From positions 6,585 to 70,584 of the forward strand of contig CAZJGC010000001.1 in assembly GCA_964545795.1 (NCBI GenBank): DNA of 64,000 nt, in the 5' to 3' direction. The notes below the pieces were generated by a model. It saw nothing but the letters and a program-made list of their open reading frames with translations. It had not been told where the DNA came from and did not search any database. Numbering within the stretch: the first letter of the stretch is position 1; each line of letters starts with the position of its first letter. Origin of the DNA: an uncultured archaeon. GTDB taxonomy: Archaea; Aenigmatarchaeota; Aenigmatarchaeia; Aenigmatarchaeales; DAIDAN01. The translations under genes were made by a program, and so were the position numbers. Shown one piece after another: positions 1-64,000 of this stretch.

Positions 1-8
1 ACGGATTT

Positions 9-2729
9 GTGCAGAGGCAGACAATAGAGAGAAAGAAAGACGGCTCAATTGTGATATCATTTGCTAACTTAAAGAGGCTGCCTGTTTTTGTTTTGCTGAA
101 GCTTCTTGGTATGGAATCCGATAAAGATATAATAGAAGCCGTGTCTGCAAATGTTCCTGAAGATGTCAAAGATAAGTTCCTTAACGAAATTTATTCTAAT
201 TTGTATGCTCTGGATGTTGCAACAAAGAGTGATGCTTATGAGTTTGTTGGAAAACACATGAAAATTATTCAAAAAGAGTATGTGAAAGAAAGAGTTGATG
301 CTTTATTGGACAGATACTGCGTTCCGCATCTCGGGCAGGAACAGAAAAATAGAAAGGAAAAAGCAATATATTTGGCAACTGCCGTAAGAAAACTTATTCT
401 TTTTGCTCTTAATAAAATTCCAAAAGATGACCTTGACCATTATACCAACAAAAGGCTTAAGACTTCAGGAAAACTTCTGGAGCTTTTGTTCAGGTCTATG
501 TTGATTGGAAGATGGGGTTTGATTGCAAGAGTAAATTATAACTATCAGAAACTTGCGAAAAGAGGCAAACTGCCTTCAGTGCAGACTATTGTTGAATCAA
601 ATGTTATAACAAATCAGTTAATATCTTCTATGGGGACAGGTTCATGGGTGGGAGGAAGAAGCGGCGTAAGCCAGAGGCTTGGTCGCGAAAATTTTGTATC
701 AGCCCTTTCGCATATCAGAACAGTAAGTTCTCCATTAACCTCAAGTCAGGAGCATTTTGAAGCAAGAGAACTTCATACAACGCAGTTTGGAAGATTATGC
801 CCTGCTGAAACTCCAGAAGGTCCTACAATAGGTCTTAGGAAATATATGGCTGCTCTTGCCGAGATTACAAGCGATATTTCTGAACTTGAAAAGAAGAAAA
901 TAATTTCTGCTTTAAAGGTTGCTCCTCATGGCAAAAAGCCTTGCGCAGTATTTGTTGACGGCACTCCAATCGGAAGCGTTGAAGACGGCGAAAGCCTTGC
1001 AGTTGAACTAAGAAACAAGAGGCGTGCGGGGCTGTTAAGCAAACTTATGAATGTTGCTTATTATCCGCATCTTAATGAATTGAGAATTAATACTGATGCA
1101 GGCAGATTAAGAAGACCGCTTGTGATAATAGACGGAGAACCAAAGTTAAAGCAGGAGCACATTGATAAAATAAAGGAAGGCATAATGTCATGGAATGATC
1201 TTATTGAAGGAGGCATAATAGAGTATCTGGATGCTGAAGAAGAAGAAAATGCTCTTGTATGCATTTCTGAGGAGTATCTTAACAAAGAGAAATATACTCA
1301 TATGGAAATTTCTTCCATGTCGCCTCTTGGTTTGTCGGCATCGCTTGTTCCTTTCCCGGAATACAACAGAGGAGACCGCGTAAACTATGGAGCAAAAATG
1401 ATGAAACAGTCTGTTGGTTTGTATGCTTCTAATTATTATTTAAGGAGCGATACAAAATCAAATATTCTTAATTATCCGCAGGTTCCTATAGTTGAAACAG
1501 AAACAGTTAATGCCGCAGGCATAACAAAACATCCTGCAGGGCAGAACGTTGTTATAGCAATTGTAACTTATCACGGGTATAATATGGAAGACGCTATTGT
1601 TATGAATAAGGCGTCTATAGAACGCGGTTTATTCAGGTCAACATTTTTCCGTTTCTATTCAGGAGAAGAGAAAAGGTATTGGGGTGGACAGGAAGATTTA
1701 ATATCAATACCTGATAAAGATGTTCGGGGTTATAGAAGCGAAGAAGCGTATGCTCATCTTGGAGAAGATGGCATAGTTAATCCTGAGCATAAAATAAAGG
1801 GAGGAGATGTATTGGTAGGAAGGACTTCTCCTTTAAGATTTGTAAGCGCCGATTCTGAACTCATGGCTGGCATAATAAATAGACGCGAAACTTCAATATG
1901 CATAAAGCATGGAGAAGAAGGCATAGTAGACAGAGTGTTTATTACAGAGTCAAAGGATGGAAACAAGCTTGTTAAGATATGCGTGAGAGATGAGAGAATA
2001 CCCGAAATTGGAGATAAGTTTGCTTCAAGGCACGGGCAAAAGGGCGTGATAGGTTTAATAGCAAATGAAGAAGACATGCCTTTCACAGCGAATGGCATTG
2101 TTCCTGACATTCTTATTAATCCTCATAGTTTTCCTTCAAGGCAAACTGTTGGTCAACTTTTGGAAACTCTCGGAGGCAAGGCGGCAGCGGTTTCAGGAAG
2201 AAAAGTGAATGCATCTGCATTTATAGGCGCAAATGAAAATGAGTTAAGGGAAATTCTTAAGCAGGCTGGTTTCAGGAGTGATGGAAAGGAAATAATGTAT
2301 TCAGGAGTTACAGGAGAAAAATTTGAGGTTGAGATATTTGTTGGTGTAACATATTATCAGAAACTTTATCATATGGTGGCTGACAAAATACAGGCTCGGG
2401 CAAGAGGGCCTGTTACTTTGCTTACAAAACAGCCGACAGAAGGGCGTGCAAAGGAGGGAGGATTAAGGCTCGGGGAAATGGAAAAGGATTGTTTAATTGC
2501 TCATGGCGCTGTTCTGGCTTTGAAGGAGAGATTCAGTTCAGACAAGGTAGTAGTTCCTGTGTGCAAGGAGTGTGGGTTAGTGGCAATGAAAAATAAATTA
2601 AAAAACAAGCATGTTTGTCCTTTGTGCAAGTCCTCAGAAATCGTGCACGTTGAAGCCGCTTATGCATTTAAACTTTTGCTTGATGAACTCAGAACCATGC
2701 TGATATATCCAAAACTTAATGTTGAATAG
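9..2729 (+). CDS. rpoB: DNA-directed RNA polymerase subunit B (C-terminal part / B'); 5' end lies outside the window
   Basis: 906-aa ORF open at the window edge. It carries the conserved RpoB C-terminal region (GDKFASRHGQKG, the C-terminal Zn-binding CxxC...CxxC) and is followed directly by rpoA1 and rpoA2 in the canonical archaeal order. Confidence 0.9.
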   Translation: MQRQTIERKKDGSIVISFANLKRLPVFVLLKLLGMESDKDIIEAVSANVPEDVKDKFLNEIYSNLYALDVATKSDAYEFVGKHMKIIQKEYVKERVDALLDRYCVPHLGQEQKNRKEKAIYLATAVRKLILFALNKIPKDDLDHYTNKRLKTSGKLLELLFRSMLIGRWGLIARVNYNYQKLAKRGKLPSVQTIVESNVITNQLISSMGTGSWVGGRSGVSQRLGRENFVSALSHIRTVSSPLTSSQEHFEARELHTTQFGRLCPAETPEGPTIGLRKYMAALAEITSDISELEKKKIISALKVAPHGKKPCAVFVDGTPIGSVEDGESLAVELRNKRRAGLLSKLMNVAYYPHLNELRINTDAGRLRRPLVIIDGEPKLKQEHIDKIKEGIMSWNDLIEGGIIEYLDAEEEENALVCISEEYLNKEKYTHMEISSMSPLGLSASLVPFPEYNRGDRVNYGAKMMKQSVGLYASNYYLRSDTKSNILNYPQVPIVETETVNAAGITKHPAGQNVVIAIVTYHGYNMEDAIVMNKASIERGLFRSTFFRFYSGEEKRYWGGQEDLISIPDKDVRGYRSEEAYAHLGEDGIVNPEHKIKGGDVLVGRTSPLRFVSADSELMAGIINRRETSICIKHGEEGIVDRVFITESKDGNKLVKICVRDERIPEIGDKFASRHGQKGVIGLIANEEDMPFTANGIVPDILINPHSFPSRQTVGQLLETLGGKAAAVSGRKVNASAFIGANENELREILKQAGFRSDGKEIMYSGVTGEKFEVEIFVGVTYYQKLYHMVADKIQARARGPVTLLTKQPTEGRAKEGGLRLGEMEKDCLIAHGAVLALKERFSSDKVVVPVCKECGLVAMKNKLKNKHVCPLCKSSEIVHVEAAYAFKLLLDELRTMLIYPKLNVE

Positions 2730-2732
2730 TAA

Positions 2733-5225
2733 GTGATTGATATGATTAAGTCAATTGAATTTAAAATATTTTCGCCTGAAATGATAAAGAAGATGTCAGT
2801 TGTTGAAATAACAAGGCCTGAACTCTATGATAACGATGGTTTCCCCATAGAAAACGGAGTTATGGATCCAAAACTTGGAGTTATTGACCCGGGCATGAGA
2901 TGCAGAACATGCGGAAACACTGTTGGAGATTGTCTTGGGCATTTTGGGCACATAGAACTTGTGAAACCTATAACTCATGTTTTATATATAAAGACAATAT
3001 ACAAATTGCTTAAAATTACATGCAGGGAATGCGGCAGATTGCTTTCAAAGGAAAAGAAACCTGTCAAGAAATGCAGACATTGCGGGGCTGAGCAGGGCGA
3101 TATAAAACTTGAAAAGCCGACTACAATAATTGAAAACAAAAAAGTTCTTAATCAGATAAAAATAAGAGAGAGGTTGGAAAAAATACCTGATGAGGATTTG
3201 GAGGAAATAGGTTTTAGAGGAGGGAGGCCTGAATGGCTGATTCTAACTGTATTTCCTGTTCCTCCTGTGACAATGAGACCTTCTATAACGCTTGAAACAG
3301 GAAACAGAAGCGAAGATGACCTTACGCATAAGCTTGTTGACATAGTAAGAATAAATCAGTTGCTAAAGGAAAACATTATGATTGGCGCTCCTGATTTCAT
3401 TATTGATGACTTATGGGAGCTTCTCCAGTATCATGTATCCACATTCTTTGACAATGAAATAACAGGAGTTCCGCATGCAAGCCATAGGTCAGGAAGACCT
3501 TTGAGAACTCTTGCGCAGAGATTGAAGACAAAAGACGGAAGGTTCAGACAGAACTTGACAGGAAAAAGAGTTAATTTTTCATCAAGAACAGTTATCTCTC
3601 CTGACTGCAATATAAGCATTAATGAAGTTGGAGTTCCGCTTGTAGTGGCTAAAGTTGTTACAGTTCCTGTTGTTGTGAATAAGAACAATATAGAATATTT
3701 AAGGAAACTTGTTTCTAATGGCGAGACATGGCCTGGAGCAAGCTATGTAATAAGGCCTGATGGAAGAAAAAAGAAAATAACATCAGAAAATGCAAGCGAG
3801 ATAGCGTCAGAGATTGATGTCGGTTATGTTGTGGAAAGGCATTTGCAGGATGGAGACATAGTATTGTTCAACAGACAGCCATCGCTTCACAGAATGAGCA
3901 TTATGGCTCATCATGCGCGCATAACTCCTTGGCGGACATTTACATTGAATCTTTCTGTATGCGCTCCATATAATGCTGATTTTGATGGAGATGAAATGAA
4001 TTTGCATGTGCTTCAGACAGAAGAAGCGCGAGCGGAAGCAATAATGCTTATGGAGGTTCAGAGGCACATACGTTCTCCAAGGTTCGGAGGTCCTATAATT
4101 GGTTGTTCTCAAGACCATATTTCAGGAACATACATGCTTACAAGAAAGACTACAAAATTATCCCGTGAGGAAGTTTTCCAGATTATGTCAGAAATAGGAG
4201 CAGATGTTGAGGTTCCAGACAAAAAAACATTTACAGGAAAAGAAGTATTCAGCCTTATATTGCCTAAGGGGCTTAACATGGAGTTCAAGGCAAAGGCATG
4301 CAGGGGATGCAGGGCATGCAAGAAAACATCATGCGAATATGATGCGTATGTTTCAATAAAGAATGGACAGTTGAAAACAGGGTTAATAGATAAAAAAGCA
4401 ATAGGAGGAGAACATGGAAAAATTATTGATGTAATAGAAAAAACATATGGCACAGAAGTTGTTCACAGATTCATAGATAAAGTTGGTCTTCTTGGAATTA
4501 AGTATCTGTTGAAAACAGGATTTACCTTTGGATTAGATGATATTGATATATCTGAACATTCTGTAAATGAAATAAAGGAAAAGGTAAATGAATTAAAGAA
4601 GGATGTTTCAGTTGTGATATCTGATGCTGAGAAAGGAAAGGTTGAACTGATTCCGGGAAGAAATGCAAGAGAGAGTGTTGAGACGCATATAATGCGCATT
4701 CTTTCAAAGTCAATGGATGCTGCCGAGTCAGTGATATCCAAAGAACTGGTAGAAAACTGCGCAGTAGTTATGGCGCGTTCCGGAGCAAGAGGAGGAATTG
4801 CGCACCTTGTCCAGATGGCTGGTTTGGTTGGTCAGGAAAAGGTGCTTGGAGAAAGAATACATAGAGGATACTTTAACAGAACTCTTTCGCATTTCAGGCA
4901 GGATGAACTTTCTCCTGAGGCTCATGGATTTGTTACAAACTCTTATAAATCTGGTTTGAATGTTTTTGAGTTCTTCTTTAATTCAATGTCTGGTCGTGAG
5001 AACCTGATGGACAAGTCATTGAAGACAAAGCATTCTGGATACTTGGAGAGAAGGCTTATGAATGCATTGCAGGACTTGAGGGTTGAATATGATATGACAG
5101 TCAGAGATAACAGGGGAGTGATTATACAATTTAAGCCGGGAGAAGATGGAATAGACCCTGCAAAATCTGAGTGGGGAATGCTTGATGTAAGAACTATAAT
5201 TCAGAATATGATGAATAAGCAGTAG
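2733..5225 (+). CDS. rpoA1: DNA-directed RNA polymerase subunit A'
   Basis: 830 aa. N-terminal Zn-ribbon ([17 protein letters not shown]) and the catalytic [10 protein letters not shown] motif; sits between rpoB and rpoA2. Confidence 0.92.
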
Positions 5226-6376
5226 TGATTGTTATGAGTGAAGAAAATATTAAACAGGAAATTGAGTTGCCTCCAAAGATACTGAAAGATATTGAAAAGG
5301 TGTTTAGTGAATTAAAGCCAAGCGAGGCTCAGAAAAAGAAGATAATTGAGAGAGTAAAAGAAGTATATAAGAAGTCTTTATATGAACCGGGAGAAGCCAT
5401 AGGAATTGTAACAGCTCAAAGCATTTCAGAACCGGGCACTCAGATGACAATGAGGAGTTATCATCTTGCAGGCGCGGTTGAGATTAAAGTAACGCAGGGT
5501 TTGCCAAGGCTTATAGAAATTTTTGACGCCAGAAAAACTCCAACAACCCCTACAATGACAATCTACTTGAAGAAGGAGTATAATTCAATGAAAGATGCAA
5601 AACGCCTTGTGGCTAAAATACGCGAAACAAGATTGGGTGATATTCTTGAAAATTCTTCAATAGATATTGTAAATATGACAATAGAATTTGTTTTGTCTGA
5701 AAAGAAGATGAAGGATATTTCAATAACCAGAGAGCATCTTGTTGAGAAGCTTAAAGAAATAAAAAATATAAGTATATCTAACAGGGCAAAGTCCATAGTA
5801 GTAAAGCCGAAAACGGAAATGTCAATAAAAGAACTTCAGAAGTTGAAATTTAAAATAATGGAGACATATATAAAAGGAGTTAAAGGAATTGAACAGGGAA
5901 TTGTTCATGAGGAAGATAATGAATGGGTTATAAAAACTTTGGGAAGCAACCTGAAGGAGATAATCAAATTTAAGGAAGTTGACTGCAAGAGAATTGCGAC
6001 AAACAACATTTTTGAAATATTGGATGTTTTTGGAGTTGAAGCCGCGCGTTCCGCCATAGTGAATGAAACAATGAAGACATTGAAAGACCAGGGTCTTAAT
6101 GTTGACATAAGGCATATTTTGCTTCTGGCTGATTTAATGACAGTGGACGGCACAATTATGTCTATAGGAAGGTATGGATTGGCAGGGTCAAAAGGTTCTG
6201 TTCTTGCAAGGGCTAATTTTGAAGAGACAATAAAGCATCTTATAGGTGCATCTGTTGTCGGAGAAGTTGACAGGTTGAACAGTGTAGTTGAAAATGTAAT
6301 GATAAACCAGGTAGTGCCTATAGGCACAGGCATGTTTGACCTTATTTATCAGCCAAAGAAAAAGAAAAGAATTTAA
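5225..6376 (+). CDS. rpoA2: DNA-directed RNA polymerase subunit A''
   Basis: 383 aa. Overlaps the rpoA1 stop and continues the Rpb1 C-terminal homology (trigger-loop region [12 protein letters not shown]...). Confidence 0.88.
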
Positions 6377-6409
6377 ATATTGATTTTAATAAGAAATAAA
6401 GTGATTTTA

Positions 6410-6685
6410 ATGAATGCGAGCGATATATCTTCAGAAATAAAAACAGCTCTTGCTGAGAATAAGGCTGTTATAGGTGCAAATTCTGTAAAGAAGATGCTTA
6501 GAGCAGGCAGACTTAAGGTTGTTGTTCTTGCATCAAATTGCCCTGAAAATATTAAGGATGACATTATGCACTATTCTAAATTAGCGGCGGCAAAGGTAGA
6601 AAACTTTGAGTCCACAGGAAAAGAGCTTGGTATAATCTGCGGAAAACCCTTTTCAATAGCTGTTCTTGGAATAAGGCAGAGTTGA
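6410..6685 (+). CDS. rpl30e: 50S ribosomal protein L30e
   Basis: Typical L30e sequence (LRAGRLKVVVLASNCPENIKDDI). Placed after rpoA2 as in archaeal rpo operons. The longest ORF starts at 6380; the internal Met at 6410 fits family length better. Confidence 0.8.
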   Translation: MNASDISSEIKTALAENKAVIGANSVKKMLRAGRLKVVVLASNCPENIKDDIMHYSKLAAAKVENFESTGKELGIICGKPFSIAVLGIRQS

Positions 6686-6689
6686 TGAT

Positions 6690-7088
6690 ATGAGAATTTT
6701 TGACACAAATACAATAAAAGTTATATCTGCTTTTGAGAAATTAACTCGTTCTGAAGTAAGGGATTGCATAATTAATGAGAATTCAATTTATTTTCTTGTT
6801 AATAAAGGAAAAATGGGGCTTACTATAGGCAAGGGCGGAAAGACAATTAAGTCAGCGGAAAAATTATTTAAGAAGCAGATAAAAGTTTTTGAATATTCTC
6901 CTGATCAGGAGGAGTTTGTAAAAAATCTTATGCCTCAGGCAAGCAAAATAGAAATTAAAGGAAGCAAAGTTGTTGTGTCTGCTGGAAACAAACGCGGAAT
7001 ATTGATAGGCAAGAACGGTTTAAATATAAAATGCATAAAAATACTGTTGGAGCGCAATTCCGATATAAAAAAACTTGAAGTTAAATAG
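6690..7088 (+). CDS. nusA: NusA-like transcription termination/antitermination factor (two KH domains)
   Basis: 132 aa with two GxxG KH-type motifs (GKGGKTIK, GKNGLNIK). Archaeal NusA position after L30e. Confidence 0.8.
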   Translation: MRIFDTNTIKVISAFEKLTRSEVRDCIINENSIYFLVNKGKMGLTIGKGGKTIKSAEKLFKKQIKVFEYSPDQEEFVKNLMPQASKIEIKGSKVVVSAGNKRGILIGKNGLNIKCIKILLERNSDIKKLEVK

Positions 7089-7097
7089 ATAAGAAAA

Positions 7098-8303
7098 TTA
7101 CTTTTTAAGCTTTGAAAAGTTAAATTCCTTGATAAATTTGTCTATTTCTGATTCATTTACATAAGAAAGATTTTCCATTGCCGAATGTTCAAATTTTTTT
7201 GCAAATAATTCTGAAGGCAGCCATTGCCACATATCATATTTCCCTAATTTTAATGTGCATAAGTCAATCCAATATTCATTAGATGTATTAATTCCTTCTT
7301 TTTCACATATTTCCCTTGCTTGTTTATTTAATTTTTCATTCATGCCGGGAATGCTGTCTGCATACGAGTGTCCTGCTTCATGCGCTAATACTCTGATAAT
7401 GTTTTTAACATAGTTATTGTTGACGGGCTCAACCGTTTCTACATTTATAGCAACTATACCGTCTTTAAAGTATGCTCCACTAACTGGCAAGTATCTCAAT
7501 GAAAAATCTTTGGATTTTGCAAATATTGTTTTTGTATTATTTCGTATAAACTCGTAATCAGGCGGGCTGTATTTCTTTGCAAATTCAAAAGCCATGACAA
7601 TTTTTTCCTGAAAATACTCTGGGCCTTCTATTTTTATTCCATTATAGTTGATAGGTTCAGCGAATGTTTTTAGGAAATTTTCATCTCTTTTCGCTTGTCT
7701 GGATTTGACCTCTATTTCAGTTTCAGCAACGCTAATTTTGCCTTTGTCATCTTTCACATTAAGTATTATGTGATAAGTACGAAACCATGGAGCGTTTTTT
7801 AATACCGGAATTCTTTTCTTGAATATAGGACTTGTCGTAACCTCTGCTTCAGATTTTTTATTTAACTCGGGAATATACCAACTATATTCAACTATTTCTC
7901 CGTCAGGATCATAACTTTTGCTTGCATTAAACACAAATGTTTCTCCTTCAACCCAATCCAAAGGAGCATCTATCTTTATTTTAGCAACAGGTGGTTCGTT
8001 TGATAAATTTTGGTAAGTTAAGTTGTCTGTCTTCGCAGGAGTATTAGAAGTATTGTTTGATTTATAAATTTCATACATTTCATTAATTTTTGAAATATTG
8101 TTAGCAGTGATAGGAGGAGCAGTAGGGACCGACATCAAAATTTCAGATTTTGCATTTTCTATTTTATGGTCAACAGAATCTGCAAAATCTTTATTGTATT
8201 CATTAACCCCAATTGCCCCTGCATAAGCAGTTAATAAAGCAGCTGCGCTCAAATATGGATGTTTCTCTATCCAGTTAATTGCTTTGCCAAGAAGCCGGAA
8301 CAT
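7098..8303 (-). CDS. membrane-anchored PKD-domain protein with C-terminal HEXXH (zinc metallopeptidase-like) motif
   Basis: 401 aa. N-terminal hydrophobic anchor, a PKD-like segment (FNASKSYDPDGEIVEYSWYIPE) and LAHEAGHSY near the C-terminus. Paralogous to the adjacent gene. Confidence 0.65.
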   Translation of the reverse strand: MFRLLGKAINWIEKHPYLSAAALLTAYAGAIGVNEYNKDFADSVDHKIENAKSEILMSVPTAPPITANNISKINEMYEIYKSNNTSNTPAKTDNLTYQNLSNEPPVAKIKIDAPLDWVEGETFVFNASKSYDPDGEIVEYSWYIPELNKKSEAEVTTSPIFKKRIPVLKNAPWFRTYHIILNVKDDKGKISVAETEIEVKSRQAKRDENFLKTFAEPINYNGIKIEGPEYFQEKIVMAFEFAKKYSPPDYEFIRNNTKTIFAKSKDFSLRYLPVSGAYFKDGIVAINVETVEPVNNNYVKNIIRVLAHEAGHSYADSIPGMNEKLNKQAREICEKEGINTSNEYWIDLCTLKLGKYDMWQWLPSELFAKKFEHSAMENLSYVNESEIDKFIKEFNFSKLKK

Positions 8304-8315
8304 GACGTTTACCTC

Positions 8316-9857
8316 TTAGTTTTTGAATTTTGAGAAGTCAAACTCAAAAAGGAATTTGTTTATTTCTTCATCAGTTATATGCGAGAGATTTTCTCTTGCT
8401 GTTTTGGAAAATTTTTCGGCATATAATTCAGGAGGATACCAGTCCTTATAACTTGATTCGCCAAGTTTTTTTGTGCATAAATCTATCCAGTATGATTTAG
8501 ACAAATCTGTTCCATGACTTCTGCACATATCCTTTGCTTCGTTAATTAATTTTTTCTTTAACTCTGGGTTGTGTTCTATATAGGAGTGTCCTGCTTCATG
8601 GGCGAGTTTGTCCAAGAAAGTATTGAAAAGATGTCTTTCTCTCAATATAGCGTATTTTGAATTTATAGGAGTTATTGAGTTTTTGGCATAATCAGATATA
8701 TCAGTTATATGGCTTTTTATTTTGAATGTTCTTGGTTTTGCAACTATTATTTTTGTATTTTCATGAATAAACTTATAGTCGTCAGGATTGTATTTCTTTG
8801 TAAAGTCAAGGGTCATTACCACGCTTTCTTGAAATCTTTCAGGACCTTTTATAATTATTCCGTCATACTTGACAGCATCTGCAAATGTTCTTGAAAATTT
8901 TTCATCACTTTCTGAAAACACGGATTTTAGCTGAATTTCGGCTTTGTCAGTGCCTATGCTGTTATTTTCATCCTTTACTCTGAGTGTTATGCGGTAATTA
9001 TGAATTTTTGGAGAATTTCTTGTTGCAGGAAGTTCTTTTTCAAAGAAAGGTTTTTCTGTTATGACAGTTTCTTTATATAGTTTTCCGTCTGTAATGTTCC
9101 ATATATATTCCACTATTTTTCCATCAGGGTCATAACTTTCGTTTGCGCTGAATAGAAGCGGTTTTCCTTCAACCCATCCGTATGGAGCTTCTATCTTCAT
9201 TTTGGCGACAGGCGGTTTGTTTGACAGTTTTTTTGTTGTGTTGTCTGCTTCCGCATAACTAATATTGCGGGTTTTCCCTGTCTCGTTAACTTTTAAAGTA
9301 TTGTTATAAGCGGGTGTAGGAGAAGCAGTTGGGGTTGAGAGTAAAATCTCTGATTTTGCTTTTGCTATTCCATTATCAACAGCATTGTTTGCAGAATCTT
9401 TATTATTTAAGTATTGGTTGACTCCTATTGCTCCTGCATATGTTGCCAGCAAGGCACCAGCGCTTAAATACGGATGTTTTTCTATCCAGTTGATTACCCT
9501 GCCAAGAAATCCTTTTCCGCCGGTTTCATGCCCTGTTTCTGCTGTTTCAAAAAAACCAAGAACAGCATTTTCATCTTTTATGAAATTCTTTTTCCTGCCT
9601 GTTCTCTCAATCACAACTGAAACATAATTTTCTGTTTCCCTTAGCCATGCATCGTTTTTGTTGTTTAATAAAAATGAGATTGGGTCAAAACCAATCTTAT
9701 TGTAAACAGAATCAATGTCTACTCCATATTCTTTTGCCTTCTGCTCTATTCTTGTTAGAGAGTCAAGAACCTGATTCTCATCGCTGTTATATCTTGCCTC
9801 AAAGTCATCAATGCGCGGATATTCCGCGCCGCTCACATATTTGACCATAGCGCTCAC
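8316..9857 (-). CDS. membrane-anchored PKD-domain protein with HEXXH motif (longer paralog with ~130-aa cytoplasmic N-extension)
   Basis: 513 aa. Same architecture (FSANESYDPDGKIVEYIWNITDG ... LAHEAGHSY) as the downstream gene. Shared N-terminal anchor sequence INWIEKHPYLSA. Confidence 0.65.
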   Translation of the reverse strand: MSAMVKYVSGAEYPRIDDFEARYNSDENQVLDSLTRIEQKAKEYGVDIDSVYNKIGFDPISFLLNNKNDAWLRETENYVSVVIERTGRKKNFIKDENAVLGFFETAETGHETGGKGFLGRVINWIEKHPYLSAGALLATYAGAIGVNQYLNNKDSANNAVDNGIAKAKSEILLSTPTASPTPAYNNTLKVNETGKTRNISYAEADNTTKKLSNKPPVAKMKIEAPYGWVEGKPLLFSANESYDPDGKIVEYIWNITDGKLYKETVITEKPFFEKELPATRNSPKIHNYRITLRVKDENNSIGTDKAEIQLKSVFSESDEKFSRTFADAVKYDGIIIKGPERFQESVVMTLDFTKKYNPDDYKFIHENTKIIVAKPRTFKIKSHITDISDYAKNSITPINSKYAILRERHLFNTFLDKLAHEAGHSYIEHNPELKKKLINEAKDMCRSHGTDLSKSYWIDLCTKKLGESSYKDWYPPELYAEKFSKTARENLSHITDEEINKFLFEFDFSKFKN

Positions 9858-9899
9858 ATATTTGCTATGGTTAATAAATTTTAAATATTTTTATTAAAC

Positions 9900-10397
9900 T
9901 TAAATTAATCCGCGCCCTTTTTTGCCTGCGGAAGTTAACCCGCGGTGCGCGCGCCCTCTTTTATTTGCTATCCAATTAATTTTCTTGTCAGCCTTTATTA
10001 CAGGATGGCTTCTGTCAACAAGTATAATTTCATACCATTTATATTTTCCTGATTCTCCAACATAGTATGAGTTAAGAACTTCCATATTTGGATATTTTTT
10101 TGATGCCCTTTCTTCTGCAACTCTTTTCAAACTTTTTGCAGGCGTTATTCTTGTTTTTCCTGCTTTAAGCGGTTTTCTTCCGCCGGAGGGAGTTTCCCTT
10201 TTGCTTACTCCTTTGTTTATCCTATATCTTACAATTATATAACCCTGTTTTGCTTTGTAGCCAAGTGCTCTTGCCCTGTCCAAGCGCGTTGGTCTTTCCA
10301 CTCTTACGCAGACAGGTTCTTTTGCCCAATTTATTACATTGAGCCTTCTTTGTTGCTTGTCTTTCCATGTGATTTTCAATTGGCTGTATAAACCCAT
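9900..10397 (-). CDS. rpl15e: 50S ribosomal protein L15e
   Basis: 165 aa, highly basic, matches the L15e family pattern (MGLYSQL...[10 protein letters not shown]...). Confidence 0.85.
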
Positions 10398-10442
10398 AGT
10401 ATCATCCTAACATAAATTATCGGAAAAGTTTATAAAGTTTTT

Positions 10443-11399
10443 TCATTCCAATTTTTTCCATGCTCCAAGTTTCTTTGATAATAATTTAAGTATGAAATTC
10501 TTAACAACTTGGCGTTTTTTCTTTTTTCCGTTTGCACTTCCTGCAAGGGAATGACCGCCACCGTTGCCTTCAAGGAACTTTCCAACTTCTATAAATATTT
10601 CAGACAGGTTAATTCCCTTTTCAAGTATCCTTTTGTTTCCTCTTGAAGATATTCTGGTTTCATTTTTTCTTTCTGCAATTACAATTCCTATGTCTGAACC
10701 TATTTTTAAAAGCAGTCTTGCGCCTATTGCTTCATGCGAAACAATATCTGAAAACGCTACAATAATATCGCCGAACCTGTAAGCGTCAATTCTCTTGGCG
10801 CATTTTATTGATACTATCCTTTCTGACAGAGTTTCTTCTGTTGTTATTATGTCCAAAACTTCGGAAAACTGTATGATTTTTGTTAGTTTCGCTAAGTCAG
10901 AAAAAACATCATTGTCAGCAAGTTTCAAGTGCGCTGTGTCTGCAACTATTCCTGCGCACAGCAATTTTGCCATGTTTTCATCTATTTCGCAGCCAAGGTT
11001 TTTTACTACCTTGTAAACAAGTTGCGCAGTGGATTTTGAATTTTCATTTATTAAACATACCGCACCTTCGCAGAGTTTGCTTCTCTTGTGATGGTCTATA
11101 ACAGCGTCTGCTCTCAGGTTTTTTACAGACGACAACTGCTCCGGAACAGATGTGTCAACAAGAACAATAAAATCAAATTTTGAACAATCAGGGTCTATTA
11201 AAATATCAAAGGGTTCTGACAGTTTTTTTGCCGCTTTTGATACTGATTCAGCAACGCCTATTGATGCCTTTATGCCTATCTTTCCAAGCGATTCTGCAAG
11301 CACAATGGCTGAAGCCGTTGCGTCAATATCTGCGTTATGATGCGCGAGCACAAGCACTTTTCCCTTTTGCTGTTTCAGTAATTCAATAAGTTTTTTCAT
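10443..11399 (-). CDS. DHH-family phosphoesterase (NrnA/RecJ-like)
   Basis: 318 aa with DHH motifs (LAHHNADIDATAS, VIDHHK) and a DHHA1-like C-terminal GGGH. Confidence 0.8.
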   Translation of the reverse strand: MKKLIELLKQQKGKVLVLAHHNADIDATASAIVLAESLGKIGIKASIGVAESVSKAAKKLSEPFDILIDPDCSKFDFIVLVDTSVPEQLSSVKNLRADAVIDHHKRSKLCEGAVCLINENSKSTAQLVYKVVKNLGCEIDENMAKLLCAGIVADTAHLKLADNDVFSDLAKLTKIIQFSEVLDIITTEETLSERIVSIKCAKRIDAYRFGDIIVAFSDIVSHEAIGARLLLKIGSDIGIVIAERKNETRISSRGNKRILEKGINLSEIFIEVGKFLEGNGGGHSLAGSANGKKKKRQVVKNFILKLLSKKLGAWKKLE

Positions 11400-11434
11400 A
11401 ACAAAAGTTAGATTAATATAAATAAGAAGTTTTG

Positions 11435-11803
11435 CTATTTCAGTTTTTCATATAATTTGTCCACAGTTCTTTTGTCAATTCTTTTTCCAAAACATTTATG
11501 CGGCACAAGAGCCCCTGAGAAAGTTTTTGGTATATGCAAAAGTTCATGTATAAGGGTTTTGTCCTGCTGTTCTTTGTTAAATGAGTCAAATCTTTCTGAC
11601 AAAACTTCTATTATATAGTGGGGTTCTATGGAAAGGGCTTTCTGCCATATTTTTGGGAATGACCATATTCTTGCGTTTGCTTTGCTTTTTGAGTTGTAAG
11701 AACGAAAGCATATTATTTTGCCAGGGTCTATGTGTTTAAATTCAAGTTTTTGTATAATTTCTTCAATTCTTTTTTTAATATCTTCTGCCAACTCAAGTTT
11801 CAT
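11435..11803 (-). CDS. putative metal-dependent hydrolase (HEXXH; COG1451/SprT-like)
   Basis: The internal Met at 11803 avoids overlap with rpl15p. HELLH motif near the C-terminus. The longer 183-aa ORF overlaps the L15 start and is unlikely to be real. Confidence 0.5.
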   Translation of the reverse strand: MKLELAEDIKKRIEEIIQKLEFKHIDPGKIICFRSYNSKSKANARIWSFPKIWQKALSIEPHYIIEVLSERFDSFNKEQQDKTLIHELLHIPKTFSGALVPHKCFGKRIDKRTVDKLYEKLK

Positions 11804-11908
11804 GATATTAAATGGGTGTAAGAAAGATTTATAAACGTTGTTTCTAAATGATAGCAATAAAAGAATATAAATATAAAAATTCATTGAATCTAAAAACAGG
11901 TGAAAGAT

Positions 11909-12316
11909 ATGACGGCAAGATTCAGAAAGAAAACAAGCAGGCAGCGCGGCAGCAAAACTCATGGCTGGGGCGCTAAGAAAAAGCATCGCGGAGCAGGTTC
12001 CAGAGGAGGTCGCGGTCAGGCAGGGTTAATGAAGCATAAAAAATCATGGATGATTAAAAATGACCCAAATCATTTTGGAAGAATTGGATTCAAGAAACCT
12101 GAAAGGAAAAAACCTTGCAGCATAAATCTTATAGAACTTGACAGCATGGAAGGCAATGAATTTGATTTGAGAAAATTAGGTTATGACAAGCTTCTTTCAA
12201 GAGGCAATATAACGCGGCCAATTACAGTAACTGTAGAGAGCGCAACTCCCAAGGCAATAGAGAAAATAGAAAAGGCTGGAGGAAAGGTTGTAATTCTTGA
12301 CAGCGTTCAGGAATAA
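11909..12316 (+). CDS. rpl15: 50S ribosomal protein L15 (uL15)
   Basis: Basic Gly-rich N-terminus (GRGQAGLMKHKK). An AGGTGA RBS-like sequence lies upstream of the ATG at 11909. Followed by secY, the conserved spc-operon tail order. Confidence 0.85.
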   Translation: MTARFRKKTSRQRGSKTHGWGAKKKHRGAGSRGGRGQAGLMKHKKSWMIKNDPNHFGRIGFKKPERKKPCSINLIELDSMEGNEFDLRKLGYDKLLSRGNITRPITVTVESATPKAIEKIEKAGGKVVILDSVQE

Positions 12317-12326
12317 GGGATGATGT

Positions 12327-13835
12327 ATGTTTGATTTGACAAGTATTTCAGAAAAACTTCCGACAGTTGTAAAGCCTGTTTCTAAACTAACTTTTAGAGA
12401 CAAACTGAAATGGACATTTCTTATTCTTATATTTTATTTCATTCTTGGCTCAATTCTTGTTTATGGGGTAAATCCTGAAGCTGTGGCGCAGTTTGAGTTT
12501 ATGGAAATTGTGTTTGGTTCAAAATTCGGTTCGCTTCTGACTCTTGGTATTGGACCAATAGTTACTGCTTCCATTATTCTTCAGTTGCTTGTTGGAAGCA
12601 AAATAATTGATTGGGATATTCATGGAAAAGACAAAGCAAAGTTTGCAGGCACGCAGAAAATTCTTGCTGTCTTGTTTTGTTTTTTTGAGGCAATAGCATT
12701 TGTTGTTGCAGGCGCTGTTCCTCCATCAAGCCCTGCATTCGCGCTTCTTGTTATACTGCAACTTGCGGCAGGGGGAATAATAGTTATTTTCATGGATGAA
12801 GTCTGCAGCAAATGGGGGTTTGGTTCTGGAATATCTCTTTTTATAGCCGCAGGAGTTTCAAAGACAATATTCCTTAGGACATTTGCCATACCATTGGGCG
12901 CAGAAGGCAGCGGCGGTGTTATATCTACTTTCATATTGAATTTGGCAGGCGGGCAACCTTTGGCAGGTTTTGAAGCGCTTATGCCATTGATTGCAACAAT
13001 TTTTGTTTTTGTGATAGTTGTTTTCTCGCAGGCAATGAAGGTTGAAATACCAATGGCTTTTTCCGTGCCGTTTGGAAAGTTTGCATCAAGAAGGTGGCCT
13101 TTAAAATTCATATATGCAAGCAACATACCTGTAATACTTGTGGCTGCTGTTCTTGCCAATGTGCAAATTCTTGGAAGCGTTCTTGCGTCCCGCGGAATAA
13201 CGCTTCTTGGCGAGTTTGATGAAAACAAACATGCCATAAACGGCATTGCATATTTGTTAACTCCCCCGCATTCTCTTAGTTTGACAATTATGGTAATGTT
13301 TGCAGGCGTGTTTGCAGTTGCTTTTGTTTATATGGCTTCGCGGTTCTGGAGAAAATATGCATTGCGTTCTTCTGTTATTGGAGCAGCAATAGGAATAATG
13401 TTCGCATTGATTTTAATGAAAGCCGTAAACCTTCCTAATGTAACTCTGCCAACATCTTCTGACGGATTCAGGGCTTTGATCTATATGCTTGTTATGGTGT
13501 TTGGTTCAATTATATTTTCAATATTTTGGGTAAATACTGCAGGAATGGATGCGCACACAGTTGCGGAACAGTTTAAGTCTGCGAATCTAATGATACCGGG
13601 ATTCAGGCGCGACCCAAGAATAATAGAGTCTGTGCTTGGAAAATATATTCCGGCTTTGTCTGTATTGGGTGGCGCGTTTGTTGGTTTTCTGGCAGGTTTT
13701 GCGGATTTGACAGGCGCGTTGGGTTCAGGAACAGGTATATTGCTGGCTGTTATGATAATTTATCAGTTTTATGAAAATATTATGCGCGAGCATGGTCATG
13801 AAATGCCTGAATTCGTAAGAAGAATTGCCAAGTAA
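12327..13835 (+). CDS. secY: preprotein translocase subunit SecY
   Basis: 502 aa, 10-TM pattern, conserved SecY plug/TM2 region. Position between L15 and adk. Confidence 0.9.
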   Translation: MFDLTSISEKLPTVVKPVSKLTFRDKLKWTFLILIFYFILGSILVYGVNPEAVAQFEFMEIVFGSKFGSLLTLGIGPIVTASIILQLLVGSKIIDWDIHGKDKAKFAGTQKILAVLFCFFEAIAFVVAGAVPPSSPAFALLVILQLAAGGIIVIFMDEVCSKWGFGSGISLFIAAGVSKTIFLRTFAIPLGAEGSGGVISTFILNLAGGQPLAGFEALMPLIATIFVFVIVVFSQAMKVEIPMAFSVPFGKFASRRWPLKFIYASNIPVILVAAVLANVQILGSVLASRGITLLGEFDENKHAINGIAYLLTPPHSLSLTIMVMFAGVFAVAFVYMASRFWRKYALRSSVIGAAIGIMFALILMKAVNLPNVTLPTSSDGFRALIYMLVMVFGSIIFSIFWVNTAGMDAHTVAEQFKSANLMIPGFRRDPRIIESVLGKYIPALSVLGGAFVGFLAGFADLTGALGSGTGILLAVMIIYQFYENIMREHGHEMPEFVRRIAK

Positions 13836-13872
13836 AAGTAAACTTTATAAAAGTTGTAGTTAATTAATAATT

Positions 13873-14553
13873 ATGACAGTAAAAATAATATTTTTGGGTC
13901 CGCCCGGAGTTGGCAAAGGGACATGCGCTTCCAGAATATCCGAAAAATTAGGAATTCCGCATATTTCTGCAGGAGACATGCTCCGCGCAGAGGTTGCGGC
14001 TGAAACCGAAATTGGAAAAAAAGTAAAAGATATTTTAGACAAAGGAAACCTTGTTCCAGACGAACTTGTTTTGGATGTGGTAAAGAAAAGAATTTCAAAA
14101 CAGGATTGCGAAAATGGTTTTGTTTTGGATGGTTTTCCGCGCACAATAGGACAGGCAGAAGGTCTTGAAAAAATAACGAATATAGACATAGTAATAAATT
14201 TAACTCAGCCGGAAGATGTTCTTATTGAGCGCATACTTGCAAGAAGGACATGCAAAAACTGCGGAAACAGTTATAATATTGCCGATATACGAAGAGATGG
14301 CATTAACATGCCGCCTCTTTTGCCAAAGGTTGAAGGAATTTGCGATAAGTGCGGAGGCGAACTTGTCAAACGTTCTGACGAAACACCGGAAATCATTGCA
14401 AACAGGATGAAAGTTTATAGAGAGCAGACAGAACCTTTAATAGAGTTTTACAAGAATAAGAATATTCTGGTAGATGTGTTTGTTGATTCAGTTCCTTCAG
14501 AAATGGTTGAAAAGATATATAACATGTTAAAAGAGAAATCTCTTGTTGGTTGA
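13873..14553 (+). CDS. adk: adenylate kinase (zinc-lid type)
   Basis: P-loop GPPGVGKGT and the lid Zn motif CKNCGNSY...CDKCGG. Confidence 0.9.
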   Translation: MTVKIIFLGPPGVGKGTCASRISEKLGIPHISAGDMLRAEVAAETEIGKKVKDILDKGNLVPDELVLDVVKKRISKQDCENGFVLDGFPRTIGQAEGLEKITNIDIVINLTQPEDVLIERILARRTCKNCGNSYNIADIRRDGINMPPLLPKVEGICDKCGGELVKRSDETPEIIANRMKVYREQTEPLIEFYKNKNILVDVFVDSVPSEMVEKIYNMLKEKSLVG

Positions 14554-14558
14554 GTTGA

Positions 14559-15026
14559 ATGTTTGATTTTTATTTTGGTTTGCTCTCAACAGTGTTTGGT
14601 CCTTTAATATCTGTGCCTGCGGCAGGCATATTTGTATTGTCTGCATTGGTTTCTGTTGTTATAACGCTTTTTTACAGGTTTCTTGTAGACCAGAATTTGA
14701 TGAGGGAAATAAGGGAAGAGTTAAGACACATTCAGAAACAAATGAAAGAGGCGCAGAAAAATGATATAAATAAGGCAAATGAATTGTCAGGAAAAATGTT
14801 TAAATTAACAAATAAACAAATGATGTTGAATATGAAACCAATGATAGCGTCAATGATTTTGGTGTTTCCTTTATTGCCATGGATAGCCTCAGTGTTCACA
14901 GGTCCTGTTGTTTTGCTTCCTTTCAGACTTCCTTTCTTTGGCAATGATTTTGGCTGGCTAATGTGGTATATTGTTGCTTCAATGCCAATTACCATGTTTT
15001 CAAGAAAAGTTTTTGATATAGTATAA
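14559..15026 (+). CDS. DUF106-family membrane protein (archaeal YidC/Oxa1-like)
   Basis: 155 aa, 3 TM segments. Conserved position immediately downstream of adk in archaea. Confidence 0.6.
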   Translation: MFDFYFGLLSTVFGPLISVPAAGIFVLSALVSVVITLFYRFLVDQNLMREIREELRHIQKQMKEAQKNDINKANELSGKMFKLTNKQMMLNMKPMIASMILVFPLLPWIASVFTGPVVLLPFRLPFFGNDFGWLMWYIVASMPITMFSRKVFDIV

Positions 15027-15036
15027 TGCAAAATAG

Positions 15037-15243
15037 GTGTTGAATATGGACATCAGTAAATATAGTGAGAGAATTATTGAAAGAATACAAGATGAAATTA
15101 TAAAAATAAGCGATGCGAGGCATAATCCTGACGGGAGTTTAAAACCAGAATATGTAAGAGAATGCAGGGAGATGGAAAGAAAAATCGGTTATATAGACTG
15201 GCGCGAACTTATACATTCGGAATATAAAGGGAAATGTATATAA
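15037..15243 (+). CDS. hypothetical small protein (occupies the position where cmk usually sits)
   Basis: 68-aa ORF with no recognisable motif. Flanked by DUF106 and L34e. Confidence 0.3.
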   Translation: MLNMDISKYSERIIERIQDEIIKISDARHNPDGSLKPEYVRECREMERKIGYIDWRELIHSEYKGKCI

Positions 15244-15278
15244 ATGTTTGAAAACTATAAATTTGTTAGGGTGTTTTT

Positions 15279-15539
15279 GTGAGAAGGCAACTGCGTTCAA
15301 CAAGCATAAGTAAAATGAAGGTTAAAGTTCCTTCGGGAGTTGTGAAGATTCATTTTCGCAAAAGAAAACCTTCGTATAAGAAATGCGGCTCTTGCGGAGA
15401 TAAAATTGTAAGAAAACGGTTAAGACCTTCAGAAATTTCCAAACTGCCGAAAGTGCAGAGGAGACCTGAAAGACCGATGCCGCATTTATGTTCTAAGTGC
15501 ATGCGCGAGCAGATAAAGATGGAGATTAGAAATATGTAG
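15279..15539 (+). CDS. rpl34e: 50S ribosomal protein L34e
   Basis: 86 aa, basic, CxxC...CxxC zinc ribbon (CGSCGDK ... CSKCM). GTG start. Confidence 0.75.
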   Translation: MRRQLRSTSISKMKVKVPSGVVKIHFRKRKPSYKKCGSCGDKIVRKRLRPSEISKLPKVQRRPERPMPHLCSKCMREQIKMEIRNM

Positions 15540-15550
15540 CGTGGTTCTTT

Positions 15551-15796
15551 ATGTCAGAATCAATATTTATTCCGGGAAGGGTTTGCGTGAAAATTGCAGG
15601 TCGGGAGGCAGGCAGGCATTGCGCGGTTCTGGAAGTGGTAGATGATAATTTTGTTGTTGTTGAAGGACCAGAAGTGAGAAAAAGAAAGTGCAATGTGGCT
15701 CATCTTGAGCCCTTGAACGAGATTGTAGACAAGGAAAATGCTGTTAAGGAAATTTCAGAGAAATTTGGGATTGAAGTTCGCAAAAAAGAAAAATAA
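15551..15796 (+). CDS. rpl14e: 50S ribosomal protein L14e (KOW domain)
   Basis: 81 aa. KOW-like GRVCVKIAGREAG motif. Follows L34e as in archaea. Confidence 0.75.
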   Translation: MSESIFIPGRVCVKIAGREAGRHCAVLEVVDDNFVVVEGPEVRKRKCNVAHLEPLNEIVDKENAVKEISEKFGIEVRKKEK

Positions 15797-15991
15797 GAAA
15801 GATAAATAATTATTACCTATGCTGTTTGTTGAGCAAAATATTGTCATTTATCTCTTTTATGCTTTTAACTGTGAACAAGCATTATAATTTTGATGCATAA
15901 CAATGTTGCTAGAAATTTCTGTTTTATAAATATTTGTATCATAATAGTATGATACTCATATTGATATATGTTCTGTGCTAATTACTCACTT

Positions 15992-16996
15992 ATGAGAAGA
16001 AAAAACAGAGCTTTGGTTTATAGCATAATTGGTGTTGTGCTTTTGTCTGCAGTTGCAGGGTTAACAGGTTTTAACAAGTCTGTGCAACAGGACACGGCAA
16101 ATGTAAAGTTGATGATAGGTTTCCCACCATTGATTATATGGTCCCCTGTTTATACTGCAATTGAAAAAGGATACTATGCTGAAGAGGGCTTGGATATCAC
16201 TTTATCTTACAGTCAAGAAGGTTCAGTTGGTCCTATCAAGCAACTTGCAGCAGGCAAGGTTGATTTTGGATATGCCGGCGGAGACGCAGTAATCATGTCT
16301 GGTTCAAAAGCAAATGTTGTCATGGTTTATCAGATAGAACAGAGGCAACCTTTTGTTATTATGAGCAAAGATAAGGCAGGAATAAAAGAGCCTAAAGACC
16401 TATTAGGTAAAAAAGTTGCCACTCCAAGTTTTGGAAGTTCCGCATACCTGGTAGACAGGGTGATACTCAATAAAGCAGGCGTTGATTACAACAAAGTTGA
16501 ATTTGTAGCAACCGGCGCTTCAGGCAGGTTGCCAGCGTTTTTCAGCGGCAAAGTAGATGCGGCAGATGCGCATGTTATATTTTTGCCAATAGTCAAAAGC
16601 AAAAACATAAGCGCAAATGTCATATATGCAAGCGATTATACAGGACTTCCTGCCATAGGCATTGTTACAAGCAAGAGAATGATAAAAGAACATCCTGACA
16701 TAGTTAGAAAGTTTGTAAAAGCAACCAAAAAAGGTCTTGAATATGCTGTGGCGCATCCAGAGGAGGCAGCAGATATATTTGTCAAGTTCCAGCCAGAGGC
16801 TGCCAAAAGCAAGGGTTTGCAGATTGCAATGTGGAAGACCTATGCTAAGGAAATTTTATTAACAAAGGATGGAAAAATACCAAGCGGTAAGATGTCCTAT
16901 GAAGTCTGGAGCAAGGCTCAGGATGACTTATACAAGGCAGGAGTTGTAGACAAGAAGTTAGATGTAAGCAGATTTTACACCAATAAATTTATATAA
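15992..16996 (+). CDS. ABC transporter substrate-binding protein (NMT1/SsuA/TauA family)
   Basis: N-terminal signal anchor, then an NMT1-like periplasmic binding fold. Followed by a cognate permease and ATPase. Confidence 0.75.
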   Translation: MRRKNRALVYSIIGVVLLSAVAGLTGFNKSVQQDTANVKLMIGFPPLIIWSPVYTAIEKGYYAEEGLDITLSYSQEGSVGPIKQLAAGKVDFGYAGGDAVIMSGSKANVVMVYQIEQRQPFVIMSKDKAGIKEPKDLLGKKVATPSFGSSAYLVDRVILNKAGVDYNKVEFVATGASGRLPAFFSGKVDAADAHVIFLPIVKSKNISANVIYASDYTGLPAIGIVTSKRMIKEHPDIVRKFVKATKKGLEYAVAHPEEAADIFVKFQPEAAKSKGLQIAMWKTYAKEILLTKDGKIPSGKMSYEVWSKAQDDLYKAGVVDKKLDVSRFYTNKFI

Positions 16997-17016
16997 AAAT
17001 CTTTTTATTTTTTGTT

Positions 17017-17721
17017 ATGAAAATTTCATTTTCTGATATGGTTAATAGAAATAAGAAAATTATCTTCTATCAGATTTTTGTCTTTATTCTATTTATTCTT
17101 CTCTGGAAATTTGTGATTTTTATTTTTAATTTTTCTGATTTTATTCTTCCTCAGCCTGAAGTTGTTTTTATTAAGTGGTATGAACTGATTAAAGACGGTT
17201 TGCTTTTAAAACATACTTGGGTTACTCTATATGAAACCCTTGCAGGGTTCTTATTTGGAGTTTTGCTTGGGATAATACCTGCTTATTTCATTGCAAAGTC
17301 AAAGAAAATAGAGCAAACCATATCTCCTTACTTGATTGCGTTGCAGACAGCTCCAAAAATAGCGCTTGCTCCGTTAATAGTAATATGGTTTGGTTTTGGC
17401 GAGTTATCAAAAATTGTTATTGTTGCGTTAATTGTTTTCTTTCCAATTCTGGTAAATGCAATTGTTGGAATAAAAAGCGTTGACAAAAACTTGCTGGATT
17501 TAATGAAGATTTTAAAGGCAAGCAGATGGCAGGTTTTTTCAGAAGTGGAGTTGCCTTCTTCTCTGCCAGTGTTATTTGCATCCTTCAAAACAGGCATAAC
17601 TTTGGCGGTTATTGGAGCAGTAGTAGGAGAGTTTGTTGGTGCAAATTCCGGTTTGGGTTATTTAATAATTTATGCTGCTGGGTTGATGGACACTCCGCAG
17701 GTTTTTGTTGCAATCCTGTAA
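17017..17721 (+). CDS. ABC transporter permease (SsuC/TauC-like)
   Basis: 234 aa, 6 TM, EAA-like loop (ALQTAPKIALAPLIVIWFG). Confidence 0.75.
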   Translation: MKISFSDMVNRNKKIIFYQIFVFILFILLWKFVIFIFNFSDFILPQPEVVFIKWYELIKDGLLLKHTWVTLYETLAGFLFGVLLGIIPAYFIAKSKKIEQTISPYLIALQTAPKIALAPLIVIWFGFGELSKIVIVALIVFFPILVNAIVGIKSVDKNLLDLMKILKASRWQVFSEVELPSSLPVLFASFKTGITLAVIGAVVGEFVGANSGLGYLIIYAAGLMDTPQVFVAIL

Positions 17722-17809
17722 TTAACGCTTTTAGGAATTATTCTCTATCTAATTATTGATTTTTTGGAGAATTTAATAATTCCATGGCATAAGAAAAAAG
17801 GTGAAAAAG

Positions 17810-18541
17810 ATGTTATTAAAGCTTGAAGATATAGAAGTAGTTTATAAATCAAAAGAAAAGGAAGTGAAAGCCCTAAATAAAATTTCCTTTGAAGTTGAAA
17901 AGGGAGATTTCTTTTCGGTTGTCGGACCAAGCGGCTGCGGAAAAACAACAATACTGAAGGTTGTTTCAGGATTAATAGAGCCAACAAAAGGCAATATACT
18001 GAAGCCAGAAAATTTTGAAGTCGGATATGTTTTTCAGGACCCTACTTTACTGGAGTGGAGGAATGTTATTGATAATGTTGTTTTGCCTTTGGATGTCAAG
18101 GGAATTTCATGGGAGGAATCCTATGAAAAGGCAAAGAACCTTTTAAAATTACTTGAATTGGAAGAATTTGAAAATGTTTATCCTAAAGATTTAAGCGGTG
18201 GAATGAAGCAGAGGGTGGCTATTGCAAGAGCCCTGATTTACAAACCGAAAGTTTTGCTTATGGATGAACCTTTCGGCGCTCTTGATGAGCCGACAAGATT
18301 AAAACTTAATATGGAATTAAATAAAATATGGAGAGAGACAGGAAAAACAATAATTTTTGTCACGCATAATGTTCAGGAAGCTGTTTTTCTTTCCAACAAG
18401 GTTGCAGTATTGACAAAAAGACCAGGAAGTGTAAAGAAGATTGTGAATATTGATTTGCCTAAACAAAGGAATTTGAATCTTTTGGATTCTGAGAAGTTTA
18501 TAAAGTTGGTTGTGGAAATAAGGAAGATTCTGGATTCCTGA
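17810..18541 (+). CDS. ABC transporter ATP-binding protein
   Basis: Walker A GPSGCGKTT, signature LSGGMKQR, Walker B LLMDEPFGALD. GGTGA RBS lies upstream of the ATG at 17810. Confidence 0.85.
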   Translation: MLLKLEDIEVVYKSKEKEVKALNKISFEVEKGDFFSVVGPSGCGKTTILKVVSGLIEPTKGNILKPENFEVGYVFQDPTLLEWRNVIDNVVLPLDVKGISWEESYEKAKNLLKLLELEEFENVYPKDLSGGMKQRVAIARALIYKPKVLLMDEPFGALDEPTRLKLNMELNKIWRETGKTIIFVTHNVQEAVFLSNKVAVLTKRPGSVKKIVNIDLPKQRNLNLLDSEKFIKLVVEIRKILDS

Positions 18542-18546
18542 TTTTT

Positions 18547-18708
18547 TCTGATATATGTGGCAAGAAAGGGTATGTGAAAGAAGACATGAATCCTGACAAA
18601 TATTCTTTGGGTGAAATCAACGAGACTCAATGGAAAGAAACCATAGATACACTGTATGATATAGGAATGATACAGAAAAAAGTAGAAGTTAAAAATATTA
18701 TATACTAA
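18547..18708 (+). pseudogene. C-terminal remnant of a second NMT1-type substrate-binding protein
   Basis: The startless reading frame ...ETQWKETIDTLYDIGMIQKKVEVKNIIY* parallels the C-terminus of the 15992-16996 SBP (YEVWSKAQDDLYKAGVVDKKLDVSRFY). No upstream start. Confidence 0.4.
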
Positions 18709-18788
18709 CGGTTAAAATAAATATAATTTAATGTAAAAAATAAAAAAGTTTAGTGAAATCACTAAACTTTTAAAAAAATTGTTTTTAT

Positions 18789-19385
18789 TCAGTTTCTTAT
18801 ATACTTTCCTAGAATTGCTCCTGCGTTAGGGTTTATTTTCTTGTATGTTCCAAGCAATTCTAAGAAGTTTTCTTCTTTATTTGTCAATTGTTTATCTTCT
18901 TCTGAAATCCCCTGAGAGTCATAATAGTTTTTGTCGCGATTAAGCCAGTATTCATATGACTTTCTATATAGTCCTTCTGCAACATCTTGTATAATTTTTA
19001 ATATTTTTCCACCTTCTTCTGTCTCCGTGAGTTTGTCCATGGCTTCTTCTTCAAAATATACGCGGAAGCGATTGTCGCTGCGATTTATGCGTATTATTGC
19101 ATAATCTCTTGTGTCGGAAGGGAAAGATGCATAAAGATAGTCTTTACCTACTGTTATTCCTCCATTACCAATAGATTTTTCTAGGTCTCCGTCTCCTTTT
19201 AACTCTATCCCTTCTTCTTTTGCTTTTTGTCTTACTAATTCTTCAATAGTTTTTGTATATTTGCCCATGAAAGTGCCAGTTGCTATCCCCTTGTCATATC
19301 CCTCTCCAAGCAACTGATAGTCTTCTTCTGTTAAACCAAATTCCTCCTGTCCTTCAAAACCTTTTGGATAGGCAATTATACTCAT
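18789..19385 (-). CDS. hypothetical cytoplasmic protein
   Basis: 198-aa ORF of normal composition; no motif recognised. Confidence 0.45.
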   Translation of the reverse strand: MSIIAYPKGFEGQEEFGLTEEDYQLLGEGYDKGIATGTFMGKYTKTIEELVRQKAKEEGIELKGDGDLEKSIGNGGITVGKDYLYASFPSDTRDYAIIRINRSDNRFRVYFEEEAMDKLTETEEGGKILKIIQDVAEGLYRKSYEYWLNRDKNYYDSQGISEEDKQLTNKEENFLELLGTYKKINPNAGAILGKYIRN

Positions 19386-19517
19386 TTTTTATCACCTCGT
19401 ATTTTTTTGCATTTATTCTATTTACTATATAGTAGTTATTATGTATTAATATCTGTGTGGTTGCAAATAACACCATAAAAATAAAATAATTTAAATAAAG
19501 AAAAATAAGAAAAAAAT

Positions 19518-20258
19518 ATGAACATAGAAGCAATTCTTAAGAAGGTTGGGTTAACAGACAATGAAGTTAAGGTTTATAAACATCTTCTAATTCTGGGCGA
19601 AACTACTGCAAGCAAATTAGGAAAAGAGACAGGGATAGAAAGAAGAACAGTTTATGATATTGTTCAGAAACTGCTCAGAATGGGTTTGGTTTCTTTTATT
19701 GAAAAGGATAATAAAAAATATTATAAGCCAATAAATCCGTATAAGTTTGTTGATATTCTTGAAGAAAAAGAAGAACACTTAAGGAAAATTAGACATGAGT
19801 TTGAAAAAATGGTTCCGGAATTGGAAGAACTGATAAAATGAAATGATAGAAATGTTGATGCAAGAATTCTTTTTGGCAAGGAAGGAATAAAAACAATGTA
19901 TATGGATGAAATAAAGAAGGGCAAAGTGGTTTATGTAATCTGCACGGCAATTGATAAAACAGAAGAATTATTAAAGAACTTTCTTCCAATGTATACAAGA
20001 GAAAGAATTAAAAGAAAAGTAAAACTTAAGATTTTGTCTTCAAAAAAAGATATAGGACTTTTAAAACAGTACAAATTAGTTGAGATTCGCTCTTTGCCTG
20101 AAGAATATGTTTCTCCTGCAAGTTTGACAATTTACAGGGACAAATTAGGAATAACTTTATGGGCAGAAAATCCAATAACGGTTTTAATAAAAAATAAAGA
20201 AATAACAAGAAATTTTCTCAATTATTTTAAATTAATATGGAAGGCTGTTGGAAAATAA
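19518..20258 (+). pseudogene. TrmB-family transcriptional regulator interrupted by an in-frame TGA at 19839-19841
   Basis: N-terminal wHTH (ORF 19518-19841) and a C-terminal domain (ORF 19896-20258) share one frame. Read through, they give a ~246-aa TrmB-length protein. Confidence 0.5.
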
Positions 20259-20548
20259 AGCAGATATTAAATCTTTTTTATAGTAGCAACAGATAAATAT
20301 ATTGTATGAAGAGACGTTTTATTGTTTTTTCAGAAACGAAAAAAATGCACAGAAAAGCGATTATCTGAAAGTAGACGTACAGAACAAGAATAACAGATAT
20401 TATGATATGCTATTAGTTTATATAATCTGGATATCTTTTTGCACTTTTCTCATACTCTTCTATTGCTTTTTTATAATATAATTCCATCCTAACGCCCATT
20501 TTATTTTTTTAATTTTTTTCTGCAAGAATTTTTCAAATTTTTCACCTT

Positions 20549-20974
20549 TTATTTTTTCATAATATTTAAAAAATTTGGATTAGTGTGAGAAACAATATCT
20601 GCGAATTGAATAATACGAGCTTCAGGGCTCTTAGGAAATTCTAGCTTGTCATGCATTTCAATACAATAAAGGACTTTTTTAATTAATTTATCTTCAAAAC
20701 CATGCTTTTTCATTATTATTTTTGCTTCATTTAAACCACTGTTTACATGATTATTAGGATCAATAATATAACCAATATCATGAAGTATGGCAGATAAATG
20801 GACAACATCTCTATCAACATTTAAAATCTTAGCCAGCCTAAGTGCAAAATCTTTAACGATGCACAGATGATATTTGTAAAACCATTCAAACCCACAATAG
20901 TCCATATCAGCCTTATTGAATTTGTTTTCAACTTCTCTCTCAACACTTTTTATTTTTTCTATCACATATATCAA
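20549..20974 (-). CDS. HD-domain phosphohydrolase
   Basis: 141 aa with the H...HD...H...D pattern (LSAILHDIGY). Confidence 0.7.
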   Translation of the reverse strand: MIYVIEKIKSVEREVENKFNKADMDYCGFEWFYKYHLCIVKDFALRLAKILNVDRDVVHLSAILHDIGYIIDPNNHVNSGLNEAKIIMKKHGFEDKLIKKVLYCIEMHDKLEFPKSPEARIIQFADIVSHTNPNFLNIMKK

Positions 20975-21026
20975 CGCTTTGAATTTTTTTGAACATATTT
21001 TAATAATTTGTCATAATTTTCTAAAA

Positions 21027-21389
21027 ATGATTTTGATTCATTACTTATTAAATAAATTAAATTCTGATTTGATAAAAAATATCTATAGATTAAATAACGA
21101 ATTTGAGGACATGGATATCACACTATATGGTATTGACGTCATAAATACTGGAATTAAATCTAATTCTTTACTGGGTATTTTATTTCTAAATATTTTTGAA
21201 AATAGTAGGCTCCTTTATAAAACGAAAGATTTTAAATTATTTATACAGCAATTAAATGATATAGCTGAAAAGAATAGAGAATTTAATGAAAAATATAAAG
21301 AATTAGGAAGAAGCTATGCTATGATAAAAGATATTATGAATTTTATAAAGAAAAGTGTTTTATTAGAAAATTATAATATTGACGTATAA
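21027..21389 (+). CDS. hypothetical protein (low confidence; AT-rich ORF)
   Basis: Internal Met of the 20916-21389 ORF; the longer form overlaps the HD gene. No motifs. Confidence 0.2.
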   Translation: MILIHYLLNKLNSDLIKNIYRLNNEFEDMDITLYGIDVINTGIKSNSLLGILFLNIFENSRLLYKTKDFKLFIQQLNDIAEKNREFNEKYKELGRSYAMIKDIMNFIKKSVLLENYNIDV

Positions 21390-21551
21390 CTTTTATAATT
21401 AATAGAATGCTCAATGGCTTAAATTGTGGTTTTGTATGCGATAAAACAGAATTCCTATGTGTTAATGAGTTGATGCCCGTTTGAAATATGTATTAAAATA
21501 GAAAAATTAAATAATTAAATATATTTAACATATAACGGTTTTATGATATTT

Positions 21552-22523
21552 ATGGGAAGAGAGTTTTTAATAAAATCCGAAGAAGCATCTACTATAGGTA
21601 GTTATCCCGGAGCAAGAAGTATAGAGAAGTTGCTGCAGGCAGGTATTATTGTATTGGATAAACCATCAGGCCCCTCATGCCGCATTGTTGATTCTTATGT
21701 TAAAAAGATTCTAAATATTGAGAAATGTTCTCATGGAGGCACTCTTGACCCAAGAGTTACAGGAGTTCTTGTATTAGCTTTAGGAAATGCAACAAAATTA
21801 ATGCCGATATTGTTAAACAGCAGAAAAGAGTATATTGCGCTAATGCGGCTGCATAAAGATGTCCCCGAAGAAAAGGTAAGGAGCGTTTGCAATAAATTCG
21901 TAGGCAAAATAATGCAGAAACCTCCAAAAAAGTCGGCGGTTGCAAGAAAGGAAAGGGAGAGAGAAATATACTATCTTGAGATTCTTGAGATATCAGGCAG
22001 GGATGTTCTTATGAAAGTTGGTTGCGAGGCAGGCACATATATACGCAAGTTATGCTCTGATATTGGAGAGAATCTTGGCGGCGCGCATATGCAGGAGTTA
22101 AGGAGAGTTAGTTCTGGCTGTTTTGATGAGAGCAAGGCTGTTAAATTAGAAGATTTAAAGGATGCTTATGAGTTCTGGAAACAGGGAAATAAAGAATATA
22201 TTAAAAGCATGCTGTATCCAATGGAAAAAATTGCAGACAATATGAAAGTTGTTATTATAAAGGATTCTGCTGTTTCAAATATCGCAAACGGCGCACCTCT
22301 TGGCGTCAATGGAATATGCAGAATAGAGAGAGGAATAAAGAAAGGCGATGTTGTGGGAATGTTGACTTTGAACGGCGAATTTGTGGCTTTTGGAAATGCT
22401 GTTATAGATGTTGACAAGATAGACAGAAGGAAGAAACAAATAATTATAAAAACAGATAAAGTATTAATAGGAAAAGATTCAATTGATATCTACAAGGCTG
22501 TTTGCAATGAAAGGAAAAAATAA
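21552..22523 (+). CDS. cbf5: tRNA/rRNA pseudouridine synthase Cbf5 (H/ACA RNP catalytic subunit)
   Basis: TruB catalytic motif (HGGTLDPRVTGVL) and a C-terminal PUA domain. Confidence 0.85.
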   Translation: MGREFLIKSEEASTIGSYPGARSIEKLLQAGIIVLDKPSGPSCRIVDSYVKKILNIEKCSHGGTLDPRVTGVLVLALGNATKLMPILLNSRKEYIALMRLHKDVPEEKVRSVCNKFVGKIMQKPPKKSAVARKEREREIYYLEILEISGRDVLMKVGCEAGTYIRKLCSDIGENLGGAHMQELRRVSSGCFDESKAVKLEDLKDAYEFWKQGNKEYIKSMLYPMEKIADNMKVVIIKDSAVSNIANGAPLGVNGICRIERGIKKGDVVGMLTLNGEFVAFGNAVIDVDKIDRRKKQIIIKTDKVLIGKDSIDIYKAVCNERKK

Positions 22524-22537
22524 AAAAGGTTTTTGGT

Positions 22538-22708
22538 ATGGTCATATCAAAAGAACTTCTTGAAATTTTGGCATGTCCTAAATGCAAAGGCGATATTAGA
22601 TATGATAAAGGCAATGAGAAACTTATATGCGAAACATGCCGTCTTAAATTTTCTGTTATTGATAAAAGCATACCTAACATGTTAATAGATGAAGCGGAGA
22701 GTTATTGA
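22538..22708 (+). CDS. Trm112-like zinc-ribbon protein
   Basis: 56 aa, CPKCKG...CETC, ending ...KSIPNMLIDEA. Not in the ORF track (<60 aa). Confidence 0.5.
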   Translation: MVISKELLEILACPKCKGDIRYDKGNEKLICETCRLKFSVIDKSIPNMLIDEAESY

Positions 22709-22754
22709 CTGCAGAAGTCCAAATCTTTTTTAATCCCCCAGACCATCTATATTT

Positions 22755-23756
22755 ATGAAAGCAATCTCCGCAATAATAGTTGTTGTTCTCTTACTGCTAA
22801 TCTCAATTTCTCTAATCTCTGTTGTTTATGTATGGTCTTCTGCCCTTACAGGAACAGTGACATCAACAACAGAGGAGACAACATCAGAACTTACAAAGCA
22901 GTTGTCAGGCTGTTTGAAGATAGATGCAATATCCAAAAACCAGATATACTTAAGAAACTGCGGAAAAGGCGTTATCACAAACAACTCATTGTCAGTATTC
23001 ATAGATGACGTGAAGGTGGGACACTCTGTTGAAGAGATAGGAGAAGACCAGACAGGAACAGTGAACATATCAGGTTTGTGGCAGTTTTCCATGGACAGGC
23101 ATAACCTGAAATTAACAAACGGAGCCGCTTTTGTCCAAGCCCTTATAGAGTTGGAGCCTAATAAAGATGGTTTGGTTGGTTATTGGAGTTTTGATGAAGG
23201 TTCAGGCAATAAAGTTTATGACAAGTCAGGGAACGGGAATGACGGAAGTCTTTTGCCATCAGGTTCAGGACCAATATGGACAGCAGGAAAGTCTGGCTCT
23301 GCTTTGCAGTTTGACGGAACAGATGATTATGTTGATACCGGAGGCAACTTAAACATAGCAAATGATTTCACTATTGCAGTATGGGTATATCAAAGTTCTC
23401 CAGATCACGGGACATTAATTGACACCGACATGCAGTTTAAAGTAAGTACAAATGGTTTACTAATAGCTCAGTGGTATGATGGAGGCTGGCAGGTAAGAAC
23501 ATCTTCAAACAGCATAAATTACAATTCATGGAATTATGTTTTATTGACTTTTGACGGCACAAGAATTCATTTCTATATTAACGGAGAATTAGATACTAAC
23601 ACCTATACAGTTTCAGCCAACACGCGTTCAGGTTCTGATATAATTGGAAGAGATGGAGTATCTGGGAGTGAACTTTTTACAGGCATAATTGATAAGTTTA
23701 GCATTTATAACCGCGCATTGACGCCAGACCAGACAGTTGTTATGAAAATGGTTTGA
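22755..23756 (+). CDS. type IV pilin-like protein (class III signal peptide) with LamG/concanavalin-A-like lectin domain
   Basis: N-terminus MKAISAIIVVVLLLLISISL resembles an archaeal prepilin signal. C-terminal half has LamG_3-like motifs (GYWSFDEGSGNKVYD, LQFDGTDDYVD, FTIAVWVY). Confidence 0.6.
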   Translation: MKAISAIIVVVLLLLISISLISVVYVWSSALTGTVTSTTEETTSELTKQLSGCLKIDAISKNQIYLRNCGKGVITNNSLSVFIDDVKVGHSVEEIGEDQTGTVNISGLWQFSMDRHNLKLTNGAAFVQALIELEPNKDGLVGYWSFDEGSGNKVYDKSGNGNDGSLLPSGSGPIWTAGKSGSALQFDGTDDYVDTGGNLNIANDFTIAVWVYQSSPDHGTLIDTDMQFKVSTNGLLIAQWYDGGWQVRTSSNSINYNSWNYVLLTFDGTRIHFYINGELDTNTYTVSANTRSGSDIIGRDGVSGSELFTGIIDKFSIYNRALTPDQTVVMKMV

Positions 23757-23911
23757 GGAGTTTGTTCTGCAAATATTTAAATAGTATTGTTCCAATTAAA
23801 ATATTGGGAAGTTTTCGTGAGTTTGAATAACTCAACCTGTTAACTACGTGTTCTGTTAGATTTAAATATATTTAAATAATTAAAAGAACTATAAAACAAA
23901 GGGTTGATGAA

Positions 23912-24802
23912 ATGCCTGATATTAAAAGACCAAGAAGAGGAAGCATGGCTTATTATCCAAGAAAGAGAGCCAGGAGAATATATCCGCAAATAAAAGCCGT
24001 TTCTTCAGAAGCAAAGCCATTGGGATTTGCGGGATATAAAGCAGGCATGACGCATGTTGTATTATCAGGAAAAAAATTGCTTGCAAAGGCTGTTACTGTT
24101 ATTGAGTGTCCTGTGCTTACTGTATTTGGATTCAGATGCTATGCGAATGGTGAGCAAGGTTTAGTTACTTATGCTGACAGTTTTGCAAAACCTGCAAAAA
24201 ATCTTGAAAGAAAAGTAAAAATAAAGGAGAAAAAACCTGAAATTGATGTTTCAAAAGTTTCATGCGTGCGTTTGCTTTGCAGCACAAACCCTTTATTCAA
24301 GAAAAAACCGGATGTTTTTGAAGTGCCCTTGGGCGGAGATGTTTCCGGGCAAATTAAAATGGCAGAGGAACTTTTTGGAAAGGAAATAAAGATTACTGAT
24401 ATTTTTAAGCCTGGGGACTATATTGATGTTTCAGCTGTTACAAAGGGCAAGGGATTTCAGGGTCCTGTGAAAAGGTTTGGAATTAAAGTGCTTGACAGGC
24501 ATCATAAACAGATGCAAAGGCATGTCGGTTCTCTTGGTCCTGAAAATGTTGCAAGAATAAGACATACTGTGCCTTCTGCAGGTCAACTTGGTTTTCAGAC
24601 ACGAACAGAGTTAAATAAAAGAATTCTTAAAATATCCGAAACTCCAGATTTGGAGATAAAACATGTTAGAAAAATTAAAAGCAGTTATATATTTATAGAA
24701 GGTTCTGTGCCTGGACCAAAGAAGAGGCTTATTTTAATGAGACCCGCAGTAAGAAATAAAAAAGCGGCAACAGCCGAAATAAGTTATGTTTATAAAGGAT
24801 GA
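23912..24802 (+). CDS. rpl3: 50S ribosomal protein L3 (uL3)
   Basis: First gene of the conserved archaeal S10/spc cluster order L3-L4-L23-L2-S19-L22-S3-L29. Confidence 0.9.
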   Translation: MPDIKRPRRGSMAYYPRKRARRIYPQIKAVSSEAKPLGFAGYKAGMTHVVLSGKKLLAKAVTVIECPVLTVFGFRCYANGEQGLVTYADSFAKPAKNLERKVKIKEKKPEIDVSKVSCVRLLCSTNPLFKKKPDVFEVPLGGDVSGQIKMAEELFGKEIKITDIFKPGDYIDVSAVTKGKGFQGPVKRFGIKVLDRHHKQMQRHVGSLGPENVARIRHTVPSAGQLGFQTRTELNKRILKISETPDLEIKHVRKIKSSYIFIEGSVPGPKKRLILMRPAVRNKKAATAEISYVYKG

Positions 24803-24807
24803 TTTTT

Positions 24808-25593
24808 ATGGCAAAAGTTTATGATATATCAGGGGTTGAGAAAGGAGAAATAGAATTGCCTGATGTATTTAATACTCCTTACAGACCTGACATTATTAAG
24901 AAGGCTGTATTGGCATTGCAGGCAAACAGAAGGCAGGCGTACGGAGCCAATGAACTTGCAGGAAAAAGAACATCAGCGCATTATCATGGTCGCAGAGGCA
25001 TGAGAAACGGCATGATGAATAGAGAATTGTCAAGAATGCCTCGCATACACAATTCATCTCCAGGTCAGAATTTTAGGGCGGTTTTTGTTCCGCAGGCTGT
25101 TGGCGGAAGAAAGGCGCATCCTCCAAAGCCCGAAAAGAACTGGGAAATGAAAATCAACAAAAAAGAGAATATTCTTGCGTTAAAGTCTGCGATAGCAGCA
25201 ACAATATCAGAGAAGATTGTATCTGAGCGCGGGCATAAGTTTGAGTTGCCTCTTCCATTAGTTGTCTCTGATGATATTATGAATATAACAAAAACAAAGG
25301 AAGTAGTTACTCTTTTGAAGAATCTTAAGCTTGAAAAAGAACTTATGCGTGCGCAAGAAAAGAAGGTCAGAGCAGGAAAGGGCAAAATGCGAAGCAGGAA
25401 ATATAAAAAGAAAAAGTCATTGTTAATAGTTGTTCATGATAAAACTCTGAAAGCTGGCATGAGCGTTCCTGGCATTGATGTTTCAAGGGTTGAACATTTG
25501 AATGTTGAGATGCTTGCTCCGGGATGCATGCCTGGCAGGCTGGTTTTATGGACTGAAACAGCAATAAAAAAGTTAGGCGAAATATTTAAGTGA
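24808..25593 (+). CDS. rpl4: 50S ribosomal protein L4 (uL4)
   Basis: Position and family pattern. Confidence 0.85.
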   Translation: MAKVYDISGVEKGEIELPDVFNTPYRPDIIKKAVLALQANRRQAYGANELAGKRTSAHYHGRRGMRNGMMNRELSRMPRIHNSSPGQNFRAVFVPQAVGGRKAHPPKPEKNWEMKINKKENILALKSAIAATISEKIVSERGHKFELPLPLVVSDDIMNITKTKEVVTLLKNLKLEKELMRAQEKKVRAGKGKMRSRKYKKKKSLLIVVHDKTLKAGMSVPGIDVSRVEHLNVEMLAPGCMPGRLVLWTETAIKKLGEIFK

Positions 25594-25604
25594 GGAGCAT
25601 TTTT

Positions 25605-25952
25605 ATGGCTGAAAAGATAAAAAAAGAGGAGAAGGAAAAAGAAGCAGTGTCAGACAAAACTGAGAAGGCAGGAAAATCTAAGACTCCTGACATTAGGGTT
25701 TGGGATGTGCTTCAATATAACCTGCTTACAGAGAAGTCAATAAGTTTTGTAGAAAGCCAGAATAAACTTGTGTTTGTTGTCAGAAGGACGGCAAACAAGG
25801 CAAGCATAAAATGGGCAATTGAAAAAGCATTTGATGTTAAAGTTGATTCAGTGCGGACGTTAATAGACAGGAAAGGCATGAAAAAAGTTTTTGTTAAATT
25901 AAATAGGAACTTTAATGCAGGAGAAATTGCAACAAGATTAGGAATGTTGTAA
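25605..25952 (+). CDS. rpl23: 50S ribosomal protein L23 (uL23) with Lys/Glu-rich N-terminal extension
   Basis: Core L23 (VLQYNLLTEKS...) preceded by ~30 aa of KEEKEKEAV-type low-complexity sequence. Confidence 0.8.
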   Translation: MAEKIKKEEKEKEAVSDKTEKAGKSKTPDIRVWDVLQYNLLTEKSISFVESQNKLVFVVRRTANKASIKWAIEKAFDVKVDSVRTLIDRKGMKKVFVKLNRNFNAGEIATRLGML

Positions 25953-25967
25953 ATAAGCGTGATGTAA

Positions 25968-26663
25968 ATGGGAAAAAGAATAATTGCAAGGGCAAGAGGA
26001 AAAGGCGGACCAAGATATATATCGCCAGGTCATCGTTTTCAGGGAAAGGTAGAATATCCTGTTTTTAAGGATAAGGTTGTAGGAGTAGTGAATGATATAG
26101 TTCATGATTCAGGCAGAACAGCGCCTCTTGCAAGCGTTAATGTTGGAGGCAGAAATATTTTTGTTGTAGCCGCTGAAGGGGTGTCTGTAGGAGATAATAT
26201 AGTATTTGGAGCAACTGGAAACGGCAATATAGCACCTCTTAAGGATATAGAGGAAGGAACAACAATTTTTGGCATAGAGAACAGGCCTGGCTCCGGGCCG
26301 AAACTTTGCAGAACAAGCGGAACGTTTGCAACAGTCATGTCAAAAACAGAGGAAAAGGTATATGTGAAAATGCCATCAGGAAAATTCAGGTTTTTTAATT
26401 CAAACTGTCTTGCTGCAATAGGCAAGCCAGGCAGTGGCGGAAGAAAAGTAAAGCCTTTTGTTAAGGCAGGACAGAAGTTTTATATGGCTTCAGCAAGAAA
26501 CAAACTATGGCCAAGAACATCTGCAGTGGCTATGAATCCTGTGGACCATCCTTTCGGAGGCAAGACAAAGCCCGGCAGGTCAAAATCAGTTTCGCGACAT
26601 GCTCCTCCAGGAAGAAAAGTTGGTGACATAGCTTCAAAGAGAACAGGAAAGAAAAAGAGGTAG
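25968..26663 (+). CDS. rpl2: 50S ribosomal protein L2 (uL2)
   Basis: 231 aa; conserved L2 C-terminus (NPVDHPFGGK). Confidence 0.9.
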   Translation: MGKRIIARARGKGGPRYISPGHRFQGKVEYPVFKDKVVGVVNDIVHDSGRTAPLASVNVGGRNIFVVAAEGVSVGDNIVFGATGNGNIAPLKDIEEGTTIFGIENRPGSGPKLCRTSGTFATVMSKTEEKVYVKMPSGKFRFFNSNCLAAIGKPGSGGRKVKPFVKAGQKFYMASARNKLWPRTSAVAMNPVDHPFGGKTKPGRSKSVSRHAPPGRKVGDIASKRTGKKKR

Positions 26664-26669
26664 TGAATT

Positions 26670-27062
26670 ATGGCAAAAATATTTACTTATCGCGGATTTA
26701 CTTATCGCGGAAAAACGCTGGAAGAACTTCAGAAGATGACTCTTGAAGAGTTTGTAAAATTGCTTCCTGCCAGAGAAAGACGATGCCTTATGAGAGGTTT
26801 TACAGATGTTCAGAAAAAACTTTTCAAGAAAATCAAATCAGGAAAGTTCATTAAAACTCATTGCAGAGATATGGTAATTGTTCCTGAAATGGTTGGAGCG
26901 AAGATAGGAGTGTATAATGGAAAAGAATGGAAAACTGTGGAAATAAAACCGGAAATGATAGGGCATAGGCTTGGTGAATTTTCGCAAACAAGAAAGAATA
27001 TAACGCATTCATCGCCTGGCATTGGAGCAACAAGGTCAAGCAAGTTTGTGGCATTGAAGTAG
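26670..27062 (+). CDS. rps19: 30S ribosomal protein S19 (uS19)
   Basis: Family pattern and position. Confidence 0.9.
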
Positions 27063-27063
27063 G

Positions 27064-27576
27064 TTGGTTGAAATGAAAGGATATGTTCAGGCTAAAAATT
27101 CCGGAAATCAAGTGGTGGCATGCGCAAAGTCGCTTGAAGCCATCTCGCCTAAGTCAGCAGTAAAGGTTGCAAGGGCTATTAATGGCATGAATGTAAACAA
27201 GGCAAAGCAGTTTTTAAATTCACTGATGGAAGGAAGCGCTTCCATACATGGAAAGTTTTATACAAGTTCAGCAACCAGCCTGCTTAATGTGATAACTTCG
27301 GCAGAAATGAATGCAGGTGCAAAGGGTTTTGATATAGAAGATTTAAAATTAAACATTTCAGTTCATAAAGGTCCGAAAAGATTGAGAAGCAGGAGAAAGA
27401 GAAATTTCGGTTTGCAGTTAAAACTTGCGAATGTTCAGGTAATATTAACATCTTCAAAGAAGGTTGCAAAGGAAGAGATAAAAGCAGAAAATGCAGTGCC
27501 GGAAAAGACAGAAACAAACACTGAGATAAAAGAAAAAGATAATAAGAAAAATAAATCAGAGGAAAATAAGGAGTGA
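27064..27576 (+). CDS. rpl22: 50S ribosomal protein L22 (uL22) with Lys/Glu-rich C-terminal tail
   Basis: 170 aa; the last ~45 aa are KE-rich low complexity. Confidence 0.85.
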   Translation: MVEMKGYVQAKNSGNQVVACAKSLEAISPKSAVKVARAINGMNVNKAKQFLNSLMEGSASIHGKFYTSSATSLLNVITSAEMNAGAKGFDIEDLKLNISVHKGPKRLRSRRKRNFGLQLKLANVQVILTSSKKVAKEEIKAENAVPEKTETNTEIKEKDNKKNKSEENKE

Positions 27577-28232
27577 GTGAAATGGCTAAAGAGAGAGAGT
27601 TTGTGGATGAAGGAATAAAGAAAAACAAGATTGAAGAATTTTTGCTTGAGCAGTTTTCAGGAGCAGGTTATAGTCATAGCGTTATACATAACACTCCATT
27701 GAGCATGAGAATAACAGTTTATGCAAGAAAGCCTGGAATGGTAATAGGCAGAAGCGGAAGGAAAATTGACAATATGACAGAAGTATTAAGAAAGGAATTT
27801 GGAATAGAAAACCCTCAACTTGATGTTCGGGAAGTTGAAAAACCTGACCTTGATGCAAACATAGTTGCAAGAAGAATAGCGTCTTCAATAGAACGCGGTC
27901 TGAATTACAGGCGCGTTGCAAACCTATCATTGCAGAGGATAATGGAAGCAGGCGCTGCCGGAGCAATAATAAGAATTGGAGGGAAACTTGGAGGGGCTAT
28001 GGGAAGAGTTGACAAGTTTTCCGCAGGTTACTTAAAGTTTGCGGGAGAATATACAGAAACTCTTGTAAGAAAAGCATATGCTACTGCCAATGTTAAGTTG
28101 GGAACAATAGGCATACAGGTTAGCATACTTCCGGAACTTCCAAAAGATGTTGCTATTGCAAAAGGAATATATGAAGGGGATGATGTTGCTAAAAAAGAAG
28201 AAGGTGAAGTGAATGCAGAAGCAAATGAGTGA
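27573..28232 (+). CDS. rps3: 30S ribosomal protein S3 (uS3)
   Basis: KH domain (GMVIGRSGRKI); position. Confidence 0.9.
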   Translation: MSEMAKEREFVDEGIKKNKIEEFLLEQFSGAGYSHSVIHNTPLSMRITVYARKPGMVIGRSGRKIDNMTEVLRKEFGIENPQLDVREVEKPDLDANIVARRIASSIERGLNYRRVANLSLQRIMEAGAAGAIIRIGGKLGGAMGRVDKFSAGYLKFAGEYTETLVRKAYATANVKLGTIGIQVSILPELPKDVAIAKGIYEGDDVAKKEEGEVNAEANE

Positions 28233-28404
28233 TGCTGAAATGCTGGAAAAGATAAATGAACTTAAACTTGAATTAATGAAGGAAGAGGGGCAGGCTGTTG
28301 TTGGGGGTTCTGTTTCCAATCCAGGAAAAATAAGGCAGACAAGGAAGATGATTGCGAAAATGCTCACAACTTTAAACAAAAATAAAAAAACTGAGGGGGT
28401 TTGA
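28213..28404 (+). CDS. rpl29: 50S ribosomal protein L29 (uL29)
   Basis: 63 aa coiled-coil; position after S3. Confidence 0.8.
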   Translation: MQKQMSDAEMLEKINELKLELMKEEGQAVVGGSVSNPGKIRQTRKMIAKMLTTLNKNKKTEGV

Positions 28405-28709
28405 AACTGACTGATGTATGCAAAAATTGCGGGTTGCCAAAGGAACTTTGCGTATGCGGCGACATAGCAAAAGAATTTGCAAAAGTAAAAATATACACTG
28501 AAAGAAAAAGGTTTAAAAAATTCATGACAATAATAGAGGGTATAACAGAAGAAGTAAAACCAAAAGAACTCACAAAGAAGTTAAAGACAAAACTTGCATG
28601 CGGCGGAACATACAAAGATGGAAAAATAGAACTTCAAGGAAAGCATGTTGAGAAAGTAAAAAAAATATTGTTGGAGTCAGGATTCACAGAAGATCAAATA
28701 GAGGTATAA
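28401..28709 (+). CDS. sui1: translation initiation factor aSUI1 (eIF1 homolog)
   Basis: 102 aa. N-terminal CxxC...CxC, then the SUI1 fold (KVKIYTERKRFKKFMTIIEG). Confidence 0.8.
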   Translation: MKLTDVCKNCGLPKELCVCGDIAKEFAKVKIYTERKRFKKFMTIIEGITEEVKPKELTKKLKTKLACGGTYKDGKIELQGKHVEKVKKILLESGFTEDQIEV

Positions 28710-28710
28710 A

Positions 28711-28992
28711 ATGATAACTCCAAAAAATATTGTAAAACATGAACTCATAGGGCTTGAAGCAGAAGTTGTGGAGAGTTCAAACAAAAATTTGGTTGGGATT
28801 AGGGGAAAAGTGGTTGATGAAACAAGGAACATGCTTGTAATATTTGACAAAAGAAAAAATATGGAAAAACGCGTTGAAAAGAAAATTTCAAAATTCATGT
28901 TCATTGTTTCAGGGAAAAAAGTGATTGTCAATGGCGCCTTGCTTGTGGCAAGACCTGAGGACAGAATAAGAAAGAAACTGAAAAAATGGTAA
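28711..28992 (+). CDS. rnp1: RNase P protein component 1 (Rpp29/Pop4)
   Basis: 93 aa; conserved location between L29 and S17 in archaea; Rpp29-like sequence (LIGLEAEVVESSNKNLVGIRGKVVDETRN). Confidence 0.7.
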   Translation: MITPKNIVKHELIGLEAEVVESSNKNLVGIRGKVVDETRNMLVIFDKRKNMEKRVEKKISKFMFIVSGKKVIVNGALLVARPEDRIRKKLKKW

Positions 28993-29351
28993 AAAACAGG
29001 GTAGTTATAATGGCTAAAAAACATAGAAACATAGGAATACCGGTAAAACCGCCTGAAGGCATGTGCGAAGACCCTAAATGCCCATGGCATGGGAAATTGC
29101 CAGTGCGCGGTAGGATTTTCAAAGGCGTGGTAATTTCAAACAAAGCAACGAAAACAGCTGTTGTAAAATGGAATTTTAACAGGTTTTTGAAAAAATATGA
29201 GAGATATGAAAGAAGGAACACGCGCGTTGTTGCTTACAATCCTGAATGCATATCAGCTAAAAAAGGCGATATTGTAACAATATCAGAGTGTCGCCCGCTT
29301 TCAAAAACAAAGTCATTTGTAGTTATAGAAAAGCAGAGTGGTAAATTATGA
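28986..29351 (+). CDS. rps17: 30S ribosomal protein S17 (uS17)
   Basis: Position and family pattern (GKVVSDKMDKT-like OB-fold). Confidence 0.85.
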   Translation: MVKNRVVIMAKKHRNIGIPVKPPEGMCEDPKCPWHGKLPVRGRIFKGVVISNKATKTAVVKWNFNRFLKKYERYERRNTRVVAYNPECISAKKGDIVTISECRPLSKTKSFVVIEKQSGKL

Positions 29352-29746
29352 AAGCAATGACAGCATCAGTAACCAGAGGTTTGCAGATTGGCAGCCGCGT
29401 AAAATGCGTAGACAACAGCGGCGCTAAGATAGTTGAAATAATATCAATAAGGGGTTACAAAGGCGTAATGAGAAGGCATGGAGGAGGAGGTGTCGGAAGT
29501 GTTGTGATATGCGCTGTAAAGAAAGGAACCCCGAAAATGAAGCATGAAGTTGTAAAGGCTGTTATTGTCAGGCAGAAAAAGGAGTATCGCAGGCATTCAG
29601 GGTTAAGAGTTAAGTTTGAAGATAATGCTGTTGTCCTTGTTAATGATAAGTTTGAACCAAGAGGAACAACAATCAAGGGGGCAATTGCAAAGGAGGTTGT
29701 TGAAAGGTTTCCTGTCATAGGAAAAATAGCAAGCATAGTGGTTTAA
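29348..29746 (+). CDS. rpl14: 50S ribosomal protein L14 (uL14)
   Basis: 132 aa; conserved family pattern. Confidence 0.9.
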   Translation: MKAMTASVTRGLQIGSRVKCVDNSGAKIVEIISIRGYKGVMRRHGGGGVGSVVICAVKKGTPKMKHEVVKAVIVRQKKEYRRHSGLRVKFEDNAVVLVNDKFEPRGTTIKGAIAKEVVERFPVIGKIASIVV

Positions 29747-29757
29747 GGAGGATAAAA

Positions 29758-30156
29758 ATGATTAAGTCAAAAAACCCAAGCAAACAAAGGAAAGCTGTTT
29801 ACAATGCTCCTCTTCACAGGAGGCAGAAAATGATGGCTGTGCATCTGTCAAAGGATTTGAGAAGTCAGTTTAATTTCCGCTGCATTCCTGTCAGGAAAGG
29901 GGATGAAGTTGCGGTTGTAAGAGGAAAATTCAGGAAAAAAACAGGAAAGGTTGCAAAAGTTAGCCTTAAGAAGTTAAGGGTTTATATTGATGGAATAACA
30001 AGAAAGAAAGTGAATGGAACAGAGGTTCAGGTTCCTTTTCATCCTTCAAATCTTATGATTACAAATCTTGACTTGACAGATAAAAGGAGGCAGAAAATTG
30101 TTCAGAGAAAACAGCAACAAGAAACTAAAGTACAAGAAATCAAAAGTAAAGTGTGA
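29758..30156 (+). CDS. rpl24: 50S ribosomal protein L24 (uL24)
   Basis: KOW motif (KGDEVAVVRGKFRKKTGKV). Confidence 0.85.
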   Translation: MIKSKNPSKQRKAVYNAPLHRRQKMMAVHLSKDLRSQFNFRCIPVRKGDEVAVVRGKFRKKTGKVAKVSLKKLRVYIDGITRKKVNGTEVQVPFHPSNLMITNLDLTDKRRQKIVQRKQQQETKVQEIKSKV

Positions 30157-30842
30157 TATTAATGGCTAGAATAAAAAGAATAGCAGCAGCATTTGCAAAG
30201 GAAAGGAAAAGCAAAGGCAAATTTATTGTTGCGCCGGTTGGACCCTTTCCAAGAGACGAGTCTCTTCCACTGCTGGTTGTTATCCGCGATATTTTGAAAT
30301 TGGCAGAAACAGGAAGGGAAGCAAGGAAGATTATAAATTCGGGAGAAGTTTTGGTTGACGGAAGGAAATGCAAAAACAAAAGTTTTGGGCTTGGATTAAT
30401 GAATGTTATATCGCTTCCTTTGATACAAAAATATTACAGGGTTGTGCAGACAAGAAAGGGTCTGGATGTTGCAGAAATAGGGAAGAATGAATCAAATCTG
30501 AAGATTTGCAAAATAATAAACAAAACAGTTGTGAAATCCGGAAGGATACAATATAATTTTTACGGCGGAAATAATTTGTTGGGCGAGAATCTATACAAGG
30601 TAGGAGATGCTGTTTTGTTAAGAGTGCCTGACAATGTTGTTGAACAGCATTTGCCTATGGCTGAGAACACAAATGTCCTTATATTCAGAGGAAAAAACAA
30701 GGGATTGGTTTCTAAGGTAAAAAGAATTGAAAATAAGATGCTGGTTGTTGATAACAACGGAAGAGAGTTTGAGGTTCCAAAAGACTTTGTTATGGTTGTC
30801 GGAGAGAAGCCTGCAATAACTTTGGGTGTGAACAATGAATAA
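30153..30842 (+). CDS. rps4e: 30S ribosomal protein S4e
   Basis: 229 aa; position between L24 and L5. Confidence 0.85.
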   Translation: MILMARIKRIAAAFAKERKSKGKFIVAPVGPFPRDESLPLLVVIRDILKLAETGREARKIINSGEVLVDGRKCKNKSFGLGLMNVISLPLIQKYYRVVQTRKGLDVAEIGKNESNLKICKIINKTVVKSGRIQYNFYGGNNLLGENLYKVGDAVLLRVPDNVVEQHLPMAENTNVLIFRGKNKGLVSKVKRIENKMLVVDNNGREFEVPKDFVMVVGEKPAITLGVNNE

Positions 30843-31338
30843 AATGCGGGAAATAAGGCTGGAGAAAGTTACTGTTAATGTTGGATGCGGAGAAGGAGGC
30901 CAGAAGCTTGACAGAGCCAAAACAATGCTTGAGAGAATTACAGGAAAAAAAGTTGTTTTGACAAAGACAAAGAAAAGGACAACATTTGGAGTTCCGAAAA
31001 ACAGGCAGATAGGGTGCAAGGCAATACTTCGCGGAGCAGACGCAGAGAAATTTTTAAGAGATGCATTTGAAGCAGTTGAAAACAAAATCCCTTCAAAATC
31101 ATTTGACAAAAATGGAAATTTTTCATTTGGAATAAAAGAGCAAATAAGTTTGCCTGGAATAAAATATGATCCTGAAATAGGAATATATGGTTTTGATGTT
31201 TGCGTTACGTTAGAAAGACCCGGTTTTCATGTTAAGAGAAAGAGATTGGGGAGTAAAATAGGAAAAAAACATGTTATAAAACCTGAAGAATCAAGGGAAT
31301 GGGTGGCAAAAAAATTTAATGTTACTGTTATAGAGTGA
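30835..31338 (+). CDS. rpl5: 50S ribosomal protein L5 (uL5)
   Basis: Family pattern; position. Confidence 0.9.
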
Positions 31339-31343
31339 TATTT

Positions 31344-31493
31344 ATGAATAAGGAAAAAAAATATGGAAAAGGAACGCGCAAGTGCAGAAGATGCAACAGG
31401 TATGGAGGCATAATAAGGAAATATGGACTCTATTTTTGCAGGCAGTGCATGCGCGAGATTGCAAAAAAGATTGGATTTAAAAAATATAGTTAG
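31344..31493 (+). CDS. rps14: 30S ribosomal protein S14 type Z (uS14)
   Basis: 49 aa, CxxC...CxxC (CRRCNR...CRQCMRE). Not in the ORF track (<60 aa). Confidence 0.75.
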
Positions 31494-31504
31494 GTGAAAA
31501 TAAC

Positions 31505-31888
31505 ATGAGGCATGACTTGATTTCAGATGCACTTTCGTCAATATATAATTGCGAAAGATTTGGAAAAATGAAAGCTCTTGTTCCTGCTTCAAAACTTGTG
31601 AAGGAAGTTCTTTTAATAATGCAGAAGCACGGGCATATCGGAAGTTTTGAGTACACGGATGCCAGAAAATACAATTTTGAAGTTACTTTGATAGGAAATA
31701 TAAATAAATGCGGTTCAATAAGGCCAAGGTTTTCAGTAAAAAAAGACGAATATGAAAAATGGGAACAAAGATTTCTGCCTGCAGCAGACTTTGGCATACT
31801 CATAGTTTCCACGAACCAAGGGTTAATGACTCATATAGAAGCAAAAGAAAAGGGAATCGGCGGAAAGCTTATAGCTTATGTTTATTAG
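31505..31888 (+). CDS. rps8: 30S ribosomal protein S8 (uS8)
   Basis: Position and family pattern. Confidence 0.9.
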
Positions 31889-31897
31889 TGATGGCGT

Positions 31898-32422
31898 ATG
31901 CAGAAAGTTATTGAAATACCGGAAAACCTGAAAGTTGAAGTGTCAGACTCAAAGGTTTCGGTAACAGGGGAAAAAGGCAGTCTGGAGAAGGCGTTTAATC
32001 TTCATTCTTTTCCGGGTTTAAAGATAGAAAAGAAAGATAATAAAATTGTTATTTCATCAGACAGTGACAGAAGAAAAGTGAAGGCAATGGTAGGCACAAT
32101 ATATGCTCATATAAGAAATATGATGAACGGCGTTACCGATGGATATACGTATAAAATGAAAATAGTTTATGTTCATTTCCCAATGACTGTAAAGGTTTCA
32201 GGAAATAAAGTAATTATAGAAAACTTCCTTGGAGAAAATAAAAACAGGACGGCGGAAATATTGGACGGGGTTAATGTTGAAGTTAAAGGCGAAGATGTTA
32301 TAGTTACTGGCATAAACAAGGAAAGCGTCGGGCAGACATGCGCAAACATAGAGCGCGCAACAAAAGTTTCATACAGAGACAGAAGAACATTTCAGGATGG
32401 CATATTTTTGGTAAGCAAGTGA
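31898..32422 (+). CDS. rpl6: 50S ribosomal protein L6 (uL6)
   Basis: Position and family pattern. Confidence 0.85.
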   Translation: MQKVIEIPENLKVEVSDSKVSVTGEKGSLEKAFNLHSFPGLKIEKKDNKIVISSDSDRRKVKAMVGTIYAHIRNMMNGVTDGYTYKMKIVYVHFPMTVKVSGNKVIIENFLGENKNRTAEILDGVNVEVKGEDVIVTGINKESVGQTCANIERATKVSYRDRRTFQDGIFLVSK

Positions 32423-32427
32423 TTTTT

Positions 32428-32814
32428 ATGAATCTGCTTAAATTAAGATTTCAAAAAAAGAGAAAAAAGCCGAATTTTTTAAGGCAGAATTGGTTTAGAT
32501 TAAAGAAGCTTGGCAAAAAATGGCGTGCTCCTAAAGGCAAGCAAAATAAGTTGAGAAGGCATTTTTTTGGAAAAGGGCATATTCCTTCCATAGGATATTC
32601 AAGCCCTTTGGCAGTGAGGGGTTTGCATCCGTCAGGACTTAAAGAAGTTTTGGTTTCAAATGTTTCAGATATTGAATCAATTGACAGTAAGACAGAATGC
32701 GTGAGGATATCATCTACTGTTGGGAGAAAAAAGAGGATTCAGATAGTTGAGGCTGCAAAAAGCAAAGGAATACGCGTGCTTAATGCTATAACTGTTGATA
32801 ATAAAAAAAGGTGA
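32428..32814 (+). CDS. rpl32e: 50S ribosomal protein L32e
   Basis: Internal Met start of the 32338 ORF (avoids overlap with L6). Basic, L32e-like. Confidence 0.8.
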   Translation: MNLLKLRFQKKRKKPNFLRQNWFRLKKLGKKWRAPKGKQNKLRRHFFGKGHIPSIGYSSPLAVRGLHPSGLKEVLVSNVSDIESIDSKTECVRISSTVGRKKRIQIVEAAKSKGIRVLNAITVDNKKR

Positions 32815-32825
32815 ATACAGTGTTT

Positions 32826-32981
32826 ATGATGATAGGCGGCAGAAGATGCCCTACCTGCGGCGTTGAGGGAGAGACATGGAGAAAAAATCCTGATGTTTTC
32901 CTTTGTCACAGATGCAATACAATTTACAATGAATTTGGAGTTGTTTTGCAGGGCAATAAAAGGGAAGATGTTTATATGTAA
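32826..32981 (+). CDS. hypothetical 51-aa zinc-ribbon protein
   Basis: CPTC...CHRC, between L32e and L19e. Not in the ORF track. Confidence 0.4.
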   Translation: MMIGGRRCPTCGVEGETWRKNPDVFLCHRCNTIYNEFGVVLQGNKREDVYM

Positions 32982-32993
32982 ATGGGGATTAGC

Positions 32994-33557
32994 ATGAATT
33001 TAAGGTCTCAAAGAAGATTGGCGTCAAAAGTATTGAAGTGCGGAATATCAAAGATATGGATAGATTCCAAAAGACTTGATAAAGTGAAGCAGGCAATAAC
33101 AAAAAAGGATATTCGCGGACTTATTAAAGACAAAATCATAAAAAAATTGCCTGATAAGAAGCCTGCAAAGTTGTCAACAAGGAGAAATCTTTTACAGAAG
33201 CTTAAAGGCAGGCAGAAAGGCGCAGGAAGCAGGAAAGGCGCGCATGGCGCCCGCGCAGGAAAAAAGGAGCGATGGCTGAAAATTGTCAGACCGCAAAGAG
33301 AACTGCTGCGTCAATTAAAGAAAGAAGGAAAAATAACAAGCCTGAATTACAGGAAAGTTTACAGATTAATAAAAGGAAATATGTTCAGAAGCAAACATCA
33401 CCTTGTTTTATATCTTAATGAGCATAATTTAGCTGATGTTGACATAAAAGAATTTGAAGCAAAAAGGAAAGAAGCAAAGCAGAAAGTGCGCGAGAAAAGG
33501 AGAGAAGAAATAAGGAAAATAAAGAAGAAATTGACAAAAAACAATAAAAAAATATAA
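32994..33557 (+). CDS. rpl19e: 50S ribosomal protein L19e
   Basis: Family pattern; lysine-rich C-terminus. Confidence 0.85.
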   Translation: MNLRSQRRLASKVLKCGISKIWIDSKRLDKVKQAITKKDIRGLIKDKIIKKLPDKKPAKLSTRRNLLQKLKGRQKGAGSRKGAHGARAGKKERWLKIVRPQRELLRQLKKEGKITSLNYRKVYRLIKGNMFRSKHHLVLYLNEHNLADVDIKEFEAKRKEAKQKVREKRREEIRKIKKKLTKNNKKI

Positions 33558-33590
33558 AGATTAGCAAGATAATTAAAAAGGGATGCAAAA

Positions 33591-34061
33591 ATGAAAATGA
33601 AACATAAGAGAAGAAGAAAGCAAAAAACGGATTACAGACTTAGGTTAAGGCTTTTGAAATCAGGAAAGCCAAGGCTTGTAATAAGAAAAAGCCTTGACAA
33701 TATCAGAGTCCAGTTTATAAATTTTAACATTGATGGAGACAGAACCGAAGCCTCCGCCTTTTCGCCTGAGTTAAAGAAATTGGGCTGGACTCATGGAACA
33801 GGAAATATTCCTGCTGCATATTTGACAGGGTTTATTGCAGGTTCACGCACAAAAATAAAGGAGGCTGTTCTTGATATAGGAATGCAGATGAGCACAAAAG
33901 GTTCAAGAATTTATGCTGCGCTTAAAGGGGTAATTGATGCAGGCGTCAAAGTTCCGCACTCTGAGGAAATCCTTCCGTCCATGGACAGAATCATGGGCAA
34001 GCATATAAGCCCGGAAATTGAAAAATCAGTTAGCATGATTATTGAAAAAATTAAGAAGTGA
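33591..34061 (+). CDS. rpl18: 50S ribosomal protein L18 (uL18)
   Basis: Family pattern and position. Confidence 0.85.
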   Translation: MKMKHKRRRKQKTDYRLRLRLLKSGKPRLVIRKSLDNIRVQFINFNIDGDRTEASAFSPELKKLGWTHGTGNIPAAYLTGFIAGSRTKIKEAVLDIGMQMSTKGSRIYAALKGVIDAGVKVPHSEEILPSMDRIMGKHISPEIEKSVSMIIEKIKK

Positions 34062-34069
34062 TGGTTTTT

Positions 34070-34864
34070 ATGGCAAAAAAAGGCGAAAAAACAGAAGAAG
34101 CAAAGCAGGATGAAGCAATGGAAGAGTTGGTTGAATCTGAAGACATAGTTGATGATGCATCCGAAATGAATCATGCAGTGTATGATTTTGAATGGAAGCC
34201 AAAGACAGAGATTGGCAGAAAAGTTGCGTCAGGGGAAATAACAGACATTGATGTTTTGTTCAGGAAAGGTATAAAAATTCCTGAGCCTGAAATAGTTGAT
34301 ATTCTTTTGCCTAATCTTGAAAGCGAAACAATTTTTATTGGGGGAAGCACAGGAAAAGGCGGCGGTATAAGAAGAACTGTAACAAGAAGAACTACGCGCA
34401 TGCATAAGAGTGGAAGAAGATATACTGCCTCTGCTATGGTTGTTATTGGCAACAAGGACGGATATGTTGGAATGGGATTTTCGCAGGGTCCTCCCGGCAG
34501 GCAGCAGGAGCTAATGAACAAGGCTTTAAGAAAAGCAAAGCTTAATATAATACCTGTCAGAAGAGGATGTGGTTCATGGGAGTGCAGATGTGATGGCGCG
34601 CACTCAATTCCAATGACAGTTGTTGGAAAAGCAGGTTCAGCAATAGTTGAACTAAAACCTGCACCAAAAGGCATAGGCCTTTGCGTAAGCGATGAGCTTA
34701 AAAAAGTTTTATTGCTTGCAGGAATAAAGGACGTATGGTCAAAAACCCGTGGCCAGACGCAGACAAGAATAAATTTGATTAGAGCAGTGTTTGATGCTTT
34801 ATCTATTCTTAATAGGTTTAAGATTAGCAGTGAGAGAAACATAATTACAGGGAGAAGTGTTTAA
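34070..34864 (+). CDS. rps5: 30S ribosomal protein S5 (uS5) with acidic N-terminal extension
   Basis: Core S5 domains, preceded by ~50 aa rich in E/D. Confidence 0.85.
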   Translation: MAKKGEKTEEAKQDEAMEELVESEDIVDDASEMNHAVYDFEWKPKTEIGRKVASGEITDIDVLFRKGIKIPEPEIVDILLPNLESETIFIGGSTGKGGGIRRTVTRRTTRMHKSGRRYTASAMVVIGNKDGYVGMGFSQGPPGRQQELMNKALRKAKLNIIPVRRGCGSWECRCDGAHSIPMTVVGKAGSAIVELKPAPKGIGLCVSDELKKVLLLAGIKDVWSKTRGQTQTRINLIRAVFDALSILNRFKISSERNIITGRSV

Positions 34865-34865
34865 T

Positions 34866-35285
34866 ATGTTTGCTGTGATAAGATTGAGAAGCGGTATAGG
34901 CATGAAGAAAGAAATAGAAGATACTTTGAAAATGTTGCGTCTGCACAGGAAGCATCACTGCGTTCTTTTAAAGAATTCTCCTTCTATTCTTGGCATGCTT
35001 CAGAAGGTAAAAGACTATGTTACATGGGGGGAGATTTCAGATGAAATGCTTGCAAAACTTGTTGAGAAGCGCGGCAGAAAGCCGGGGAACGTAAGATTGA
35101 CCAAAGAAGAGGCAGAAACTGCAGTTAATGAAATAAAAACTTCTGGAAAACCTTCTTCAATAAAACCTGTTTTCAGGTTGTCTCCTCCAAGCAAAGGCTT
35201 CAAATCAATAAAACAGCATTATCCAAAAGGAGATTTGGGATATAGAAAGGACAAAATAAATGATTTGCTGAAAAGAATGATATAG
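34866..35285 (+). CDS. rpl30: 50S ribosomal protein L30 (uL30)
   Basis: MFAVIRLRSG start. Normally followed by L15-secY, which here lie 23 kb upstream. Confidence 0.85.
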   Translation: MFAVIRLRSGIGMKKEIEDTLKMLRLHRKHHCVLLKNSPSILGMLQKVKDYVTWGEISDEMLAKLVEKRGRKPGNVRLTKEEAETAVNEIKTSGKPSSIKPVFRLSPPSKGFKSIKQHYPKGDLGYRKDKINDLLKRMI

Positions 35286-35660
35286 AGATTTTTATATTTT
35301 GTGCAATAATATTGATAAGCAATGCAACAAAAATTATTGCTCTTATTTCCGCTTCTTGTAATAATATAAATTATAAACAAGTAAACAGGACTGTTTAATA
35401 ATAAGCTCGAGTTGAGCATTAAAAACATTCTTGAATACGACTATAATGCCAAGCACGCAACCAGCAGCCACTAAAGAACACTTTTATTACTTCATCCATA
35501 TATATTTGGGTTTCTTTATTTATAGGTCTTAATTTACAGACGAAATGATAGACGTTAATTAAAACAAACTCTGGGACGGCGGGAACCGGCGAAATTCTTA
35601 ATAAAATAAGGAGGGGTTGCTTTTAATAATATCCTGCGAAGCAGACAATGTGTCCGAAGG

Positions 35661-35676
35661 ACTAAGGGCGGGCGTC
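35661..35676. repeat. left terminal inverted repeat of R-M cassette (CTAAGGGCGGGCGTCC)
   Basis: GC-rich 16-mer. Its reverse complement matches 37635-37650 at 13/16 ungapped or 15/16 with one gap. A related GGGACGGCGGGAACC copy lies at 35574-35588. Confidence 0.4.
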
Positions 35677-35741
35677 CGATAAATAAAAAACGAAAGCTTT
35701 ATAATAAAGCTTACATATACTTATTTAAGGAGGTTGTAAAA

Positions 35742-35978
35742 ATGTATCCTGATATAAAAAAACAGAAACATACCTCACTAATTATAGAAGTCCTAAAAGA
35801 AAATTCAAAAATTAGGAGAGGGGACTTGTATAAAGAAGTTATGAAAAAGCAAAAACAGAAATATGGAAAAACGACTACCTACCAAGTGATAAGCAGAGAT
35901 ATTGAGAGGCTTTTAAAGAAAAAAATAATAAAGGTTATTAGTGGGGGTCCTCGTTCGCAGATATTGAGTTTAAGATAA
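35742..35978 (+). CDS. small winged-helix DNA-binding protein (possible R-M controller)
   Basis: 78 aa, basic; wHTH-like. Confidence 0.5.
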   Translation: MYPDIKKQKHTSLIIEVLKENSKIRRGDLYKEVMKKQKQKYGKTTTYQVISRDIERLLKKKIIKVISGGPRSQILSLR

Positions 35979-35990
35979 GTAGATGATAAA

Positions 35991-36182
35991 ATGAGCCAAG
36001 AAGATGTGTTAAATATTTTGAAAGATTTAAAAGGGGAAGCCACTAGTAAGCAGATAAGAGAGATTGCAAAAAAGAGATTCCCTTATAGAACTCTTTATCT
36101 CTATGTTAATAATCGCTTAAAGAAATTGGAGAAAAATAAAAAAGTTAAAAAGGAAGGAGAAAAATGGAAGATAATACAATAA
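35991..36182 (+). CDS. small winged-helix DNA-binding protein (paralog of the upstream gene)
   Basis: 63 aa; overlaps the MTase start. Confidence 0.5.
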   Translation: MSQEDVLNILKDLKGEATSKQIREIAKKRFPYRTLYLYVNNRLKKLEKNKKVKKEGEKWKIIQ

Positions 36183-36946
36183 AAAATCTGTTAGAAAAAT
36201 ATCATATTAAAGATATGGGTAGTTGGGAAAATGTTAATGCAGATTTAATTATTACTGATCCACCATTTGGAATAGAATTTAGTGGTAAAAATGGAAACTA
36301 TCACAGAAATGGAGATAATGTAGTTGATGGATATGTTGAATGGAAAGTTGAAGAATACGCAGATAAAATAAGGCAATTATTAGAAACTATTAAAAAGAAT
36401 CTAAAAGAAAATGGACAATCTTTAATCTTCTCTGGTTGGAACAATAGCAATATCATTCATAATGAAATTTTAAAATTTAAAGGATTAACATTAAGGGGCA
36501 AAATGTATTGGGCTTATAATTTTGCTCCTGCGTGTAAATTAAGACCTGCTCATAATGTTTATGAAATCTTTTGGGTAACAAAAGGGGAAAAATGGCATTA
36601 TCATAAAAGATGCTCCACGATACACTGCGATAAAGGAGAACCAAATTTAACAACACTGATATTTAAAAGAGATTATAAAATGAATATGCCAAAATATCCT
36701 ACGAGATTACCATTTAAGCTGCTTCAATGTCTTTTAGAACATTTTTCAAACGAAAAAGATTTGATATTTGACCCTCTTGCTGGGAGTGGAATGTTGGGCG
36801 TTGTCGCTTATATGCTTAAGAGAAACTTTTTATTAGGGGATTTAAATAAAAATGGTAAAATTGTTTTTAAAGCATTATTAGATTATTATTTAAATAAAAA
36901 TGGTCTTGCTCAAGATCAAAAATTAATGACTTGGTGGAAAAAATGA
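36164..36946 (+). CDS. DNA methyltransferase, beta-class amino-MTase (N4-C or N6-A)
   Basis: Motif IV DPPF (IITDPPFG) precedes motif I (FDPLAGSGM). This permuted order is typical of beta-class MTases. Confidence 0.8.
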   Translation: MEDNTIKNLLEKYHIKDMGSWENVNADLIITDPPFGIEFSGKNGNYHRNGDNVVDGYVEWKVEEYADKIRQLLETIKKNLKENGQSLIFSGWNNSNIIHNEILKFKGLTLRGKMYWAYNFAPACKLRPAHNVYEIFWVTKGEKWHYHKRCSTIHCDKGEPNLTTLIFKRDYKMNMPKYPTRLPFKLLQCLLEHFSNEKDLIFDPLAGSGMLGVVAYMLKRNFLLGDLNKNGKIVFKALLDYYLNKNGLAQDQKLMTWWKK

Positions 36947-37632
36947 AGAAAGAAGAATTTTTGAAAATTGCAAAAGAAATTGCAGAAGGATTTAAAGATA
37001 TTCCTACATTATGGGACGGAAGAAAATCTATTTTAGAAATGAAAGAAGCAGGGTTTCCTCATTGGAGGCAAATGGAATGGATTGGTTGGTATTTTCAATT
37101 TTTGTGTGAAAAATTATTAAAAGATAAATTAGAAATACCAGGACCCAAATATGGTAATGTTGAATTTGATGGATTTAAAGTAATTCCTTGGGATTTTAAA
37201 GCTCATGCAATAAATACAAGCAGTCATAAAATCATTGTTAATGATAGTGAAGCAACATCAAAAGGTATTAAAGAATTTGGAAGTGTTGGACTAATCTTGG
37301 CCATGGGAGAAGTAAAATATAATGATGATGAGAGGACTTTTCAAAAATGGCATGAAGAATTAAAAGGCGGTAAATCTAAATATGAACTAGAAAGAATTAA
37401 AAGAGGAGCTTGGTCTAGATTAAGAAAAGTTGAATTTAAATTAGAGCAGATTTCTTTTATAAAAATAGATGATTCTGTTTTAGTTAAATGTGGCTCATTT
37501 CAAAGAGATTTTAGAAACTCTAATGGAACTCCAAGACGAGAAAAAGTTTTATTAGATTTAGAAAAATTAGATGAAGAAATTGTGTTTTTCTTAGATTTTA
37601 AACCAAAATCAAACCAGAAGAAGTTAAAATAA
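36931..37632 (+). CDS. putative restriction endonuclease partner of the MTase (hypothetical)
   Basis: 233 aa; overlaps the MTase stop by 16 nt (operonic). Possible PD-(D/E)xK-like D...DFK residues, not confirmed. Confidence 0.4.
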   Translation: MVEKMKKEEFLKIAKEIAEGFKDIPTLWDGRKSILEMKEAGFPHWRQMEWIGWYFQFLCEKLLKDKLEIPGPKYGNVEFDGFKVIPWDFKAHAINTSSHKIIVNDSEATSKGIKEFGSVGLILAMGEVKYNDDERTFQKWHEELKGGKSKYELERIKRGAWSRLRKVEFKLEQISFIKIDDSVLVKCGSFQRDFRNSNGTPRREKVLLDLEKLDEEIVFFLDFKPKSNQKKLK

Positions 37633-37634
37633 AA

Positions 37635-37650
37635 GGACGCCGCCCGTTAG
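37635..37650. repeat. right terminal inverted repeat of R-M cassette (GGACGCCGCCCGTTAG)
   Basis: Inverted copy of 35661-35676, 2 nt after the nuclease stop. Confidence 0.4.
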
Positions 37651-37946
37651 AAAAATCTTTGGGTAAGCATTGTGAACCGCTTAACCAATGTTAGATAAAG
37701 TTGCGAAGCAATTTTATTTTTTCTCTTTTGTTTTGTTGAGGTTAAGCGAAGGATTTTTCTTTTGATAAAGCAACCCCTCAATTTAGGGGTGGGTGGTGGG
37801 GGTTTTAGAGTTCGTTCTAACTTCTCCGTTCGTTCCACTCACTACGACCCTTTGAGATGCGCCAAAACTCCTTTTAAGGCATAAGATAGAAAAAATATTT
37901 ATAAAATTCTACTGAATATTTATCATTAAGAGAGGTTGAAATATAG

Positions 37947-38810
37947 ATGATAGACAAAAAGATTGAAAAAAACAAATCACAAATAAAAGAAACTATAATT
38001 TGTTTAATTTGTGTTATAATTTTCTTTGTTTTAATATATTATTTATATATTTTACTGTGTCCATTAATATTGTTTTCTTCTGTTACTGTTTCATTTCTTG
38101 TAATTATGTTTTATGAATTAATAAGAAACAAACTATATAAAAAACAATATCATAATGCTAACATTATTTTTTCATATCTGTTTCTGTTATCTTCTTTAAT
38201 ATTATTTGTTTCAATCTTATTTTTGTCTTTTCCAAATCAACCAGAAGGAAGAAATCTTACTCATCAGAATGTAAGTTTTGATATTTATATTATAAACCAT
38301 ATTTTCACAAAAGAGGATGTATTTAATTATATAAAAGAAGCAAACAAAATTTGGAATAAATATAATATTTCAATTTTGGCAGATGACATTTATTTTAAAG
38401 ATATTAATCTTTCTCGCGAGGAGATACAATACTTGTTTACAAAAGTAAATAATTCTAAGGAAGAGAATGAAGAATGTATAGAATATTTGCATATTCTTTC
38501 TAAATTTGTTAATAACGATAAAAAACTAAAAATTATTTTTTTAGATAATTTAGGAAGTAATATAAGGGGAAGGGGTTGTCTTTGTGGTTGTAGTTTTGCA
38601 ATAGTTGCTCCAGATAAATTATTTACTGATTTTACAGGGTGGGATCTTGCACACGAAATAGGGCATATATTGAATCTATATGATATTAATGAAAATATTA
38701 AAATGAATCTGATGAACAATCGACATAAACCTTTGTTTTTAAAATCAGATTATTTGTCGCAAGAGCAAGTTAACAACGTAACTAAAAAGGCTATAAGTTT
38801 GAACACATGA
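37947..38810 (+). CDS. membrane-anchored putative zinc metallopeptidase (HEXXH)
   Basis: Two N-terminal TM helices and a DLAHEIGHIL motif. Confidence 0.55.
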   Translation: MIDKKIEKNKSQIKETIICLICVIIFFVLIYYLYILLCPLILFSSVTVSFLVIMFYELIRNKLYKKQYHNANIIFSYLFLLSSLILFVSILFLSFPNQPEGRNLTHQNVSFDIYIINHIFTKEDVFNYIKEANKIWNKYNISILADDIYFKDINLSREEIQYLFTKVNNSKEENEECIEYLHILSKFVNNDKKLKIIFLDNLGSNIRGRGCLCGCSFAIVAPDKLFTDFTGWDLAHEIGHILNLYDINENIKMNLMNNRHKPLFLKSDYLSQEQVNNVTKKAISLNT

Positions 38811-38857
38811 AGTACTATTTTTGATATTTTATATAATAATTGTGGAAAGTGTTTAAA

Positions 38858-39271
38858 ATGCCAAATGAAATTTTTATAAGTTTGAAGCCGAAATTTGCAG
38901 AACTTATCAGGCAAAGAAAAAAGACGCATGAATTCAGGTCATACAAGCCGCGATATAAAATTAACAGGTTCTGGATTTATGTGACGCAACCGATAGCATT
39001 GCTAAAATATGTTGCGGAAGTTGGAGAACCAGCAGAGTATCCGGAAAAAATTCCTGAAACAGGCATAGGAAACAGGGAATTTAATAAAGGTTTGAAGACT
39101 TCTAATTATGCTTTTCCAATATTGCATTTATATGAATTAAAACAGCCTATATCTTTGCAAAAACTAAAAGAGAAATTTGGTTTTGCACCGCCTCAAAGTT
39201 TTGCTTACATCAATAGATATAAATCTCTTGCAGAATGCGTGAGAGCCTCTGGCTTAAGAAGGATATTCTGA
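38858..39271 (+). CDS. ASCH-domain protein
   Basis: GxKxxExR-like motif (RKKTHEFR) near the N-terminus; ~137 aa. Confidence 0.5.
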   Translation: MPNEIFISLKPKFAELIRQRKKTHEFRSYKPRYKINRFWIYVTQPIALLKYVAEVGEPAEYPEKIPETGIGNREFNKGLKTSNYAFPILHLYELKQPISLQKLKEKFGFAPPQSFAYINRYKSLAECVRASGLRRIF

Positions 39272-39615
39272 ATTAATTTATATTCTCCTTATATTCTCCA
39301 GCATATAGATTTAATATTCAATTATACTATAAAATGGCACTAAACAAGTATTCTGGCAAATATATTTTCTTTTGTAAAAATGCTTTTTATCCCTGAAATT
39401 AAAAAGGAAATATGAGAGAGAAAAGGGGCAGGTGTCTGCAAAAAAGCGATTTTGACGAGCATGGAAATTTGATATGGAAAGGCGACTTATGCATTGATGT
39501 GGAAGCAGTAAAGAAATTTAACAGAAAAAACAAATTATGAAAACTCTCTTTTACAGCAGTATATGCTTCTGATGCGACCAAAAGATTTATAAGTTGTTTT
39601 TCTTATAAGATAGTC

Positions 39616-41823
39616 ATGAATTTTGTAAAACTTCCAAAGCATCTGAGCAAAGACAGCGTCAAAGAAGTTGGCGGAAAATCAGCGAATCTTGCAGAATTAA
39701 TAAACAACGGATTTCCTGTTCCCGAGTGTTTTTTTGTGACTGTTAACGCTTATAGGGAGTTTTTGAAAGAAGCGGGGCTTGAAAATAAAATATTGGAAAT
39801 GGTTGATTCAATTGATTTTGAGAATGTGTCATCTCTTCAGGAGACTTCGCAGAATATAAAGGCTCTTATAACTAATGCAAAAATGCCTGAGAAAATAGAA
39901 CAGGAAATAAAATCAATATATAAAGCGCTTGTATCAGCAGTAGGTTCTTCTCTTGTTGCTGTGCGCTCTTCTGCAGTAACAGAAGATGTGAAAGGAGCTT
40001 CTTCCGCAGGTCAGCAGGAAACTTTCTTGAATGTGTCTGGCGGAGACGAAGTTGTCAATTCCGTAAAAAAATGCTGGGCTTCTTTGTTTAATGCAAGGGC
40101 AATATATTACAGGCATAAGCACAATCAGGAAAAAAATCCGGGCATAAGCGTTATTGTTCAGAGAATGATTGAAAGCAAGAAAAGCGGAATTATGTTTACA
40201 GTAAACCCCTCAAACCCTGAAAACAAGGATATAACAATAGAAGCATGCTGGGGACTTGGAGAAACTATTGTGCAGGGTGAAGTTATACCTGACAGGTATG
40301 TAGTTGATAAAAATACAGGAAGAATTATTGAAATTAATATAGGAAAGAAAGGCATACAAAGAGTGCTTGAATCAGACAAGACAGTAAAACAAAAAGTCAG
40401 TGAAGACATGGTTGAGAAGCAGGTTTTAACAACCAATGAAATTGTAACTCTGGCAGAATATGGAAAAAGAATAGAAGAGCATTATGGAGTGCCGCAGGAT
40501 ATTGAATATGGGATTGATGATAAAATATACATACTTCAGTCAAGGGCAATTACGTTTTTAGAATCTAAAGAAAAAAGCGATGTTGAGAATGAGGGAGAAG
40601 TTCTTGTGAAAGGACTTACCGCGTCTCCGGGCATTGCAACAGGCCCTGTAAAGATTATAACAAAACTTTCCGAGGCAGGAAAAGTCAATAAAGGCGATAT
40701 TCTTGTTACAGAAATGACATCTCCTGATTTTGTGCCTGTAATGGAGAAGTCGGCAGCCATTGTAACTGACAAAGGAGGTTCTACATGCCATGCTGCCATT
40801 GTTTCAAGGGAATTGGGAATACCATGCATAGTTGGAACAACAAACGCAACGCAGGTATTGAAAGAAGGAGAAATTGTTACTGTTGATGCAGACAAAGGCG
40901 TAGTATTCAAAGGAGTTGTAAAAGTTCATGAACAAAAGACAGACGCCTCAAATGAAAAAACAAAAACAAAAATAAAACTTAATATTGCATTTGCTTCAAC
41001 TGCCAAGCAGGAATTTGCCGAGAAGTCTGATGGAGTTGGACTTGTGAGAATTGAGCATATGCTGACAGAAGAAGGGATTCATCCGATGGAATATATAAGA
41101 ATGGGAAGAAGCCAAGAACTTACAGACATTCTGGTCAGAGAAATAGGAAAAATAGCGGAAGTTTTCAAAAACAAGCCTGTATGGGTGCGGACCCTTGATG
41201 CAAGAACTGATGAATATAGGCATATGAAAGGCGGTGAAAATGAGCCTAAGGAAGACAACCCCATGCTTGGATGGCATGGAATAAGAAGAAGCCTTGATGA
41301 GCCGGAAACAATAAAATGCGTTTTTTCTGCTGTAAAGAAGCTTCATGAGCAGGGATTAAAAAATATTGCTTTAATGTTGCCATTTGTTATAAGCGCATCT
41401 GAAGTCAGAAAAACTAAAGAACTTGCAAGAGAATTTGGTTTGCCTGACTCAGTCAAGTTCGGAGTTATGGTGGAAACACCTGCCGCTGCATTGACTATAG
41501 AAGATATATGCAAAGAAGGAATTGATTTTATTTCTTTCGGTTCAAATGACTTGTCCCAGCTTGTGCTTGGCGTGGACAGAAATAATGAGAAATTATCAAA
41601 GCTTTTTAATGAAATGCATCCCGCCATGTTGAAATTATTTGAAATGGTAATTAAAACATGCAAAAAATACAATGTTGAAACAAGCATCTGCGGAGAGGCA
41701 GGTTCAAATCCTGAAATGGTAAAGAAACTTATTGAGTTTGGCATTGATTCAGTTTCCTGCAATATTGATGCTATTGATAAAATACGGCATGCTGCGGCAG
41801 AAGCAGAACATAACTTGATGTAA
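39616..41823 (+). CDS. ppsA: phosphoenolpyruvate synthase (pyruvate, water dikinase)
   Basis: N-terminal ATP-grasp PPDK domain, phosphohistidine domain (GGSTCHAAIVSRELGIPCIVG), C-terminal PEP-utilizing TIM barrel. Confidence 0.8.
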   Translation: MNFVKLPKHLSKDSVKEVGGKSANLAELINNGFPVPECFFVTVNAYREFLKEAGLENKILEMVDSIDFENVSSLQETSQNIKALITNAKMPEKIEQEIKSIYKALVSAVGSSLVAVRSSAVTEDVKGASSAGQQETFLNVSGGDEVVNSVKKCWASLFNARAIYYRHKHNQEKNPGISVIVQRMIESKKSGIMFTVNPSNPENKDITIEACWGLGETIVQGEVIPDRYVVDKNTGRIIEINIGKKGIQRVLESDKTVKQKVSEDMVEKQVLTTNEIVTLAEYGKRIEEHYGVPQDIEYGIDDKIYILQSRAITFLESKEKSDVENEGEVLVKGLTASPGIATGPVKIITKLSEAGKVNKGDILVTEMTSPDFVPVMEKSAAIVTDKGGSTCHAAIVSRELGIPCIVGTTNATQVLKEGEIVTVDADKGVVFKGVVKVHEQKTDASNEKTKTKIKLNIAFASTAKQEFAEKSDGVGLVRIEHMLTEEGIHPMEYIRMGRSQELTDILVREIGKIAEVFKNKPVWVRTLDARTDEYRHMKGGENEPKEDNPMLGWHGIRRSLDEPETIKCVFSAVKKLHEQGLKNIALMLPFVISASEVRKTKELAREFGLPDSVKFGVMVETPAAALTIEDICKEGIDFISFGSNDLSQLVLGVDRNNEKLSKLFNEMHPAMLKLFEMVIKTCKKYNVETSICGEAGSNPEMVKKLIEFGIDSVSCNIDAIDKIRHAAAEAEHNLM

Positions 41824-41854
41824 AGTATTTTAATTAAATACTTCAATTAGTGTT

Positions 41855-42616
41855 ATGTTCGGAAAAAATGAATGCTCTGTGCAGGATTCTGCAAAATTAA
41901 CGCATCTGCTAATATCAATATGCGTTGCAGTCTTCTTTGTTGAGGTTCTTGTGCAATTTTTCTATGGTGAAAAATATCTCAGTTATTTCATAAATGAGTT
42001 TGGCTTTTCCTTAGCCAATGTTATGAACATGAATTTTATTACATTTTTCACATCAATATTTATTCACGCAGGACCAGAACATCTATTATTCAATATAATA
42101 GCGCTATATTTCTTCGGCAGAGTTGTTGAAGAACAACTTGGCTGGAAAAAATATTTGGCAATATTTTTTATAAGCGCAATTGCAGGAGATTTTGCAATTA
42201 TTTTTATGTCTTTGGTTGGTCTTTACTCTGCAACTGTTCCGACAGTCGGGGCTTCTGCTGCAATATTCGGACTGCTTGGCGTTTCTATATTTCTGAAGCC
42301 GTTTGACATGGTTATATATCCTTATGTTGTTCCTGTGCCGCTTATGCTGATAGCCACTTTATATATATTATATAATGTCATGGATTTTGCTTTGGTTATT
42401 GTCAGCGGAAAAGTTTCTGAAATTTCCTATGCCGCGCACATAGGCGGATTTATTGCAGGGCTCTTAATAGGATTAAAGATTGAAGGCAAGAAAAAAGGAT
42501 TTATGCTTATTTTGCTGTTTCTTATAATCGCCATCTCATTTTTGTTTCTTTGGAAATACCTGATTATTTTTGAAAAATTAAATTACATGTCCATATTTTC
42601 GCATGCAGTTAAGTAG
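41855..42616 (+). CDS. rhomboid-family intramembrane serine protease
   Basis: GASAAIFG (GxSG) and the downstream AHIGGFIAG catalytic His; 6-7 TM. Confidence 0.75.
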   Translation: MFGKNECSVQDSAKLTHLLISICVAVFFVEVLVQFFYGEKYLSYFINEFGFSLANVMNMNFITFFTSIFIHAGPEHLLFNIIALYFFGRVVEEQLGWKKYLAIFFISAIAGDFAIIFMSLVGLYSATVPTVGASAAIFGLLGVSIFLKPFDMVIYPYVVPVPLMLIATLYILYNVMDFALVIVSGKVSEISYAAHIGGFIAGLLIGLKIEGKKKGFMLILLFLIIAISFLFLWKYLIIFEKLNYMSIFSHAVK

Positions 42617-42648
42617 GTTATTTATACTTTCTTTTTCTATTTTAGTTT

Positions 42649-43491
42649 ATGAGAATATTTTTGCAGGTTCCTGAAGGATTGAAGACAGAAGTTTTGAAAA
42701 TGGCGGCAAAAATTGAAAAACAGGGCAATGAAGTTATTATAAGCTGCGAGCCGTGTTATGGCGCATGCGATATAAGAACAGACGAAGCAAAAAGGCTTGG
42801 GTGCGGCAAAATAATGCATTACGGGCACAGCAAATTTATGGATTCGGAATTTCCTGTAGAATATTTTCCTGCAGAACATGATGATATAGAAATCCCTGAG
42901 TTTGAAATGCAGCATGAAAATATAGGGCTTGTTACAACAATTCAACACCTTAAGTGCATGGAGAAAATAAAACAGATTCTGGAAAAGAAAGGCAAAAACG
43001 TTTTTATTGGCGGTCAGATTCTTGGCTGCGATTTGTCAAACGCAAAGGCAATAGAAAATAAGGTTGATTGTTTCCTTTTTTTCGGTTCAGGAAGGTTTCA
43101 TGCAATAGGATTGGCTTTGTCAACAAGCAAGCCTGTCTTTGTTTTGGACATTGAGAAGCGCATTCTGAAGAAAACAGATGCAGACATTTTCATAAGGCAG
43201 AAAATTGCAGCGCAGGAACTTGCAAGAGGCAGTAAAAAAATAGGAATTCTTGTTTCAACAAAACCTGGGCAATGCAAAATTGAATCAGCCGCAAACATAA
43301 GAAATATCCTTAAGGAAAAAGGCATTGAATCTTTTATTTTAAGCATGGATGAAATCAAACCAGAAAAACTTGAGGGTTTTGAGCTGGACGCCTACATAAA
43401 TACAGCATGCCCGCGAATAGCAATAGAAAACAGGACGGAATTTAAAAAACCTATTCTAAATACAGATGAAGCAATGGAAATCTTTAAATAA
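42649..43491 (+). CDS. dph2: diphthamide biosynthesis enzyme Dph2 (2-(3-amino-3-carboxypropyl)histidine synthase)
   Basis: QVPEGL...CEPCYGACD signature with three conserved Cys domains. Confidence 0.7.
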   Translation: MRIFLQVPEGLKTEVLKMAAKIEKQGNEVIISCEPCYGACDIRTDEAKRLGCGKIMHYGHSKFMDSEFPVEYFPAEHDDIEIPEFEMQHENIGLVTTIQHLKCMEKIKQILEKKGKNVFIGGQILGCDLSNAKAIENKVDCFLFFGSGRFHAIGLALSTSKPVFVLDIEKRILKKTDADIFIRQKIAAQELARGSKKIGILVSTKPGQCKIESAANIRNILKEKGIESFILSMDEIKPEKLEGFELDAYINTACPRIAIENRTEFKKPILNTDEAMEIFK

Positions 43492-43512
43492 GTTCATTGA
43501 CATGAAATGTTT

Positions 43513-43770
43513 ATGAAATTGAATGTTCTTAAAAATGAAAAAAACAGGCTGGAAATAGAGCTGGAGGGAGAAAACCAGACATTGACTCAATTGATAGCAA
43601 AAAATGCTCAGAAATTCGGAGACAGCGCCGCTGTTCAGGAGCACCCTTTCATGACAAGCCCTAAAATAGTTGTTGCCGGTTCTGACCCGAAAAAGATACT
43701 TAAAAAAGCAATAACAGAAACAAAAAACCAGCTTGAAGAGTTTAAAAAAGAATTTTTGCGGCAGTTTTGA
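43513..43770 (+). CDS. rpoL: DNA-directed RNA polymerase subunit L (Rpb11 homolog)
   Basis: RpoL motif (EGENQTLTQLIAKNAQKFGDSAAVQEHPF). Confidence 0.7.
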   Translation: MKLNVLKNEKNRLEIELEGENQTLTQLIAKNAQKFGDSAAVQEHPFMTSPKIVVAGSDPKKILKKAITETKNQLEEFKKEFLRQF

Positions 43771-44372
43771 TTTTTTTGTTATTTTTAGTGGTGCTAATGG
43801 ATTATAGAAAATTATGGAATAAATATACAGAAGGATGGTTTGGGAATATTGTTTATATTTTCTTAGGGCTTGCAATAGCATATTCCATTAATTTTGGACT
43901 TGCTATTGCGCTAAATACGCAAACGCCTGTTGTTTCAGTGGTTTCAGAAAGCATGGAGCATGTTCCGGTTAACAATATTTTATGCGGAAAAGTTATAGAA
44001 AAATATAATGAGAATTCCTATTGGGCAATATGCGGTCCATGGTATGAATCCAGAAATATTAAAAAATCCGATTTTGATAAATTTCCGTTTTCAAACGGAT
44101 TCAACAAAGGAGATGTTCTATTTGTTATGAACGCGACAGATTACAAGGTAGGGGATGTGATTGTATTTAATATACCCGGAGTCAGGTATCCAATAATACA
44201 CAGAATAGTTTCTATTGACAAGGATAATAATATAGAAACGAAAGGGGACCATAATCCTGTGCAGGACAATTGGAAGATAAGAATAAAGGATATTAACGGA
44301 AAAGCTGTTTTTATTGTGCCTTATGTTGGCTGGCTAAAAGTAGGTTTTATGCAAATTCTTGGCATTATATAA
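43767..44372 (+). CDS. signal peptidase I (archaeal Sec11/S26B type)
   Basis: N-terminal TM, catalytic SESMEH box and TKGDHN box. Confidence 0.65.
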   Translation: MIFLLFLVVLMDYRKLWNKYTEGWFGNIVYIFLGLAIAYSINFGLAIALNTQTPVVSVVSESMEHVPVNNILCGKVIEKYNENSYWAICGPWYESRNIKKSDFDKFPFSNGFNKGDVLFVMNATDYKVGDVIVFNIPGVRYPIIHRIVSIDKDNNIETKGDHNPVQDNWKIRIKDINGKAVFIVPYVGWLKVGFMQILGII

Positions 44373-44414
44373 ACTTTAAATATTTGTTTGTTCAAAAAAT
44401 ATGAACTGTTGTGA

Positions 44415-44759
44415 GTGGTGATTTTTTTGAATTTATGCGATAAGTGTGGAGGGCTTTTGATACCAAAGAAATCCAAGAAAACAACAATTCTTGAATGCAG
44501 AAGGTGCGGCAAGAAAAAGTTAGTCAAGACAGCAAAAGATTTTAAGATATCTTCCAGTGCAGAAGGAAAAGAAACAGAAACAATAGTTGTTGAGAAGAAA
44601 TCAAATTTTGAGGTTTTGCCAAAAACAACTATGCAGTGCCCGAAGTGCGAACATAATGAAGCATTTTGGTGGATGCAGCAGATTCGCGCCATAGACGAAC
44701 CTGCGACCAGATTCTACAAGTGCACAAAATGCAAGCATATCTGGAGAGAATATGAGTAA
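44415..44759 (+). CDS. tfs: transcription factor S (TFIIS/RpoM-like)
   Basis: N-terminal Zn ribbon (CDKCGG...CRRCG) and a C-terminal TFIIS-type ribbon (QCPKCEHNEAFWWMQQIRAIDEPATRFYKCTKCKHIW). GTG start in the track; the start is uncertain. Confidence 0.75.
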   Translation: MVIFLNLCDKCGGLLIPKKSKKTTILECRRCGKKKLVKTAKDFKISSSAEGKETETIVVEKKSNFEVLPKTTMQCPKCEHNEAFWWMQQIRAIDEPATRFYKCTKCKHIWREYE

Positions 44760-44811
44760 TTCTTTTATTTTTAGACAAATGTTTTATATGCCATAAATCA
44801 AATTATAGTTT

Positions 44812-47298
44812 ATGAAGGGGCTGACAACAAAAGCCGCAAAGGAAAGATTAGAAAAATATGGCGAGAACACCATTAAAAGAGAAGAAAAGACGTCAGCATT
44901 TAGATTGCTATTGTCTCAGTTCCTTTCTCCTATAATTATTTTGTTAATTTTTGCATCACTCATTTCCTTTGCAGTGAACTTTGTAAAACATGAAGACTTT
45001 TTTGATTCTATTTTGATTTTGTTTATTGTCTTTGCTGCAGGAATTGCAGGATTTATTCAGGATTACAAAGCAGAAAGAGCTGTAGAGGCATTGCAGAAAA
45101 TGGCAACGCCGAATGCAAAGGTAATAAGAGACGGGAGAGAAATAAAAATAAAAGCAACAGAAGTTGTTCCAGGAGACTTGATTGTTATAGAAGGCGGTGA
45201 CGTCATACCTGCTGACGCAAAAATCATTGATGGCAGACTGGAAGTTGATGAATCGCCCTTAACAGGCGAATCAAAAGCAGTGAAGAAGAAGCCTGGTGAT
45301 AAAATTTTTTCAGGCTGCGGAGTTTATGCAGGCAGGGTTATTGCAAAAGTTTTTGCAACAGGAATGAATACTGAAGTTGGAAAAATTGCAGGGAAAATGC
45401 AAGAAATTAAGACAGAAGATACGCCTTTTCAGCTTCATATGAAGAAATTTACAGGCAAACTGGTTCTTATAACAGGATTGATAATTGTTATAACCTTTAT
45501 TGCAGGATTTGATAAATATGGTCCTCTAATGGCAGGACTGGTTGCTGTTTCTCTGGCTGTCGCCGCAATACCTGAAGATTTGCCTGCTGTTGTCACAATT
45601 GCGCTCTCGCTTGGAGCAAGAGACATGGTTAAAAGAAATGCGCTGGTTCGCAGGTTGGCAATAACAGAATCTATGGGTTCTGTTGATGTTATCTGCACAG
45701 ACAAAACAGGCACATTAACAAAAGGCGAAATGGAGGTTAGCGAACTGTGGTTTTTAAAAGAAAGCAGTGCAGCGCGCGATATGGCAATAGACTGCTGCTA
45801 CTATTGCAATGATTCAAAAGCTATTTTTGAAAGCAGGGAAAAAAGATGGGTTGGCGACGAGACGGATGTAGCACTAAAACGGTTCTCAAAGAAAAAAGTA
45901 AAACATCTTGGAGGACGCATAGATGAAATTCCATTCACAAGCGAAAGAAAGATGATGAGCGTAATATGTGAAATGGAAAATGAAAAAATCATTTTTTCCA
46001 AAGGTGCGCCTGAAGTTATTATAGGCAAATGCAGCAAGGCTGCGAATGGCGAAAAAATAACAAAGTTGGACAGAAAACTAAAAAACAGAATTCTGAACAA
46101 GAACAGGGAACTGGCATCAAAAGGTTACAGGGTTCTGGCCCTGGCATACAAAAAATATGAAAAACCGGTAGAGAAGAACTTGACTTTTGTTGCTCTGGTT
46201 GCTCTCTCAGACCCTCCAAGGCCTGAAGTAAAAAAGGCTATAAAAGACTGCTACTCAGCAGGCATAAGAATAATGATGATTACAGGAGACAATCCGCTTA
46301 CAGCAAAGGCAATCGCAGACGAGATTGGAATAAAAACAGCGTCTGTGGTTTCGGGCAATGACATAGATAAAATGAGCGAGGCTGAATTAAGAGAAACTCT
46401 GGACAAAGGCATCAATATTTTTGCAAGAACAAGCCCATTTCATAAATTGAGGATTCTGGAAGTTTTGCAGAAAAAAAAGCATGTTGTTGCCATGACAGGA
46501 GACGGCGTTAATGATGCGCTGGCGCTAAAAAAGGCGGATGTTGGAATTTCAATGGGAGTAAAAGGGACAGAAGTTGCAAAAGAGGCAAGCGATATTGTGC
46601 TGTTAGATGACAATTTTGCAACAATAAGAGATGCCATTAAAGAAGGAAGAAGAATATTTGACAATATAAGAAAATTTGTGGACTATTTACTAACCTGCAA
46701 TGTTGCAGAAGTTTCTGTTGTTTTTCTAACAACCTTATTTTTAACATTAAAATATCCAATACTTCTGCCTGTCCAGATTTTATGGATAAACTTGATAACT
46801 GATGGTTTGCCTGCCCTTGCTTTGTCTATTGACCCTGCAAGACCTGATGTTATGAAAAGGAAGCCAAGAAAGAGAGCGGAAGGCATTATAAATAAAAAAC
46901 TGGCTTTGCTCATCGGGGGTATTGGAATTAAAAAATCAATAGTTATTCTTGGCACATTTTTTATATCGCTTGCTTTAACTAATAACATAGATATAGCAAG
47001 AACAACTTTGTTCACAGGTTTTATAATGTATGAGTTTGTCAGAATTGGCGTTATAAGATATAATGAAAAGCTGGCAAGTTTGAAGGATTGGCTTGCAAAC
47101 AAATTTTTGTTTTATTCTATGCTTTTATCCCTAATTTTGCAACTCATATTAATTTATACGCCTGTTTCAAGATATTTCAATGTTATTCCTCTTGGCTTAG
47201 TGGAATGGAGCATTCTTATTGGCGGAACAATAATCGGGTTTGCGCTTGGAATTCTGATTGCCTGCGGAGTTGATAGGGCAACAAGGGAAGAGTATTAA
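44812..47298 (+). CDS. cation-transporting P-type ATPase (type II, Ca2+/Mg2+-like)
   Basis: DKTGTLT phosphorylation site, PEDLPAVV, TGDN, GDGVNDA. Confidence 0.85.
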   Translation: MKGLTTKAAKERLEKYGENTIKREEKTSAFRLLLSQFLSPIIILLIFASLISFAVNFVKHEDFFDSILILFIVFAAGIAGFIQDYKAERAVEALQKMATPNAKVIRDGREIKIKATEVVPGDLIVIEGGDVIPADAKIIDGRLEVDESPLTGESKAVKKKPGDKIFSGCGVYAGRVIAKVFATGMNTEVGKIAGKMQEIKTEDTPFQLHMKKFTGKLVLITGLIIVITFIAGFDKYGPLMAGLVAVSLAVAAIPEDLPAVVTIALSLGARDMVKRNALVRRLAITESMGSVDVICTDKTGTLTKGEMEVSELWFLKESSAARDMAIDCCYYCNDSKAIFESREKRWVGDETDVALKRFSKKKVKHLGGRIDEIPFTSERKMMSVICEMENEKIIFSKGAPEVIIGKCSKAANGEKITKLDRKLKNRILNKNRELASKGYRVLALAYKKYEKPVEKNLTFVALVALSDPPRPEVKKAIKDCYSAGIRIMMITGDNPLTAKAIADEIGIKTASVVSGNDIDKMSEAELRETLDKGINIFARTSPFHKLRILEVLQKKKHVVAMTGDGVNDALALKKADVGISMGVKGTEVAKEASDIVLLDDNFATIRDAIKEGRRIFDNIRKFVDYLLTCNVAEVSVVFLTTLFLTLKYPILLPVQILWINLITDGLPALALSIDPARPDVMKRKPRKRAEGIINKKLALLIGGIGIKKSIVILGTFFISLALTNNIDIARTTLFTGFIMYEFVRIGVIRYNEKLASLKDWLANKFLFYSMLLSLILQLILIYTPVSRYFNVIPLGLVEWSILIGGTIIGFALGILIACGVDRATREEY

Positions 47299-47300
47299 CA

Positions 47301-48689
47301 TTATTCTATTGCAGATATGCATTCCTTTGGCACAGGAGTTGGATATTTTCCTGTAATGCATGCAAAGCAATAATTGTCAGTGTCTGCAAATATTTTCTTC
47401 ATATCTTTCATTGTTAAATATCTTACAGAGTCAGCTCCTATTTTTCTGGCTATGTCTTCTTCTGTTTTGCATATATATGTTACAAGTTCTTTTTTGACGC
47501 TGTGGTCAAGACCGTAAATGCAGCCAAATTCAATTTTTGGAAATGCTATTCTCCAATGCACATTTTTGGCTCCTGCAGCCTTAAGGGATTCTGTTATTGC
47601 AGAAGAAGTGTCTGAACGGACTATGGAGTCATCTGTCAGATAAACATTCTTGCCTTTAACAAGAGAAGGAATAACAACATGTTTGAGTTTTGCTTTTTCT
47701 TTTCTTGTCAGTTTTATTCTTTGAGGGTCTCTTAAACTTGGGTCCATATAAACTCTTTCGCCTTTGTTTTTCATTATTGCCTCAACCAGAGGCATTCCAG
47801 TCTTATCAGAAAAACCTTCTGCATAATATTTTCCGGAATCAAGCACAGGCACAACAATTCCATCACTTGCTTTTTCTTCATTTTCTCCCAGCACCCTGCC
47901 TATTTCATATCTTATATCCTGCACAAGCCTGCCTTTGTGGCTGCTTCCGGGTTTCATAAAGTAGAATGGTTCAAAAGCGCATTCCGCCCTTTTTTCAGAT
48001 TTAAAAATTGTTGTTTTTCTGCCTTGTTCAGATATTTGTATCATCTCGCCTGGTTCCAGCTCTCTGGTTTTATAACAACCTAAAGAAAACAAAGCAGAAT
48101 CTTCTGAAGCAAAATAAATTTCCCCGTTTTCGCCAAAACCTTCCCACAGAGGATGAAAACCCAAAGGGTCCCTTAATACAGTTAAAGTGTTGCTTTCATC
48201 AATTATGCTGAGGTTGTAAGAGCCTATGCAGTTCTTAACAATGTCTTTAATTCCGCTGCTAATGCTGTCAGCATCTGACAAATAACGTGCAATAACATCT
48301 GTATCAGTTGAATCTTTTGCGCTGTCAATGCCGAATTCTTCTGCAAACTCCTTTGAATTGGAAACAGTGCCGTTATGCCCAATTATTATTTCATGCTTCT
48401 TCTTAACTCTAATCGGCTGCGCATACTGGCTTACAGACAAGCCCCTTGTTGAATATCTTGTCTGCGCAATCCCTCTTGTTACATCTCTTTCTCCAACCAA
48501 TTCCGCTAAATGCTTATATGCTGATGAAATGCCTCCTTCATTTTTCATTCTTTTTACCACAATGCGTTCATCGCCTGCGCAAACTGCAAAACCCGCAGAT
48601 TCGTCGCCTCTATTTTGCCCAGAACTTGCGAGAAAGAACAAGTCTTTAAGAGCATTATCGTCATTATAGACAGCCGATAATGAGCACAT
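47301..48689 (-). CDS. purF: amidophosphoribosyltransferase-like (class II glutamine amidotransferase + PRTase)
   Basis: N-terminal MC (Ntn-hydrolase Cys1) and a PRTase motif (VYLTDDSIVRSDTS). Confidence 0.65.
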   Translation of the reverse strand: MCSLSAVYNDDNALKDLFFLASSGQNRGDESAGFAVCAGDERIVVKRMKNEGGISSAYKHLAELVGERDVTRGIAQTRYSTRGLSVSQYAQPIRVKKKHEIIIGHNGTVSNSKEFAEEFGIDSAKDSTDTDVIARYLSDADSISSGIKDIVKNCIGSYNLSIIDESNTLTVLRDPLGFHPLWEGFGENGEIYFASEDSALFSLGCYKTRELEPGEMIQISEQGRKTTIFKSEKRAECAFEPFYFMKPGSSHKGRLVQDIRYEIGRVLGENEEKASDGIVVPVLDSGKYYAEGFSDKTGMPLVEAIMKNKGERVYMDPSLRDPQRIKLTRKEKAKLKHVVIPSLVKGKNVYLTDDSIVRSDTSSAITESLKAAGAKNVHWRIAFPKIEFGCIYGLDHSVKKELVTYICKTEEDIARKIGADSVRYLTMKDMKKIFADTDNYCFACITGKYPTPVPKECISAIE

Positions 48690-48725
48690 AATTTATTAAT
48701 AAGCGAGAAAGTATTTATGTTTTGT

Positions 48726-49466
48726 ATGTTTGATATTGTTGGAAACAGAAATAAAGCGGTTGCAATTATAGAAGGGGACAAAAAGCAGGCTGTTGAAATT
48801 CTGGAAAAATATAAAAATGTCAAATCTGTCTTAAAAAAGATTTCAGGCAGGGAAGGAATTTATAGAATATACAGGATGCGACTGCTTGCAGGCGAGAAAA
48901 ACACAGAAGTTGTGCATAAAGAATATGGCTATTTACTAAAATTAGACCCAAGAAAAGTTTATTTCTCTCCAAGAGAAGCTGAAGAGCGGCAGAGAATTGC
49001 AAAAAAAGTTAGAAACGGCGAAAGAATTCTTGTAATGTTTTCAGGCGTTGCGCCATATGCAATAGCCATTGCTGTCAAGAAATCCTGCGAAATAGTGTGC
49101 GTGGAAATAAATAAAAAAGCGGTTGAATATGCCAATGAAAACGTTATTATTAATAGGCTGAAAGGCGAAGTTGAAAATATATGCGCAGATATAAGGCAAG
49201 TGAAAGATAAAATCGGAAAATTTGACAGAATAATAATGCCCTTGCCTGAAACGGCTTATGAATTCCTGCCTGAAGCATTTGCTGTTGCAAAAAAAGGAGC
49301 AGTAATTCATTTGTATGCGATTTCCAGCGAAAAGACAATGTTTAAAGATATAGAAGATAAGATTTCTGAACAGGTAAATCTCAGATATAAAGTTATTGAC
49401 AAACAAAGAGTGTTGCCTTTTGGAGTCAGATTGTGGAAAGTCAGAATTGATATTAAAGTTTTATGA
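48726..49466 (+). CDS. Trm5/Tyw2-family SAM-dependent tRNA methyltransferase
   Basis: Met-10+ like motif (ILVMFSGVAPYAI). Confidence 0.6.
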   Translation: MFDIVGNRNKAVAIIEGDKKQAVEILEKYKNVKSVLKKISGREGIYRIYRMRLLAGEKNTEVVHKEYGYLLKLDPRKVYFSPREAEERQRIAKKVRNGERILVMFSGVAPYAIAIAVKKSCEIVCVEINKKAVEYANENVIINRLKGEVENICADIRQVKDKIGKFDRIIMPLPETAYEFLPEAFAVAKKGAVIHLYAISSEKTMFKDIEDKISEQVNLRYKVIDKQRVLPFGVRLWKVRIDIKVL

Positions 49467-49509
49467 TTGACTTCAAAGTTTTATATTTGATTGTCCCATA
49501 TACTTTACT

Positions 49510-50025
49510 ATGAAAGTTGGAATATCAACAAAAAACCCATTGAAAATTGAAACAGTCAGAGAGTGTTTTGAGCAGGTTTTTGGCAAGATAGAAGTTTTTC
49601 CAATAGATGTCAAATCAGGAGTTCCCGACCAGCCGAAAGGAGATGAAATAATAAGAGGTGCAAAAAACCGGGCTTTGGCGGCTTTAAAGGAAAACGACTT
49701 TGGAGTAGGCATAGAGGCAGGCATAATAAACATGTTTGGCAGATGGTTTGACACAGCCTATTGCGTAATTATTGACAAAAACGGTAAATGCTCAATAGGT
49801 TCTCAACCAATTTTTGAGCTTCCTGAAATTTTTCATGAAAAACTGCTTTCTGGGATTGAACTTGGAAAAGTTGCAGGGGAATATTTCAATCAAGAGAATT
49901 TAAAACATAATGCAGGCGCTGTGGGGGCATTGTCCAAAGGGTTTATAACAAGAAAGGATTTAATAAAATCTGCGGTAAAAACAGCGCTTATACCTTGGAT
50001 AAGCAGAGAACTCTATAACAAGTGA
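49510..50025 (+). CDS. inosine/xanthosine triphosphatase (YjjX/DUF84 NTPase)
   Basis: MKVGISTKNPLK...VKSGVPDQPKG...GAKNRA pattern. Confidence 0.6.
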   Translation: MKVGISTKNPLKIETVRECFEQVFGKIEVFPIDVKSGVPDQPKGDEIIRGAKNRALAALKENDFGVGIEAGIINMFGRWFDTAYCVIIDKNGKCSIGSQPIFELPEIFHEKLLSGIELGKVAGEYFNQENLKHNAGAVGALSKGFITRKDLIKSAVKTALIPWISRELYNK

Positions 50026-50029
50026 TGTC

Positions 50030-52438
50030 ATGGCAGATAACATGAATCAATCTAAAAGGTATGAACCAGGAGAAGTTGAGCCAAGAATACAAAAATTCTG
50101 GGAAGATAATGAATTGTTTAAATTTGACCGATGCAGCAACAAGCCTGTTTTCTCAATAGACACGCCGCCTCCTACAATTTCCGGACTAATTCATATGGGT
50201 CATACAATGAGTTATAATCAGGCTGAGTTTGTTGCCAGATTCTGGAGAATGATGGGTTATAATGTTTTCTATCCCATGGGTTTTGATGACAACGGCCTTC
50301 CAAGCGAACGTTATGTAGAAAAGAAACTTAATATAACAGCGAATAAAATGCCAAGGCATGAGTTTGTGAAACTATGTTTAGAAGAAACAAAAAAAGGTGC
50401 AGAACAATTTAAAAATGTCTGGAGAGAGCTCGGTATATCTGTTGACTGGTCATTGTCTTACAGCACAATAAACAAGTTGAGCCAAAGGATATCGCAAAAG
50501 TCATTTCTTGATTTATATAACAAAAATAGAGTTTACAGGGCTGAAGCTCCTGTAACTTGGTGCCCAACCTGCCAGACTGCTGTTGCGCAGGCAGAACTTG
50601 AAGATAATGAAAGAGAGTCATTCTTTAATTACATAAAATTTGATGTAGACAACGGAGAAACAATAACAATTGCTACAACAAGACCGGAATTAATGCCTGC
50701 GTGCGTTGCTGTGTTTGTCCACCCTGATGATGAAAGATATAAGAAATTCGTAGGAAGAAAAGTGAAACTGCCTTTCTTTGGAAGAGAAGTTCAGATTTAT
50801 GCAAATGAGTCTGTTGACATGGAATTTGGCACAGGCGCTGTTTATCACTGCACTTTTGGAGACATGGACGATATACACTGGGTGAAAAAGTACAACCTGC
50901 CTATAATAAAAATTATGAACAAGGATGGAACTCTTAATGAAAATGCGGGAAAATACAAAGGCATGAAATCTGAACAGGCAAGAAAGCAAATTTTGGAAGA
51001 CTTAAAAGCTGAAGGCAGGGTTGAGAAGCAGGAAAAAATCAGGCAGGTTGTTAATGTTCATGAGCGTTGCGGAACTCCTGTTGAATTTATTATGTCTGTT
51101 CAGTGGTTCATAAAAATTCTTGACATGAAGGAAAAATTGCTTGAACTTGGAAATCAGATAACATGGCACCCCGCTCACATGAAAATAAGATATGAACAAT
51201 GGGTGCAGGGATTGAATGCAGATTGGCTCATATCAAGGCAGAGATTTTTCGGAGTGCCTTTCCCTGTATGGTACTGCAAAAAGTGCGGCAGCATAATTCT
51301 TGCAGAGGAAAGCGAGCTTCCTGTTGACCCTGCTTATTCAAAACCAGATAGAAATTGTTCATGCGGTTCCTCTGATTTTGAACCGGAAAGAGACGTGATG
51401 GATACATGGGCAACATCATCTGTAACACCGCTCATAAACGGGAAATGGAAGGAAGAAGATTCAATGTTAGATAAAATATATCCTATGTCTCTGAGACCTC
51501 AGGCGCATGACATAATCAGGACATGGGCATTCTACACAATAGCAAAGTGTTATATGAATACAAATCAGATACCATGGAAGACTATTATGATTTCAGGACA
51601 TGGACTTGACCCTCATGGAAAGAAAATGTCAAAGTCAAAGGGAAATATTGTAGAACCTTTGCCTGTAAAAGAAAAATACTCCGCCGATGCGCTAAGGTTC
51701 TGGTCAGCTTCGGCAAACCTTGGCGAAAATCTTCCTTATCAGGAAAAAGATGTTGCCACGGGACAGAAACTGCTTACAAAACTATGGAATGCTTCAAGGC
51801 TTGCCGGAAAATACTTGGACAACAAAAAACCTGATGATTTGAAAATTATAGACAAGTGGTTGCTTAGCAAACTAATGAAGCTTGTAAGGTTTTCAACTGA
51901 ACGTTTTAAAGTTTGCGAATATGGCAGGGCAAAACTGGAAACAGAAATATTTTTCTGGCATGAGTTTGCTGACAATTATCTTGAGATGGTAAAATATAGA
52001 TTGTATGAAGGCAGTGACCAGTCGGCAAAATACACTCTTTACATAAGTCTGTTGACATTGTTAAAGCTGTTTGCCCCAATTATTCCGCACATAACTGAAG
52101 AAATTTATCAAATTTATTTTAGAAACAGGGAAAAAGAGATTTCCATACATATTTCAAAATGGCCTGAAGTTGATGAACAATTGATAAATGAAGAAGCAGA
52201 AGAGATTGGAGAAATGGCAAAAGAAATAATTTCTGCGTTGCGACAGTATAAAAGTTCGCGAAAACTTGCTTTAAACACAGAGTTGAAGAAAATTACTATT
52301 GAATGCGATGAAGAAGCAAAAAGAAAAATTCAGCAAGTTGCGCCTGATATAAAAGGCACAATGAAAGTCAAGGAAATAGAATTTGGAAAGGCAGATGAAA
52401 TTGAAGTTGGAAAAATAAGGATTAACGTAGAAAGATAG
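50030..52438 (+). CDS. valS: valine--tRNA ligase
   Basis: Class I motifs (PPPTISGLIHMGH, KMSKSKGN). The 802-aa length fits archaeal ValRS better than IleRS or LeuRS. Confidence 0.7.
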   Translation: MADNMNQSKRYEPGEVEPRIQKFWEDNELFKFDRCSNKPVFSIDTPPPTISGLIHMGHTMSYNQAEFVARFWRMMGYNVFYPMGFDDNGLPSERYVEKKLNITANKMPRHEFVKLCLEETKKGAEQFKNVWRELGISVDWSLSYSTINKLSQRISQKSFLDLYNKNRVYRAEAPVTWCPTCQTAVAQAELEDNERESFFNYIKFDVDNGETITIATTRPELMPACVAVFVHPDDERYKKFVGRKVKLPFFGREVQIYANESVDMEFGTGAVYHCTFGDMDDIHWVKKYNLPIIKIMNKDGTLNENAGKYKGMKSEQARKQILEDLKAEGRVEKQEKIRQVVNVHERCGTPVEFIMSVQWFIKILDMKEKLLELGNQITWHPAHMKIRYEQWVQGLNADWLISRQRFFGVPFPVWYCKKCGSIILAEESELPVDPAYSKPDRNCSCGSSDFEPERDVMDTWATSSVTPLINGKWKEEDSMLDKIYPMSLRPQAHDIIRTWAFYTIAKCYMNTNQIPWKTIMISGHGLDPHGKKMSKSKGNIVEPLPVKEKYSADALRFWSASANLGENLPYQEKDVATGQKLLTKLWNASRLAGKYLDNKKPDDLKIIDKWLLSKLMKLVRFSTERFKVCEYGRAKLETEIFFWHEFADNYLEMVKYRLYEGSDQSAKYTLYISLLTLLKLFAPIIPHITEEIYQIYFRNREKEISIHISKWPEVDEQLINEEAEEIGEMAKEIISALRQYKSSRKLALNTELKKITIECDEEAKRKIQQVAPDIKGTMKVKEIEFGKADEIEVGKIRINVER

Positions 52439-52443
52439 TTTAA

Positions 52444-52452
52444 TTTTAAATA
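52444..52452 (+). promoter_or_regulatory. TATA-box-like element (TTTTAAATA) ~25 nt upstream of the SRP RNA 5' end
   Basis: AT-rich octamer at the expected archaeal distance from the first paired base of the RNA. Confidence 0.3.
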
Positions 52453-52474
52453 CTTCCAATATTAAAATATTTTT

Positions 52475-52752
52475 AGCAGGAGAATAGACCGGGTTGTTCG
52501 GCGTAACCTGTAACCCGAAATCGTCGTTATGCGGGGGTCGAAGTCTGGGAGCGCTTGCAGAAGTCTGTGAAGGCCTGCAATTCAACTGAGAAGCTTCGTC
52601 TTCTGGAGCTGTGGCTATAGTGAACCGACCCAGGTCCGGAAGGAAGCAAGTCTAATCTATAGTTACGGCGTTCAGAAGGTTGCGGAGTGGAGGCGAGTTG
52701 CAGGACTACCTTCGCAGGTTTTTGCCGGCAATCTCAGATGCTTCTCCTGCTA
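52475..52752 (+). ncRNA. ffs: signal recognition particle RNA (7S/SRP RNA)
   Basis: ORF-free, GC-rich ~280-nt island. It contains the universally conserved domain-IV motif CCAGGUCCGGAAGGAAGCA. A terminal helix closes it (5' GCAGGAGAA pairs with 3' UUCUCCUGC). Confidence 0.7.
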
Positions 52753-52864
52753 CTATTAAAAATAGAATTTGCTTCTTCTTAAAGGAATTGCCTCTCCTTG
52801 AAAATTTGAAATCATTGCTTTCGCTATTTCCGCCTATCAGAAGTCATTGAGGCAATAGTTAAAA

Positions 52865-53203
52865 TTGCTGTCTAAACTTTTTAAAGTTTGTTTTGCAAAT
52901 AGAAATATGGTAATTGAGTATATCACTCCGCAAGTCGCATTAATTTTTATAGCATTTATCATAACTGTGTTTATTCTTTACAAACTGTTTAAAATTGCAA
53001 TCAGGACATTCATGGTCGGTGTTATAGCGTTTTCATTTCCATGGATTGTTTCTATTCTGAAACTGCCGCTGCCTGTAACAGCCGATGTTCAGACAGGCGT
53101 ATATTTCGCTGTAGCAGGAGTGATACTTTATTTGATATATGAATTTTTCCATATAGTAATTCATATAGCAAAATTGATTCTCTCTCCTTTTAGAAGAAGA
53201 TGA
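52865..53203 (+). CDS. hypothetical small membrane protein
   Basis: 112 aa, 3 predicted TM helices. Confidence 0.4.
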   Translation: MLSKLFKVCFANRNMVIEYITPQVALIFIAFIITVFILYKLFKIAIRTFMVGVIAFSFPWIVSILKLPLPVTADVQTGVYFAVAGVILYLIYEFFHIVIHIAKLILSPFRRR

Positions 53204-53205
53204 AT

Positions 53206-53871
53206 TTACTCAATATTAACATTCAGGTTGCCTGAAACAGAAATTTTGTTAATCCTGCCTGAAACCTTTATTGAGTCCCCGAGTTTAATATCTCCTGAAA
53301 AACTGTCAATCACAGAAGTTGTTCCATCCATTTTTAAAATAACATCTTTGCCATTTACTTTCAAAGAACCGCTGTTTGCTTTCAACACAATATGATTTGC
53401 ATTCTCAATATTCTCAACGCTTGCAATATTATAGTTTGCATAACCTTTTATTGGAATAGAACTGTTTGGCTGAGGCAGAATAGACGTTCCGTTAATTAGT
53501 ATTGTGCTGACTGTTCCATCCAGAAAAATTGTTTTATTGCCTGTTTTAATATTTGAATCCCCCACAAACCCCACTAAACTAAGGTCAGAGGAAAGAAGGC
53601 TGAACTTTTCATTTCCTATTACAATGTTTGAAGATAGTATGTTTGTCAACTTCAAAAACTTGGCATTCCTGAAATTTATTTCAGCATTGCCATGAATTTC
53701 TGAATTTAACAAAATGTTTTTTTCTGCACTTTTGCCAGACCCTAAAATTTTGTGCGTGAAATCCTTTAAGCCTGTATTAGCAAAGTTTGGCACTTGTATA
53801 TTGCTTCCAAGAAAACTTGTTATAATAATCACAGCGCCTACAATCAAAGCAGATAAAACCTTCCAATCCAT
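53206..53871 (-). CDS. hypothetical membrane-anchored protein with beta-rich repeats (bactofilin/adhesin-like)
   Basis: N-terminal TM, then repetitive short beta-strand segments rich in G/N/S/I/V. Confidence 0.45.
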   Translation of the reverse strand: MDWKVLSALIVGAVIIITSFLGSNIQVPNFANTGLKDFTHKILGSGKSAEKNILLNSEIHGNAEINFRNAKFLKLTNILSSNIVIGNEKFSLLSSDLSLVGFVGDSNIKTGNKTIFLDGTVSTILINGTSILPQPNSSIPIKGYANYNIASVENIENANHIVLKANSGSLKVNGKDVILKMDGTTSVIDSFSGDIKLGDSIKVSGRINKISVSGNLNVNIE

Positions 53872-53922
53872 AGATATACATTAAAGAAGGTATTATATAA
53901 ATCTTATAATGCCAATTTAATT

Positions 53923-54921
53923 ATGGAGAAGCATCTATCTGTTGTAAAGGGCAGTGAAAGAAAGAAAAACATACAAGATGCTCTAAATCTGATAAAAAAC
54001 GAAATAAACGAAAGCATAAAGAAAAAAGGAGAAAATAAACTGCTTATAAAAGTAAATGCTCTTGATTCCACCATACCAGAAGCCTGCACAAATATTGATT
54101 CTCTTGAAACAGTTATTGATTATTTTTATAACAAATTTGAAAAAATAATTGTAGGCGATAATTCCTCCTGCTTTGCAAACGGACCAAACATTTATGAACC
54201 ATTAAAAAAGAAGTTTGAGAACATTGAATTTTCTAATTTCGCTGAATTCAAAACAAAGGAAATTGAATTTGAAATGATTAAAGAGACAGCAAAAGCAAGA
54301 ATTGCTGTTCCTGATGCTTATGTAATATCTCTTGCATTGCCTAAATCTCATGATGCTTTCGTTTTTACAGGTTGTTCAAAAAACATGGTTGGTCTTATTG
54401 TTGAAAACAGGACATCTATACACGCACTAAAAGCGCACGAAAGGCTTTTCCTGAATAATATAGTAAGGTCCAATAAAATAGCAATAAAAAATCTTGTTAA
54501 AGTAATAGAAACCGCAAAACCTGACCTTGCTATTTTGGACGGGTTTACGGGGATGGAAGGCGATGGTCCTGCTCTTGGCAAGGTTGTCAAATTGAATATT
54601 GCACTTGCTTCTTTGGATTGCATAGCTCTTGACATCTTAGCAGGAAAAATATGCGGTTTTGAACATATTCCGTATCTTGATGAATGCGTTGCAAAAGGCA
54701 TTGGATATCCTAATGCAGTTATGTTTAAAAAGGGTTTTTCTGAAATCAGCGAAATCTCCAGAAAATTTGAACAGCATCCTTTATTAAAATATCAAACTAT
54801 GGACGAATTAAATTCTGTTTTTCCAAAAGTTAACATGAACCTTGTTAAAGCTGTTATTAGGCATCCTCATCCGCATAGAATGGCTGCAAGAGTTCTGAGA
54901 ATTTTGATGAGTAAGAAGTAA
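53923..54921 (+). CDS. DUF362-domain protein
   Basis: 332 aa. ILDGFTGMEGDGP motif as remembered for DUF362; recalled from memory, unverified. Confidence 0.45.
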   Translation: MEKHLSVVKGSERKKNIQDALNLIKNEINESIKKKGENKLLIKVNALDSTIPEACTNIDSLETVIDYFYNKFEKIIVGDNSSCFANGPNIYEPLKKKFENIEFSNFAEFKTKEIEFEMIKETAKARIAVPDAYVISLALPKSHDAFVFTGCSKNMVGLIVENRTSIHALKAHERLFLNNIVRSNKIAIKNLVKVIETAKPDLAILDGFTGMEGDGPALGKVVKLNIALASLDCIALDILAGKICGFEHIPYLDECVAKGIGYPNAVMFKKGFSEISEISRKFEQHPLLKYQTMDELNSVFPKVNMNLVKAVIRHPHPHRMAARVLRILMSKK

Positions 54922-54983
54922 AATTGGTGCTCCCGATGGGACTTTCAAAACAGGAAAAAACGGAATCCATGCTCTTCCTTAAG

Positions 54984-55013
54984 GATAAGGGGTTGCATGT
55001 TCTGGACAGCCCC
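54984..55013. repeat. hairpin repeat unit GATAAGGGGTTGCATGTTCTGGACAGCCCC (copy 1, inside the tRNA-Glu intron)
   Basis: 30-mer with a GGGG...CCCC stem; second copy 56 nt downstream. Confidence 0.6.
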
Positions 55014-55039
55014 GCTTTTCATGCTCTTCAATGGGGGTT

Positions 55040-55069
55040 GATAAGGGGTTGCATGTTCTGAACAGCCCC
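55040..55069. repeat. hairpin repeat unit copy 2 (GATAAGGGGTTGCATGTTCTGAACAGCCCC)
   Basis: 29/30 identical to copy 1. Confidence 0.6.
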
Positions 55070-55087
55070 TTATTTTGAACCCATGTC

Positions 55088-55408
55088 TCAAGCTCGAGAG
55101 GCTTGAATCCTTGACCGGACTAGACGACGGGAGCGTTTTTTTGTTGTTAAAACAGATTCCATGGTTTTTGTTATTGACCTCTGAGAGATTTTTATCATAA
55201 TAAATGCTATAACAACAACTATAAATGTTATAATTGTTGCAGCAATGAATTTATATATAACGCCTTCACCTGAAGGCACAAGACTATTTATAAATGCCTG
55301 CATTGCATCTCTCCAGCTAAGCGCCACCAAAAAACCAAGAGCAGTTATAATTGAACCTATTATAATATTTTTGAGATTCATTCTTTCTACATCTTCCTGA
55401 AATGTCAT
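55088..55408 (-). CDS. hypothetical membrane protein; C-terminal 47 nt overlap the tRNA-Glu 5' exon
   Basis: 106 aa, 2-3 TM. The basic tail KKRSRRLVRSRIQASRA is encoded by tRNA sequence, so the true stop/extent is doubtful. Confidence 0.35.
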   Translation of the reverse strand: MTFQEDVERMNLKNIIIGSIITALGFLVALSWRDAMQAFINSLVPSGEGVIYKFIAATIITFIVVVIAFIMIKISQRSITKTMESVLTTKKRSRRLVRSRIQASRA

Positions 55409-55416
55409 GACAACAC

Positions 55417-55556
55417 CTTATTAAAATGGTGAGCCCGGAGGGATTCTCATAACCCTTAATTTGAACCCCCGACTTACTGGTCCGAAGCTTCGACTTAAAT
55501 AATCAGTCGCTTTAGACCAAAAATGCTTTTGTCTGTCCAGGCTGAGCCACGGGCCC
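55417..55556 (-). tRNA. tRNA (isotype unresolved) with a 16-nt insertion in the T-loop and a 15-nt insertion in the anticodon arm; CCA encoded
   Basis: Minus strand: acceptor GGGCCCG/CGGGCUC (one G-U). D-loop AGCCUGG... T-stem GGGGG/CCCUC, with UUCAAAU then UAAGGGUUAUGAGAAU before the 3' stem. A + CCA + T-run. The anticodon region CGACU-GAUUAUUUA-AGUCG plus the GUCGAAGCUUCGGAC hairpin did not resolve into a canonical 7-nt loop by eye. Confidence 0.5.
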
Positions 55557-55614
55557 ACTTTTCACTATTTTTATTAACATTTATTTTATAAGTAACTTAT
55601 GCTATGTTATATTT

Positions 55615-56007
55615 ATGGGCAAAACAAATAAAAAACCCGTTCTTCCAAGGCAGAAACTTAGTTTCGGGCAAAAAGCCGCGGATGAAGTAACAAAGTTTGT
55701 AGGAAGCTGGACATTTATATTTATTTTTCTTTTATATCTTTTTCTCTGGGTAATACTGAATGTTACAGCAATTGTGCAGAATTGGGACCCTTACCCGTTT
55801 ATTTTGCTAAATCTTACGCTTTCATGCATTGCGGCAATTCAGGCGCCTTTGATTCTGATGAGCCAGAACAGAACAGCTGAAAGAGACAGGATAAAGGCTG
55901 AAAGAGACTATATGGTTAACAGAAAAGCCGAGAAAGAAGTTGAAAACATGCAAAAAGACTTGGATGAAATAAAAGAAATGATAAGAAACCTTGAAAGAAA
56001 ATTATAG
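55615..56007 (+). CDS. DUF1003-family membrane protein
   Basis: Conserved core (WDPYPFILLNLTLS...QAPLILMSQNR) plus a coiled-coil tail. Confidence 0.55.
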   Translation: MGKTNKKPVLPRQKLSFGQKAADEVTKFVGSWTFIFIFLLYLFLWVILNVTAIVQNWDPYPFILLNLTLSCIAAIQAPLILMSQNRTAERDRIKAERDYMVNRKAEKEVENMQKDLDEIKEMIRNLERKL

Positions 56008-57360
56008 ATGCTTGCTCATATAATATTTTCCAAGTTTATATCCAAGAGTTCTGTAATATTCCCTGACTCCCACTCCCGAGATAACAGAAATTTTCTTAAA
56101 CCCATTTTCCATTGCAATTGCTTCAGCTTCTTGCATTAATTTCTTTCCCAAACCTTTATGCTGAATTATTCCCTTTTTATTAAGTCCTGCCTGCCTTCCG
56201 AATACATGGAGTTCTCTTACTATTGCCGAGTTCTCCAGCTCCTTTACGAATGTTCTTTCCTGCAGCCTTAATCTGAGAATTCCAAGCACTGTTTTATGCC
56301 TGTCTTCATATGATAAAAATATTTCCCTGCCTCCGGAAGCTCTATAATCTATTCTTTTAACTTTCAAAGAATCATAATCAATGTTTCTTCCATCCCTTAA
56401 AACATAACCTGCTTCCCTGCATCTTATGCATTTGCATTTCCTGCCGCGTGATTTTATTTCATCTCTAAGATGAGAATAAACACACTCTGATAATATATAC
56501 TCTGCAGGTATGTCGCGCATTACTCTCATAATTCTTACATATTCAGGAATATTCTTCTTTATTTCAATTATTGTTTCTATTATCTGCTGCGTAGTATAAG
56601 GTTTGTATTTTCCAGAATTGTAAAGATTCTCCAGTTCCGTTCCTTTTATAACAAGAGTTGGATATATCTTTATCTGGTCAGGCTGAAAACGTTCATCTGA
56701 GAAAAGCATCTCAAAAGTTTTAATGTCTTTTTCAGGAGAAGAACCTGGAAGCCCTATCATCATATGATAACCTACTTTGAAACCCGCCTGCTTTAATAGT
56801 TCTGTAGAAGAAACAACATCTTCTACTGTGTGTCCGCGTTTTATTTTTTTATAAATCCCATTATCAAGAGTTTGGACTCCAATTTCTACTCTTGTGCAGC
56901 CAAAATTAAGAAATCTTATTATTTCCTTTTCATCTAATTCCGGTCTTGTTTCAAGACACAGGGCAACGCATCTGTGTTTTGCTGTTTCATTTATCGCCTT
57001 CGCCTGTTCAAGGTTTTCCGATTCCTTTTCGTTTAGTCCGTCAAAACATGCCTTTACAAATGATTCCTGATAATTTTCAGGATAATTTGAAAAAGTTCCA
57101 CCCATTATTATAAGCTCAACTTTGTCTGTTTCATGCCCCAATATTTTCAATACCTTTAACCTTCCCTGCACCTGTCTTTTTCCATCCCATTTGCTTCTTA
57201 CAGCCCTGAGAACAACAGGACTTTTTGATGTGTAACTCTTTGGTATTCCAGGCTCAGAGGGGCAATATATGCAACTATTTGAACATGGAAAAGGCTTGAG
57301 CATAACAGCCACAGGAACAATCCCTGATATGGAACGCGTTGATTTTCTCGGTTTATGCAT
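56002..57360 (-). CDS. elp3: tRNA uridine(34) acetyltransferase Elp3 homolog (radical SAM + GNAT)
   Basis: CSNSCIYC radical-SAM cluster motif and a C-terminal GNAT acetyltransferase domain. Confidence 0.8.
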   Translation of the reverse strand: MHKPRKSTRSISGIVPVAVMLKPFPCSNSCIYCPSEPGIPKSYTSKSPVVLRAVRSKWDGKRQVQGRLKVLKILGHETDKVELIIMGGTFSNYPENYQESFVKACFDGLNEKESENLEQAKAINETAKHRCVALCLETRPELDEKEIIRFLNFGCTRVEIGVQTLDNGIYKKIKRGHTVEDVVSSTELLKQAGFKVGYHMMIGLPGSSPEKDIKTFEMLFSDERFQPDQIKIYPTLVIKGTELENLYNSGKYKPYTTQQIIETIIEIKKNIPEYVRIMRVMRDIPAEYILSECVYSHLRDEIKSRGRKCKCIRCREAGYVLRDGRNIDYDSLKVKRIDYRASGGREIFLSYEDRHKTVLGILRLRLQERTFVKELENSAIVRELHVFGRQAGLNKKGIIQHKGLGKKLMQEAEAIAMENGFKKISVISGVGVREYYRTLGYKLGKYYMSKHL

Positions 57361-57394
57361 AAATCTTTTAATAGATTAAAAATTATTTAAAGTA

Positions 57395-57425
57395 GGGGAC
57401 TGCGCAATAAATGCAATCCCCTACA
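57395..57425. repeat. hairpin repeat unit GGGGACTGCGCAATAAATGCAATCCCCTACA (copy 1)
   Basis: 31-mer with a GGGGA...TCCCC stem; second copy at 57494. Confidence 0.55.
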
Positions 57426-57430
57426 ACCCC

Positions 57431-57480
57431 AATAAGGGAAAGTGCAGAGCATGAATTTCCTTAACAACCCTTAGTAAAGG
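57431..57480. repeat. ectopic copy of the tRNA-Leu T-loop intron sequence (47/50 identical to 57666-57715)
   Basis: AATAAGGGAAAGTGCAGAGCATGAATTTCCTTAACAACCCTTAGTAAAGG lies 57 nt upstream of the tRNA-Leu 5' end, outside any tRNA exon context. Confidence 0.6.
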
Positions 57481-57493
57481 AGTATGCAAAAAC

Positions 57494-57524
57494 GGGGACT
57501 GCGCAATAAATGCAATCCCCTACA
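57494..57524. repeat. hairpin repeat unit copy 2
   Basis: Identical 31-mer except the last bases; ends 13 nt before the tRNA-Leu 5' end. Confidence 0.55.
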
Positions 57525-57536
57525 TTGCAGAAACAT

Positions 57537-57735
57537 GCGGGGGTCGCCAAACAGTCTTTCTCTAAATGAGAAGGGCTGGACAAAGCCAGGTCAAAGGTGC
57601 TAGGTTGAGGGCCTAGTTGGTAAAGTTTACAAAAAACTTCAACAATAGTCCATTCGTGAGTTCAAAATAAGGGAAGGTGCAGAGCATGAATTTCCTTAAC
57701 AAGCCTTAGTAAAGAAAGTCTCACCCCCCGCACCA
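57537..57735 (+). tRNA. tRNA-Leu(GAG) with insertions in the D-loop, variable region and T-loop; CCA encoded
   Basis: Acceptor GCGGGGG/CCCCCGC. UC, then GCC D-stem, a ~34-nt insertion, then AGCCAGGUCAAA-GGU. Anticodon arm CUAGG-UUGAGGG-CCUAG (G37). Oversized variable region. T-stem GUGAG/CUCAC, with UUCAAAA then a 52-nt insertion before the 3' stem. Discriminator A + CCA + T-run. Confidence 0.65.
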
Positions 57736-57743
57736 TATTTGAG

Positions 57744-58019
57744 TTATTTTTTATATATTTCCTCAATTACTTCTTTGCCAGAATCAGTCAGTTTAAGATA
57801 TACTGGTTTCCCGGAAGGATTAATTTGCTTAACATATTTTTCTTCAATTAATAAGTCAATATGTTTCTTTATAGCAACATGAGTTAAATTGAGTTTCTTA
57901 GATATAACATTCAAAAAACAAGGATTATTCTTTTTTTCACATTCATATAAAAATTTTATAATTTTTCTTCTAGTATCGGCTCCTTTGCTCCAGTAGAAAA
58001 GTATTGATTTTGATAGCAT
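57744..58019 (-). CDS. winged-helix transcriptional regulator
   Basis: 91 aa; wHTH pattern (FLNVISKKLNLTHVAIKKHIDLLIEEKYV). Confidence 0.55.
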   Translation of the reverse strand: MLSKSILFYWSKGADTRRKIIKFLYECEKKNNPCFLNVISKKLNLTHVAIKKHIDLLIEEKYVKQINPSGKPVYLKLTDSGKEVIEEIYKK

Positions 58020-58026
58020 AACATAA

Positions 58027-58335
58027 TTACCCCATCTTCTCTCTTATCTTCTTCATAGAGGTAAAGAGTCCATATATTGCATAAGCAAACAATACAGACC
58101 CAATAATAACACTAATTTGCTGTATCACGAATCTGACATTATCTGTGATAATATGCAAGTCCCATGGAATCATTGCCCATTGATGTATTGCTAAGAATGT
58201 TGCTGATATAACCAACGCCAGCCAATATTTTTCGTTCTTTGTTTCTTTGGATAATTTAAATGCATAATATACAACAACAAGAAACCCTAATGACCCTAAA
58301 AGGATTAGAACCTGAAAAAATAGACTTATGTCCAT
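58027..58335 (-). CDS. hypothetical membrane protein
   Basis: 102 aa, 3 TM. Confidence 0.45.
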   Translation of the reverse strand: MDISLFFQVLILLGSLGFLVVVYYAFKLSKETKNEKYWLALVISATFLAIHQWAMIPWDLHIITDNVRFVIQQISVIIGSVLFAYAIYGLFTSMKKIREKMG

Positions 58336-58444
58336 TATAACACCTTCTATATATTTATTTTATGTATTTTTCTTATTTATATTAAGGTTACATTATAGTA
58401 ACATTTATAAATGTGTAATGTTTATTGAATATGTGGTGTTAAAA

Positions 58445-58870
58445 ATGGAAAAAGAAGATGCAGTTAAATTGATTTTAGTTCTGGCGGCAACTGTAGTTCT
58501 TGGGTTTGGCTTACTAAAAATATATAATTCATTTTACTCTTCTGATACCTCTGCAACACTTCAAACTCAGGCAAATGAAATTGCTTCTGGAGAAATTAAA
58601 GAAATTGTAATTAAAGGCAATGAATACAGTTTCACTCCGTCTGTCATTAAACTGAATAAAGGCGACAGAGTTAGAATTATATTTCAAAACACAGGCTCAA
58701 TAGCACATAACTTTGTTATAAACCAATTAGGTATTATATCAAGAACTATTGGTCCGGGACAGAGTGAAACAATAGAATTTATAGCAGACAAGACAGGGAA
58801 CTTTGAGTTTGAATGTTCTCTTCCAGGACATGCTTCCGCCGGAATGACAGGCAGAGTAACTATAGAATAG
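58445..58870 (+). CDS. membrane-anchored cupredoxin (plastocyanin/halocyanin-like blue copper protein)
   Basis: Internal ATG at 58445 with a TM anchor. Type-1 Cu ligand pattern H (AHNF) ... C-x2-PGH-x4-M (ECSLPGHASAGM). Confidence 0.65.
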   Translation: MEKEDAVKLILVLAATVVLGFGLLKIYNSFYSSDTSATLQTQANEIASGEIKEIVIKGNEYSFTPSVIKLNKGDRVRIIFQNTGSIAHNFVINQLGIISRTIGPGQSETIEFIADKTGNFEFECSLPGHASAGMTGRVTIE

Positions 58871-58878
58871 GTGAAAAA

Positions 58879-59541
58879 ATGAAAAATAAAAGCAACAAAC
58901 TATACAGCTATTTAATAATAATATTTGCAGCATATATTTTATTTACTTCGCAGCTTAATTTATCAGTTGCCGGATTAGGCATAAATATTATAGCTGGAAA
59001 CTCTGTTGATTCGCCAACAGGTATAGCTTCTCTGCCTGCAGGCGCTTCTGAAAGCGATGTTGTTTCTGCGATTCTCCCGCAGGATAAAGACATTAATAGG
59101 CCGTATTCATGGAAGGGTAAAACTGTAACATTAACTGCTTATCAACCTGGAAATGGCTATGATATGCTTGTGGACATGGAAAGATCAATATCAGTGAATT
59201 CTTTGGCTGCTGATCAAAAATCCAGATATAATAATTTAATTATGAAAATTTATCATCCTTGCTGCAATGCTCCTGTGGGCGCATGCGGATGCAAGCATGC
59301 TGTTGCTGTAAGAGGTTTAATTAAAAAGTTGTTGCAGGAAGGCTGGACAGATAAACAGATACTAAATGAAGTATTCTTGTGGTTGAGGTTCTGGTGGCCA
59401 AAGCACTATGCAATTATGGCTACTTATCTTGTTTCGCAGGGTGCAGACCCAAGCGAAGTAAGCTTAGAGGAATGGGTAGGAGAGAAGATGTCAACACTTA
59501 GAGCAGGAAGAGCCGCAGCAGCTCAATTAGGAATATCATGA
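58879..59541 (+). CDS. hypothetical membrane-anchored protein with Cys cluster (HPCCNAPVGACGCKH)
   Basis: ATG at 58879 after a GGTGA RBS. Single TM, then a domain with a C-C-x6-C-x-C-x-H cluster suggesting metal binding. Confidence 0.45.
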   Translation: MKNKSNKLYSYLIIIFAAYILFTSQLNLSVAGLGINIIAGNSVDSPTGIASLPAGASESDVVSAILPQDKDINRPYSWKGKTVTLTAYQPGNGYDMLVDMERSISVNSLAADQKSRYNNLIMKIYHPCCNAPVGACGCKHAVAVRGLIKKLLQEGWTDKQILNEVFLWLRFWWPKHYAIMATYLVSQGADPSEVSLEEWVGEKMSTLRAGRAAAAQLGIS

Positions 59542-59570
59542 TTATAAAAATATATGGAGGGGGATAAAAA

Positions 59571-59789
59571 ATGGAAAAAAACAATATGATATTGTTAGGC
59601 GTGCTGGCACTAATGATAGTAATATCTGCAGCGCAAGCCCTTCAATTCAATGCGCTATCAAACAGCCTAAATGACTTGAAAGTCAGCGGGGCTGTGTCAA
59701 CTGTACCACTAGCATCATCTGGACCAAGCAATAGCGCAAGCGTATCAAGCGTATTGTCAAACCTGCCAACACAAGTGGGCGGTTGCTAA
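59571..59789 (+). CDS. small secreted/anchored peptide ending in GGC
   Basis: 72 aa. N-terminal hydrophobic helix, a Ser/Ala/Asn-rich low-complexity body, C-terminal VGGC. Preceded by a GGAGGGGGA RBS. Confidence 0.35.
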   Translation: MEKNNMILLGVLALMIVISAAQALQFNALSNSLNDLKVSGAVSTVPLASSGPSNSASVSSVLSNLPTQVGGC

Positions 59790-59825
59790 TAAATAAAGGG
59801 AAAGAAGAAAGGAAAGGTTGATATT

Positions 59826-61310
59826 ATGAAAAAAGAACAGACTGCTCAAAGAAAATGTACAAAAAAGGAAAGAACTAAACATAAAACCAATCAAGAAAAT
59901 AAATGGACTTACAGGCTTTTAGCAGTTTTGGGAACTGTAATTCTATTTACCTTCCTTTCTTCTATGAATTTTTATGCTGCATTCACAGGAAAAGTTATAG
60001 AAATTAAACAGGAACTTGAGCCAGCTGAAATTGAAATAACAAAAATATCTCTCTCAAATTGCGATGACTGTTTTAATATAAGTTCTATAATAAGCAATAT
60101 AAAACAGCAGAACGTTAAAATAAAAAACGAAAAAACACTTGATTTTTCTTTGCAAGAAGCTAAAAATCTAATAGAAAGATACGGGATTAAGAAACTTCCC
60201 GCAATTATTGTTACAGGTGAAGTTAATAAATCTGCGGTTTATGGGTTTTTTAATTCAATCGGAGAAATAAGAGACAGCGCGTTTATTTTAACCAGCCAGG
60301 AACCTCCGTTCTACGACATTCAAGAAAAAAGGGTTATCGGAAGGGTTGAAATCATAAAACTGATTGATAACTCATGCTTAAATTGCTTTGATATGGAAAC
60401 TGTAGTTTCTCTTTTCAAACGAGCAGGGGTCACGATATCAGATGAAAAGAATGTAATGTATGACTCTGTGGAAGGCAGAAACCTAATTCAGAAATATGGA
60501 ATAAAAGAAATACCTGCCTTGATAGTATCAAAGGATATAACACAGTATAATTCTTTGCAACAAATATGGTCCCGCTTAAATGCTGCTGAAAAAAATGGCT
60601 TCTACGTGCTTCATGCTTTGCGACCTCCTTTCAGGGATTTGTTGCAAAATAAAATAGTTGGTCTAGTAGATTTAGTAATGCTGGAAGATAAAGCCTGTTT
60701 GCAATGCTACAATGTCTCTATTAACAAACAAATTTTAGCAAGATTTGGAATTTTCCCAATTACCGAAGAAACTTATGATATAAACTCAACTAAAGGGAAG
60801 GAATTAATCTCAAAATATAATATAGAAAAAGTTCCGATAATCCTACTGTCTCCGGAAGCCAAAGTTTATAATTCATTTGCGCAAGTCTGGAAACAGGTTG
60901 GCGATGTTGAAGATGATGGATGGTTTGTAATGAGAAATCCGGAATTATTAGGAGTTGTTAAAAACTTAACAACAGGAGAATTAATTGACTTGCGTTCTCA
61001 GCCGCAGCAAACCCAGCAGCAACCTCAACAAGAAAGCAAACAAGAAGTAAGAGAAATAAAGATTGACCTTTCAAATTATAAGTTTGAGCCGTCTTCTATC
61101 ACTGTAAAAAAAGGTGAAAAAATAAAGTTAATTCTGACAAGCAAAGATATTTATCATACATTCACTGTCGATGAACTGGGCATTAACATAGAGGTATTCC
61201 CAGGCCAGACTGTAACAAAAGAAATAGTGCCAAACAAGAGCGGAACATTTAAGTTGTACTGCGTTCCTCATGAAAGTCTTGGCATGGTCGGAGAGTTTAG
61301 CGTAGAATGA
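59826..61310 (+). CDS. membrane-anchored protein with three tandem thioredoxin-like CxxC modules and a C-terminal cupredoxin domain
   Basis: TM anchor. Three ~95-aa repeats, each with a CxxC (CDDC, CLNC, CLQC) and a YGI-K/E-x-PA-IV thioredoxin-fold signature. C-terminal type-1 Cu pattern (H...YCVPHESLGM). Confidence 0.6.
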   Translation: MKKEQTAQRKCTKKERTKHKTNQENKWTYRLLAVLGTVILFTFLSSMNFYAAFTGKVIEIKQELEPAEIEITKISLSNCDDCFNISSIISNIKQQNVKIKNEKTLDFSLQEAKNLIERYGIKKLPAIIVTGEVNKSAVYGFFNSIGEIRDSAFILTSQEPPFYDIQEKRVIGRVEIIKLIDNSCLNCFDMETVVSLFKRAGVTISDEKNVMYDSVEGRNLIQKYGIKEIPALIVSKDITQYNSLQQIWSRLNAAEKNGFYVLHALRPPFRDLLQNKIVGLVDLVMLEDKACLQCYNVSINKQILARFGIFPITEETYDINSTKGKELISKYNIEKVPIILLSPEAKVYNSFAQVWKQVGDVEDDGWFVMRNPELLGVVKNLTTGELIDLRSQPQQTQQQPQQESKQEVREIKIDLSNYKFEPSSITVKKGEKIKLILTSKDIYHTFTVDELGINIEVFPGQTVTKEIVPNKSGTFKLYCVPHESLGMVGEFSVE

Positions 61311-61876
61311 ATAAGAGGCTTGATAAGATGGAAAGAATTGTCTGCAAACACTGTGGCAAGAAATTCAGGTCTGAGGATTCTTTGCATCAACATAAGCAAG
61401 CCAGACATCAAGAAGAACTAAAAGGGATTTTTCATTTAAGTTCAGAAGGAAAAATAAAGATAAAAAGAACTGGAGTCTATTTAGGAGTTTTAGTTTTAAT
61501 TGCCTATGGCGTCTATCTTGGAATTGTCAACATAAAAACATATCCGCCAACTTCTCCGCAGGGTCATGTTGAGTCCTATCCGCCTTATAGAATAATGAAC
61601 GAACCAATACCAGAACCCATTCAAAAACATATATTGGAACATGTCTCTTCAGCTTCCGGAAACAGACCAGGAGTTTTAGTCCAATACAATTGCGAAAAAT
61701 TTAAATGCGAACAGGGCCTGATAGATAAGCTGGAAAGTATAGTGAAGAAATACGACTATGTTTATCTTGCTCCTTATCCCCAAATGGATGCTAAAATTGC
61801 TTTAACAAAAGCTGGAAAATTAGAAATTCTGGACAAATTCAACGAAGAAAGAATTATTAGATTTATTGGAGGTTGA
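61307..61876 (+). CDS. membrane-tethered protein with cytoplasmic C2H2 zinc finger and extracytoplasmic domain
   Basis: CKHCGKKFRSEDSLHQHKQARH (C-x2-C-x12-H-x3-H), one TM helix, and a ~110-aa C-terminal domain with CxxxxC. Confidence 0.5.
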   Translation: MNKRLDKMERIVCKHCGKKFRSEDSLHQHKQARHQEELKGIFHLSSEGKIKIKRTGVYLGVLVLIAYGVYLGIVNIKTYPPTSPQGHVESYPPYRIMNEPIPEPIQKHILEHVSSASGNRPGVLVQYNCEKFKCEQGLIDKLESIVKKYDYVYLAPYPQMDAKIALTKAGKLEILDKFNEERIIRFIGG

Positions 61877-62336
61877 TAGCATGAACATAAATAAAACACC
61901 AAGTTTCATAAAAAATATAAACATGTTGGCATCTTTATTAAAAAATCAACTTAATCTGCTTTTACTTCTTGCAATTATCATAAGCTTGGAGTTATTTCTT
62001 ATTTATGGGAAGATGATTAAATCTGCTTTAGATTATTTCCTTTTTGGCACTATTTCAACTCTTGCCGGGCTAATAATAGTAATTTCAGTGCATAAAGTAA
62101 GAACAAGCAGGTCATGCAGCATAAAAGAAGTTGGAAGCGGTTCTGCCGGGCTGTTTTTGGGAATTTTTGCTCAAATGCCGGTTTGCTGCGCTCCTATAAC
62201 CCTTGCTATGTTTGGGCTAACAGGAGCTTCTGTCTTTCTGGCTCAATACGGCGGCTGGCTAATTTATCTGAGCATAGCTATATTGAGCTTTGCGCTTGTG
62301 CAGTCAATAAAAACTTTAGAGAGGATAAGAGTATGA
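61866..62336 (+). CDS. hypothetical polytopic membrane protein (PVCCAP motif)
   Basis: 156 aa, 4 TM; overlaps the downstream ccdA start by 4 nt. Confidence 0.4.
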   Translation: MEVDSMNINKTPSFIKNINMLASLLKNQLNLLLLLAIIISLELFLIYGKMIKSALDYFLFGTISTLAGLIIVISVHKVRTSRSCSIKEVGSGSAGLFLGIFAQMPVCCAPITLAMFGLTGASVFLAQYGGWLIYLSIAILSFALVQSIKTLERIRV

Positions 62337-63292
62337 AAACAAGAAGGATAGGAATTATGCTTATGAGTCTTTCATTGCTATTGTTTATACTGCCCTCAGC
62401 TGTTTCAGCCACAAACCATCAAGTCTTTGGAAATATACAGCAGGCACAGCAACAATATATGCAACTTATCCAAAATGTTTCGTTGTTAGTAGCGTTTCTT
62501 GGAGGCATGCTATCTTTCTTAACACCTTGTGTAATTGGCATATTGCCTGCATATTTTGCATATGTTTTTCAGGAAAAGAAAGAACTAGTAAAAATGACTC
62601 TGTTTTTCTTCTTAGGGCTTATGGTTATTTTTATTCCAATTGGCCTTACAGCCTCATTCATAGGAAACCTGCTTATAATTTATAGAGAATCGCTGGCAAT
62701 TGCCGCAGGCGTATTGCTGTTTATTCTCGGCATTTTAATGATTCTTGGAAAAGGATTTTCATTCATTCCAATAAAAATGAAATCCCAAAGAAGTTCTCTT
62801 GGCATCTTTTTGTTTGGCATACTATTTGGAATTGGTTTTACTCCATGCAATGGGCCAATTCTTCTTGCTATTACCACATTAGCAGCGACTCAAACAATCT
62901 TTTATTCCGTAGCAATGTTTATACTTTATGGACTAGGAATGGCAATACCTTTGCTTGTCCTCTCATTTTTCTTTGATAGATTCAAAGTAATAGAAAAATT
63001 AGCTAAAGGGCATATGAAATTTACTTTCTTAGGAAAGGAGTTCAAAACCCATTGGACAGGCATTGTTTCCGGAGTGCTCTTCATAACCATTGGGCTTGTT
63101 TTTGTTGTTTTCAGAAACACAACCATATTCACTATTAAACTTGCCCAGCTTGGCTACCCATTAAGATGGGCTTACTCACTGCAAGAACAGATGATTAGAA
63201 GCCCTGTATTAGCAAATGCTCTTGCAGTAATCGGAATTGTTGTATTAGCACTCTTACTTTACTTCGCATATAAAACTTACAAAAGAAAGTAA
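62333..63292 (+). CDS. ccdA: CcdA/DsbD-family thiol:disulfide transmembrane electron transporter
   Basis: Internal ATG at 62333 with a signal sequence. DsbD-core signature (LSFLTPCVIGILPAYF) and a second conserved Cys (FTPCNGPIL). Confidence 0.7.
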   Translation: MKTRRIGIMLMSLSLLLFILPSAVSATNHQVFGNIQQAQQQYMQLIQNVSLLVAFLGGMLSFLTPCVIGILPAYFAYVFQEKKELVKMTLFFFLGLMVIFIPIGLTASFIGNLLIIYRESLAIAAGVLLFILGILMILGKGFSFIPIKMKSQRSSLGIFLFGILFGIGFTPCNGPILLAITTLAATQTIFYSVAMFILYGLGMAIPLLVLSFFFDRFKVIEKLAKGHMKFTFLGKEFKTHWTGIVSGVLFITIGLVFVVFRNTTIFTIKLAQLGYPLRWAYSLQEQMIRSPVLANALAVIGIVVLALLLYFAYKTYKRK

Positions 63293-63296
63293 TCAT

Positions 63297-63647
63297 ATGA
63301 AAAAATGGAACACATTGCCAATATCTTTTGCTTTGGGTATGTTAATTTTAGTATTTATAATAAACTTTACTAGTCAAAAGCAACAGGATAATTCAGATTT
63401 TGGTGAATCTTGCTTTGATAGAAGCACAGACAATTACCTTAGAGATATATGCGAAAAAATAAAAAATAGCAAAGAAAGAGATAGATGTTATTATGAAAAG
63501 GCTATCTTAGAGGGTTATACTAGAATTTGCCACTTGATTGAAAACAGAACAATGAAGCAAAAATGCGTAAGAAGTGTTAATATAATTCTTTCAAATAACG
63601 AAACACTGAAGCAAAGAGCGGAACAGTTTAATCCTTGTAAGATTTAA
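63297..63647 (+). CDS. small secreted Cys-rich protein
   Basis: 116 aa, signal anchor, 7 Cys. Confidence 0.45.
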   Translation: MKKWNTLPISFALGMLILVFIINFTSQKQQDNSDFGESCFDRSTDNYLRDICEKIKNSKERDRCYYEKAILEGYTRICHLIENRTMKQKCVRSVNIILSNNETLKQRAEQFNPCKI

Positions 63648-63657
63648 GGTGAGTGTT

Positions 63658-64000
63658 ATGAGAACAAAAATAAGATATTTAATGATAGGTATTTTTTCAA
63701 GCATGATTTTTCTACTGTTATTTGGCATAGTGACAGACTTAATTCCTAATCCTTGGTTCATTAGAATGGTTGGAAAAACATCGCTTGATTATTTCTTCTT
63801 AATTACTAGCTCTGTATTATTGGGCAGCTACATAGCAGTCCACCTTTATAAAAAGGACACCGCTGAAAAATGCAAAATTGCAACATATTCAGGCGGTGCT
63901 GGAAGTTTTCTGGCATTTGGCTGCCCGATTTGCAATAAATTGTTAGTTCTCTTGTTTAGTGCGACAACACTAATGACTTATTTTGAACCATACAGGCCAG
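63658..64000 (+). CDS. hypothetical membrane protein with CPxC motif; 3' end outside the window
   Basis: ATG at 63658 and open to the window end. TM helices and GCPICNKL. Confidence 0.4.
   Translation, partial: MRTKIRYLMIGIFSSMIFLLLFGIVTDLIPNPWFIRMVGKTSLDYFFLITSSVLLGSYIAVHLYKKDTAEKCKIATYSGGAGSFLAFGCPICNKLLVLLFSATTLMTYFEPYRP

Follow-up and report, generated by a model that had tools for sequence, protein, structure and literature searches.

A probable Type II restriction-modification operon of foreign origin between inverted copies of a conserved non-coding element in an Aenigmatarchaeota genome

Analysis of a 64,000-nt stretch of DNA from an uncultured member of the Aenigmatarchaeota (the window) revealed a restriction-modification (R-M) cassette downstream of the gene for ribosomal protein uL30. 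The cassette is foreign and moves independently, and the arrangement as a whole is probably best read as a horizontally acquired Type II R-M operon situated between two head-to-head copies of an Aenigmatarchaeota element, here called X. X is a conserved non-coding element of about 0.2 kb, of which the window holds a nearly complete copy to the right of the cassette (37635-37821, plus strand; nhmmer E 6.6e-41 with a profile of 11 copies) and, to its left, an inverted and internally deleted copy, X' (35546-35677, minus strand).

The cassette consists of four genes, all on the plus strand. The first (35742-35978) encodes a 78-aa winged-helix protein, presumed to be the controller, whose AlphaFold model (pLDDT 82.7) was most similar to the STIV F93 winged helix, cullin WHB, RosR and Fur (TM 0.62-0.74) and which has a homologue in the cassette of another locus, L117. 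A second small protein of 63 aa (35991-36182), possibly also winged-helix, gave weak Pfam matches only (BLACT_WH, E 0.053); it is kept in locus L095 and absent from L117. Two small winged helix-turn-helix (wHTH) proteins had been predicted from the outset, and this holds for the larger on the strength of its fold matches, while the smaller is weakly backed. The third gene (36164-36946) encodes the expected beta-class N6-adenine DNA methyltransferase of 260 aa, with a DPPF motif, and was confirmed by matches to Pfam N6_N4_Mtase (E 1.8e-23), to NCBIfam adenine methyltransferase models and to the DpnA-type adenine methylase 5hek in the PDB (E 1.7e-10). The fourth (36943-37632) encodes a 229-aa putative Type II restriction endonuclease that begins at the ATG at 36943 and overlaps the methylase stop codon as ATGA; an earlier length of 233 aa was counted from an upstream TTG. 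The predicted overlap is therefore real, and the nuclease assignment draws on linkage to the methylase and on the residues D76 ... D84-x-K86, which are invariant. The protein had no sequence match in Pfam, NCBIfam or the PDB, and the top Foldseek matches of its model (pLDDT 76.8), BglI, EcoRV, SfiI and HincII, were weak (E 0.007-0.9, TM ~0.3). It is likely to be an endonuclease of the PD-(D/E)XK type.

A perfect 19-bp palindrome, AAGCTTTATAATAAAGCTT, can be read directly over a TATA-like box at 35694-35712, ~30 nt upstream of the first cassette gene. It is kept in L095, a related repeated motif is found in L117, and it is presumed to be the operator and promoter of the cassette. The two small regulators, the methyltransferase and the translationally coupled endonuclease would then form an operon with its own promoter, in which binding of the winged-helix protein(s) to the palindrome may cause the endonuclease to be expressed after the methylase, and the module would act as a defence and addiction system. 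Downstream of X lies a very AT-rich gene (37947-38810, plus strand; GC 0.236, GC3 0.177) for a 287-aa protein with an HExxH motif, N-terminal membrane segments and a weak Peptidase_M10 match, which was possibly also acquired.

Several lines of evidence agree with the original prediction that the segment is a foreign R-M module. GC3 is 0.195 in the methylase and 0.157 in the endonuclease, as against 0.31-0.36 in host genes. Homologues of the endonuclease are numerous (n=1601), the best 120 of the 1601 being 77-97% identical and coming from both bacterial and archaeal sources. They sit in unrelated genomic contexts, and wherever the sequence upstream of a sampled homologue could be read, an N6_N4 methylase was its direct neighbour; the versions of the pair in Paceibacteria carry an HTH_3 protein. 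At L117/L118 a wHTH-methylase-endonuclease cassette is found between 47-bp direct repeats of host sequence (98% identity) with no mobility gene. The segment in the window contains no transposase or integrase, its cassette is not flanked by a direct repeat of >30 bp, and inspection at 35546 and 37821 found no target-site duplication outside X' and X.

The cassette is closely bracketed by two GC-rich 16-mers, CTAAGGGCGGGCGTCC on the left and GGACGCCGCCCGTTAG on the right (37635-37650). Reading of the sequence together with a mismatch search places the left one at 35662-35677; the repeat noticed there earlier is real, its position of 35661-35676 being wrong by one base. The reverse complement of GGACGCCGCCCGTTAG differs from 35662-35677 by 3 mismatches with no gaps, or alternatively the arms form 15 base pairs with two 1-nt bulges. 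Such a match is expected 0.03 times per window and none of 100 shuffles gave two, which places these inverted near-copies far beyond chance, as had been supposed. A perfect 13-nt inverted repeat (35611-35623 and 37767-37779), previously unlisted, lies further out, and the inverted homology runs ~130 nt past the 16-mers. The right-hand members of both repeats are parts of X. The left-hand members are parts of X', together with a 3'-terminal block (35546-35573) and the third GC block that had been remarked upon at 35574-35588, which is present and G-rich and belongs to the same inverted pair.

It is clear from several comparisons that X' is a copy of X. Gapped local alignment of X' to the X copy at locus L098 scored 110.6, against 71.5 +/- 6.4 for shuffles (maximum 88.9), a difference of ~6 standard deviations; blastn-short gave three collinear minus-strand matches between X' and X, and X' alone carries the terminal motif of X on the minus strand. 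The X copy in the window is 89% identical to that of L098, and its 3' end is shorter than in other copies. X' shares with the L098 copy features that the X of the window has lost, namely an extra C in GGACGCCCGCCC and the 3' end TTTTAATTA..CTA.CA; the pair is therefore old and no assembly artefact.

X is known from 12 different contexts, with copies 66-95% identical. Nine other metagenomic contigs, two of which were shown to be from Aenigmatarchaeota, carry X without this cassette. A GC-rich segment, S, which corresponds to the 16-mer block, has an A-rich TATA-like motif on one side and the conserved start of X, AGAAAAATC, on the other; AGAAAAAUC occurs about 24 nt past the A-rich box. A coding remnant was rejected, since the 63-aa minus-strand open reading frame in the X of the window is not in frame in other copies. 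X by itself has modest structure at best (fold z-score -1.8; covariation in 3 of 50 pairs). In 8 of the 12 loci X has mobile or defence genes as neighbours. Four of these are R-M systems; the others are an IS5-like element that stops 25 nt short of X, one HNH and one HEPN-like gene, and a tyrosine recombinase. This recombinase, the only one found, is a 265-aa protein beside the X of L098, with a match to the generic Phage_integrase family. The junction between the cassette and X falls at the same point in two subtypes of X, that of the window and L095 and that of L096. A substantial X' is found in the window only; L095 shows just the inner part, its contig being cut there, and at L097 an inverted X' remnant of ~60 nt is joined straight to X with no cassette. 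The ACS locus that is orthologous in the nearest relative of L097 contains no X, and synteny is not kept there.

These observations suggest that the 5' edge of X may be a site where mobile and defence genes land repeatedly, and the cassette would have arrived by recombination at that edge. The inverted X'/X pair would give the 2.3-kb segment the appearance of a composite transposon without a transposase. In one alternative reading, X is itself a non-autonomous mobile element (MITE-like, or a conserved transposon end) and X'-cargo-X a true composite transposon mobilised in trans. This is a possibility, though a doubtful one. It would suit the two inverted copies in the window and the variety of contexts, as well as the sharp 3' boundary of X at CCTAACA and the four contigs that break off within or close to X, in the way that assemblies stop at repeats. 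The 87% identity of X between the window and L095 is also hardly above that of third codon positions (80-85%). On the other hand, neither terminal inverted repeats of its own nor target duplications were found for X, and there is one X per locus save for X' in the window and the L097 remnant, a count that includes 12 kb of a 759-kb contig. The range of identities equally fits vertical descent within the phylum, a TATA-like motif stands at a fixed distance upstream at all loci, and X was not found in viral contigs, phage records or plasmid records. An IS200/605-type omega-RNA end was also considered and rejected, as no TnpB or IscB occurred among the neighbouring genes scanned. A broader proposal is that X, with optional further elements Y and Z, is an undescribed structured element of the Aenigmatarchaeota whose 5' edge captures defence and mobile genes, either as a platform for cassette capture or as the end of a new non-autonomous transposon in which inverted pairs mobilise the cargo. 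At present this would have to be called speculative and rather unlikely.

A different reading takes X' and X as the two halves of a single structured non-coding RNA gene, which would form a long imperfect hairpin with the cassette inserted into its apical loop. Folding of the joined flanks does give nested long-range helices (-126.8 kcal/mol over 384 nt), and in L095 the right arm, GGACTGTCCGCCC, still pairs with an unchanged left arm through G-U on the plus strand, the strand that G-U pairs in X also favour. Compensatory changes affect 7 of 20 pairs in the neighbouring element Y, and in L097 the X' remnant is fused directly to X. Nevertheless an RNA gene of this kind is improbable. The helices coincide exactly with the collinear homology blocks expected from two inverted copies, the 3'-terminal block of X' resembles the 3' end of X (28 nt), which pairing alone would not need, and pairing would not explain why X' is closer to the L098 variant than to its own partner. 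No left partner is present at 10 of the 12 X loci within the available sequence, and the cassette-free L097 is without the G-rich arm and the 13-nt block. Rfam 15 gave no match for the flanks or for X-Y-Z at either the gathering score or E <= 10. A bulge-helix-bulge splice motif (two 3-nt bulges on opposite strands around a 4-bp helix) was not matched on inspection of the arm pairing, in which two bulges of 1 nt are spaced 6 bp apart, both lying to the 3' side of the central helix on their respective strands. This wrong geometry likewise disposes of a giant bulge-helix-bulge intron or a Nanoarchaeum-style split gene. An interrupted gene for RNase P or another known RNA was rejected for want of an Rfam match and of a GGAAAGUCC-type motif; X does contain a CR-V-like string, ACAGCGAAACCGCUUAAC, but in the wrong order. 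A circularly permuted X-Y-Z RNA was considered because the Z region of L103 resembles the left flank in the window, but the alignment was unconvincing and an inverted X fits better. The SRP RNA of this genome sits elsewhere in the window.

The weakest reading, in which the 16-mers are terminal inverted repeats of a self-contained mobile cassette that split the operon, has in its favour that they closely bracket a foreign, mobile cassette and that transposon-like R-M units with inverted repeats are known (PMC2853133), and it is now highly improbable, being largely refuted by the extent of the inverted homology, by the position of the uL15 genes and by the behaviour of the arms at other loci. 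The 16-mers are instead the innermost blocks of two inverted X copies. They are not the ends of the cassette itself. The native 5' edge of X forms the right arm and is found without a cassette in L098 (where GGACGCCCGCCCGTTAG is present and the R-M genes are absent), the left arm is the matching block of the second, inverted and deleted copy, and copies of the cassette at other loci are without these repeats: the homologous cassettes at L083-L094 and L106-L116 have no arms and L117 has direct repeats in their place. The notion that the flanks travel with the cassette is thus false for most homologous cassettes. Two kinds of observation had been named beforehand as telling against terminal repeats, the same genes lacking the repeats and the 16-mer at unrelated sites, and each was made in part. 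A caveat that must be applied to the assignment of S is that the L117 cassette carries it at its 3' end with X itself absent, and so the segment could belong to the cassette and not to X.

The break in the ribosomal-protein operon, by comparison, is real. The uL30 gene (34866-35285, plus strand; Pfam Ribosomal_L30, E 8.8e-19) is the final gene of its block, whereas in nearly all of 80 related DPANN loci uL15 and/or SecY come next, usually the two together and mostly with Adk as well. The missing uL15-SecY-Adk genes (Pfam Ribosomal_L27A, SecY and ADK) lie at 11900-14553 on the plus strand. A simple insertion of the cassette cannot yield this arrangement because the displaced block is 23 kb upstream of the break on the same strand, and no uL15 remnant was found at either breakpoint; the proposal that the cassette split the operon gained no support. 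The break is probably a rearrangement separate from the cassette, and the island would mark one of its breakpoints. X was not found after uL30 in any of the 80 related DPANN ribosomal-protein loci, none of which is close enough to provide a true empty site. Exact look-ups of uL30 and of the 287-aa protein returned the source contig and one contig of like arrangement only, and no cassette-free strain.

The preferred reading, an acquired R-M operon between copies of X, has parallels among known systems. Transposon-like R-M units flanked by long inverted repeats were described by Furuta, Abe and Kobayashi (2010, PMC2853133), who also reported R-M insertion with long target duplications, as in the 46-bp duplications of Haemophilus influenzae (PMC2853133). 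As in the former class, the R-M genes in the window lie between inverted repeats that are also found elsewhere, with no internal transposase and among housekeeping genes; the repeats differ in being an Aenigmatarchaeota-specific non-coding element and not insertion sequence fragments, one of the two copies has undergone heavy deletion, a short target duplication was not found at the window, and the host is a DPANN archaeon. The sister cassette at L117/L118, with its 47-bp direct repeat and no mobility gene, is like the long-target-duplication class, from which the cassette in the window departs in having no flanking direct repeat.

Type II systems such as PvuII, BamHI and Esp1396I are regulated by controller (C) proteins. 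By analogy, the operon in the window would resemble these in having small DNA-binding protein(s) first, a palindromic operator at the promoter and downstream genes that overlap, whereas its putative regulators are two in number and winged-helix, not of the Xre-type HTH, and the palindrome to which they may bind is placed on an archaeal TATA box. Genomic islands are also known to be anchored at tRNA or tmRNA genes. X is similar in that it is small, non-coding and conserved and has assorted mobile and defence genes beside it, in L098 including a tyrosine recombinase, and dissimilar in that it is no tRNA, has no Rfam match, receives cargo on its 5' side and shows no direct att repeats. There is also some likeness to the attC sites of integrons: X contains GCTTAAC-CAAT-GTTAGRY and ends in GCCTAAC, resembling the L'/R' and R'' boxes, and cargo open reading frames stop right at its edge. 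However, attC sites are R''-L''...L'-R' hairpins of 57-141 nt, whereas the boxes of X are in a non-nested order and X has a length of ~200 nt and a conserved sequence; each locus holds one site only, with no arrays and no IntI. An attC identity was rejected on box order and the lack of arrays.

The cassette itself is fairly ordinary, mobile R-M systems framed by inverted repeats being already known. It does provide a clear example from a DPANN archaeon of an inverted-repeat-framed mobile R-M unit, the earlier ones having been described in bacteria. The endonuclease family occurs at ~80% identity in CPR bacteria, Omnitrophica, Elusimicrobia and Altiarchaeales, and a spread at this level of identity shows that a defence module has recently passed between domains among ultra-small, episymbiotic lineages. 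A by-product of greater use is X, which is conserved, preceded by a promoter, lacking in Rfam and repeatedly found beside defence and mobile genes. As an RNA gene, X would be one that has escaped annotation in a poorly known phylum; as the end of a mobile element, it would point to an unknown mechanism of mobilisation. Either way it serves as a warning: where GC-rich inverted blocks surround a cassette, they may be part of the landing site instead of the cassette itself.

The uS5 protein of the window was 60-72% identical to proteins from Candidatus Aenigmatarchaeota MAGs, and its archaeal SRP RNA gene was found at 52477-52749 (Rfam RF01857, 171.6 bits). The operon break that had been proposed after uL30 proved to be real: the uL30 gene ends at 35285, the uL15, SecY and Adk genes lie at 11900-14553, and almost every one of the 80 related DPANN loci has uL15 and/or SecY after uL30, usually both and in most Adk too, with one small ORF sometimes intervening. 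The uL30-uL15 junction tolerates insertions across DPANN. A small unrelated ORF sits between the two genes in the relatives L001, L002, L006, L009, L016, L020, L021, L027 and L066, and the ORFs inserted there were NUDIX-like, small membrane proteins and others. That a restriction-modification cassette had split the operon, as also proposed, holds only in that the island marks a breakpoint. A simple insertion cannot give the arrangement seen, as the displaced block lies 23 kb upstream of the break on the same strand; there was no uL15 remnant at either breakpoint and nothing shows that the island caused the break. The other breakpoint of the rearrangement is where the displaced uL15 gene begins, and a putative phage metallopeptidase gene (11435-11986, minus strand, Pfam E 1.4e-23) abuts it there.

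All four ORFs predicted between the GC-rich arms were present (35742-37632), encoding proteins of 78 and 63 aa, a 260-aa methylase and a 229-aa putative endonuclease, the ATG of the last overlapping the methylase stop codon (ATGA). AlphaFold gives the 78-aa protein a winged-helix model (pLDDT 82.7), whose best fold matches are STIV F93, cullin WHB and RosR, and a perfect 19-bp palindrome, AAGCTTTATAATAAAGCTT, at 35694-35712 covers a TATA-like box upstream of the first cassette gene. The methylase belongs to the Pfam N6_N4 methyltransferases (E 1.8e-23), with DpnA-type adenine methylases as its nearest solved relatives. Searches of Pfam and NCBIfam gave no family assignment for the 229-aa protein. 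Its homologues share an invariant D76 ... D84-x-K86, and the best solved folds for its AlphaFold model (pLDDT 76.8) were BglI, EcoRV, SfiI, HincII and DpnI, all weak (E 0.007-0.9). Its 1601 homologues carry source names including Aenigmatarchaeota, Altiarchaeales, Paceibacterota, Omnitrophica and Elusimicrobiales. Wherever upstream sequence could be read in the sampled loci, an N6_N4 methylase precedes the homologue; the neighbourhoods are quite different, and the Paceibacterota pairs come with an HTH_3 regulator. L083 is a bacterial-looking contig with upstream MotA, TPR and L28 genes, and here a tRNA gene immediately precedes the pair (~2870-2960). The claim of a mobile, recently acquired module was supported by GC3 (0.195 for the methylase and 0.157 for the endonuclease, against 0.31-0.36 for host genes) and by identities of 77-97% to the best 120 homologues. 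We interpret the cassette as a Type II restriction-modification operon that was imported and includes a controller-like regulator, whose regulatory role we infer.

Both GC-rich 16-mers described as inverted near-copies were found, the right one, GGACGCCGCCCGTTAG, at 37635-37650 and the left at 35662-35677, one base from the position first given. The reverse complement of GGACGCCGCCCGTTAG differs from the left arm by three mismatches (chance expectation for the window, 0.03 such matches), and the arms pair as 15 base pairs with two 1-nt bulges. A structured RNA interrupted by the cassette was first suspected, as the two flanks, folded as one joined sequence, give nested long-range helices and hold a second, perfect 13-nt inverted repeat (35611-35623 and 37767-37779), but Rfam gave no match in the flanks and the left flank is better read as an inverted copy, X', of the element X on the right (37635-37821, plus strand). 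The minus strand of 35546-35677 aligns collinearly with X in four blocks: GGACGCCCGCCC-TTAG; CGCAGGATAT against CGAAGGATTT; AAAGCAACCCCTC, identical at 13/13 positions; and CAGAGTTTGTTTTAATTAACGTCTATCA against CAGAGTTCGTTTTAATTACGCCTAACA of L098, another X locus. The gapped local alignment scored 110.6 against 71.5 +/- 6.4 for shuffles, blastn-short gave three collinear minus-strand matches, all inside the same 130-nt stretch, and the 3'-terminal motif of X had a minus-strand occurrence only at the left flank. The centre of X' has lost ~100 nt. Features of the L098 variant that have disappeared from the window's own X survive in X', and the pair is therefore old. The 16-mers, the 13-mer and a third GC block all belong to a single head-to-head X'/X pair, which has the cassette in its middle. 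At the X locus L097 an X' remnant of ~60 nt is joined straight to X and the cassette is absent.

The flanks were absent downstream of uL30 in the 80 relatives and around most homologous cassettes, and were present in two short contigs with close relatives of the cassette, L095 (endonuclease 97% identical) and L096 (83%). When JGI metagenomes were scanned for two conserved blocks of the right flank, nine further loci came up, none of which (0/9) held this cassette. Common to all, on 12 contigs, is X itself, of ~190-215 nt. Since X is conserved across loci without the cassette, the right 16-mer is the native 5' edge of X. At L098 nothing but an AT-rich, promoter-like stretch and a divergent gene precedes GGACGCCCGCCCGTTAG; the other copies carry the variant GCCCCTGCCCGTTTCGTCAG in its place. 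The original prediction had taken the 16-mers as cassette ends; they are instead parts of an inverted pair of a separate element. Both ends of the 2154-bp L095 contig fall 0-3 nt from the 13-nt inverted block (GAGGGGTTGC / GCAACCCCTC), a pattern suggesting that the outer X' and X regions of that genome are long, near-identical inverted repeats at which assembly broke off.

The cassette also moves without X. In two contigs, L117 and L118, a sister wHTH-methylase-endonuclease unit has a 47-bp direct repeat of host DNA on either side (in L117 at 116-162 and 1997-2043, 98% identical), a textbook insertion with long target duplication as described for bacterial restriction-modification systems, for which transposon-like units with long inverted repeats at their flanks have also been described (PMC2853133). 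No mobility gene was present in the L117 cassette. Its 3' end is GTCCTGCCCCTCATTAAGAAAAAAT, the GC-rich S segment that in X precedes the conserved start, and X itself is absent. Most simply, an ancestor of this cassette would have lain beside an X and carried the edge off; alternatively the S segment may belong to the cassette and not to X.

X is non-coding: the lengths of its indels are not divisible by three, and the 63-aa ORF on the minus strand of the window's copy lacks conservation in the others. Copies are 66-95% identical in pairs and form two subtypes, and the hosts, where shown, were Aenigmatarchaeota. G-U pairs favour the plus strand, covariation is slight (3/50 pairs) and the fold beats shuffled sequences by only 1.8 standard deviations. 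The window and L095 copies of X share 87% identity, barely above the 80-85% of third codon positions. Rfam gave no match to X even at E 10, barring a chance 20-nt resemblance to the MAT2A hairpin, and X was absent from viral contigs and from phage and plasmid records. At L100, L102, L103 (1757-1960), L104 and L105 X continues into an extension Y and then a further GC-rich region, Z. Y forms a three-way junction and covaries (7/20 pairs, five sequences), its closing helix included (GCGATTAA / GGGCTTAA / GCCGTTAA), and C(GAA)G and U(GCA)A triloop hairpins are abundant in Y and Z.

We lean slightly towards X as a small resident RNA gene with an insertion hot spot at its promoter-proximal edge. 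Apart from X' in the window and the remnant in L097, each locus has one copy, and X has neither terminal repeats nor target duplications. A promoter-like, A-rich TATA-like motif lies ~10-25 nt upstream of the conserved AGAAAAATC (~22-25 nt in most) at all X loci except L101, where the variant start has just a TATAAT string immediately before it. Ranked slightly below, the conserved end of a non-autonomous mobile element would also fit. Mobile or defence genes lie beside X at 8/12 loci, namely four restriction-modification systems, an IS5-like element, an HNH protein, an HEPN-like protein and a tyrosine recombinase. The IS5-like element (L103, 187-1500) has a DDE_Tnp_1 transposase and 26-nt terminal inverted repeats (187-212 and 1475-1500) and ends ~25 nt upstream of X. 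Just upstream of X in L101 (5472-7421) are a different methylase (N6_N4 and RAMA domains) and a 287-aa gene, divergent; the same 759-kb contig has a tRNA gene with a 50-nt intron (759-878, minus strand). In the window an extremely AT-rich 287-aa gene just downstream of X (37947-38810; GC 0.236, GC3 0.177, HExxH motif, N-terminal membrane segments) may be a further acquired gene of the same island. The locus as a whole is a transposon-like restriction-modification unit of an already known kind, here in a DPANN archaeon, and what deserves follow-up is element X.

Follow-up and report, generated by a model that had tools for sequence, protein, structure and literature searches.

Does a tRNA gene whose T-loop is split by a long insert encode a functional tRNA with a non-canonical intron, and where would such an intron have come from? 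The initial annotation had read a minus-strand tRNA-Glu(CUC) cloverleaf with a split T-stem. We analyzed this locus within the window, i.e., the whole 64-kb stretch of DNA that contains it. The cloverleaf was borne out, since its spliced form is called as tRNA-Glu(ctc) by ARAGORN. We conclude that the locus is probably a real gene, with a 132-nt, protein-spliced intron of the bulge-helix-bulge (BHB) type at tRNA position 59/60 that belongs to a recently expanded family.

Anatomy of the interrupted tRNA-Glu gene

The gene has a syntenic ortholog in the L029 locus (NCBI GCA_964461015.1; JGI sample 3300023442, in which the window locus occurs too, has it on another contig). The gene order Elp3 - DUF1003 - DUF5654 - tRNA - DUF362 is the same at the two loci, and the proteins of the two lineages are 61 to 74% identical. 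The parts of the tRNA-Glu gene are as follows.

54925 to 55134, minus strand: tRNA-Glu(CUC) gene, encoded CCA and intron included (direct reading; ARAGORN tRNA-Glu(ctc) after in silico splicing)
55074 to 55134, minus strand: 5′ exon, 61 nt, from the 5′ strand of the acceptor to T-loop position 59 (near-identical to the exon sequence in L029)
55098 to 55096, minus strand: anticodon CUC (direct reading)
54942 to 55073, minus strand (read from 55073 to 54942): intron, 132 nt, tRNA position 59/60 (in silico splicing, BHB register check)
54925 to 54941, minus strand: 3′ exon, 17 nt, consisting of U60, CCCAU, CGGGAGC, discriminator A and CCA (direct reading)

The arms can be read directly from the DNA. 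A 7-bp acceptor stem (GCTCCCG/CGGGAGC) is followed by TC, the D arm reads GTCT / AGTCCGGTCAA / GGAT, and the anticodon arm CAAGC / CTCTCGA / GCTTG is followed by AGAC. The order in the T arm is ATGGG, TTCAAA, the 132-nt insert, T and CCCAT. The insert described in the initial annotation is thus real, although it measures 132 rather than about 140 nt, and the ends first proposed for it, 55074 and 54941, were off by one nucleotide on either side. Excision of the 132 nt in silico yielded a 78-nt tRNA-Glu(ctc) in ARAGORN with the full cloverleaf restored, the 3′ piece re-forming five of five T-stem pairs and seven of seven acceptor pairs. The mature tRNA is identical to the L029 ortholog at 76 of 78 positions, including the intron-spanning T-stem AUGGG/CCCAU.

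In its unspliced form the gene escapes standard tools. ARAGORN found no tRNA in the 64-kb window, either by default or with its search for canonical introns, and the calls that it made there at a lowered threshold were spurious only. The Rfam tRNA model scored 16 bits, on the 5′ part of tRNA-Glu only. With gathering and E-value thresholds, the sole Rfam match was the SRP RNA, and the intron had no match at E values up to 10. A search for a second tRNA-Glu in the window by ARAGORN, Rfam and a scan for tRNA halves was negative. If a tRNA-Glu(UUC) is also encoded, the cell might do without tRNA-Glu(CUC).

The splice-site motif at position 59/60

We applied the BHB rule, according to which each 3-nt bulge is cut after its second nucleotide, the four exon nucleotides ahead of the 5′ bulge form a helix with intron nucleotides -6 to -3, and the 3′ exon runs on into the outer helix. 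It identifies the following elements, in which a slash within a bulge marks the predicted cut.

55076 to 55079, minus strand: exon strand of the central helix, U54 U55 C56 A57 (pairs U-A, U-A, C-G, A-U)
54944 to 54947, minus strand: intron strand of the central helix, UGAA, intron nucleotides 127 to 130 (register check)
55073 to 55075, minus strand: 5′ splice-site bulge, A58 A59/A, predicted cut 55074/55073 (relaxed, multiloop-type, with hairpin unit 1 directly after it)
54941 to 54943, minus strand: 3′ splice-site bulge, A G/U60, predicted cut 54942/54941 (register check, fold)
55031 to 55035, minus strand: decoy CCCAU in the intron, identical to the 3′ strand of the T-stem (partner of AUGGG in the minimum-energy fold computed without constraints)

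In the 59/60 register, the central helix UUCA/UGAA has four of four Watson-Crick pairs, the 5-bp T-stem serves as the outer helix, and the bulges are AA/A and AG/U. Registers shifted by -3 to +1 gave no central helix, and 59/60 alone fits. The proposal that the intron lies at this position rather than at 37/38 is therefore supported, as no other register gives both a central helix and the BHB layout. The predicted spliced T-loop, UUCAAAU, is that of the L029 ortholog and of every related tRNA-Glu retrieved.

The two halves of the motif differ in quality. The 3′ bulge AG/U is canonical. The 5′ half is relaxed because hairpin unit 1 of the intron (UAAGGGG/CCCCUUA) starts right after the bulge; AA/A forms a bulge only if this unit stacks as the inner helix, and it is otherwise part of a multiloop or paired with UUU. 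The strict hBHBh′ definition calls for at least 2 bp in both h and h′. Here h is the 5-bp T-stem, but the inner helix h′ has no contiguous pair in strict register, and five of seven if two mismatches are allowed. The motif therefore falls in the relaxed hBH or bulge-helix-loop (BHL) class, substrates of which are cut only by broad-specificity endonucleases (PMC5829648, PMC3488258). Thus, a BHB-compatible fold of the kind required by the initial annotation is available at the junctions, with a canonical 3′ half and a relaxed 5′ half. Constraining the fold to the BHB costs 1.3 kcal/mol relative to the minimum for the T arm by itself and 2.1 kcal/mol for the whole precursor, and the pair probability of the central helix is approximately 0.06 in the isolated-RNA ensemble. 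These modeled folding thermodynamics are not decisive.

A plausible splicing pathway can be drawn from this layout. In the precursor, U54 to A57 would pair with UGAA near the 3′ end of the intron, and the resulting helix would stack on the T-stem. This would place A59/A and G/U60 in two 3-nt bulges on opposite strands, 4 bp apart. A broad-specificity archaeal EndA would cleave both sites, and an RtcB-type ligase would then produce the 78-nt tRNA with the T-loop UUCAAAU, the intron being freed, probably as a circle. The anatomy of the pairing is apparent in the sequence, and we infer EndA cleavage and RtcB ligation from the known pathway. Neither EndA nor RtcB was found among the 40 window ORFs scanned.

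Other identities considered for the insert were rejected. A group I self-splicing intron would need more than approximately 200 nt and a core of about 10 helices, compared with 132 nt here and no Rfam match at E values up to 10. An intron-encoded C/D-box sRNA was discarded given the absence, on the intron strand, of C (RUGAUGA) and D (CUGA) boxes and of snoRNA-type Rfam matches. The ends of the insert show neither terminal inverted repeats nor a target-site duplication, and the module copies are clustered around the tRNA genes rather than scattered over the 64 kb, which argues against a MITE or IS insertion. A CRISPR array was also considered and rejected as the identity of this repeat-bearing intron.

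A local intron family and its distribution in relatives

The tRNA-Glu gene is not alone, and two neighboring tRNA genes had escaped the initial annotation. We found a tRNA-Arg by aligning the window with the L034 locus, which comes from a closer relative than L029 (78% nucleotide identity), over the DUF1003-DUF5654 spacer, and a tRNA-Leu by scanning for paired acceptor and T-stem halves.

55427 to 55556, minus strand (read from 55556 to 55427): tRNA-Arg(UCG) gene with three introns (L034 alignment, tRNA-half scan, ARAGORN when spliced)
55532 to 55512, minus strand: tRNA-Arg intron, 21 nt, D arm
55503 to 55489, minus strand: tRNA-Arg intron, 15 nt, position 30/31
55459 to 55444, minus strand: tRNA-Arg intron, 16 nt, position 59/60
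57537 to 57735, plus strand: tRNA-Leu(GAG) gene with three introns (paired-halves scan, ARAGORN when spliced)
57551 to 57584, plus strand: tRNA-Leu intron, 34 nt, D loop
57622 to 57645, plus strand: tRNA-Leu intron, 24 nt, variable arm
57667 to 57718, plus strand: tRNA-Leu intron, 52 nt, position 59/60, homologous to the Glu intron

Within 2.8 kb there are thus three tRNA genes, which contain seven introns in all, and each gene has a 59/60 intron. We examined the BHB rule on 17 introns from seven tRNA genes (Glu, Arg and Leu of the window, Glu, Arg and Leu of L029, and Arg of L034), the boundaries of which were set by tRNA structure alone. In the register dictated by the exons, the central helix has four of four pairs in 12 introns, three of four in 4, and one of four in 1; these 17 introns are not 17 independent tests because several are orthologous. 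All seven genes were recognized by ARAGORN once spliced. As read from the exons, the set indicates that the lineage relies on BHB splicing at many tRNA positions. A blind BHB scan that made no use of exon information was too noisy to place introns.

The Glu intron has a modular build. The two 30-nt hairpin repeats reported in the initial annotation are real and identical at 29 of 30 positions. They form the cores of two modules, scored below with R1, a covariance model of the hairpin module.

55038 to 55073, minus strand: hairpin module unit 1, stem UAAGGGG/CCCCUUA, 30-nt core at 55040-55069 (R1, 52.8 bits)
54982 to 55017, minus strand: hairpin module unit 2, 30-nt core at 54984-55013, 97% identical to unit 1 (R1, 46.1 bits)

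A second repeat, of 10 nt, occurs at 55020-55029 and 54968-54977; neither the 30-nt nor the 10-nt repeats are expected by chance. The layout of the intron can be read as X - CAACCCC(C)A - ..GAGCATGAA.. - X, the same as that of a block upstream of tRNA-Leu.

Several lines of evidence connect the introns. The three 59/60 introns of the window start with (A/U)UAAGGG and end with GAAAG or GAGAA. The Glu and window Leu introns share 28 of 39 ungapped identities from nucleotide 1 (P ~2e-9), and 21 of 32 over positions 8 to 39 (P ~2e-6). With the constrained ends removed, 25 of 29 positions are identical between the Glu and L029 Leu introns, a score reached by none of 3000 shuffles. A repeat search independently paired 55025-55083 with 57657-57715. 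Five module copies align over approximately 35 nt, with a common hairpin and one compensatory pair (G-C to A-U). On the strength of these alignments, the Glu and Leu 59/60 introns are homologous. The likeness of the 16-nt Arg intron to them could reflect motif constraints alone.

Beyond the introns, R1 detected three more copies in the 64-kb window, all of them in the 5′ flank of tRNA-Leu, so that every module copy in the window lies within the tRNA cluster at 54.9-57.7 kb. Over all fetched loci, R1 found only the two modules of the L029 Leu intron. The 5′ flank of tRNA-Leu contains the following elements.

57431 to 57479, plus strand: 96% identical copy of the 59/60 intron of tRNA-Leu, not located in a tRNA (homology ending at the splice sites within 1 nt)
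57384 to 57524, plus strand: X-Y-X block, the intron copy lying between the repeats X (absent from L029 and L034)

Homology of the copy runs from A59 / intron nucleotide 1 to one base beyond the last intron nucleotide. The repeats X are 42-nt direct repeats (57384-57425 and 57483-57524) with a hairpin, GTAGGGGA..TCCCCTAC, and are themselves a variant of the module. L029 and L034 lack the whole block, which is approximately 140 nt long. Rolling-circle copying of a circular intron is not supported as its source, as no junction of a 3′ end to a 5′ end was seen. We found no precedent for a splice-site-bounded intron copy outside a tRNA in the papers on archaeal tRNA introns that we consulted. Such a copy indicates that the family extends to sites outside spliceable contexts.

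We then compared intron content between relatives. The tRNA-Leu 59/60 intron is common to the window and L029. The Glu 59/60 intron is absent from the L029 tRNA-Glu and from 20 other related tRNA-Glu(CUC) loci, and the tRNA-Arg genes of L034 and the window differ by a clean 16-nt indel at 59/60, the intron being absent from L034. Among the window, L029 and L034, only the window has a 59/60 intron in tRNA-Arg. The L029 tRNA-Glu(CUC) has two other introns instead, one of 37 nt in the D loop and one of 25 nt at 53/54. The 53/54 intron is of the strict hBHBh′ type (H CAUG/CAUG, bulges GG/A and AA/U, 7-bp inner helix), and the 53/54 introns of both Glu and Arg in L029 are textbook examples of this type that end in CATGAA. 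The occurrence of 53/54 introns in both genes of L029 parallels the 59/60 pattern of the window. Elsewhere, tRNA-Glu(CUC) genes of the Aenigmatarchaeota type have inserts in the D loop (L003, L014, L021, L023, L024, L026) or no insert.

Database scans yielded no further instance. A scan of genome contigs with a tRNA-Glu pattern returned 12 loci, all from other organisms and none with a T-loop intron. The metagenome-contig scan, in a collection that excludes the window's own contig, returned eight loci, none with an ATGGG T-stem. Viral contigs contained no match to the hairpin or the 5′ junction, and no locus in the genome, metagenome and viral contig scans has the exact Glu intron. Homologs of the DUF362 protein at approximately 65% identity (L015 to L018) and of Elp3 at approximately 60% (L035, L036) have other neighbors and no tRNA; the contig of the closest DUF362 relative stops 46 nt past the gene.

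The two features of a paralogous, or transposed, intron family of the type described by Fujishima 2010 are thus seen here, namely, similar introns in tRNAs of different identity and presence or absence at orthologous loci. The simplest reading of these comparisons is an ancestral Leu intron, with the Glu and Arg 59/60 introns as recent gains. The Glu insertion is considered recent because its repeats are 96 to 97% identical. The Glu intron would consist of two tandem copies of the module that also makes up the tRNA-Leu(GAG) 59/60 intron here and in L029, and it, and probably also the 16-nt Arg intron, would have been gained by recent copying into the same conserved T-loop site. Any intron with a UGAA-NN end could re-form the central helix at this site. 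One 59/60 intron design may therefore be spliceable from any tRNA, because one strand of the central helix comes from the conserved T-loop.

Alternative readings, known parallels and significance

The main rival reading is that tRNA-Glu(CUC) is a recent pseudogene, a block of hairpin modules having entered its T-loop and GAG decoding being left to tRNA-Glu(UUC). As the insertion is recent, intact exons are no proof of continued function. The youth of the insertion, with units 97% identical, is in line with this scenario, as are the occurrence of the same modules outside a tRNA upstream of tRNA-Leu, the absence of a strict inner helix h′, the improbability of the BHB fold in the ensemble together with the decoy pairing inside the intron, and the failure of ARAGORN and Rfam to recognize the gene. 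However, the final six nucleotides of the intron, UGAA-AG, fit a 59/60 BHB exactly, with four of four pairs, which a random insertion would achieve about once in 256 times. Moreover, the homologous Leu 59/60 intron has been kept in two diverged lineages with intact exons, every tRNA seen in the lineage is interrupted, with nearly all introns obeying the BHB rule, and no second tRNA-Glu was found within the 64-kb window. We therefore consider a pseudogene unlikely.

Could the Glu intron instead be kept as the carrier of a functional small RNA, the hairpin module being released in linear or circular form after splicing, on the model of the C/D-box sRNA in the euryarchaeal tRNA-Trp intron? Conservation of the module between lineages whose proteins are only 61 to 74% identical (25 of 29 nt between Glu and L029 Leu) would fit such a role, as would the persistence of its hairpin with a compensatory change in one pair. 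Tandem duplication recurs as well, with two modules in Glu, two in the L029 Leu intron and three upstream of Leu, and all copies appear to be placed for cotranscription with tRNAs. Nevertheless, the intron matches no Rfam family at E values up to 10, direct reading of its strand reveals no C/D box pair or k-turn, and covariation support from five module copies is thin. The similarity may also stem from recent copying, or from exchange between the two lineages, which occur together in JGI sample 3300023442. On balance, a small-RNA role appears quite improbable.

An assembly artefact, with the repeat-bearing insert misplaced between two tRNA halves, is hardly credible: short-read Logan contigs do break at the 30-nt repeats inside the intron, probably as k-mer assemblers do at repeats, but the locus is not artefactual because an identical one is present in a JGI contig and both exon-intron junctions are found in independent Logan contigs, L033 running from the 5′ exon through unit 1 to unit 2 and L002 from the 3′ exon into the intron.

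Our preferred reading, a functional gene with a BHB-type intron, has several parallels. The euryarchaeal tRNA-Trp intron is approximately 105 nt long, lies at the canonical position 37/38 in a strict BHB, and hosts a C/D-box sRNA. Like it, the Glu intron is long, structured, presumably spliced by proteins and possibly endowed with a life after excision, but it is located at 59/60 and has no C/D boxes.

Close similarities are seen with the non-canonical BHB introns that interrupt tRNA genes in Thermoproteales and in other Crenarchaeota (Sugahara 2008; Fujishima 2010, both as cited in PMC4090602 and PMC4033280). As far as those accounts go, they share with the present locus the non-canonical positions 59/60, 53/54, 30/31 and 22/23, up to three introns per tRNA, and similar introns across tRNA identities with presence or absence among close relatives; intron transposition is also known in Thermoproteales (PMC4090602, PMC4033280). 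In contrast, the host here has a low GC content and is probably a DPANN archaeon rather than a crenarchaeon, the Glu intron is longer, at 132 nt compared with the less than 100 nt quoted for non-canonical BHB tRNA introns (PMC4033280), it is built of tandem hairpin modules, and a splice-site-bounded copy exists outside a tRNA.

In ARMAN-2 (Ca. Micrarchaeum), also a DPANN archaeon, pre-tRNA-Cys has a T-loop intron in a relaxed BHB that requires a broad-specificity endonuclease, epsilon2 EndA, which cleaves it (PMC3488258, PMC3239211). Cleavage is experimental in that case, whereas the motif is read from sequence here, and the tRNA species and the length and content of the intron differ. DPANN EndAs with an L3 loop accompany disrupted tRNA genes (PMC5829648). 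The description of introns at 59/60 as rare and restricted to a few archaeal lineages is fair, but such introns are not new, as non-canonical introns have been described at 59/60 (PMC4090602) and the ARMAN-2 T-loop intron is on record (PMC3488258). In Caldiarchaeum subterraneum, population-level heterogeneity of an intron at one tRNA locus was likewise read as recent gain, but the mobile-element model proposed there involves a 1.8-kb, recombinase-encoding element (PMC3293823), and the Glu intron has no ORF, terminal inverted repeats or target-site duplication. Thermoproteales and ARMAN thus already provide examples of the position, the motif class, tRNAs with several introns and families of introns (PMC4090602, PMC4033280, PMC3488258). 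What stands out is the combination of a 132-nt length, a tandem-hairpin build, a probable DPANN host, and a recent local expansion with a copy outside a tRNA.

The window is core archaeal chromosome of 36% GC that encodes the SRP RNA, a ribosomal-protein operon, SecY, an RNA polymerase subunit, ValRS, Cbf5, Trm5 and Elp3. The best named homolog of the neighboring DUF362 protein, at 61% identity, is in a Candidatus Aenigmatarchaeota MAG, and the most similar tRNA-Glu genes found are from Aenigmatarchaeota MAGs. Because of this one named homolog and the tRNA-Glu similarity, the host is probably a DPANN archaeon in or near Aenigmatarchaeota. Incomplete tRNA sets have been reported for DPANN archaea (PMC5829648). 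As standard tools missed all three tRNA genes in these 64 kb, incomplete sets can stem from genes of this kind.

The mechanism by which archaeal tRNA genes acquire introns has yet to be established (PMC4090602). It is conceivable, although doubtful, that the 59/60 intron is a mobile unit at the RNA level that is re-inserted into DNA after excision, probably as a circle. Its preferred targets would be the UUCAAA of the T-loops of other tRNAs, where its UGAA-AG tail would restore a spliceable motif. Leu would be the donor, and Glu and Arg the recipients within 2.8 kb, with occasional insertion at other sites such as 57431-57479, and copying would be promoted by the conserved, tandem-duplicating hairpin module. 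If this is true, the locus would capture the gain of tRNA introns in archaea both before and after the event, with the donor, the recipients and the empty sites all identified. It offers a likely donor, the Leu intron found in two lineages, together with recent recipients in Glu and Arg, empty orthologous sites and a copy outside tRNAs, so that RNA- versus DNA-mediated spread of introns becomes testable.

Two further multi-intron tRNA genes

Two tRNA genes near tRNA-Glu(CUC) carry three introns each, and a repeat-containing block lies in the 5′ flank of one of them.

55427–55556, minus strand: tRNA-Arg(UCG) gene, interrupted by three non-canonical introns
57384–57526, plus strand: ~140-nt block lying between tRNA-Leu and the start of Elp3
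57537–57735, plus strand: tRNA-Leu(GAG) gene, type II, with three introns

The tRNA-Leu(GAG) gene was undetected by standard tools, and tRNA-Arg(UCG) drew no call from ARAGORN or Rfam. The tRNA-Leu introns measure 34 nt (D loop), 24 nt (variable arm) and 52 nt (position 59/60), and its variable-arm stem shows a compensatory change between the window and the syntenic relative L029 (UGG/CCA versus CGG/CCG). In tRNA-Arg, the introns are 21 nt long in the D arm, 15 nt at 30/31 and 16 nt at 59/60; the closest relative, L034, has the D-arm and 30/31 introns and lacks that at 59/60.

The block upstream of tRNA-Leu consists of two 42-nt hairpin direct repeats flanking a 96% copy of the tRNA-Leu 59/60 intron, and it is absent in both relatives. 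Because no AT-rich promoter-like stretch is left immediately upstream of tRNA-Leu, the block may form a long transcribed 5′ leader of this tRNA.

The tRNA-Arg to tRNA-Glu segment

An open reading frame separates tRNA-Arg from tRNA-Glu, whose intron contains a decoy of the T-stem.

55088–55408, minus strand (3754–4032 in L029): DUF5654 ORF running into tRNA-Glu
55031–55035, minus strand: CCCAU, followed by UGAA, inside the tRNA-Glu intron

No stop codon closes the DUF5654 ORF ahead of the tRNA-Glu gene, and the reading frame continues for 47 nt within the 5′ exon of that gene. The tail that this produces, RSRRLVRS, is common to the ORF and its L029 homolog because it is tRNA-encoded. tRNA-Arg, the DUF5654 ORF and tRNA-Glu share a strand and follow one another closely, head to tail, an arrangement that suggests a single transcript.

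Within the tRNA-Glu intron, CCCAU resembles the 3′ strand of the T-stem and UGAA the intron strand of the central helix, and in the unconstrained minimum-energy fold this CCCAU pairs with the T-stem 5′ strand. Two short-read Logan contigs of the locus, from SRR9849955, reach the intron from opposite sides and end within it (L002 at 54950, L033 at 54990), in both cases at the 30-nt repeats or close to them. A comparable contig break occurs right after the DUF362 gene in the 2-kb contigs of a relative (L019, L020).

Other features of the window

11435–11986, minus strand: ORF matching a “putative phage metallopeptidase” family
36164–39271, plus strand: DNA methylase, then three ORFs
48717–49466: Trm5/Tyw2-like methyltransferase gene
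52477–52749, plus strand: archaeal SRP RNA (Rfam RF01857, 171.6 bits)
56002–57360: Elp3 gene

The SRP RNA lies directly 3′ of the ValRS gene. The DNA methylase and the three ORFs, which are without a Pfam match, directly follow the ribosomal-protein operon; this region and the metallopeptidase ORF may represent defence genes or mobile-element remnants. Both tRNA modification genes, Trm5/Tyw2-like and Elp3, adjoin the tRNA cluster, and Trm5 would have a substrate in G37 of tRNA-Glu and of tRNA-Arg.

tRNA introns in relatives

D-loop inserts of 20–29 nt are found in tRNA-Glu(CUC) genes from Aenigmatarchaeota MAGs (L003, L014) and from JGI metagenomes (L021, L023, L024, L026). ARAGORN wrongly places those of L003 and L014 in the canonical class, listing them as i(32,23) and i(33,23). 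L029 carries introns at 53/54.

L029 ~3992–4131, plus strand: tRNA-Glu with a 53/54 intron
L029 ~3603–3720, plus strand: tRNA-Arg with a 53/54 intron

Each gene has one strict-BHB intron there, both with the 3′ end CATGAA. They may belong to a second intron family that is lineage-specific and occupies a T-arm position other than 59/60.

Follow-up and report, generated by a model that had tools for sequence, protein, structure and literature searches.

Hairpin modules shared by T-loop insertions of three archaeal tRNA genes, probable BHB introns at position 59/60

Three tRNA genes in a 64,000-nt stretch of DNA from an uncultured archaeon (hereafter the window) carry insertions in their T-loops, and an initial annotation of the locus noted that these insertions share sequence signatures. 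This raises the question of whether they are a homologous and possibly mobile intron family, a conserved processing or guide element, or independent junk. We consider it probable, at about three chances in four, that all three are BHB introns of the archaeal, protein-spliced kind, situated at T-loop position 59/60, and that they arose from copied hairpin modules. The window contains an SRP RNA of archaeal type, its nearest named homologues are Aenigmatarchaeota and 'Nanoarchaeota' MAGs, and we take the host to be an uncultured DPANN-type archaeon.

Three interrupted tRNA genes

None of the three tRNA genes was detected by ARAGORN or Rfam on the unspliced window. They were delimited by an acceptor/T-stem scan, and when the proposed introns (one in tRNA-Glu(CUC), three in tRNA-Arg(UCG) and three in tRNA-Leu(GAG)) were excised, ARAGORN called Glu(ctc), Arg(tcg) and Leu(gag), each with a canonical cloverleaf restored. 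Five orthologues treated in the same way likewise yielded canonical tRNA calls. The genes and their introns are as follows.

54925-55134, minus strand: tRNA-Glu(CUC) gene with encoded CCA and one intron (acceptor/T-stem scan; spliced 78-nt tRNA-Glu(ctc) by ARAGORN)
54942-55073, minus strand: Glu T-loop intron, 132 nt, position 59/60 (excision and ARAGORN, constrained fold)
55427-55556, minus strand: tRNA-Arg(UCG) gene with three introns, the third tRNA of the initial annotation (acceptor/T-stem scan; spliced product tRNA-Arg(tcg) by ARAGORN)
55444-55459, minus strand: Arg T-loop intron, 16 nt (UUAAGGGUUAUGAGAA), position 59/60, mini-BHB (L006 orthologue with intact GGGGGTTCAAATCCCTC)
55489-55503, minus strand: Arg anticodon-stem intron, 15 nt, about 30/31 (excision and ARAGORN, orthologues)
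55511-55531, minus strand: Arg D-stem intron, 21 nt, about 23/24 (excision and ARAGORN, orthologues)
57537-57735, plus strand: tRNA-Leu(GAG) gene with encoded CCA and three introns (acceptor/T-stem scan; spliced 89-nt tRNA-Leu(gag))
57553-57586, plus strand: Leu D-loop intron, 34 nt (L006 has an intron of unrelated sequence at the same site)
57622-57645, plus strand: Leu variable-arm intron, 24 nt (L001 has a 17-nt intron of different sequence at the same site)
57667-57718, plus strand: Leu T-loop intron, 52 nt, position 59/60, relaxed BHB (excision and ARAGORN; constrained fold)

The three genes are syntenic single copies in three populations. The relatives compared are L006 (83% Elp3 identity) and L001 (74% identity). 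Between genomes the exons are near-identical, those of tRNA-Glu differing from the L001 orthologue at 2 positions, and the introns vary in both position and sequence. Across three orthologues of the Arg anticodon-stem intron, only the hairpin loop is variable, the stem and exons being conserved. In architecture, the spliced tRNA-Leu(GAG) matches the Leu(GAG) of L146, which has no intron. An independent Logan assembly agrees with the window at 100% identity across 54990-57301, which rules out an assembly artefact over that interval.

Since the exons are conserved while the introns turn over, these can be argued to be functional tRNA genes. That they are pseudogenes or go unspliced, with the insertions tolerated as junk or retained in the RNA, would be in keeping with the failure of standard tRNA finders to recognize them; we nevertheless find this scarcely credible, given the exon conservation and synteny above and the intact stems, anticodon loops and CCA. 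Moreover, the tRNA tertiary fold cannot accommodate a T-loop insert of 132 nt.

Proposed splicing geometry at position 59/60

With its 5-bp stem and 7-nt loop, the T-arm would serve exactly as the anticodon arm does, position 59/60 being the T-arm counterpart of the canonical 37/38 site. Both this position and relaxed hBH/HBh' motifs are already documented (PMC4090602). In the proposed structure, the central helix would form between U54-A57 (UUCA) and the intron's 3' terminus (UGAA, UGAG or AGAA), the 5' bulge would comprise A58, A59 and the first base of the intron, and the 3' bulge would comprise the final two intron bases and U60, adjoining the T-stem. The intron-internal helix would begin at once with UAA(GGG). 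A cut after the second bulge base on both sides, followed by ligation, would restore the normal T-loop UUCAAAU. From the sequence, we infer that EndA and RtcB would carry out the splicing at these cleavage positions; neither gene was found among the roughly 40 window ORFs scanned with Pfam.

The three insertions conform to this geometry to different degrees. The Arg BHB is canonical, with a 4-bp UUCA:UGAG helix (one G.U) between two AAU bulges, together with a UAA:UUA helix, and the L006 orthologue, with its intact GGGGGTTCAAATCCCTC, establishes that the Arg insertion is exactly 16 nt. Drawn by hand, this BHB has a free energy of -3.7 kcal/mol, against -10.1 for a slipped T-stem alternative when the arm is folded in isolation. 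In Glu, a UUCA:UGAA helix is flanked by AAA and AGU bulges, and the intron-side helix is the module hairpin described below, placed at a multibranch junction rather than forming a continuous helix; the BHB-constrained fold lies within 1.3 kcal/mol of the MFE (-42.1 against -43.4). The Leu BHB is a relaxed form only, with a 3-bp UUC:GAA helix, an A.A mismatch and an internal loop at the 5' site, and its constrained fold lies within 0.3 kcal/mol of the MFE (-11.4 against -11.7). It is imperfect in both genomes in which it occurs.

This geometry also bears on where the introns begin. The initial annotation had the insertions start with UAAGGG directly after UUCAAA(A/U). The adjacency holds in all three T-loops, but the intron starts one base earlier, as the A/U following UUCAAA is, by BHB geometry, the first intron nucleotide. 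UAAGGG is structural, serving as the 5' arm of the helix next to the 5' splice-site bulge.

Homologous modules confined to tRNA transcripts

The shared signatures themselves were borne out by counts over the window. Across the 64 kb, the pattern TTCAAAWTAAGGG is matched three times and no more, each time in one of the three T-loops, against a shuffle expectation of 0.01. TAAGGG occurs at a frequency of 2.1e-4 per position, and the chance of finding it after two further T-loops is about 4e-8. The second signature, AGAGCATGRA, is present in the sense orientation in both the Glu and the Leu insertion as had been reported, and the quoted strings GAAGAGCAUGAAAAG, GAAGAGCAUGGAUUCC and GCAGAGCAUGAAUUUCC were all found as written. 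It has 4 matches in the window (0.55 expected; 4 reached in 0/100 shuffles), each of them sense within a tRNA transcript: two in the Glu insertion, one in the Leu insertion (57681-57690, plus strand) and a fourth, which the initial annotation did not mention, upstream of tRNA-Leu (57446-57455, plus strand). For the bare 8-mer AGAGCATG, the count shows no excess (4 against 2.6 expected), and the four motif copies represent two independent lineages, a tandem duplication in Glu and an intron/leader duplication in Leu.

The T-loop introns are built of hairpin modules of about 35 nt, of two related types, followed by (U)CAACCC. The a-type module reads (U)AAGGGG-CUGUyCAGAACAUGCAA-CCCCUUA and the e-type module reads AAGGGAAGGUGCAGAGCAUGAAUUUCCUUA. 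Signature matches, modules and the elements upstream of tRNA-Leu are located as follows.

55067-55079, minus strand; 55453-55465, minus strand; 57661-57673, plus strand: TTCAAAWTAAGGG matches (pattern search)
55029-55076, minus strand: module a1, whose 5' arm is the UAAGGG of the initial annotation (R1 56.9 bits; alignment A1)
55018-55027, minus strand: motif copy AGAGCAUGAA in the linker following module a1 (pattern search)
54973-55020, minus strand: module a2 (R1 46.9 bits)
54966-54975, minus strand: motif copy AGAGCAUGGA in the linker following module a2 (pattern search)
57365-57377, plus strand: putative TATA element (CTTTTAATAGATT) for tRNA-Leu (conservation with L001 and L006; usual archaeal TATA-to-start spacing)
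57389-57436, plus strand: leader module d1, an a-type hairpin GUAGGGGACUGCGCAAUAAAUGCAAUCCCCUAC and then ACAACCCC (R1 51.4 bits)
57431-57479, plus strand: U', a free-standing copy of the Leu T-loop intron with the fourth AGAGCAUGAA (repeat of 57666-57714)
57488-57535, plus strand: leader module d2, an a-type hairpin (R1 48.0 bits)

The Glu intron consists of an a-type hairpin, a linker with GAAGAGCAUGAA, a second a-type hairpin, a linker with GAAGAGCAUGGAUUCC and the 3' end UGAA-AG (module order a-e'-a-e'), and contains a 30-nt direct repeat, 97% identical, with a period of 56 nt. The Leu T-loop intron is an e-type hairpin with GCAGAGCAUGAA in the apical part, plus what is left of an a-type 3' arm (CAAGCCUUA), and the orthologous intron of the relative has the order e-a. 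The tRNA-Leu 5' leader has the order a-e-a: d1 and d2 form a 42-nt direct repeat with a core identical at 31/31 positions, and U' matches the Leu intron (57666-57714) at 47/49 bases (96%). Judging from sequence, transcription of tRNA-Leu probably starts near 57395, where the hairpin of d1 begins. In Arg, the 16-nt intron looks like a minimal version, made up of UAAGGG-UUA and the UGAG-AA that the BHB needs.

Eight modules align without gaps at 69% column identity (alignment A1). The R1 covariance model scores the copies at 47-57 bits (51.6 bits for the Leu intron, 57664-57711) and everything else in the 64 kb at 16 bits or less. The module stem is 80% paired, with two-sided changes at 4 pairs, covariation support that is thin because the family is known in two genomes and one decayed copy only. 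For the Glu intron, alignment with the Leu intron of the window gives p ~0.002, and alignment with that of L001 is better still, at 30/37 identical positions; 0/3000 shuffles did as well in the latter comparison or in that of the Glu intron with the leader hairpin of tRNA-Leu. The D-arm, anticodon-stem and variable-arm introns, which served as controls, lack such similarity (p > 0.25). The proposal of a homologous family rather than independent junk is thus upheld, and the sequence comparisons support a reading in which this family has been spreading recently.

Could the resemblance instead reflect convergence, through the pairing with UUCA, the helix after the bulge and an AT-rich genome? The 3' ends (UGAA, UGAG and AGAA, then AG/AA) are indeed set by the pairing with UUCA, and the count of AGAGCATG alone would allow it. 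The BHB, however, requires a helix and not a sequence, so the threefold UAAGGG (about 4e-8 by chance) would go unexplained; the similarity spans 37-39 nt including loop and tail; and the relative's introns at 53/54 form a BHB from unrelated sequences. We regard convergence, already disfavoured on these grounds, as highly improbable, and the shared sequence as inherited rather than demanded by BHB structure.

Comparison with the relatives suggests that the gains are recent. The Arg T-loop of L006 is intact, without the 16-nt insertion, and a 59/60 intron is absent from Arg in both L006 and L001 and from Glu in L001, where the Glu and Arg introns sit at 53/54. The Leu intron is kept in L001 with its motif altered, and a whole hairpin module was gained or lost between the orthologous Leu introns. 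Together with the 96% leader copy, this supports a reading in which modules have been copied as DNA between tRNA genes, and into the leader, recently in this lineage, with both direction and mechanism of the copying inferred.

A further suggestion was that the motif is a conserved guide or processing element, and this was not supported. In the 74% relative, the Leu orthologue of the intron has AGAACUUGCA in place of AGAGCAUGAA; none of the four copies (0/4) lies in the BHB helix; and the motif lacks the tandem G.A pairs of a k-turn. AGAGCAUGRA marks one module type: two of the four copies lie in or beside the apical loop of an e-type module, and the two Glu copies lie in linkers after a-type modules, where the a2 linker can form GGAA/UUCC around the motif as in the Leu-type module. 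It corresponds to the e-type loop region, and no function of its own was demonstrated. One might still suppose that the modules are functional RNAs, either cis elements aiding pre-tRNA folding or processing (e.g. splice-site presentation or protein recruitment) or stable, possibly circular, small RNAs or guides with AGAGCAUGRA as a recognition sequence. Such RNAs can reside in archaeal introns, the C/D sRNA of tRNA-Trp being one case (PMC4090602), and the stem was kept through sequence change, the modules occur in tRNA transcripts in the sense orientation, and the first module always adjoins the 5' bulge. We find this distinctly unlikely: besides the altered motif, the Arg intron presumably works with UAAGGG-UUA alone, and the orthologous Glu and Arg genes of the relatives do without any module. 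The introns lack the C box RUGAUGA, the D box CUGA, H/ACA boxes and tandem sheared G.A pairs; Rfam gave no relevant match at E <= 10; and no antisense target of the motif is present in the window. The tRNA-Trp intron is similar as a tRNA intron bearing a structured RNA and differs in all of these respects.

The modules are found only in T-loop introns, all at 59/60, and in the 5' leader of tRNA-Leu. Outside these sites, neither the window nor the roughly 120 kb of relatives' loci contains a copy, and a strict-pattern scan of 185,579 species genomes returned 3 bacterial matches only, attributable to chance. Among the matches listed in a metagenome scan, there were chance ones only, and phage, plasmid and viral collections yielded none. 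This distribution bears on the idea that the modules are a small non-autonomous mobile DNA element (MITE, REP or an IS200/IS605-derived palindromic element), the intron family being a by-product because copies survive only where RNA is discarded, namely in T-loop introns (with a fortuitous or carried BHB) and 5' leaders. The near-identical hairpin copies, their presence in the leader outside introns, the variable presence between close relatives and the AAU...AAU flanking the Arg insertion would all fit. Yet copies are missing from the rest of the window, from the relatives' loci and from the phage, plasmid and viral collections, the repeats are direct or tandem rather than terminal inverted, no transposase was seen among the ORFs scanned, and the two BHB bulges account equally well for the AAU repeat; on balance we consider such an element unlikely.

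A last alternative holds that the insertions are remnants of an integrative element or partial duplications of the tRNA 3' end (att-like) that later became spliceable. Within the Glu intron, the stretch CCCCCAUUGAAGAGCAUGA is similar to the 3' end of the gene itself (CCCAUCGGGAGCACCA), with mostly transitions between the two, and in the MFE fold it pairs with the 5' strand of the T-stem; the 3' halves of tRNAs are well known as att sites (PMC3293823). Shuffling gave p = 0.35 for this similarity, which does not reach significance, neither an integrase nor element DNA was found nearby, and the Leu and Arg introns have no comparable segment, all of which makes this origin very unlikely.

We would also like to raise a tentative extension of the intron-family reading, rather doubtful at present, that the modules are a self-propagating repeat confined to those portions of pre-tRNAs that are thrown away, namely T-loop introns and 5' leaders, and that this repeat would carry or recruit what a 59/60 BHB needs, so that its insertion would create new introns. 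Both the Arg insertion, exactly 16 nt long, and the copy in the leader hint at such intron creation.

Relation to known tRNA introns

Non-canonical BHB introns at 59/60 and multi-intron tRNAs have been described (Marck & Grosjean 2003; Sugahara et al. 2008; reviewed in PMC4090602). As far as that review summarizes them, the known cases have the same listed site, a 4-bp helix with 3-nt bulges or the relaxed hBH/HBh' forms, and up to three introns per gene that standard finders miss. Their hosts are crenarchaeal, whereas ours is DPANN-type; our Glu intron of 132 nt is marginally above the quoted range of 11-129 nt (PMC4090602); and here, unlike in the known 59/60 introns, repeated hairpin modules make up the introns. 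In Thermoproteales, paralogous intron families attributed to 'large-scale intron transposition' (Fujishima et al. 2010, via PMC4033280 and PMC4090602) resemble the present case, by these summaries, in that very similar introns occur in tRNAs of different amino-acid identity, gain post-dates species divergence and copying is presumed to be at the DNA level. Those families occupy canonical and various non-canonical sites, in contrast to 59/60 only plus a 5' leader copy here, and modular tandem hairpins and a leader copy are not among the features that the reviews summarize. The module copying proposed here is analogous to this 'transposition'.

DPANN archaea are reported to have more disrupted tRNA genes and an EndA with an extra (L3) loop (Kaneta et al. 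2018, PMC5829648). That study concerns the same superphylum, and its incomplete tRNA sets imply hidden disrupted genes, but it deals with the enzyme and with counts of gene types rather than intron sequence families. In Caldiarchaeum subterraneum, population-level intron gain at tRNA-Thr (Sugahara et al. 2012, PMC3293823) offers a similar presence/absence snapshot among very close relatives. That insertion is 1.8 kb, with a recombinase and a tRNA fragment, whereas the Arg insertion is exactly 16 nt with no element nearby.

As BHB introns at 59/60 and paralogous intron families are already known, the value of this locus is as an example and not as a new principle. Reviews have called for 'snapshots' of tRNA intron insertion, the route of gain still being open (PMC4033280), and the locus is one such snapshot, with the 16-nt Arg gain, the Leu module gain or loss, the 53/54 against 59/60 introns in Glu and Arg, and the leader copy. 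Standard finders miss every tRNA gene in the 64-kb window, which affects calls of completeness and codon usage for DPANN genomes. If the self-propagating repeat were true, it would provide a concrete and still-active mechanism of tRNA intron gain in DPANN archaea.

Interrupted tRNA genes of the window

ARAGORN, run with and without its intron option, detected no tRNA in the window, and Rfam searches (at the gathering threshold and at E <= 10) retrieved neither tRNA genes in the window nor any known RNA in the inserts. Manual inspection and an acceptor/T-stem scan located three tRNA genes, all with an encoded CCA.

tRNA genes of the window and their introns
54925-55134, minus strand, tRNA-Glu(CUC) gene
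54942-55073, Glu intron of 132 nt, T-loop 59/60
55427-55556, minus strand, tRNA-Arg(UCG) gene
55511-55531, Arg intron of 21 nt, D-stem
55489-55503, Arg intron of 15 nt, about 30/31
55444-55459, Arg intron of 16 nt, T-loop 59/60
57537-57735, plus strand, tRNA-Leu(GAG) gene
57553-57586, Leu intron of 34 nt, D-loop
57622-57645, Leu intron of 24 nt, variable arm
57667-57718, Leu intron of 52 nt, T-loop 59/60

Once the introns were excised in silico, ARAGORN returned canonical tRNAs for the window's three genes and for five orthologous genes in two related populations, and the mature Leu(GAG) architecture is matched by an intron-less Leu(GAG) of a more distant relative. That these genes are pseudogenes can effectively be excluded. 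Over 54990-57301 the window matches an independent Logan assembly at 100% identity, so the gene structures do not stem from misassembly. The DUF5654 ORF at 55088-55408 (minus strand) overlaps the 5' half of tRNA-Glu by 47 nt on the same strand, so that its last ~15 codons coincide with tRNA sequence; the orthologue in the related population L001 likewise overlaps its own tRNA-Glu. The overlap may reflect co-transcription or, alternatively, an ORF call that runs on. The 3' end of the Leu D-loop intron (CUGGACAAAGC, 57553-57586) also resembles the Arg D-loop exon/intron junction (CUGGACAGACAAAAGC, 55511-55545), a very short match that hints at exchange between tRNA genes, exon bases included.

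The sole Rfam gathering-threshold match in the window is a full-length archaeal SRP RNA at 52477-52749 (plus strand, 171.6 bits), which marks the window as archaeal. A ribosomal-protein operon is encoded, G+C is ~36%, and the nearest named protein homologues lie in MAGs of Aenigmatarchaeota and 'Nanoarchaeota', which points to a DPANN-type host. Genes for tRNA/rRNA modification and charging are present (Cbf5 (TruB-PUA), a Trm5/TYW2 methyltransferase, a class I aminoacyl-tRNA synthetase and Elp3; 21543-22523, 48717-49466, 50030-52438 and 56002-57360), and Elp3 and tRNA-Leu are divergently transcribed from back-to-back promoters. G+C falls to 0.28-0.30 (vs ~0.36) at 36000-40000 and 20000-22000; an N6/N4 DNA methylase (36164-36946) and, after it, ORFs without a Pfam match lie in the 36-40 kb stretch, a possible restriction-modification or mobile island. 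An ORF with a 'putative phage metallopeptidase' domain (11438-11986, minus strand) adjoins genes for a DHH-family phosphoesterase and ribosomal protein L15e.

A shared family of hairpin modules

The initial annotation had pointed to UAAGGG in all three T-loop insertions and to AGAGCAUGRA in those of Glu and Leu, and all strings that it quoted are present in the window. The sequence TTCAAAWTAAGGG has exactly three matches in the 64 kb, at 55067-55079 (minus), 55453-55465 (minus) and 57661-57673 (plus), where 0.01 would be expected. With TAAGGG at a frequency of 2.1e-4 per position, the chance that two further T-loops would be followed by it is ~4e-8. AGAGCATGRA occurs four times (0.55 expected), twice in the Glu insertion, once in the Leu insertion and once at 57446-57455, 5' of tRNA-Leu, a copy that had escaped the initial annotation. 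Because each pair arose by local duplication, the four copies amount to two lineages. By count alone the bare 8-mer shows no excess (4 vs 2.6 expected); what is unusual about the motif copies is their location.

UAAGGG forms the 5' arm of a hairpin module. Alignment of eight such modules (two from the Glu intron, one from the Leu intron, three from the tRNA-Leu leader and two from the L001 Leu intron) needs no gap and gives 69% column identity, with a stem that is 80% paired and four pairs changed on both sides. Two types can be told apart, an a-type, (U)AAGGGG-CUGUyCAGAACAUGCAA-CCCCUUA, and an e-type, AAGGGAAGGUGCAGAGCAUGAAUUUCCUUA, both of which are followed by (U)CAACCC. The Glu intron repeats with a period of 56 nt as a-type module, linker, a-type module, linker; the linkers contain GAAGAGCAUGRA, and the second resembles a shortened e-type hairpin. 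In the window's Leu T-loop intron an e-type module is joined to what remains of an a-type 3' arm, the L001 Leu T-loop intron reads e-a, and the window's tRNA-Leu leader reads a-e-a. From this arrangement, AGAGCAUGRA marks e-type modules and is simply a piece of that one type. Scored with a covariance model of the module, the known copies reach 47-57 bits and the rest of the window no more than 16 bits.

Sequence comparisons support module homology between the introns. In local-alignment shuffle tests the Glu intron matched the window's Leu intron at p = 0.002, and neither its match to the L001 Leu intron (30/37 identical) nor that to leader hairpin d1 was equalled in 3000 shuffles (0/3000 each). 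The D-arm, anticodon-stem and variable-arm introns of the same tRNA genes gave no significant similarity (p > 0.25). Convergence, by which the insertions would have come to resemble each other independently, is effectively excluded. Derivation from duplicated tRNA 3' ends has a low probability: the resemblance of a Glu linker to the 3' end of tRNA-Glu is suggestive but non-significant (p = 0.35).

The idea of a conserved processing or guide element is not supported. In the orthologous L001 Leu T-loop intron the motif is altered, AGAGCAUGAA being replaced by AGAACUUGCA, and we found no k-turn or C/D features, no Rfam match and no target in the window. Two of the four motif copies lie in and beside the apical loop of an e-type (Leu-type) hairpin, both Glu copies sit in linkers after a-type hairpins, and none of the four lies inside a bulge-helix-bulge (BHB) helix. 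That the modules themselves act in cis or function as a stable RNA is improbable. Readings of the hairpins as k-turn, C/D or H/ACA elements were ruled out on sequence, as was the a-type loop (UUCAGAA) as a T-loop mimic, which has G at the place requiring A58.

Modules also inhabit a 5' leader. The intergenic promoter region 5' of tRNA-Leu is conserved among the window, L001 and a closer relative, L006; tRNA-Leu begins almost directly after it in L001, whereas ~150 nt are interposed in the window. These comprise hairpin d1 (within 57389-57436), a copy of the Leu T-loop intron (57431-57479; 47/49 bases identical) and hairpin d2 (within 57488-57535), and the cores of d1 and d2 are identical at 31/31 positions. 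The a-e duplication in the leader is very recent. At the same place L006 has one decayed a-type hairpin (19 bits).

Intron placement and predicted splicing

The T-arm and the anticodon arm alike have a 5-bp stem and a 7-nt loop, and T-loop site 59/60 is the counterpart of the canonical 37/38 site. As modelled, the Arg T-loop intron is a textbook BHB: UUCA (54-57) pairs with intron UGAG, the 5' bulge is A58, A59, U, the 3' bulge (A, A, U60) adjoins the T-stem, and the intron-side hairpin is UAA-GGG-UUA. In Glu, a UUCA:UGAA helix is flanked by bulges AAA and AGU, with the first hairpin module (UAAGGGG...CCCCUUA) as the intron-side helix, and this conformer lies within 1.3 kcal/mol of the unconstrained optimum. 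The Leu motif, in the window genome and in the relative, is relaxed, with pairing limited to UUC:GAA and the 5' site in an internal loop, 0.3 kcal/mol above the optimum. Cleavage after the second bulge base on both sides would yield UUCAAAU, and this predicted spliced sequence is the exact uninterrupted T-loop of the L006 Arg gene. We infer that the T-loop introns are spliced at 59/60. Neither the splicing endonuclease EndA nor the ligase RtcB was found among the window ORFs scanned. Earlier work already documents introns at 53/54 and 59/60, genes with several introns and relaxed hBH/HBh' forms (PMC4090602), and DPANN lineages are reported to carry an EndA with an additional loop and a larger number of disrupted tRNA genes (PMC5829648).

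Intron turnover and gain among relatives

The order Leu-Elp3-DUF1003-Arg(-DUF5654-Glu-DUF362) is common to three populations, across which the exons are near-invariant and the introns turn over. Of the three Arg introns, L006 (Elp3 83% identical) lacks the T-loop one and has the other two. In L001 (74% identical) the Leu T-loop intron occupies the equivalent position and is one module longer, and the tRNA-Glu (3990-4135) and tRNA-Arg (3598-3728) have T-arm introns at 53/54, both ending in CAUGAA, in which CAUG and exon nucleotides 48-51 (CAUG or CGUG) form the BHB central helix. The L001 junction CAUGAA|UUCAAAUCC differs from CAUGAAUUUCC of the e-type module solely by CAAA. The most parsimonious reading makes the Leu 59/60 intron the oldest of the family and places the gain of the Arg and Glu 59/60 introns in the window's lineage.

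The module family is so far known from two genomes and one decayed copy. In 185,579 GTDB species genomes, a set outside which the window's and L001's genomes lie, a strict module pattern retrieved three bacterial matches, all attributable to chance. With a looser pattern in metagenomes, all 120 matches listed were chance occurrences in coding regions or terminators, as judged from covariance-model scores (<= 25 bits) and context. Viral contigs gave 14 chance matches for one pattern and 0 for the other, and BLAST against phages and plasmids gave no match. A hairpin element mobile at the DNA level, with copies surviving solely in discarded RNA segments, has a low probability. Around more distant Elp3 and DUF362 relatives (L002, L005, L007, L146, L147, L148, L150 and L152) there was no synteny, no module and no tRNA with a T-loop intron. 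In one more distant relative (L002/L003, 13822-16926) the SRP54 gene contains an intein bearing a LAGLIDADG endonuclease domain.

The T-loop insertions are best explained by a family of BHB introns at 59/60 that is specific to this lineage, has been expanding recently and would have been assembled from duplicating hairpin modules; the proposal of a homologous, possibly mobile intron family is supported. Two factors would account for the retention of UAAGGG: it opens the helix that abuts the 5' splice site, and the copies are young. Thermoproteales are already known to have non-canonical BHB introns and families of paralogous introns for which 'transposition' has been inferred (PMC4033280, PMC4090602); new here are the DPANN host, the single T-loop site, the modular tandem-hairpin build, the 5' leader copy and an exactly delimited 16-nt gain. 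Standard finders are blind to every tRNA gene in the window, and the main value of the locus is as a clean snapshot of intron gain.

Follow-up and report, generated by a model that had tools for sequence, protein, structure and literature searches.

tRNA genes and their introns

The stretch of archaeal DNA analysed here (the window, 64,000 nt) carries a complete tRNA-Leu gene that is preceded, at 57395-57536, by an array of hairpins containing a copy of one of the gene's own introns. The window is AT-rich (G+C content, 36%), and the best protein matches of the neighbouring genes are in metagenome-assembled genomes labelled Nanoarchaeota, Nanoarchaeia or Woesearchaeota. The host is a small DPANN-type archaeon with many introns in its tRNA genes. 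Positions 1-9740 and 9741-64000 of the window are separate contigs in JGI metagenome 3300023442 (Ga0256751_1000480 and Ga0256751_1000025, respectively), the window's proteins are also found on a 135,733-nt NCBI contig, and the organism is present in Logan assembly SRR9849955. A look-up by exact protein match, aimed at strain variants of the locus, brought back the identical contig only, with no population variation to compare. The window also encodes an archaeal SRP RNA at 52477-52749 (+), which scores 171.6 bits and covers 273 nt against 317 model positions, a 40-position stretch being absent.

Neither ARAGORN with default settings nor the Rfam tRNA model, even at E ≤ 5, called a single tRNA in the window, and ARAGORN with introns allowed and a lowered threshold returned only noise. 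A search of the window for acceptor stems and CCA ends revealed the three tRNA genes that these programs had missed, all with an encoded CCA, and in-silico splicing then confirmed two of them, tRNA-Leu and tRNA-Glu. The tRNA-Leu(GAG) gene (57537-57735, +), which has an orthologue in the relative L003 (see below), contains three introns, located in the D loop (~57549-57584), the variable arm (~57621-57644) and the T loop (57667-57718). Removal of the resident T-loop intron together with the other two restores a tRNA-Leu(gag) that is recognised by ARAGORN. The tRNA-Glu(CUC) gene (54925-55134, -) has one T-loop intron of 132 nt (54942-55073), removal of which gives a 78-nt tRNA-Glu(ctc). The third gene (55427-55556, -) has the acceptor stem GGGCCCG and three introns, at ~22/23, ~31/32 and 59/60. 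This gene is most likely tRNA-Arg(UCG); taking out the 15-nt anticodon-arm intron gives a 78-nt tRNA-Arg(tcg), and other splice choices give other identities. Annotation of genomes like that of the host would list such tRNAs as missing, as non-canonical introns hide them. A called DUF5654 gene (55088-55408, -) extends ~47 nt into the start of tRNA-Glu, as it also does in L003 (3754-4131). The order tRNA-DUF5654-tRNA-Glu on one strand suggests either that tRNA and mRNA are combined in one transcript or that the gene call reaches too far.

All three tRNAs have an intron at T-loop position 59/60, and each of these introns starts with (A/T)TAAGGG right after TTCAAA. Position 59/60 is a listed non-canonical position for archaeal tRNA introns (PMC4090602). 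In the third tRNA, the 16-nt intron TTAAGGGTTATGAGAA forms a strict textbook bulge-helix-bulge, in which the T stem is the outer helix, TTCA (54-57) and TGAG form a 4-bp central helix, the bulges are AAT and AAT, and the mini hairpin TAA-GGG-TTA is the inner helix. When parsed manually, the Leu and Glu introns have AGAA or TGAA as the partner of TTCA, and AGT as the 3' bulge. In the resident Leu intron, the parts recognised by hand are the T stem, TTCA/AGAA (3 of 4 bp) and the AGT bulge. The Leu and Glu introns would thus be relaxed versions of the bulge-helix-bulge, in which a large hairpin directly after the 5' splice-site bulge takes the place of the inner helix. The strict scanner does not detect relaxed versions, the Leu motif among them, so the assignment depends on parsing by hand.

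The hairpin array upstream of tRNA-Leu

The 31-mer GGGGACTGCGCAATAAATGCAATCCCCTACA occurs exactly twice in the window, at 57395-57425 and 57494-57524 (+), and none of 100 shuffles gave a match. The original prediction that two identical 31-nt units flank a segment of about 50 nt resembling the T-loop intron of tRNA-Leu is borne out by the alignment. The segment at 57431-57479 (+; 49 nt, termed Le here) has 2 mismatches to 57666-57714 (47/49 identical), and including one more base gives the 47/50 originally claimed. Copy and source start 235 nt apart and are separated by a gap of 187 nt. Le spans A59, a single exon base that possibly matches by chance, and bases 1-48 of the 52-nt intron, with no further exon sequence. 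Similarity ends ~1 nt from the 5' boundary of the intron and ~4 nt short of its 3' boundary. Neither Le nor the array as a whole lies between tRNA exons; a promoter is on its left and the complete 5' end of the tRNA is on its right. The segment is, as had been stated, outside any exon, and it is a nearly intron-exact copy.

The first unit, B1 (57395-57425, +), is the hairpin GGGGA-C-UGCG...UGCA-A-UCCCC plus UACA, and its stem reaches 8 bp once the left flank GTA is counted. The linker ACCCC (57426-57430, +) matches the CAACCC(CC) linker that follows the hairpins of the Glu intron and of the L003 Leu intron. Le itself consists of an L-type hairpin, CAACCC and TTAGTAAAG, and both of its differences from the resident intron fall outside the predicted stem. 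It is followed by GAGTATGCAAAAAC (57480-57493, +), which aligns with GAGCATGAAAAGC, a degenerate L-type remnant between the two units of the Glu intron. The second unit, B2 (57494-57524, +), has the sequence of B1, with a stem lengthened by the flanking TGCAA/TTGCA. The tail TTGCAGAAACAT (57525-57536, +) was compared by eye with the ends of the Leu, Glu and Arg introns; its AGAA+AC bears a weak resemblance to the 3' end of 59/60 introns (AGAA+AG), and its final bases may be ancestral. The spacing between the two units is 68 nt, with Le beginning 5 nt past the first and stopping 14 nt before the second. The layout amounts to 1.3 copies of a 99-nt period, which Tandem Repeats Finder did not report.

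Folding of the units, a check proposed with the original prediction, yielded hairpins, with a folding energy of -12.6 kcal/mol for each B unit (z = -4.3). In the 142-nt spacer as a whole, the hairpins form independently of one another (z = -4.1) and leave the tRNA fold undisturbed. A strict bulge-helix-bulge scan of 57380-57740 gave chance-type matches only, with a scanner that also misses true relaxed introns. The pseudo-junction TTTA/AGAA at the array is without an outer helix when compared by eye (AATTA versus TGCGG).

The sequence relationships of the units extend into the introns. The Glu intron was originally described as containing two copies of a different, though architecturally similar, unit. 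Two copies are present, at 54984-55013 and 55040-55069, one mismatch apart and with the tRNA-sense (minus strand) sequence GGGGCTGTYCAGAACATGCAACCCC; the claimed difference from the units upstream of tRNA-Leu does not stand, as all belong to one gapless family. The Glu intron (54942-55073) is an array of A1-L'-A2-L''-tail, where A1 and A2 are the two units. A repeat search matched the T arm plus intron of Glu and Leu at 73% over 59 nt, with the Glu unit opposite the core of the Leu intron. A 91-nt local alignment shows the upstream array to be collinear with the Glu intron, Le corresponding to A1, GAGTATGCAAAAAC to GAGCATGAAAAGC and B2 to A2, and B1 with its flanks aligns to T loop, A1 and linker with a score reached by none of 2000 shuffles. 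B1 and B2 are therefore diverged members of the intron-core hairpin family and not a separate kind of sequence. Since the B units and Le are of one family and collinear with the Glu intron, the module is read as a three-hairpin array, B1-Le-B2. The earlier picture of GGGG-hairpin-CCCC units bracketing an intron has to be abandoned, since the alignments make these units diverged relatives of the intron core itself.

Eight units, comprising A1 and A2, B1 and B2, the Leu intron core, Le, and both hairpins of the L003 Leu intron, align over ~41 nt without an internal gap. An 11-bp hairpin laid on this alignment is 82% paired, and four of its pairs are changed on both sides. None of 500 shuffles reaches the observed covariation, and alignments slid by 1-3 columns score lower. 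Evidence from these eight related sequences that the hairpin itself is conserved is modest but consistent. The B loop is purely A/T as a result of three changes relative to the A loop. In the third tRNA, the 16-nt intron has nothing but the TAAGGG start in common with the family. To judge from these alignments, the normal home of the family is the T-loop (59/60) introns of tRNAs in the host lineage.

Further copies were sought on three levels. A family profile recovered only its own eight units (six in the window and two in L003), with nothing else in the 64 kb or in the relatives' loci. Collections of viral contigs, metagenome contigs and GTDB genomes were scanned for the hairpin; none of these collections contains the host genome or returned its locus. 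In them, a degenerate hairpin pattern gave no match in viral contigs, one chance match in metagenome contigs (GC-rich bacterial DNA) and eight chance bacterial matches in GTDB genomes, and a Leu-type pattern gave no match in viral contigs. The search originally proposed for the units and the 50-mer covered the window, the relatives' loci and, by hairpin pattern, these three collections, and yielded no further copy. Against Rfam 15 at permissive thresholds, the best scores were 12-21 bits compared with gathering thresholds of 38-60, and no family matched. The suggestion that the locus represents a small structured RNA family finds support only in the hairpin, given that there was neither an Rfam match nor another copy in the 64 kb, the relatives' loci or the three collections.

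The array is placed between the 5' end of tRNA-Leu and a conserved divergent promoter, presumably common to that gene and Elp3. TATA-like hexamers across the window peak 28-31 nt before ATG (33 in two bins versus 0-6 in others), from which it follows that most mRNAs are leaderless and which provides a distance rule for promoters. One recurring promoter core is TTATTTAAAG, seen, e.g., ahead of Nre in both L003 and L024. Following the rule, the TATA box of the Elp3 gene is TTTAAATA (57384-57391, -), at -31 of the ATG at 57360, within the -31 to -28 peak. Its motif TTATTTAAAGTA is common to the window, L003 and L004. The insertion starts 3 nt beyond this box, and the Elp3 promoter is therefore intact. 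A second TATA-like box, TTTTAATAG (57366-57374, +), is conserved in L003 and L004. It is likely the ancestral promoter of tRNA-Leu, with a predicted start at ~57395-57399, the first bases of B1. If this old promoter is still used, the array would be the exact 5' leader of pre-tRNA-Leu.

Syntenic loci in related archaea

Two relatives have a syntenic Elp3-tRNA-Leu locus, namely L003 (GCA_964461015.1), in which Elp3 is 74% identical and gene order is conserved, and L004 (JGI 3300003543), in which a partial Elp3 gene is 83% identical. Among other candidates, Elp3 homologues at ~60% identity are without the tRNA, homologues of the wHTH protein at 78-83% have no adjoining tRNA-Leu, and the P0200 locus is not syntenic. 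A contig with a DUF362 homologue (L025, from the same metagenome as L004) ends just past that gene, without tRNA-Glu. The L004 contig ends inside a low-complexity D-loop intron of tRNA-Leu (1-80); as in L004 and L025, contig breaks in this lineage seem to fall at or close to tRNA genes rich in introns.

The window, L003 and L004 have in common an AT-rich motif, ...CTTTTAATA..TTATTTAAA(G/A)TA. The distance from this motif to tRNA-Leu is 5 nt in L003 (TTATTTAAAATAGATAT, then the tRNA), 62 nt in L004 and 142 nt in the window. The 142-nt spacer is absent from the closest syntenic relative and is therefore a lineage-specific insertion of intron-family repeats. The 62-nt spacer of L004 looks unrelated to that of the window. 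Its reading as a decayed Le is not established; the alignment score of 30 has a shuffle p of 0.007, but 7.6% of genomic windows (22% of AT-rich ones) score equally well.

The introns themselves differ among these archaea. The L003 Leu intron is homologous to that of the window and at the same position (59/60), and it has two hairpins, one L-type and one A-type, the second of which is lacking in the window. Le has the shorter, one-hairpin state and therefore matches the present-day intron of the window and not an older form. The Glu introns are at 59/60 in the window and in the D loop and at 53/54 in L003. The T-arm intron of the third tRNA is at 59/60 in the window and at 53/54 in L003, and L004 has none; more distant relatives have ordinary intron-less tRNAs. 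It follows from these differences that gain and loss of introns are fast and confined to a small lineage. Such turnover agrees with the heavier tRNA disruption described in DPANN lineages with loop-bearing endonucleases (PMC5829648). One family in the T-loop introns of different tRNAs, together with shifting positions, indicates that copying has carried intron sequence to new sites in this lineage. In L003, the T-arm introns of two tRNAs (3599-3729 and 3992-4131) are at 53/54, each with a hairpin and then CATGAA right before TTCAAAT, and the motif GAGCATGAA recurs in the loops of the window's L-type units. A more distant relative, L014, encodes an SRP54 with an intein that carries a LAGLIDADG endonuclease domain (7822-9365).

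Downstream of tRNA-Leu, a small acidic ORF and Nre follow directly in L003 and are ~6.6 kb further on in the host (window 57744 to beyond 64000; L024 880-1230; L003 1300-1560). The intervening block encodes a wHTH regulator, cupredoxin-domain proteins and DsbD.

Origin of the array and comparison with known systems

The reading given about an even chance here (roughly 0.5) is that the insert is an ectopic copy of the intron, made at the level of DNA upstream of tRNA-Leu and followed by local duplication, and that it is carried as a tolerated passenger in the leader. Intron sequence would have entered the DNA immediately 5' of the gene by ectopic copying over ~235 bp, guided by short homology and proceeding through template switching or gene conversion. 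The guiding homology may have been the promoter-proximal TTTAAAGTA, which resembles the junction of T loop and intron, TTCAAAATA. B1-Le-B2 would then have arisen by local duplication of the B hairpin or by its addition on two occasions. Transcription probably starts at the old promoter and includes the array in a long 5' leader, which 5' maturation would remove, and the insert would be tolerated because leaders are trimmed; the product would be neither a working intron nor a gene. In favour of this origin, the repeats, exact or nearly so, far exceed chance expectation, and the copy is limited to the intron, with its source only 235 bp away and direct repeats next to it. TTTAAAGTA, the 9 nt to the left of the insert, matches TTCAAAATA at 7 of 9 positions (background, ~0.006 per position, for a test chosen post hoc), and it is ancestral, being shared with L004.

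Several points weigh against DNA copying of a passive insert. The case is one locus in one genome, and microhomology at the junctions is provable for a few bases at most. Le is 96% identical to the resident intron, though the spacer may be older, as the L004 spacer aligns weakly with Le. Such high identity points to repeated conversion or to selection, which a pure passenger would not predict. The 100% identity of B1 and B2 and their well-kept hairpin are compatible with a function. The proposal in the original prediction that the locus reflects intron mobility can be retained in part. Intron sequence has been copied outside the tRNA, into a spacer that the nearest relative lacks, and nothing favours reverse splicing over DNA copying. 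It is possible, as a tentative reading, that the locus is an off-target product of the process that spreads introns, with the array inserted at TTTAAAGTA as a mimic of the junction TTCAAAATA. If so, this process would recognise a short T-loop-like motif in DNA or RNA and not the whole tRNA, and the exon-free copy would record the unit that moves.

A different role for the array, as a functional leader or promoter, seems unlikely. The B2 loop, AATAAAT, is at -32 to -26 relative to the 5' end of tRNA-Leu and could be a new TATA box for a nearly leaderless tRNA; alternatively, the array could act in processing or stability, or give rise to a small RNA released from the leader. The loop starts 32 nt before +1, near the 28-31 nt at which TATA-like hexamers precede starts in this genome, and the three changes that make the B loop purely A/T, the well-conserved hairpins with B1 equal to B2, and a fold far better than that of shuffled arrays (z = -4.1) all agree with a function. 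However, AATAAAT makes a poor TATA box with G/C on either side, and the identical loop in B1 has no gene at the right distance. The tRNA-Glu gene lacks its own promoter, which means that its transcript must be processed at the 5' end. Use of the shared upstream TATA by L004 would give a 62-nt leader in which no TATA-like box was seen by eye near -30, and long leaders would then be tolerated. There is also no Rfam match and, among the relatives' loci examined, no conservation outside the host genome. Less probable again is RNA-mediated mobility, in which an excised, possibly circular T-loop intron was joined to the leader by reversal or error of the endonuclease and RtcB, with reverse transcription and recombination to follow. 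A copy limited to intron sequence within 1-4 nt, an insert that extends from about the predicted start to the tRNA 5' end and is thus wholly inside the putative transcript, and a left flank that mimics the 5' splice junction speak for this route. Yet the strict scanner found no bulge-helix-bulge around the copy, and the B1-Le junction (..CAACCCC|AATAAGG) is unlike a circular-intron junction, for which a 3' end of TGAA/AGAA+2 nt is expected. The array also holds B units that the present Leu intron lacks, no reverse transcriptase is encoded in the ~20 kb of neighbouring gene calls (within ~10 kb), and published opinion leans to a DNA-level process (PMC4090602).

The remaining explanations treat the locus as part of another kind of element. 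B1 and B2 could be the ends of a hairpin-ended non-autonomous element (MITE/PATE-like, e.g., dependent on IS200/IS605) that captured intron sequence. Subterminal hairpins flanking a cargo are the end arrangement of IS200/IS605 derivatives, and the locus has two identical subterminal hairpins in direct orientation with a short cargo between them. Such an element is nevertheless very improbable here; the hairpins are kin to tRNA-intron hairpins in two species, always in the tRNA sense and at the inner-helix position of the splice motif, no other copies were found in the 64 kb or the relatives' loci, the scans of collections that lack the host genome gave no real match, and the neighbouring gene calls include no transposase. 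Likewise, tRNA genes are common integration sites (PMC3293823), and the ~6.6-kb block parts tRNA-Leu from the genes that directly follow it in L003, as might be expected if the array were the leftover of a tRNA-Leu gene duplication or of the attachment site of an integrated element that once duplicated part of the tRNA. This explanation is largely refuted by the absence of any duplicated exon sequence beside a 96% intron copy. Moreover, a search for an attachment-site repeat found the far end of the block dissimilar to the tRNA-Leu region (p about 0.5), no integrase is among the gene calls, and neither L003 nor L004 has a second tRNA at the site. Finally, the minus strand of B1 matches CRISPR-DR36 at 11.9 bits (gathering threshold, 38; E = 7.7), which could hint at a mini-array of two repeats with a self-derived spacer. 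That match is at chance level, and the repeat is homologous to intron hairpins. CRISPR arrays are recognised by at least 3 repeats, spacers of 25-50 nt, and cas genes or a leader, whereas the locus has only two repeats, a 68-nt spacer and no cas genes in neighbouring calls; a CRISPR origin is refuted for practical purposes.

Transposition of archaeal tRNA introns has been inferred from sequence similarity (PMC4090602). Exon-free intron copies are rare, and the locus bears on how archaeal tRNA introns spread. An exon-free copy with near-exact intron boundaries beside a junction-like target, absent from the nearest relative, can separate homology-guided DNA copying, RNA-level reinsertion and gene duplication. 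The introns are assembled from tandem copies of a small hairpin module, which explains the fast change of intron length and position and the failure of standard tRNA finders on three genes. Should the locus prove to be no more than a local duplication, it would be of mainly descriptive value.

The locus is best placed, on present comparisons, with known archaeal tRNA-intron transposition and duplication, the exon-free position of the copy being the new element. In Thermoproteales, similar introns have been transposed among tRNAs by a mechanism thought to act at the DNA level, with recent gain between close relatives (PMC4090602). The host resembles them in that the 59/60 introns of Leu and Glu contain members of one hairpin family and that intron positions vary among close relatives. 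Here, in contrast, the copy is outside exons, in the spacer of 5' leader and promoter, and is not a spliceable intron within a tRNA gene; instead of a crenarchaeon, the host is an AT-rich archaeon of DPANN type, and a hairpin of ~41 nt multiplies in tandem inside the introns. The leaders of split and permuted archaeal tRNAs also resemble introns, and such a leader is required for assembly of the tRNA, creating a bulge-helix-bulge by pairing with a trailer that belongs to a different transcript (Chan et al. 2011, PMC3218864; PMC4090602). Intron-like sequence upstream and an unusually long distance from promoter to tRNA are features in common, whereas the tRNA-Leu studied here is complete and no pairing partner or bulge-helix-bulge was found. 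The resident Leu, Glu and Arg introns are like the non-canonical 59/60 introns of DPANN and Crenarchaeota (PMC4090602, PMC5829648), with a strict motif in Arg and probable relaxed motifs in Leu and Glu. The upstream copy, unlike these, is without the context of a splice motif, and its removal restores nothing. The array shares a 99-nt period, identical 31-nt repeats and a donor 235 bp away with duplications made by slippage or template switching. It differs from such duplications in that the copied block matches a functional RNA element almost from boundary to boundary and that its family is found in another tRNA and in another species.
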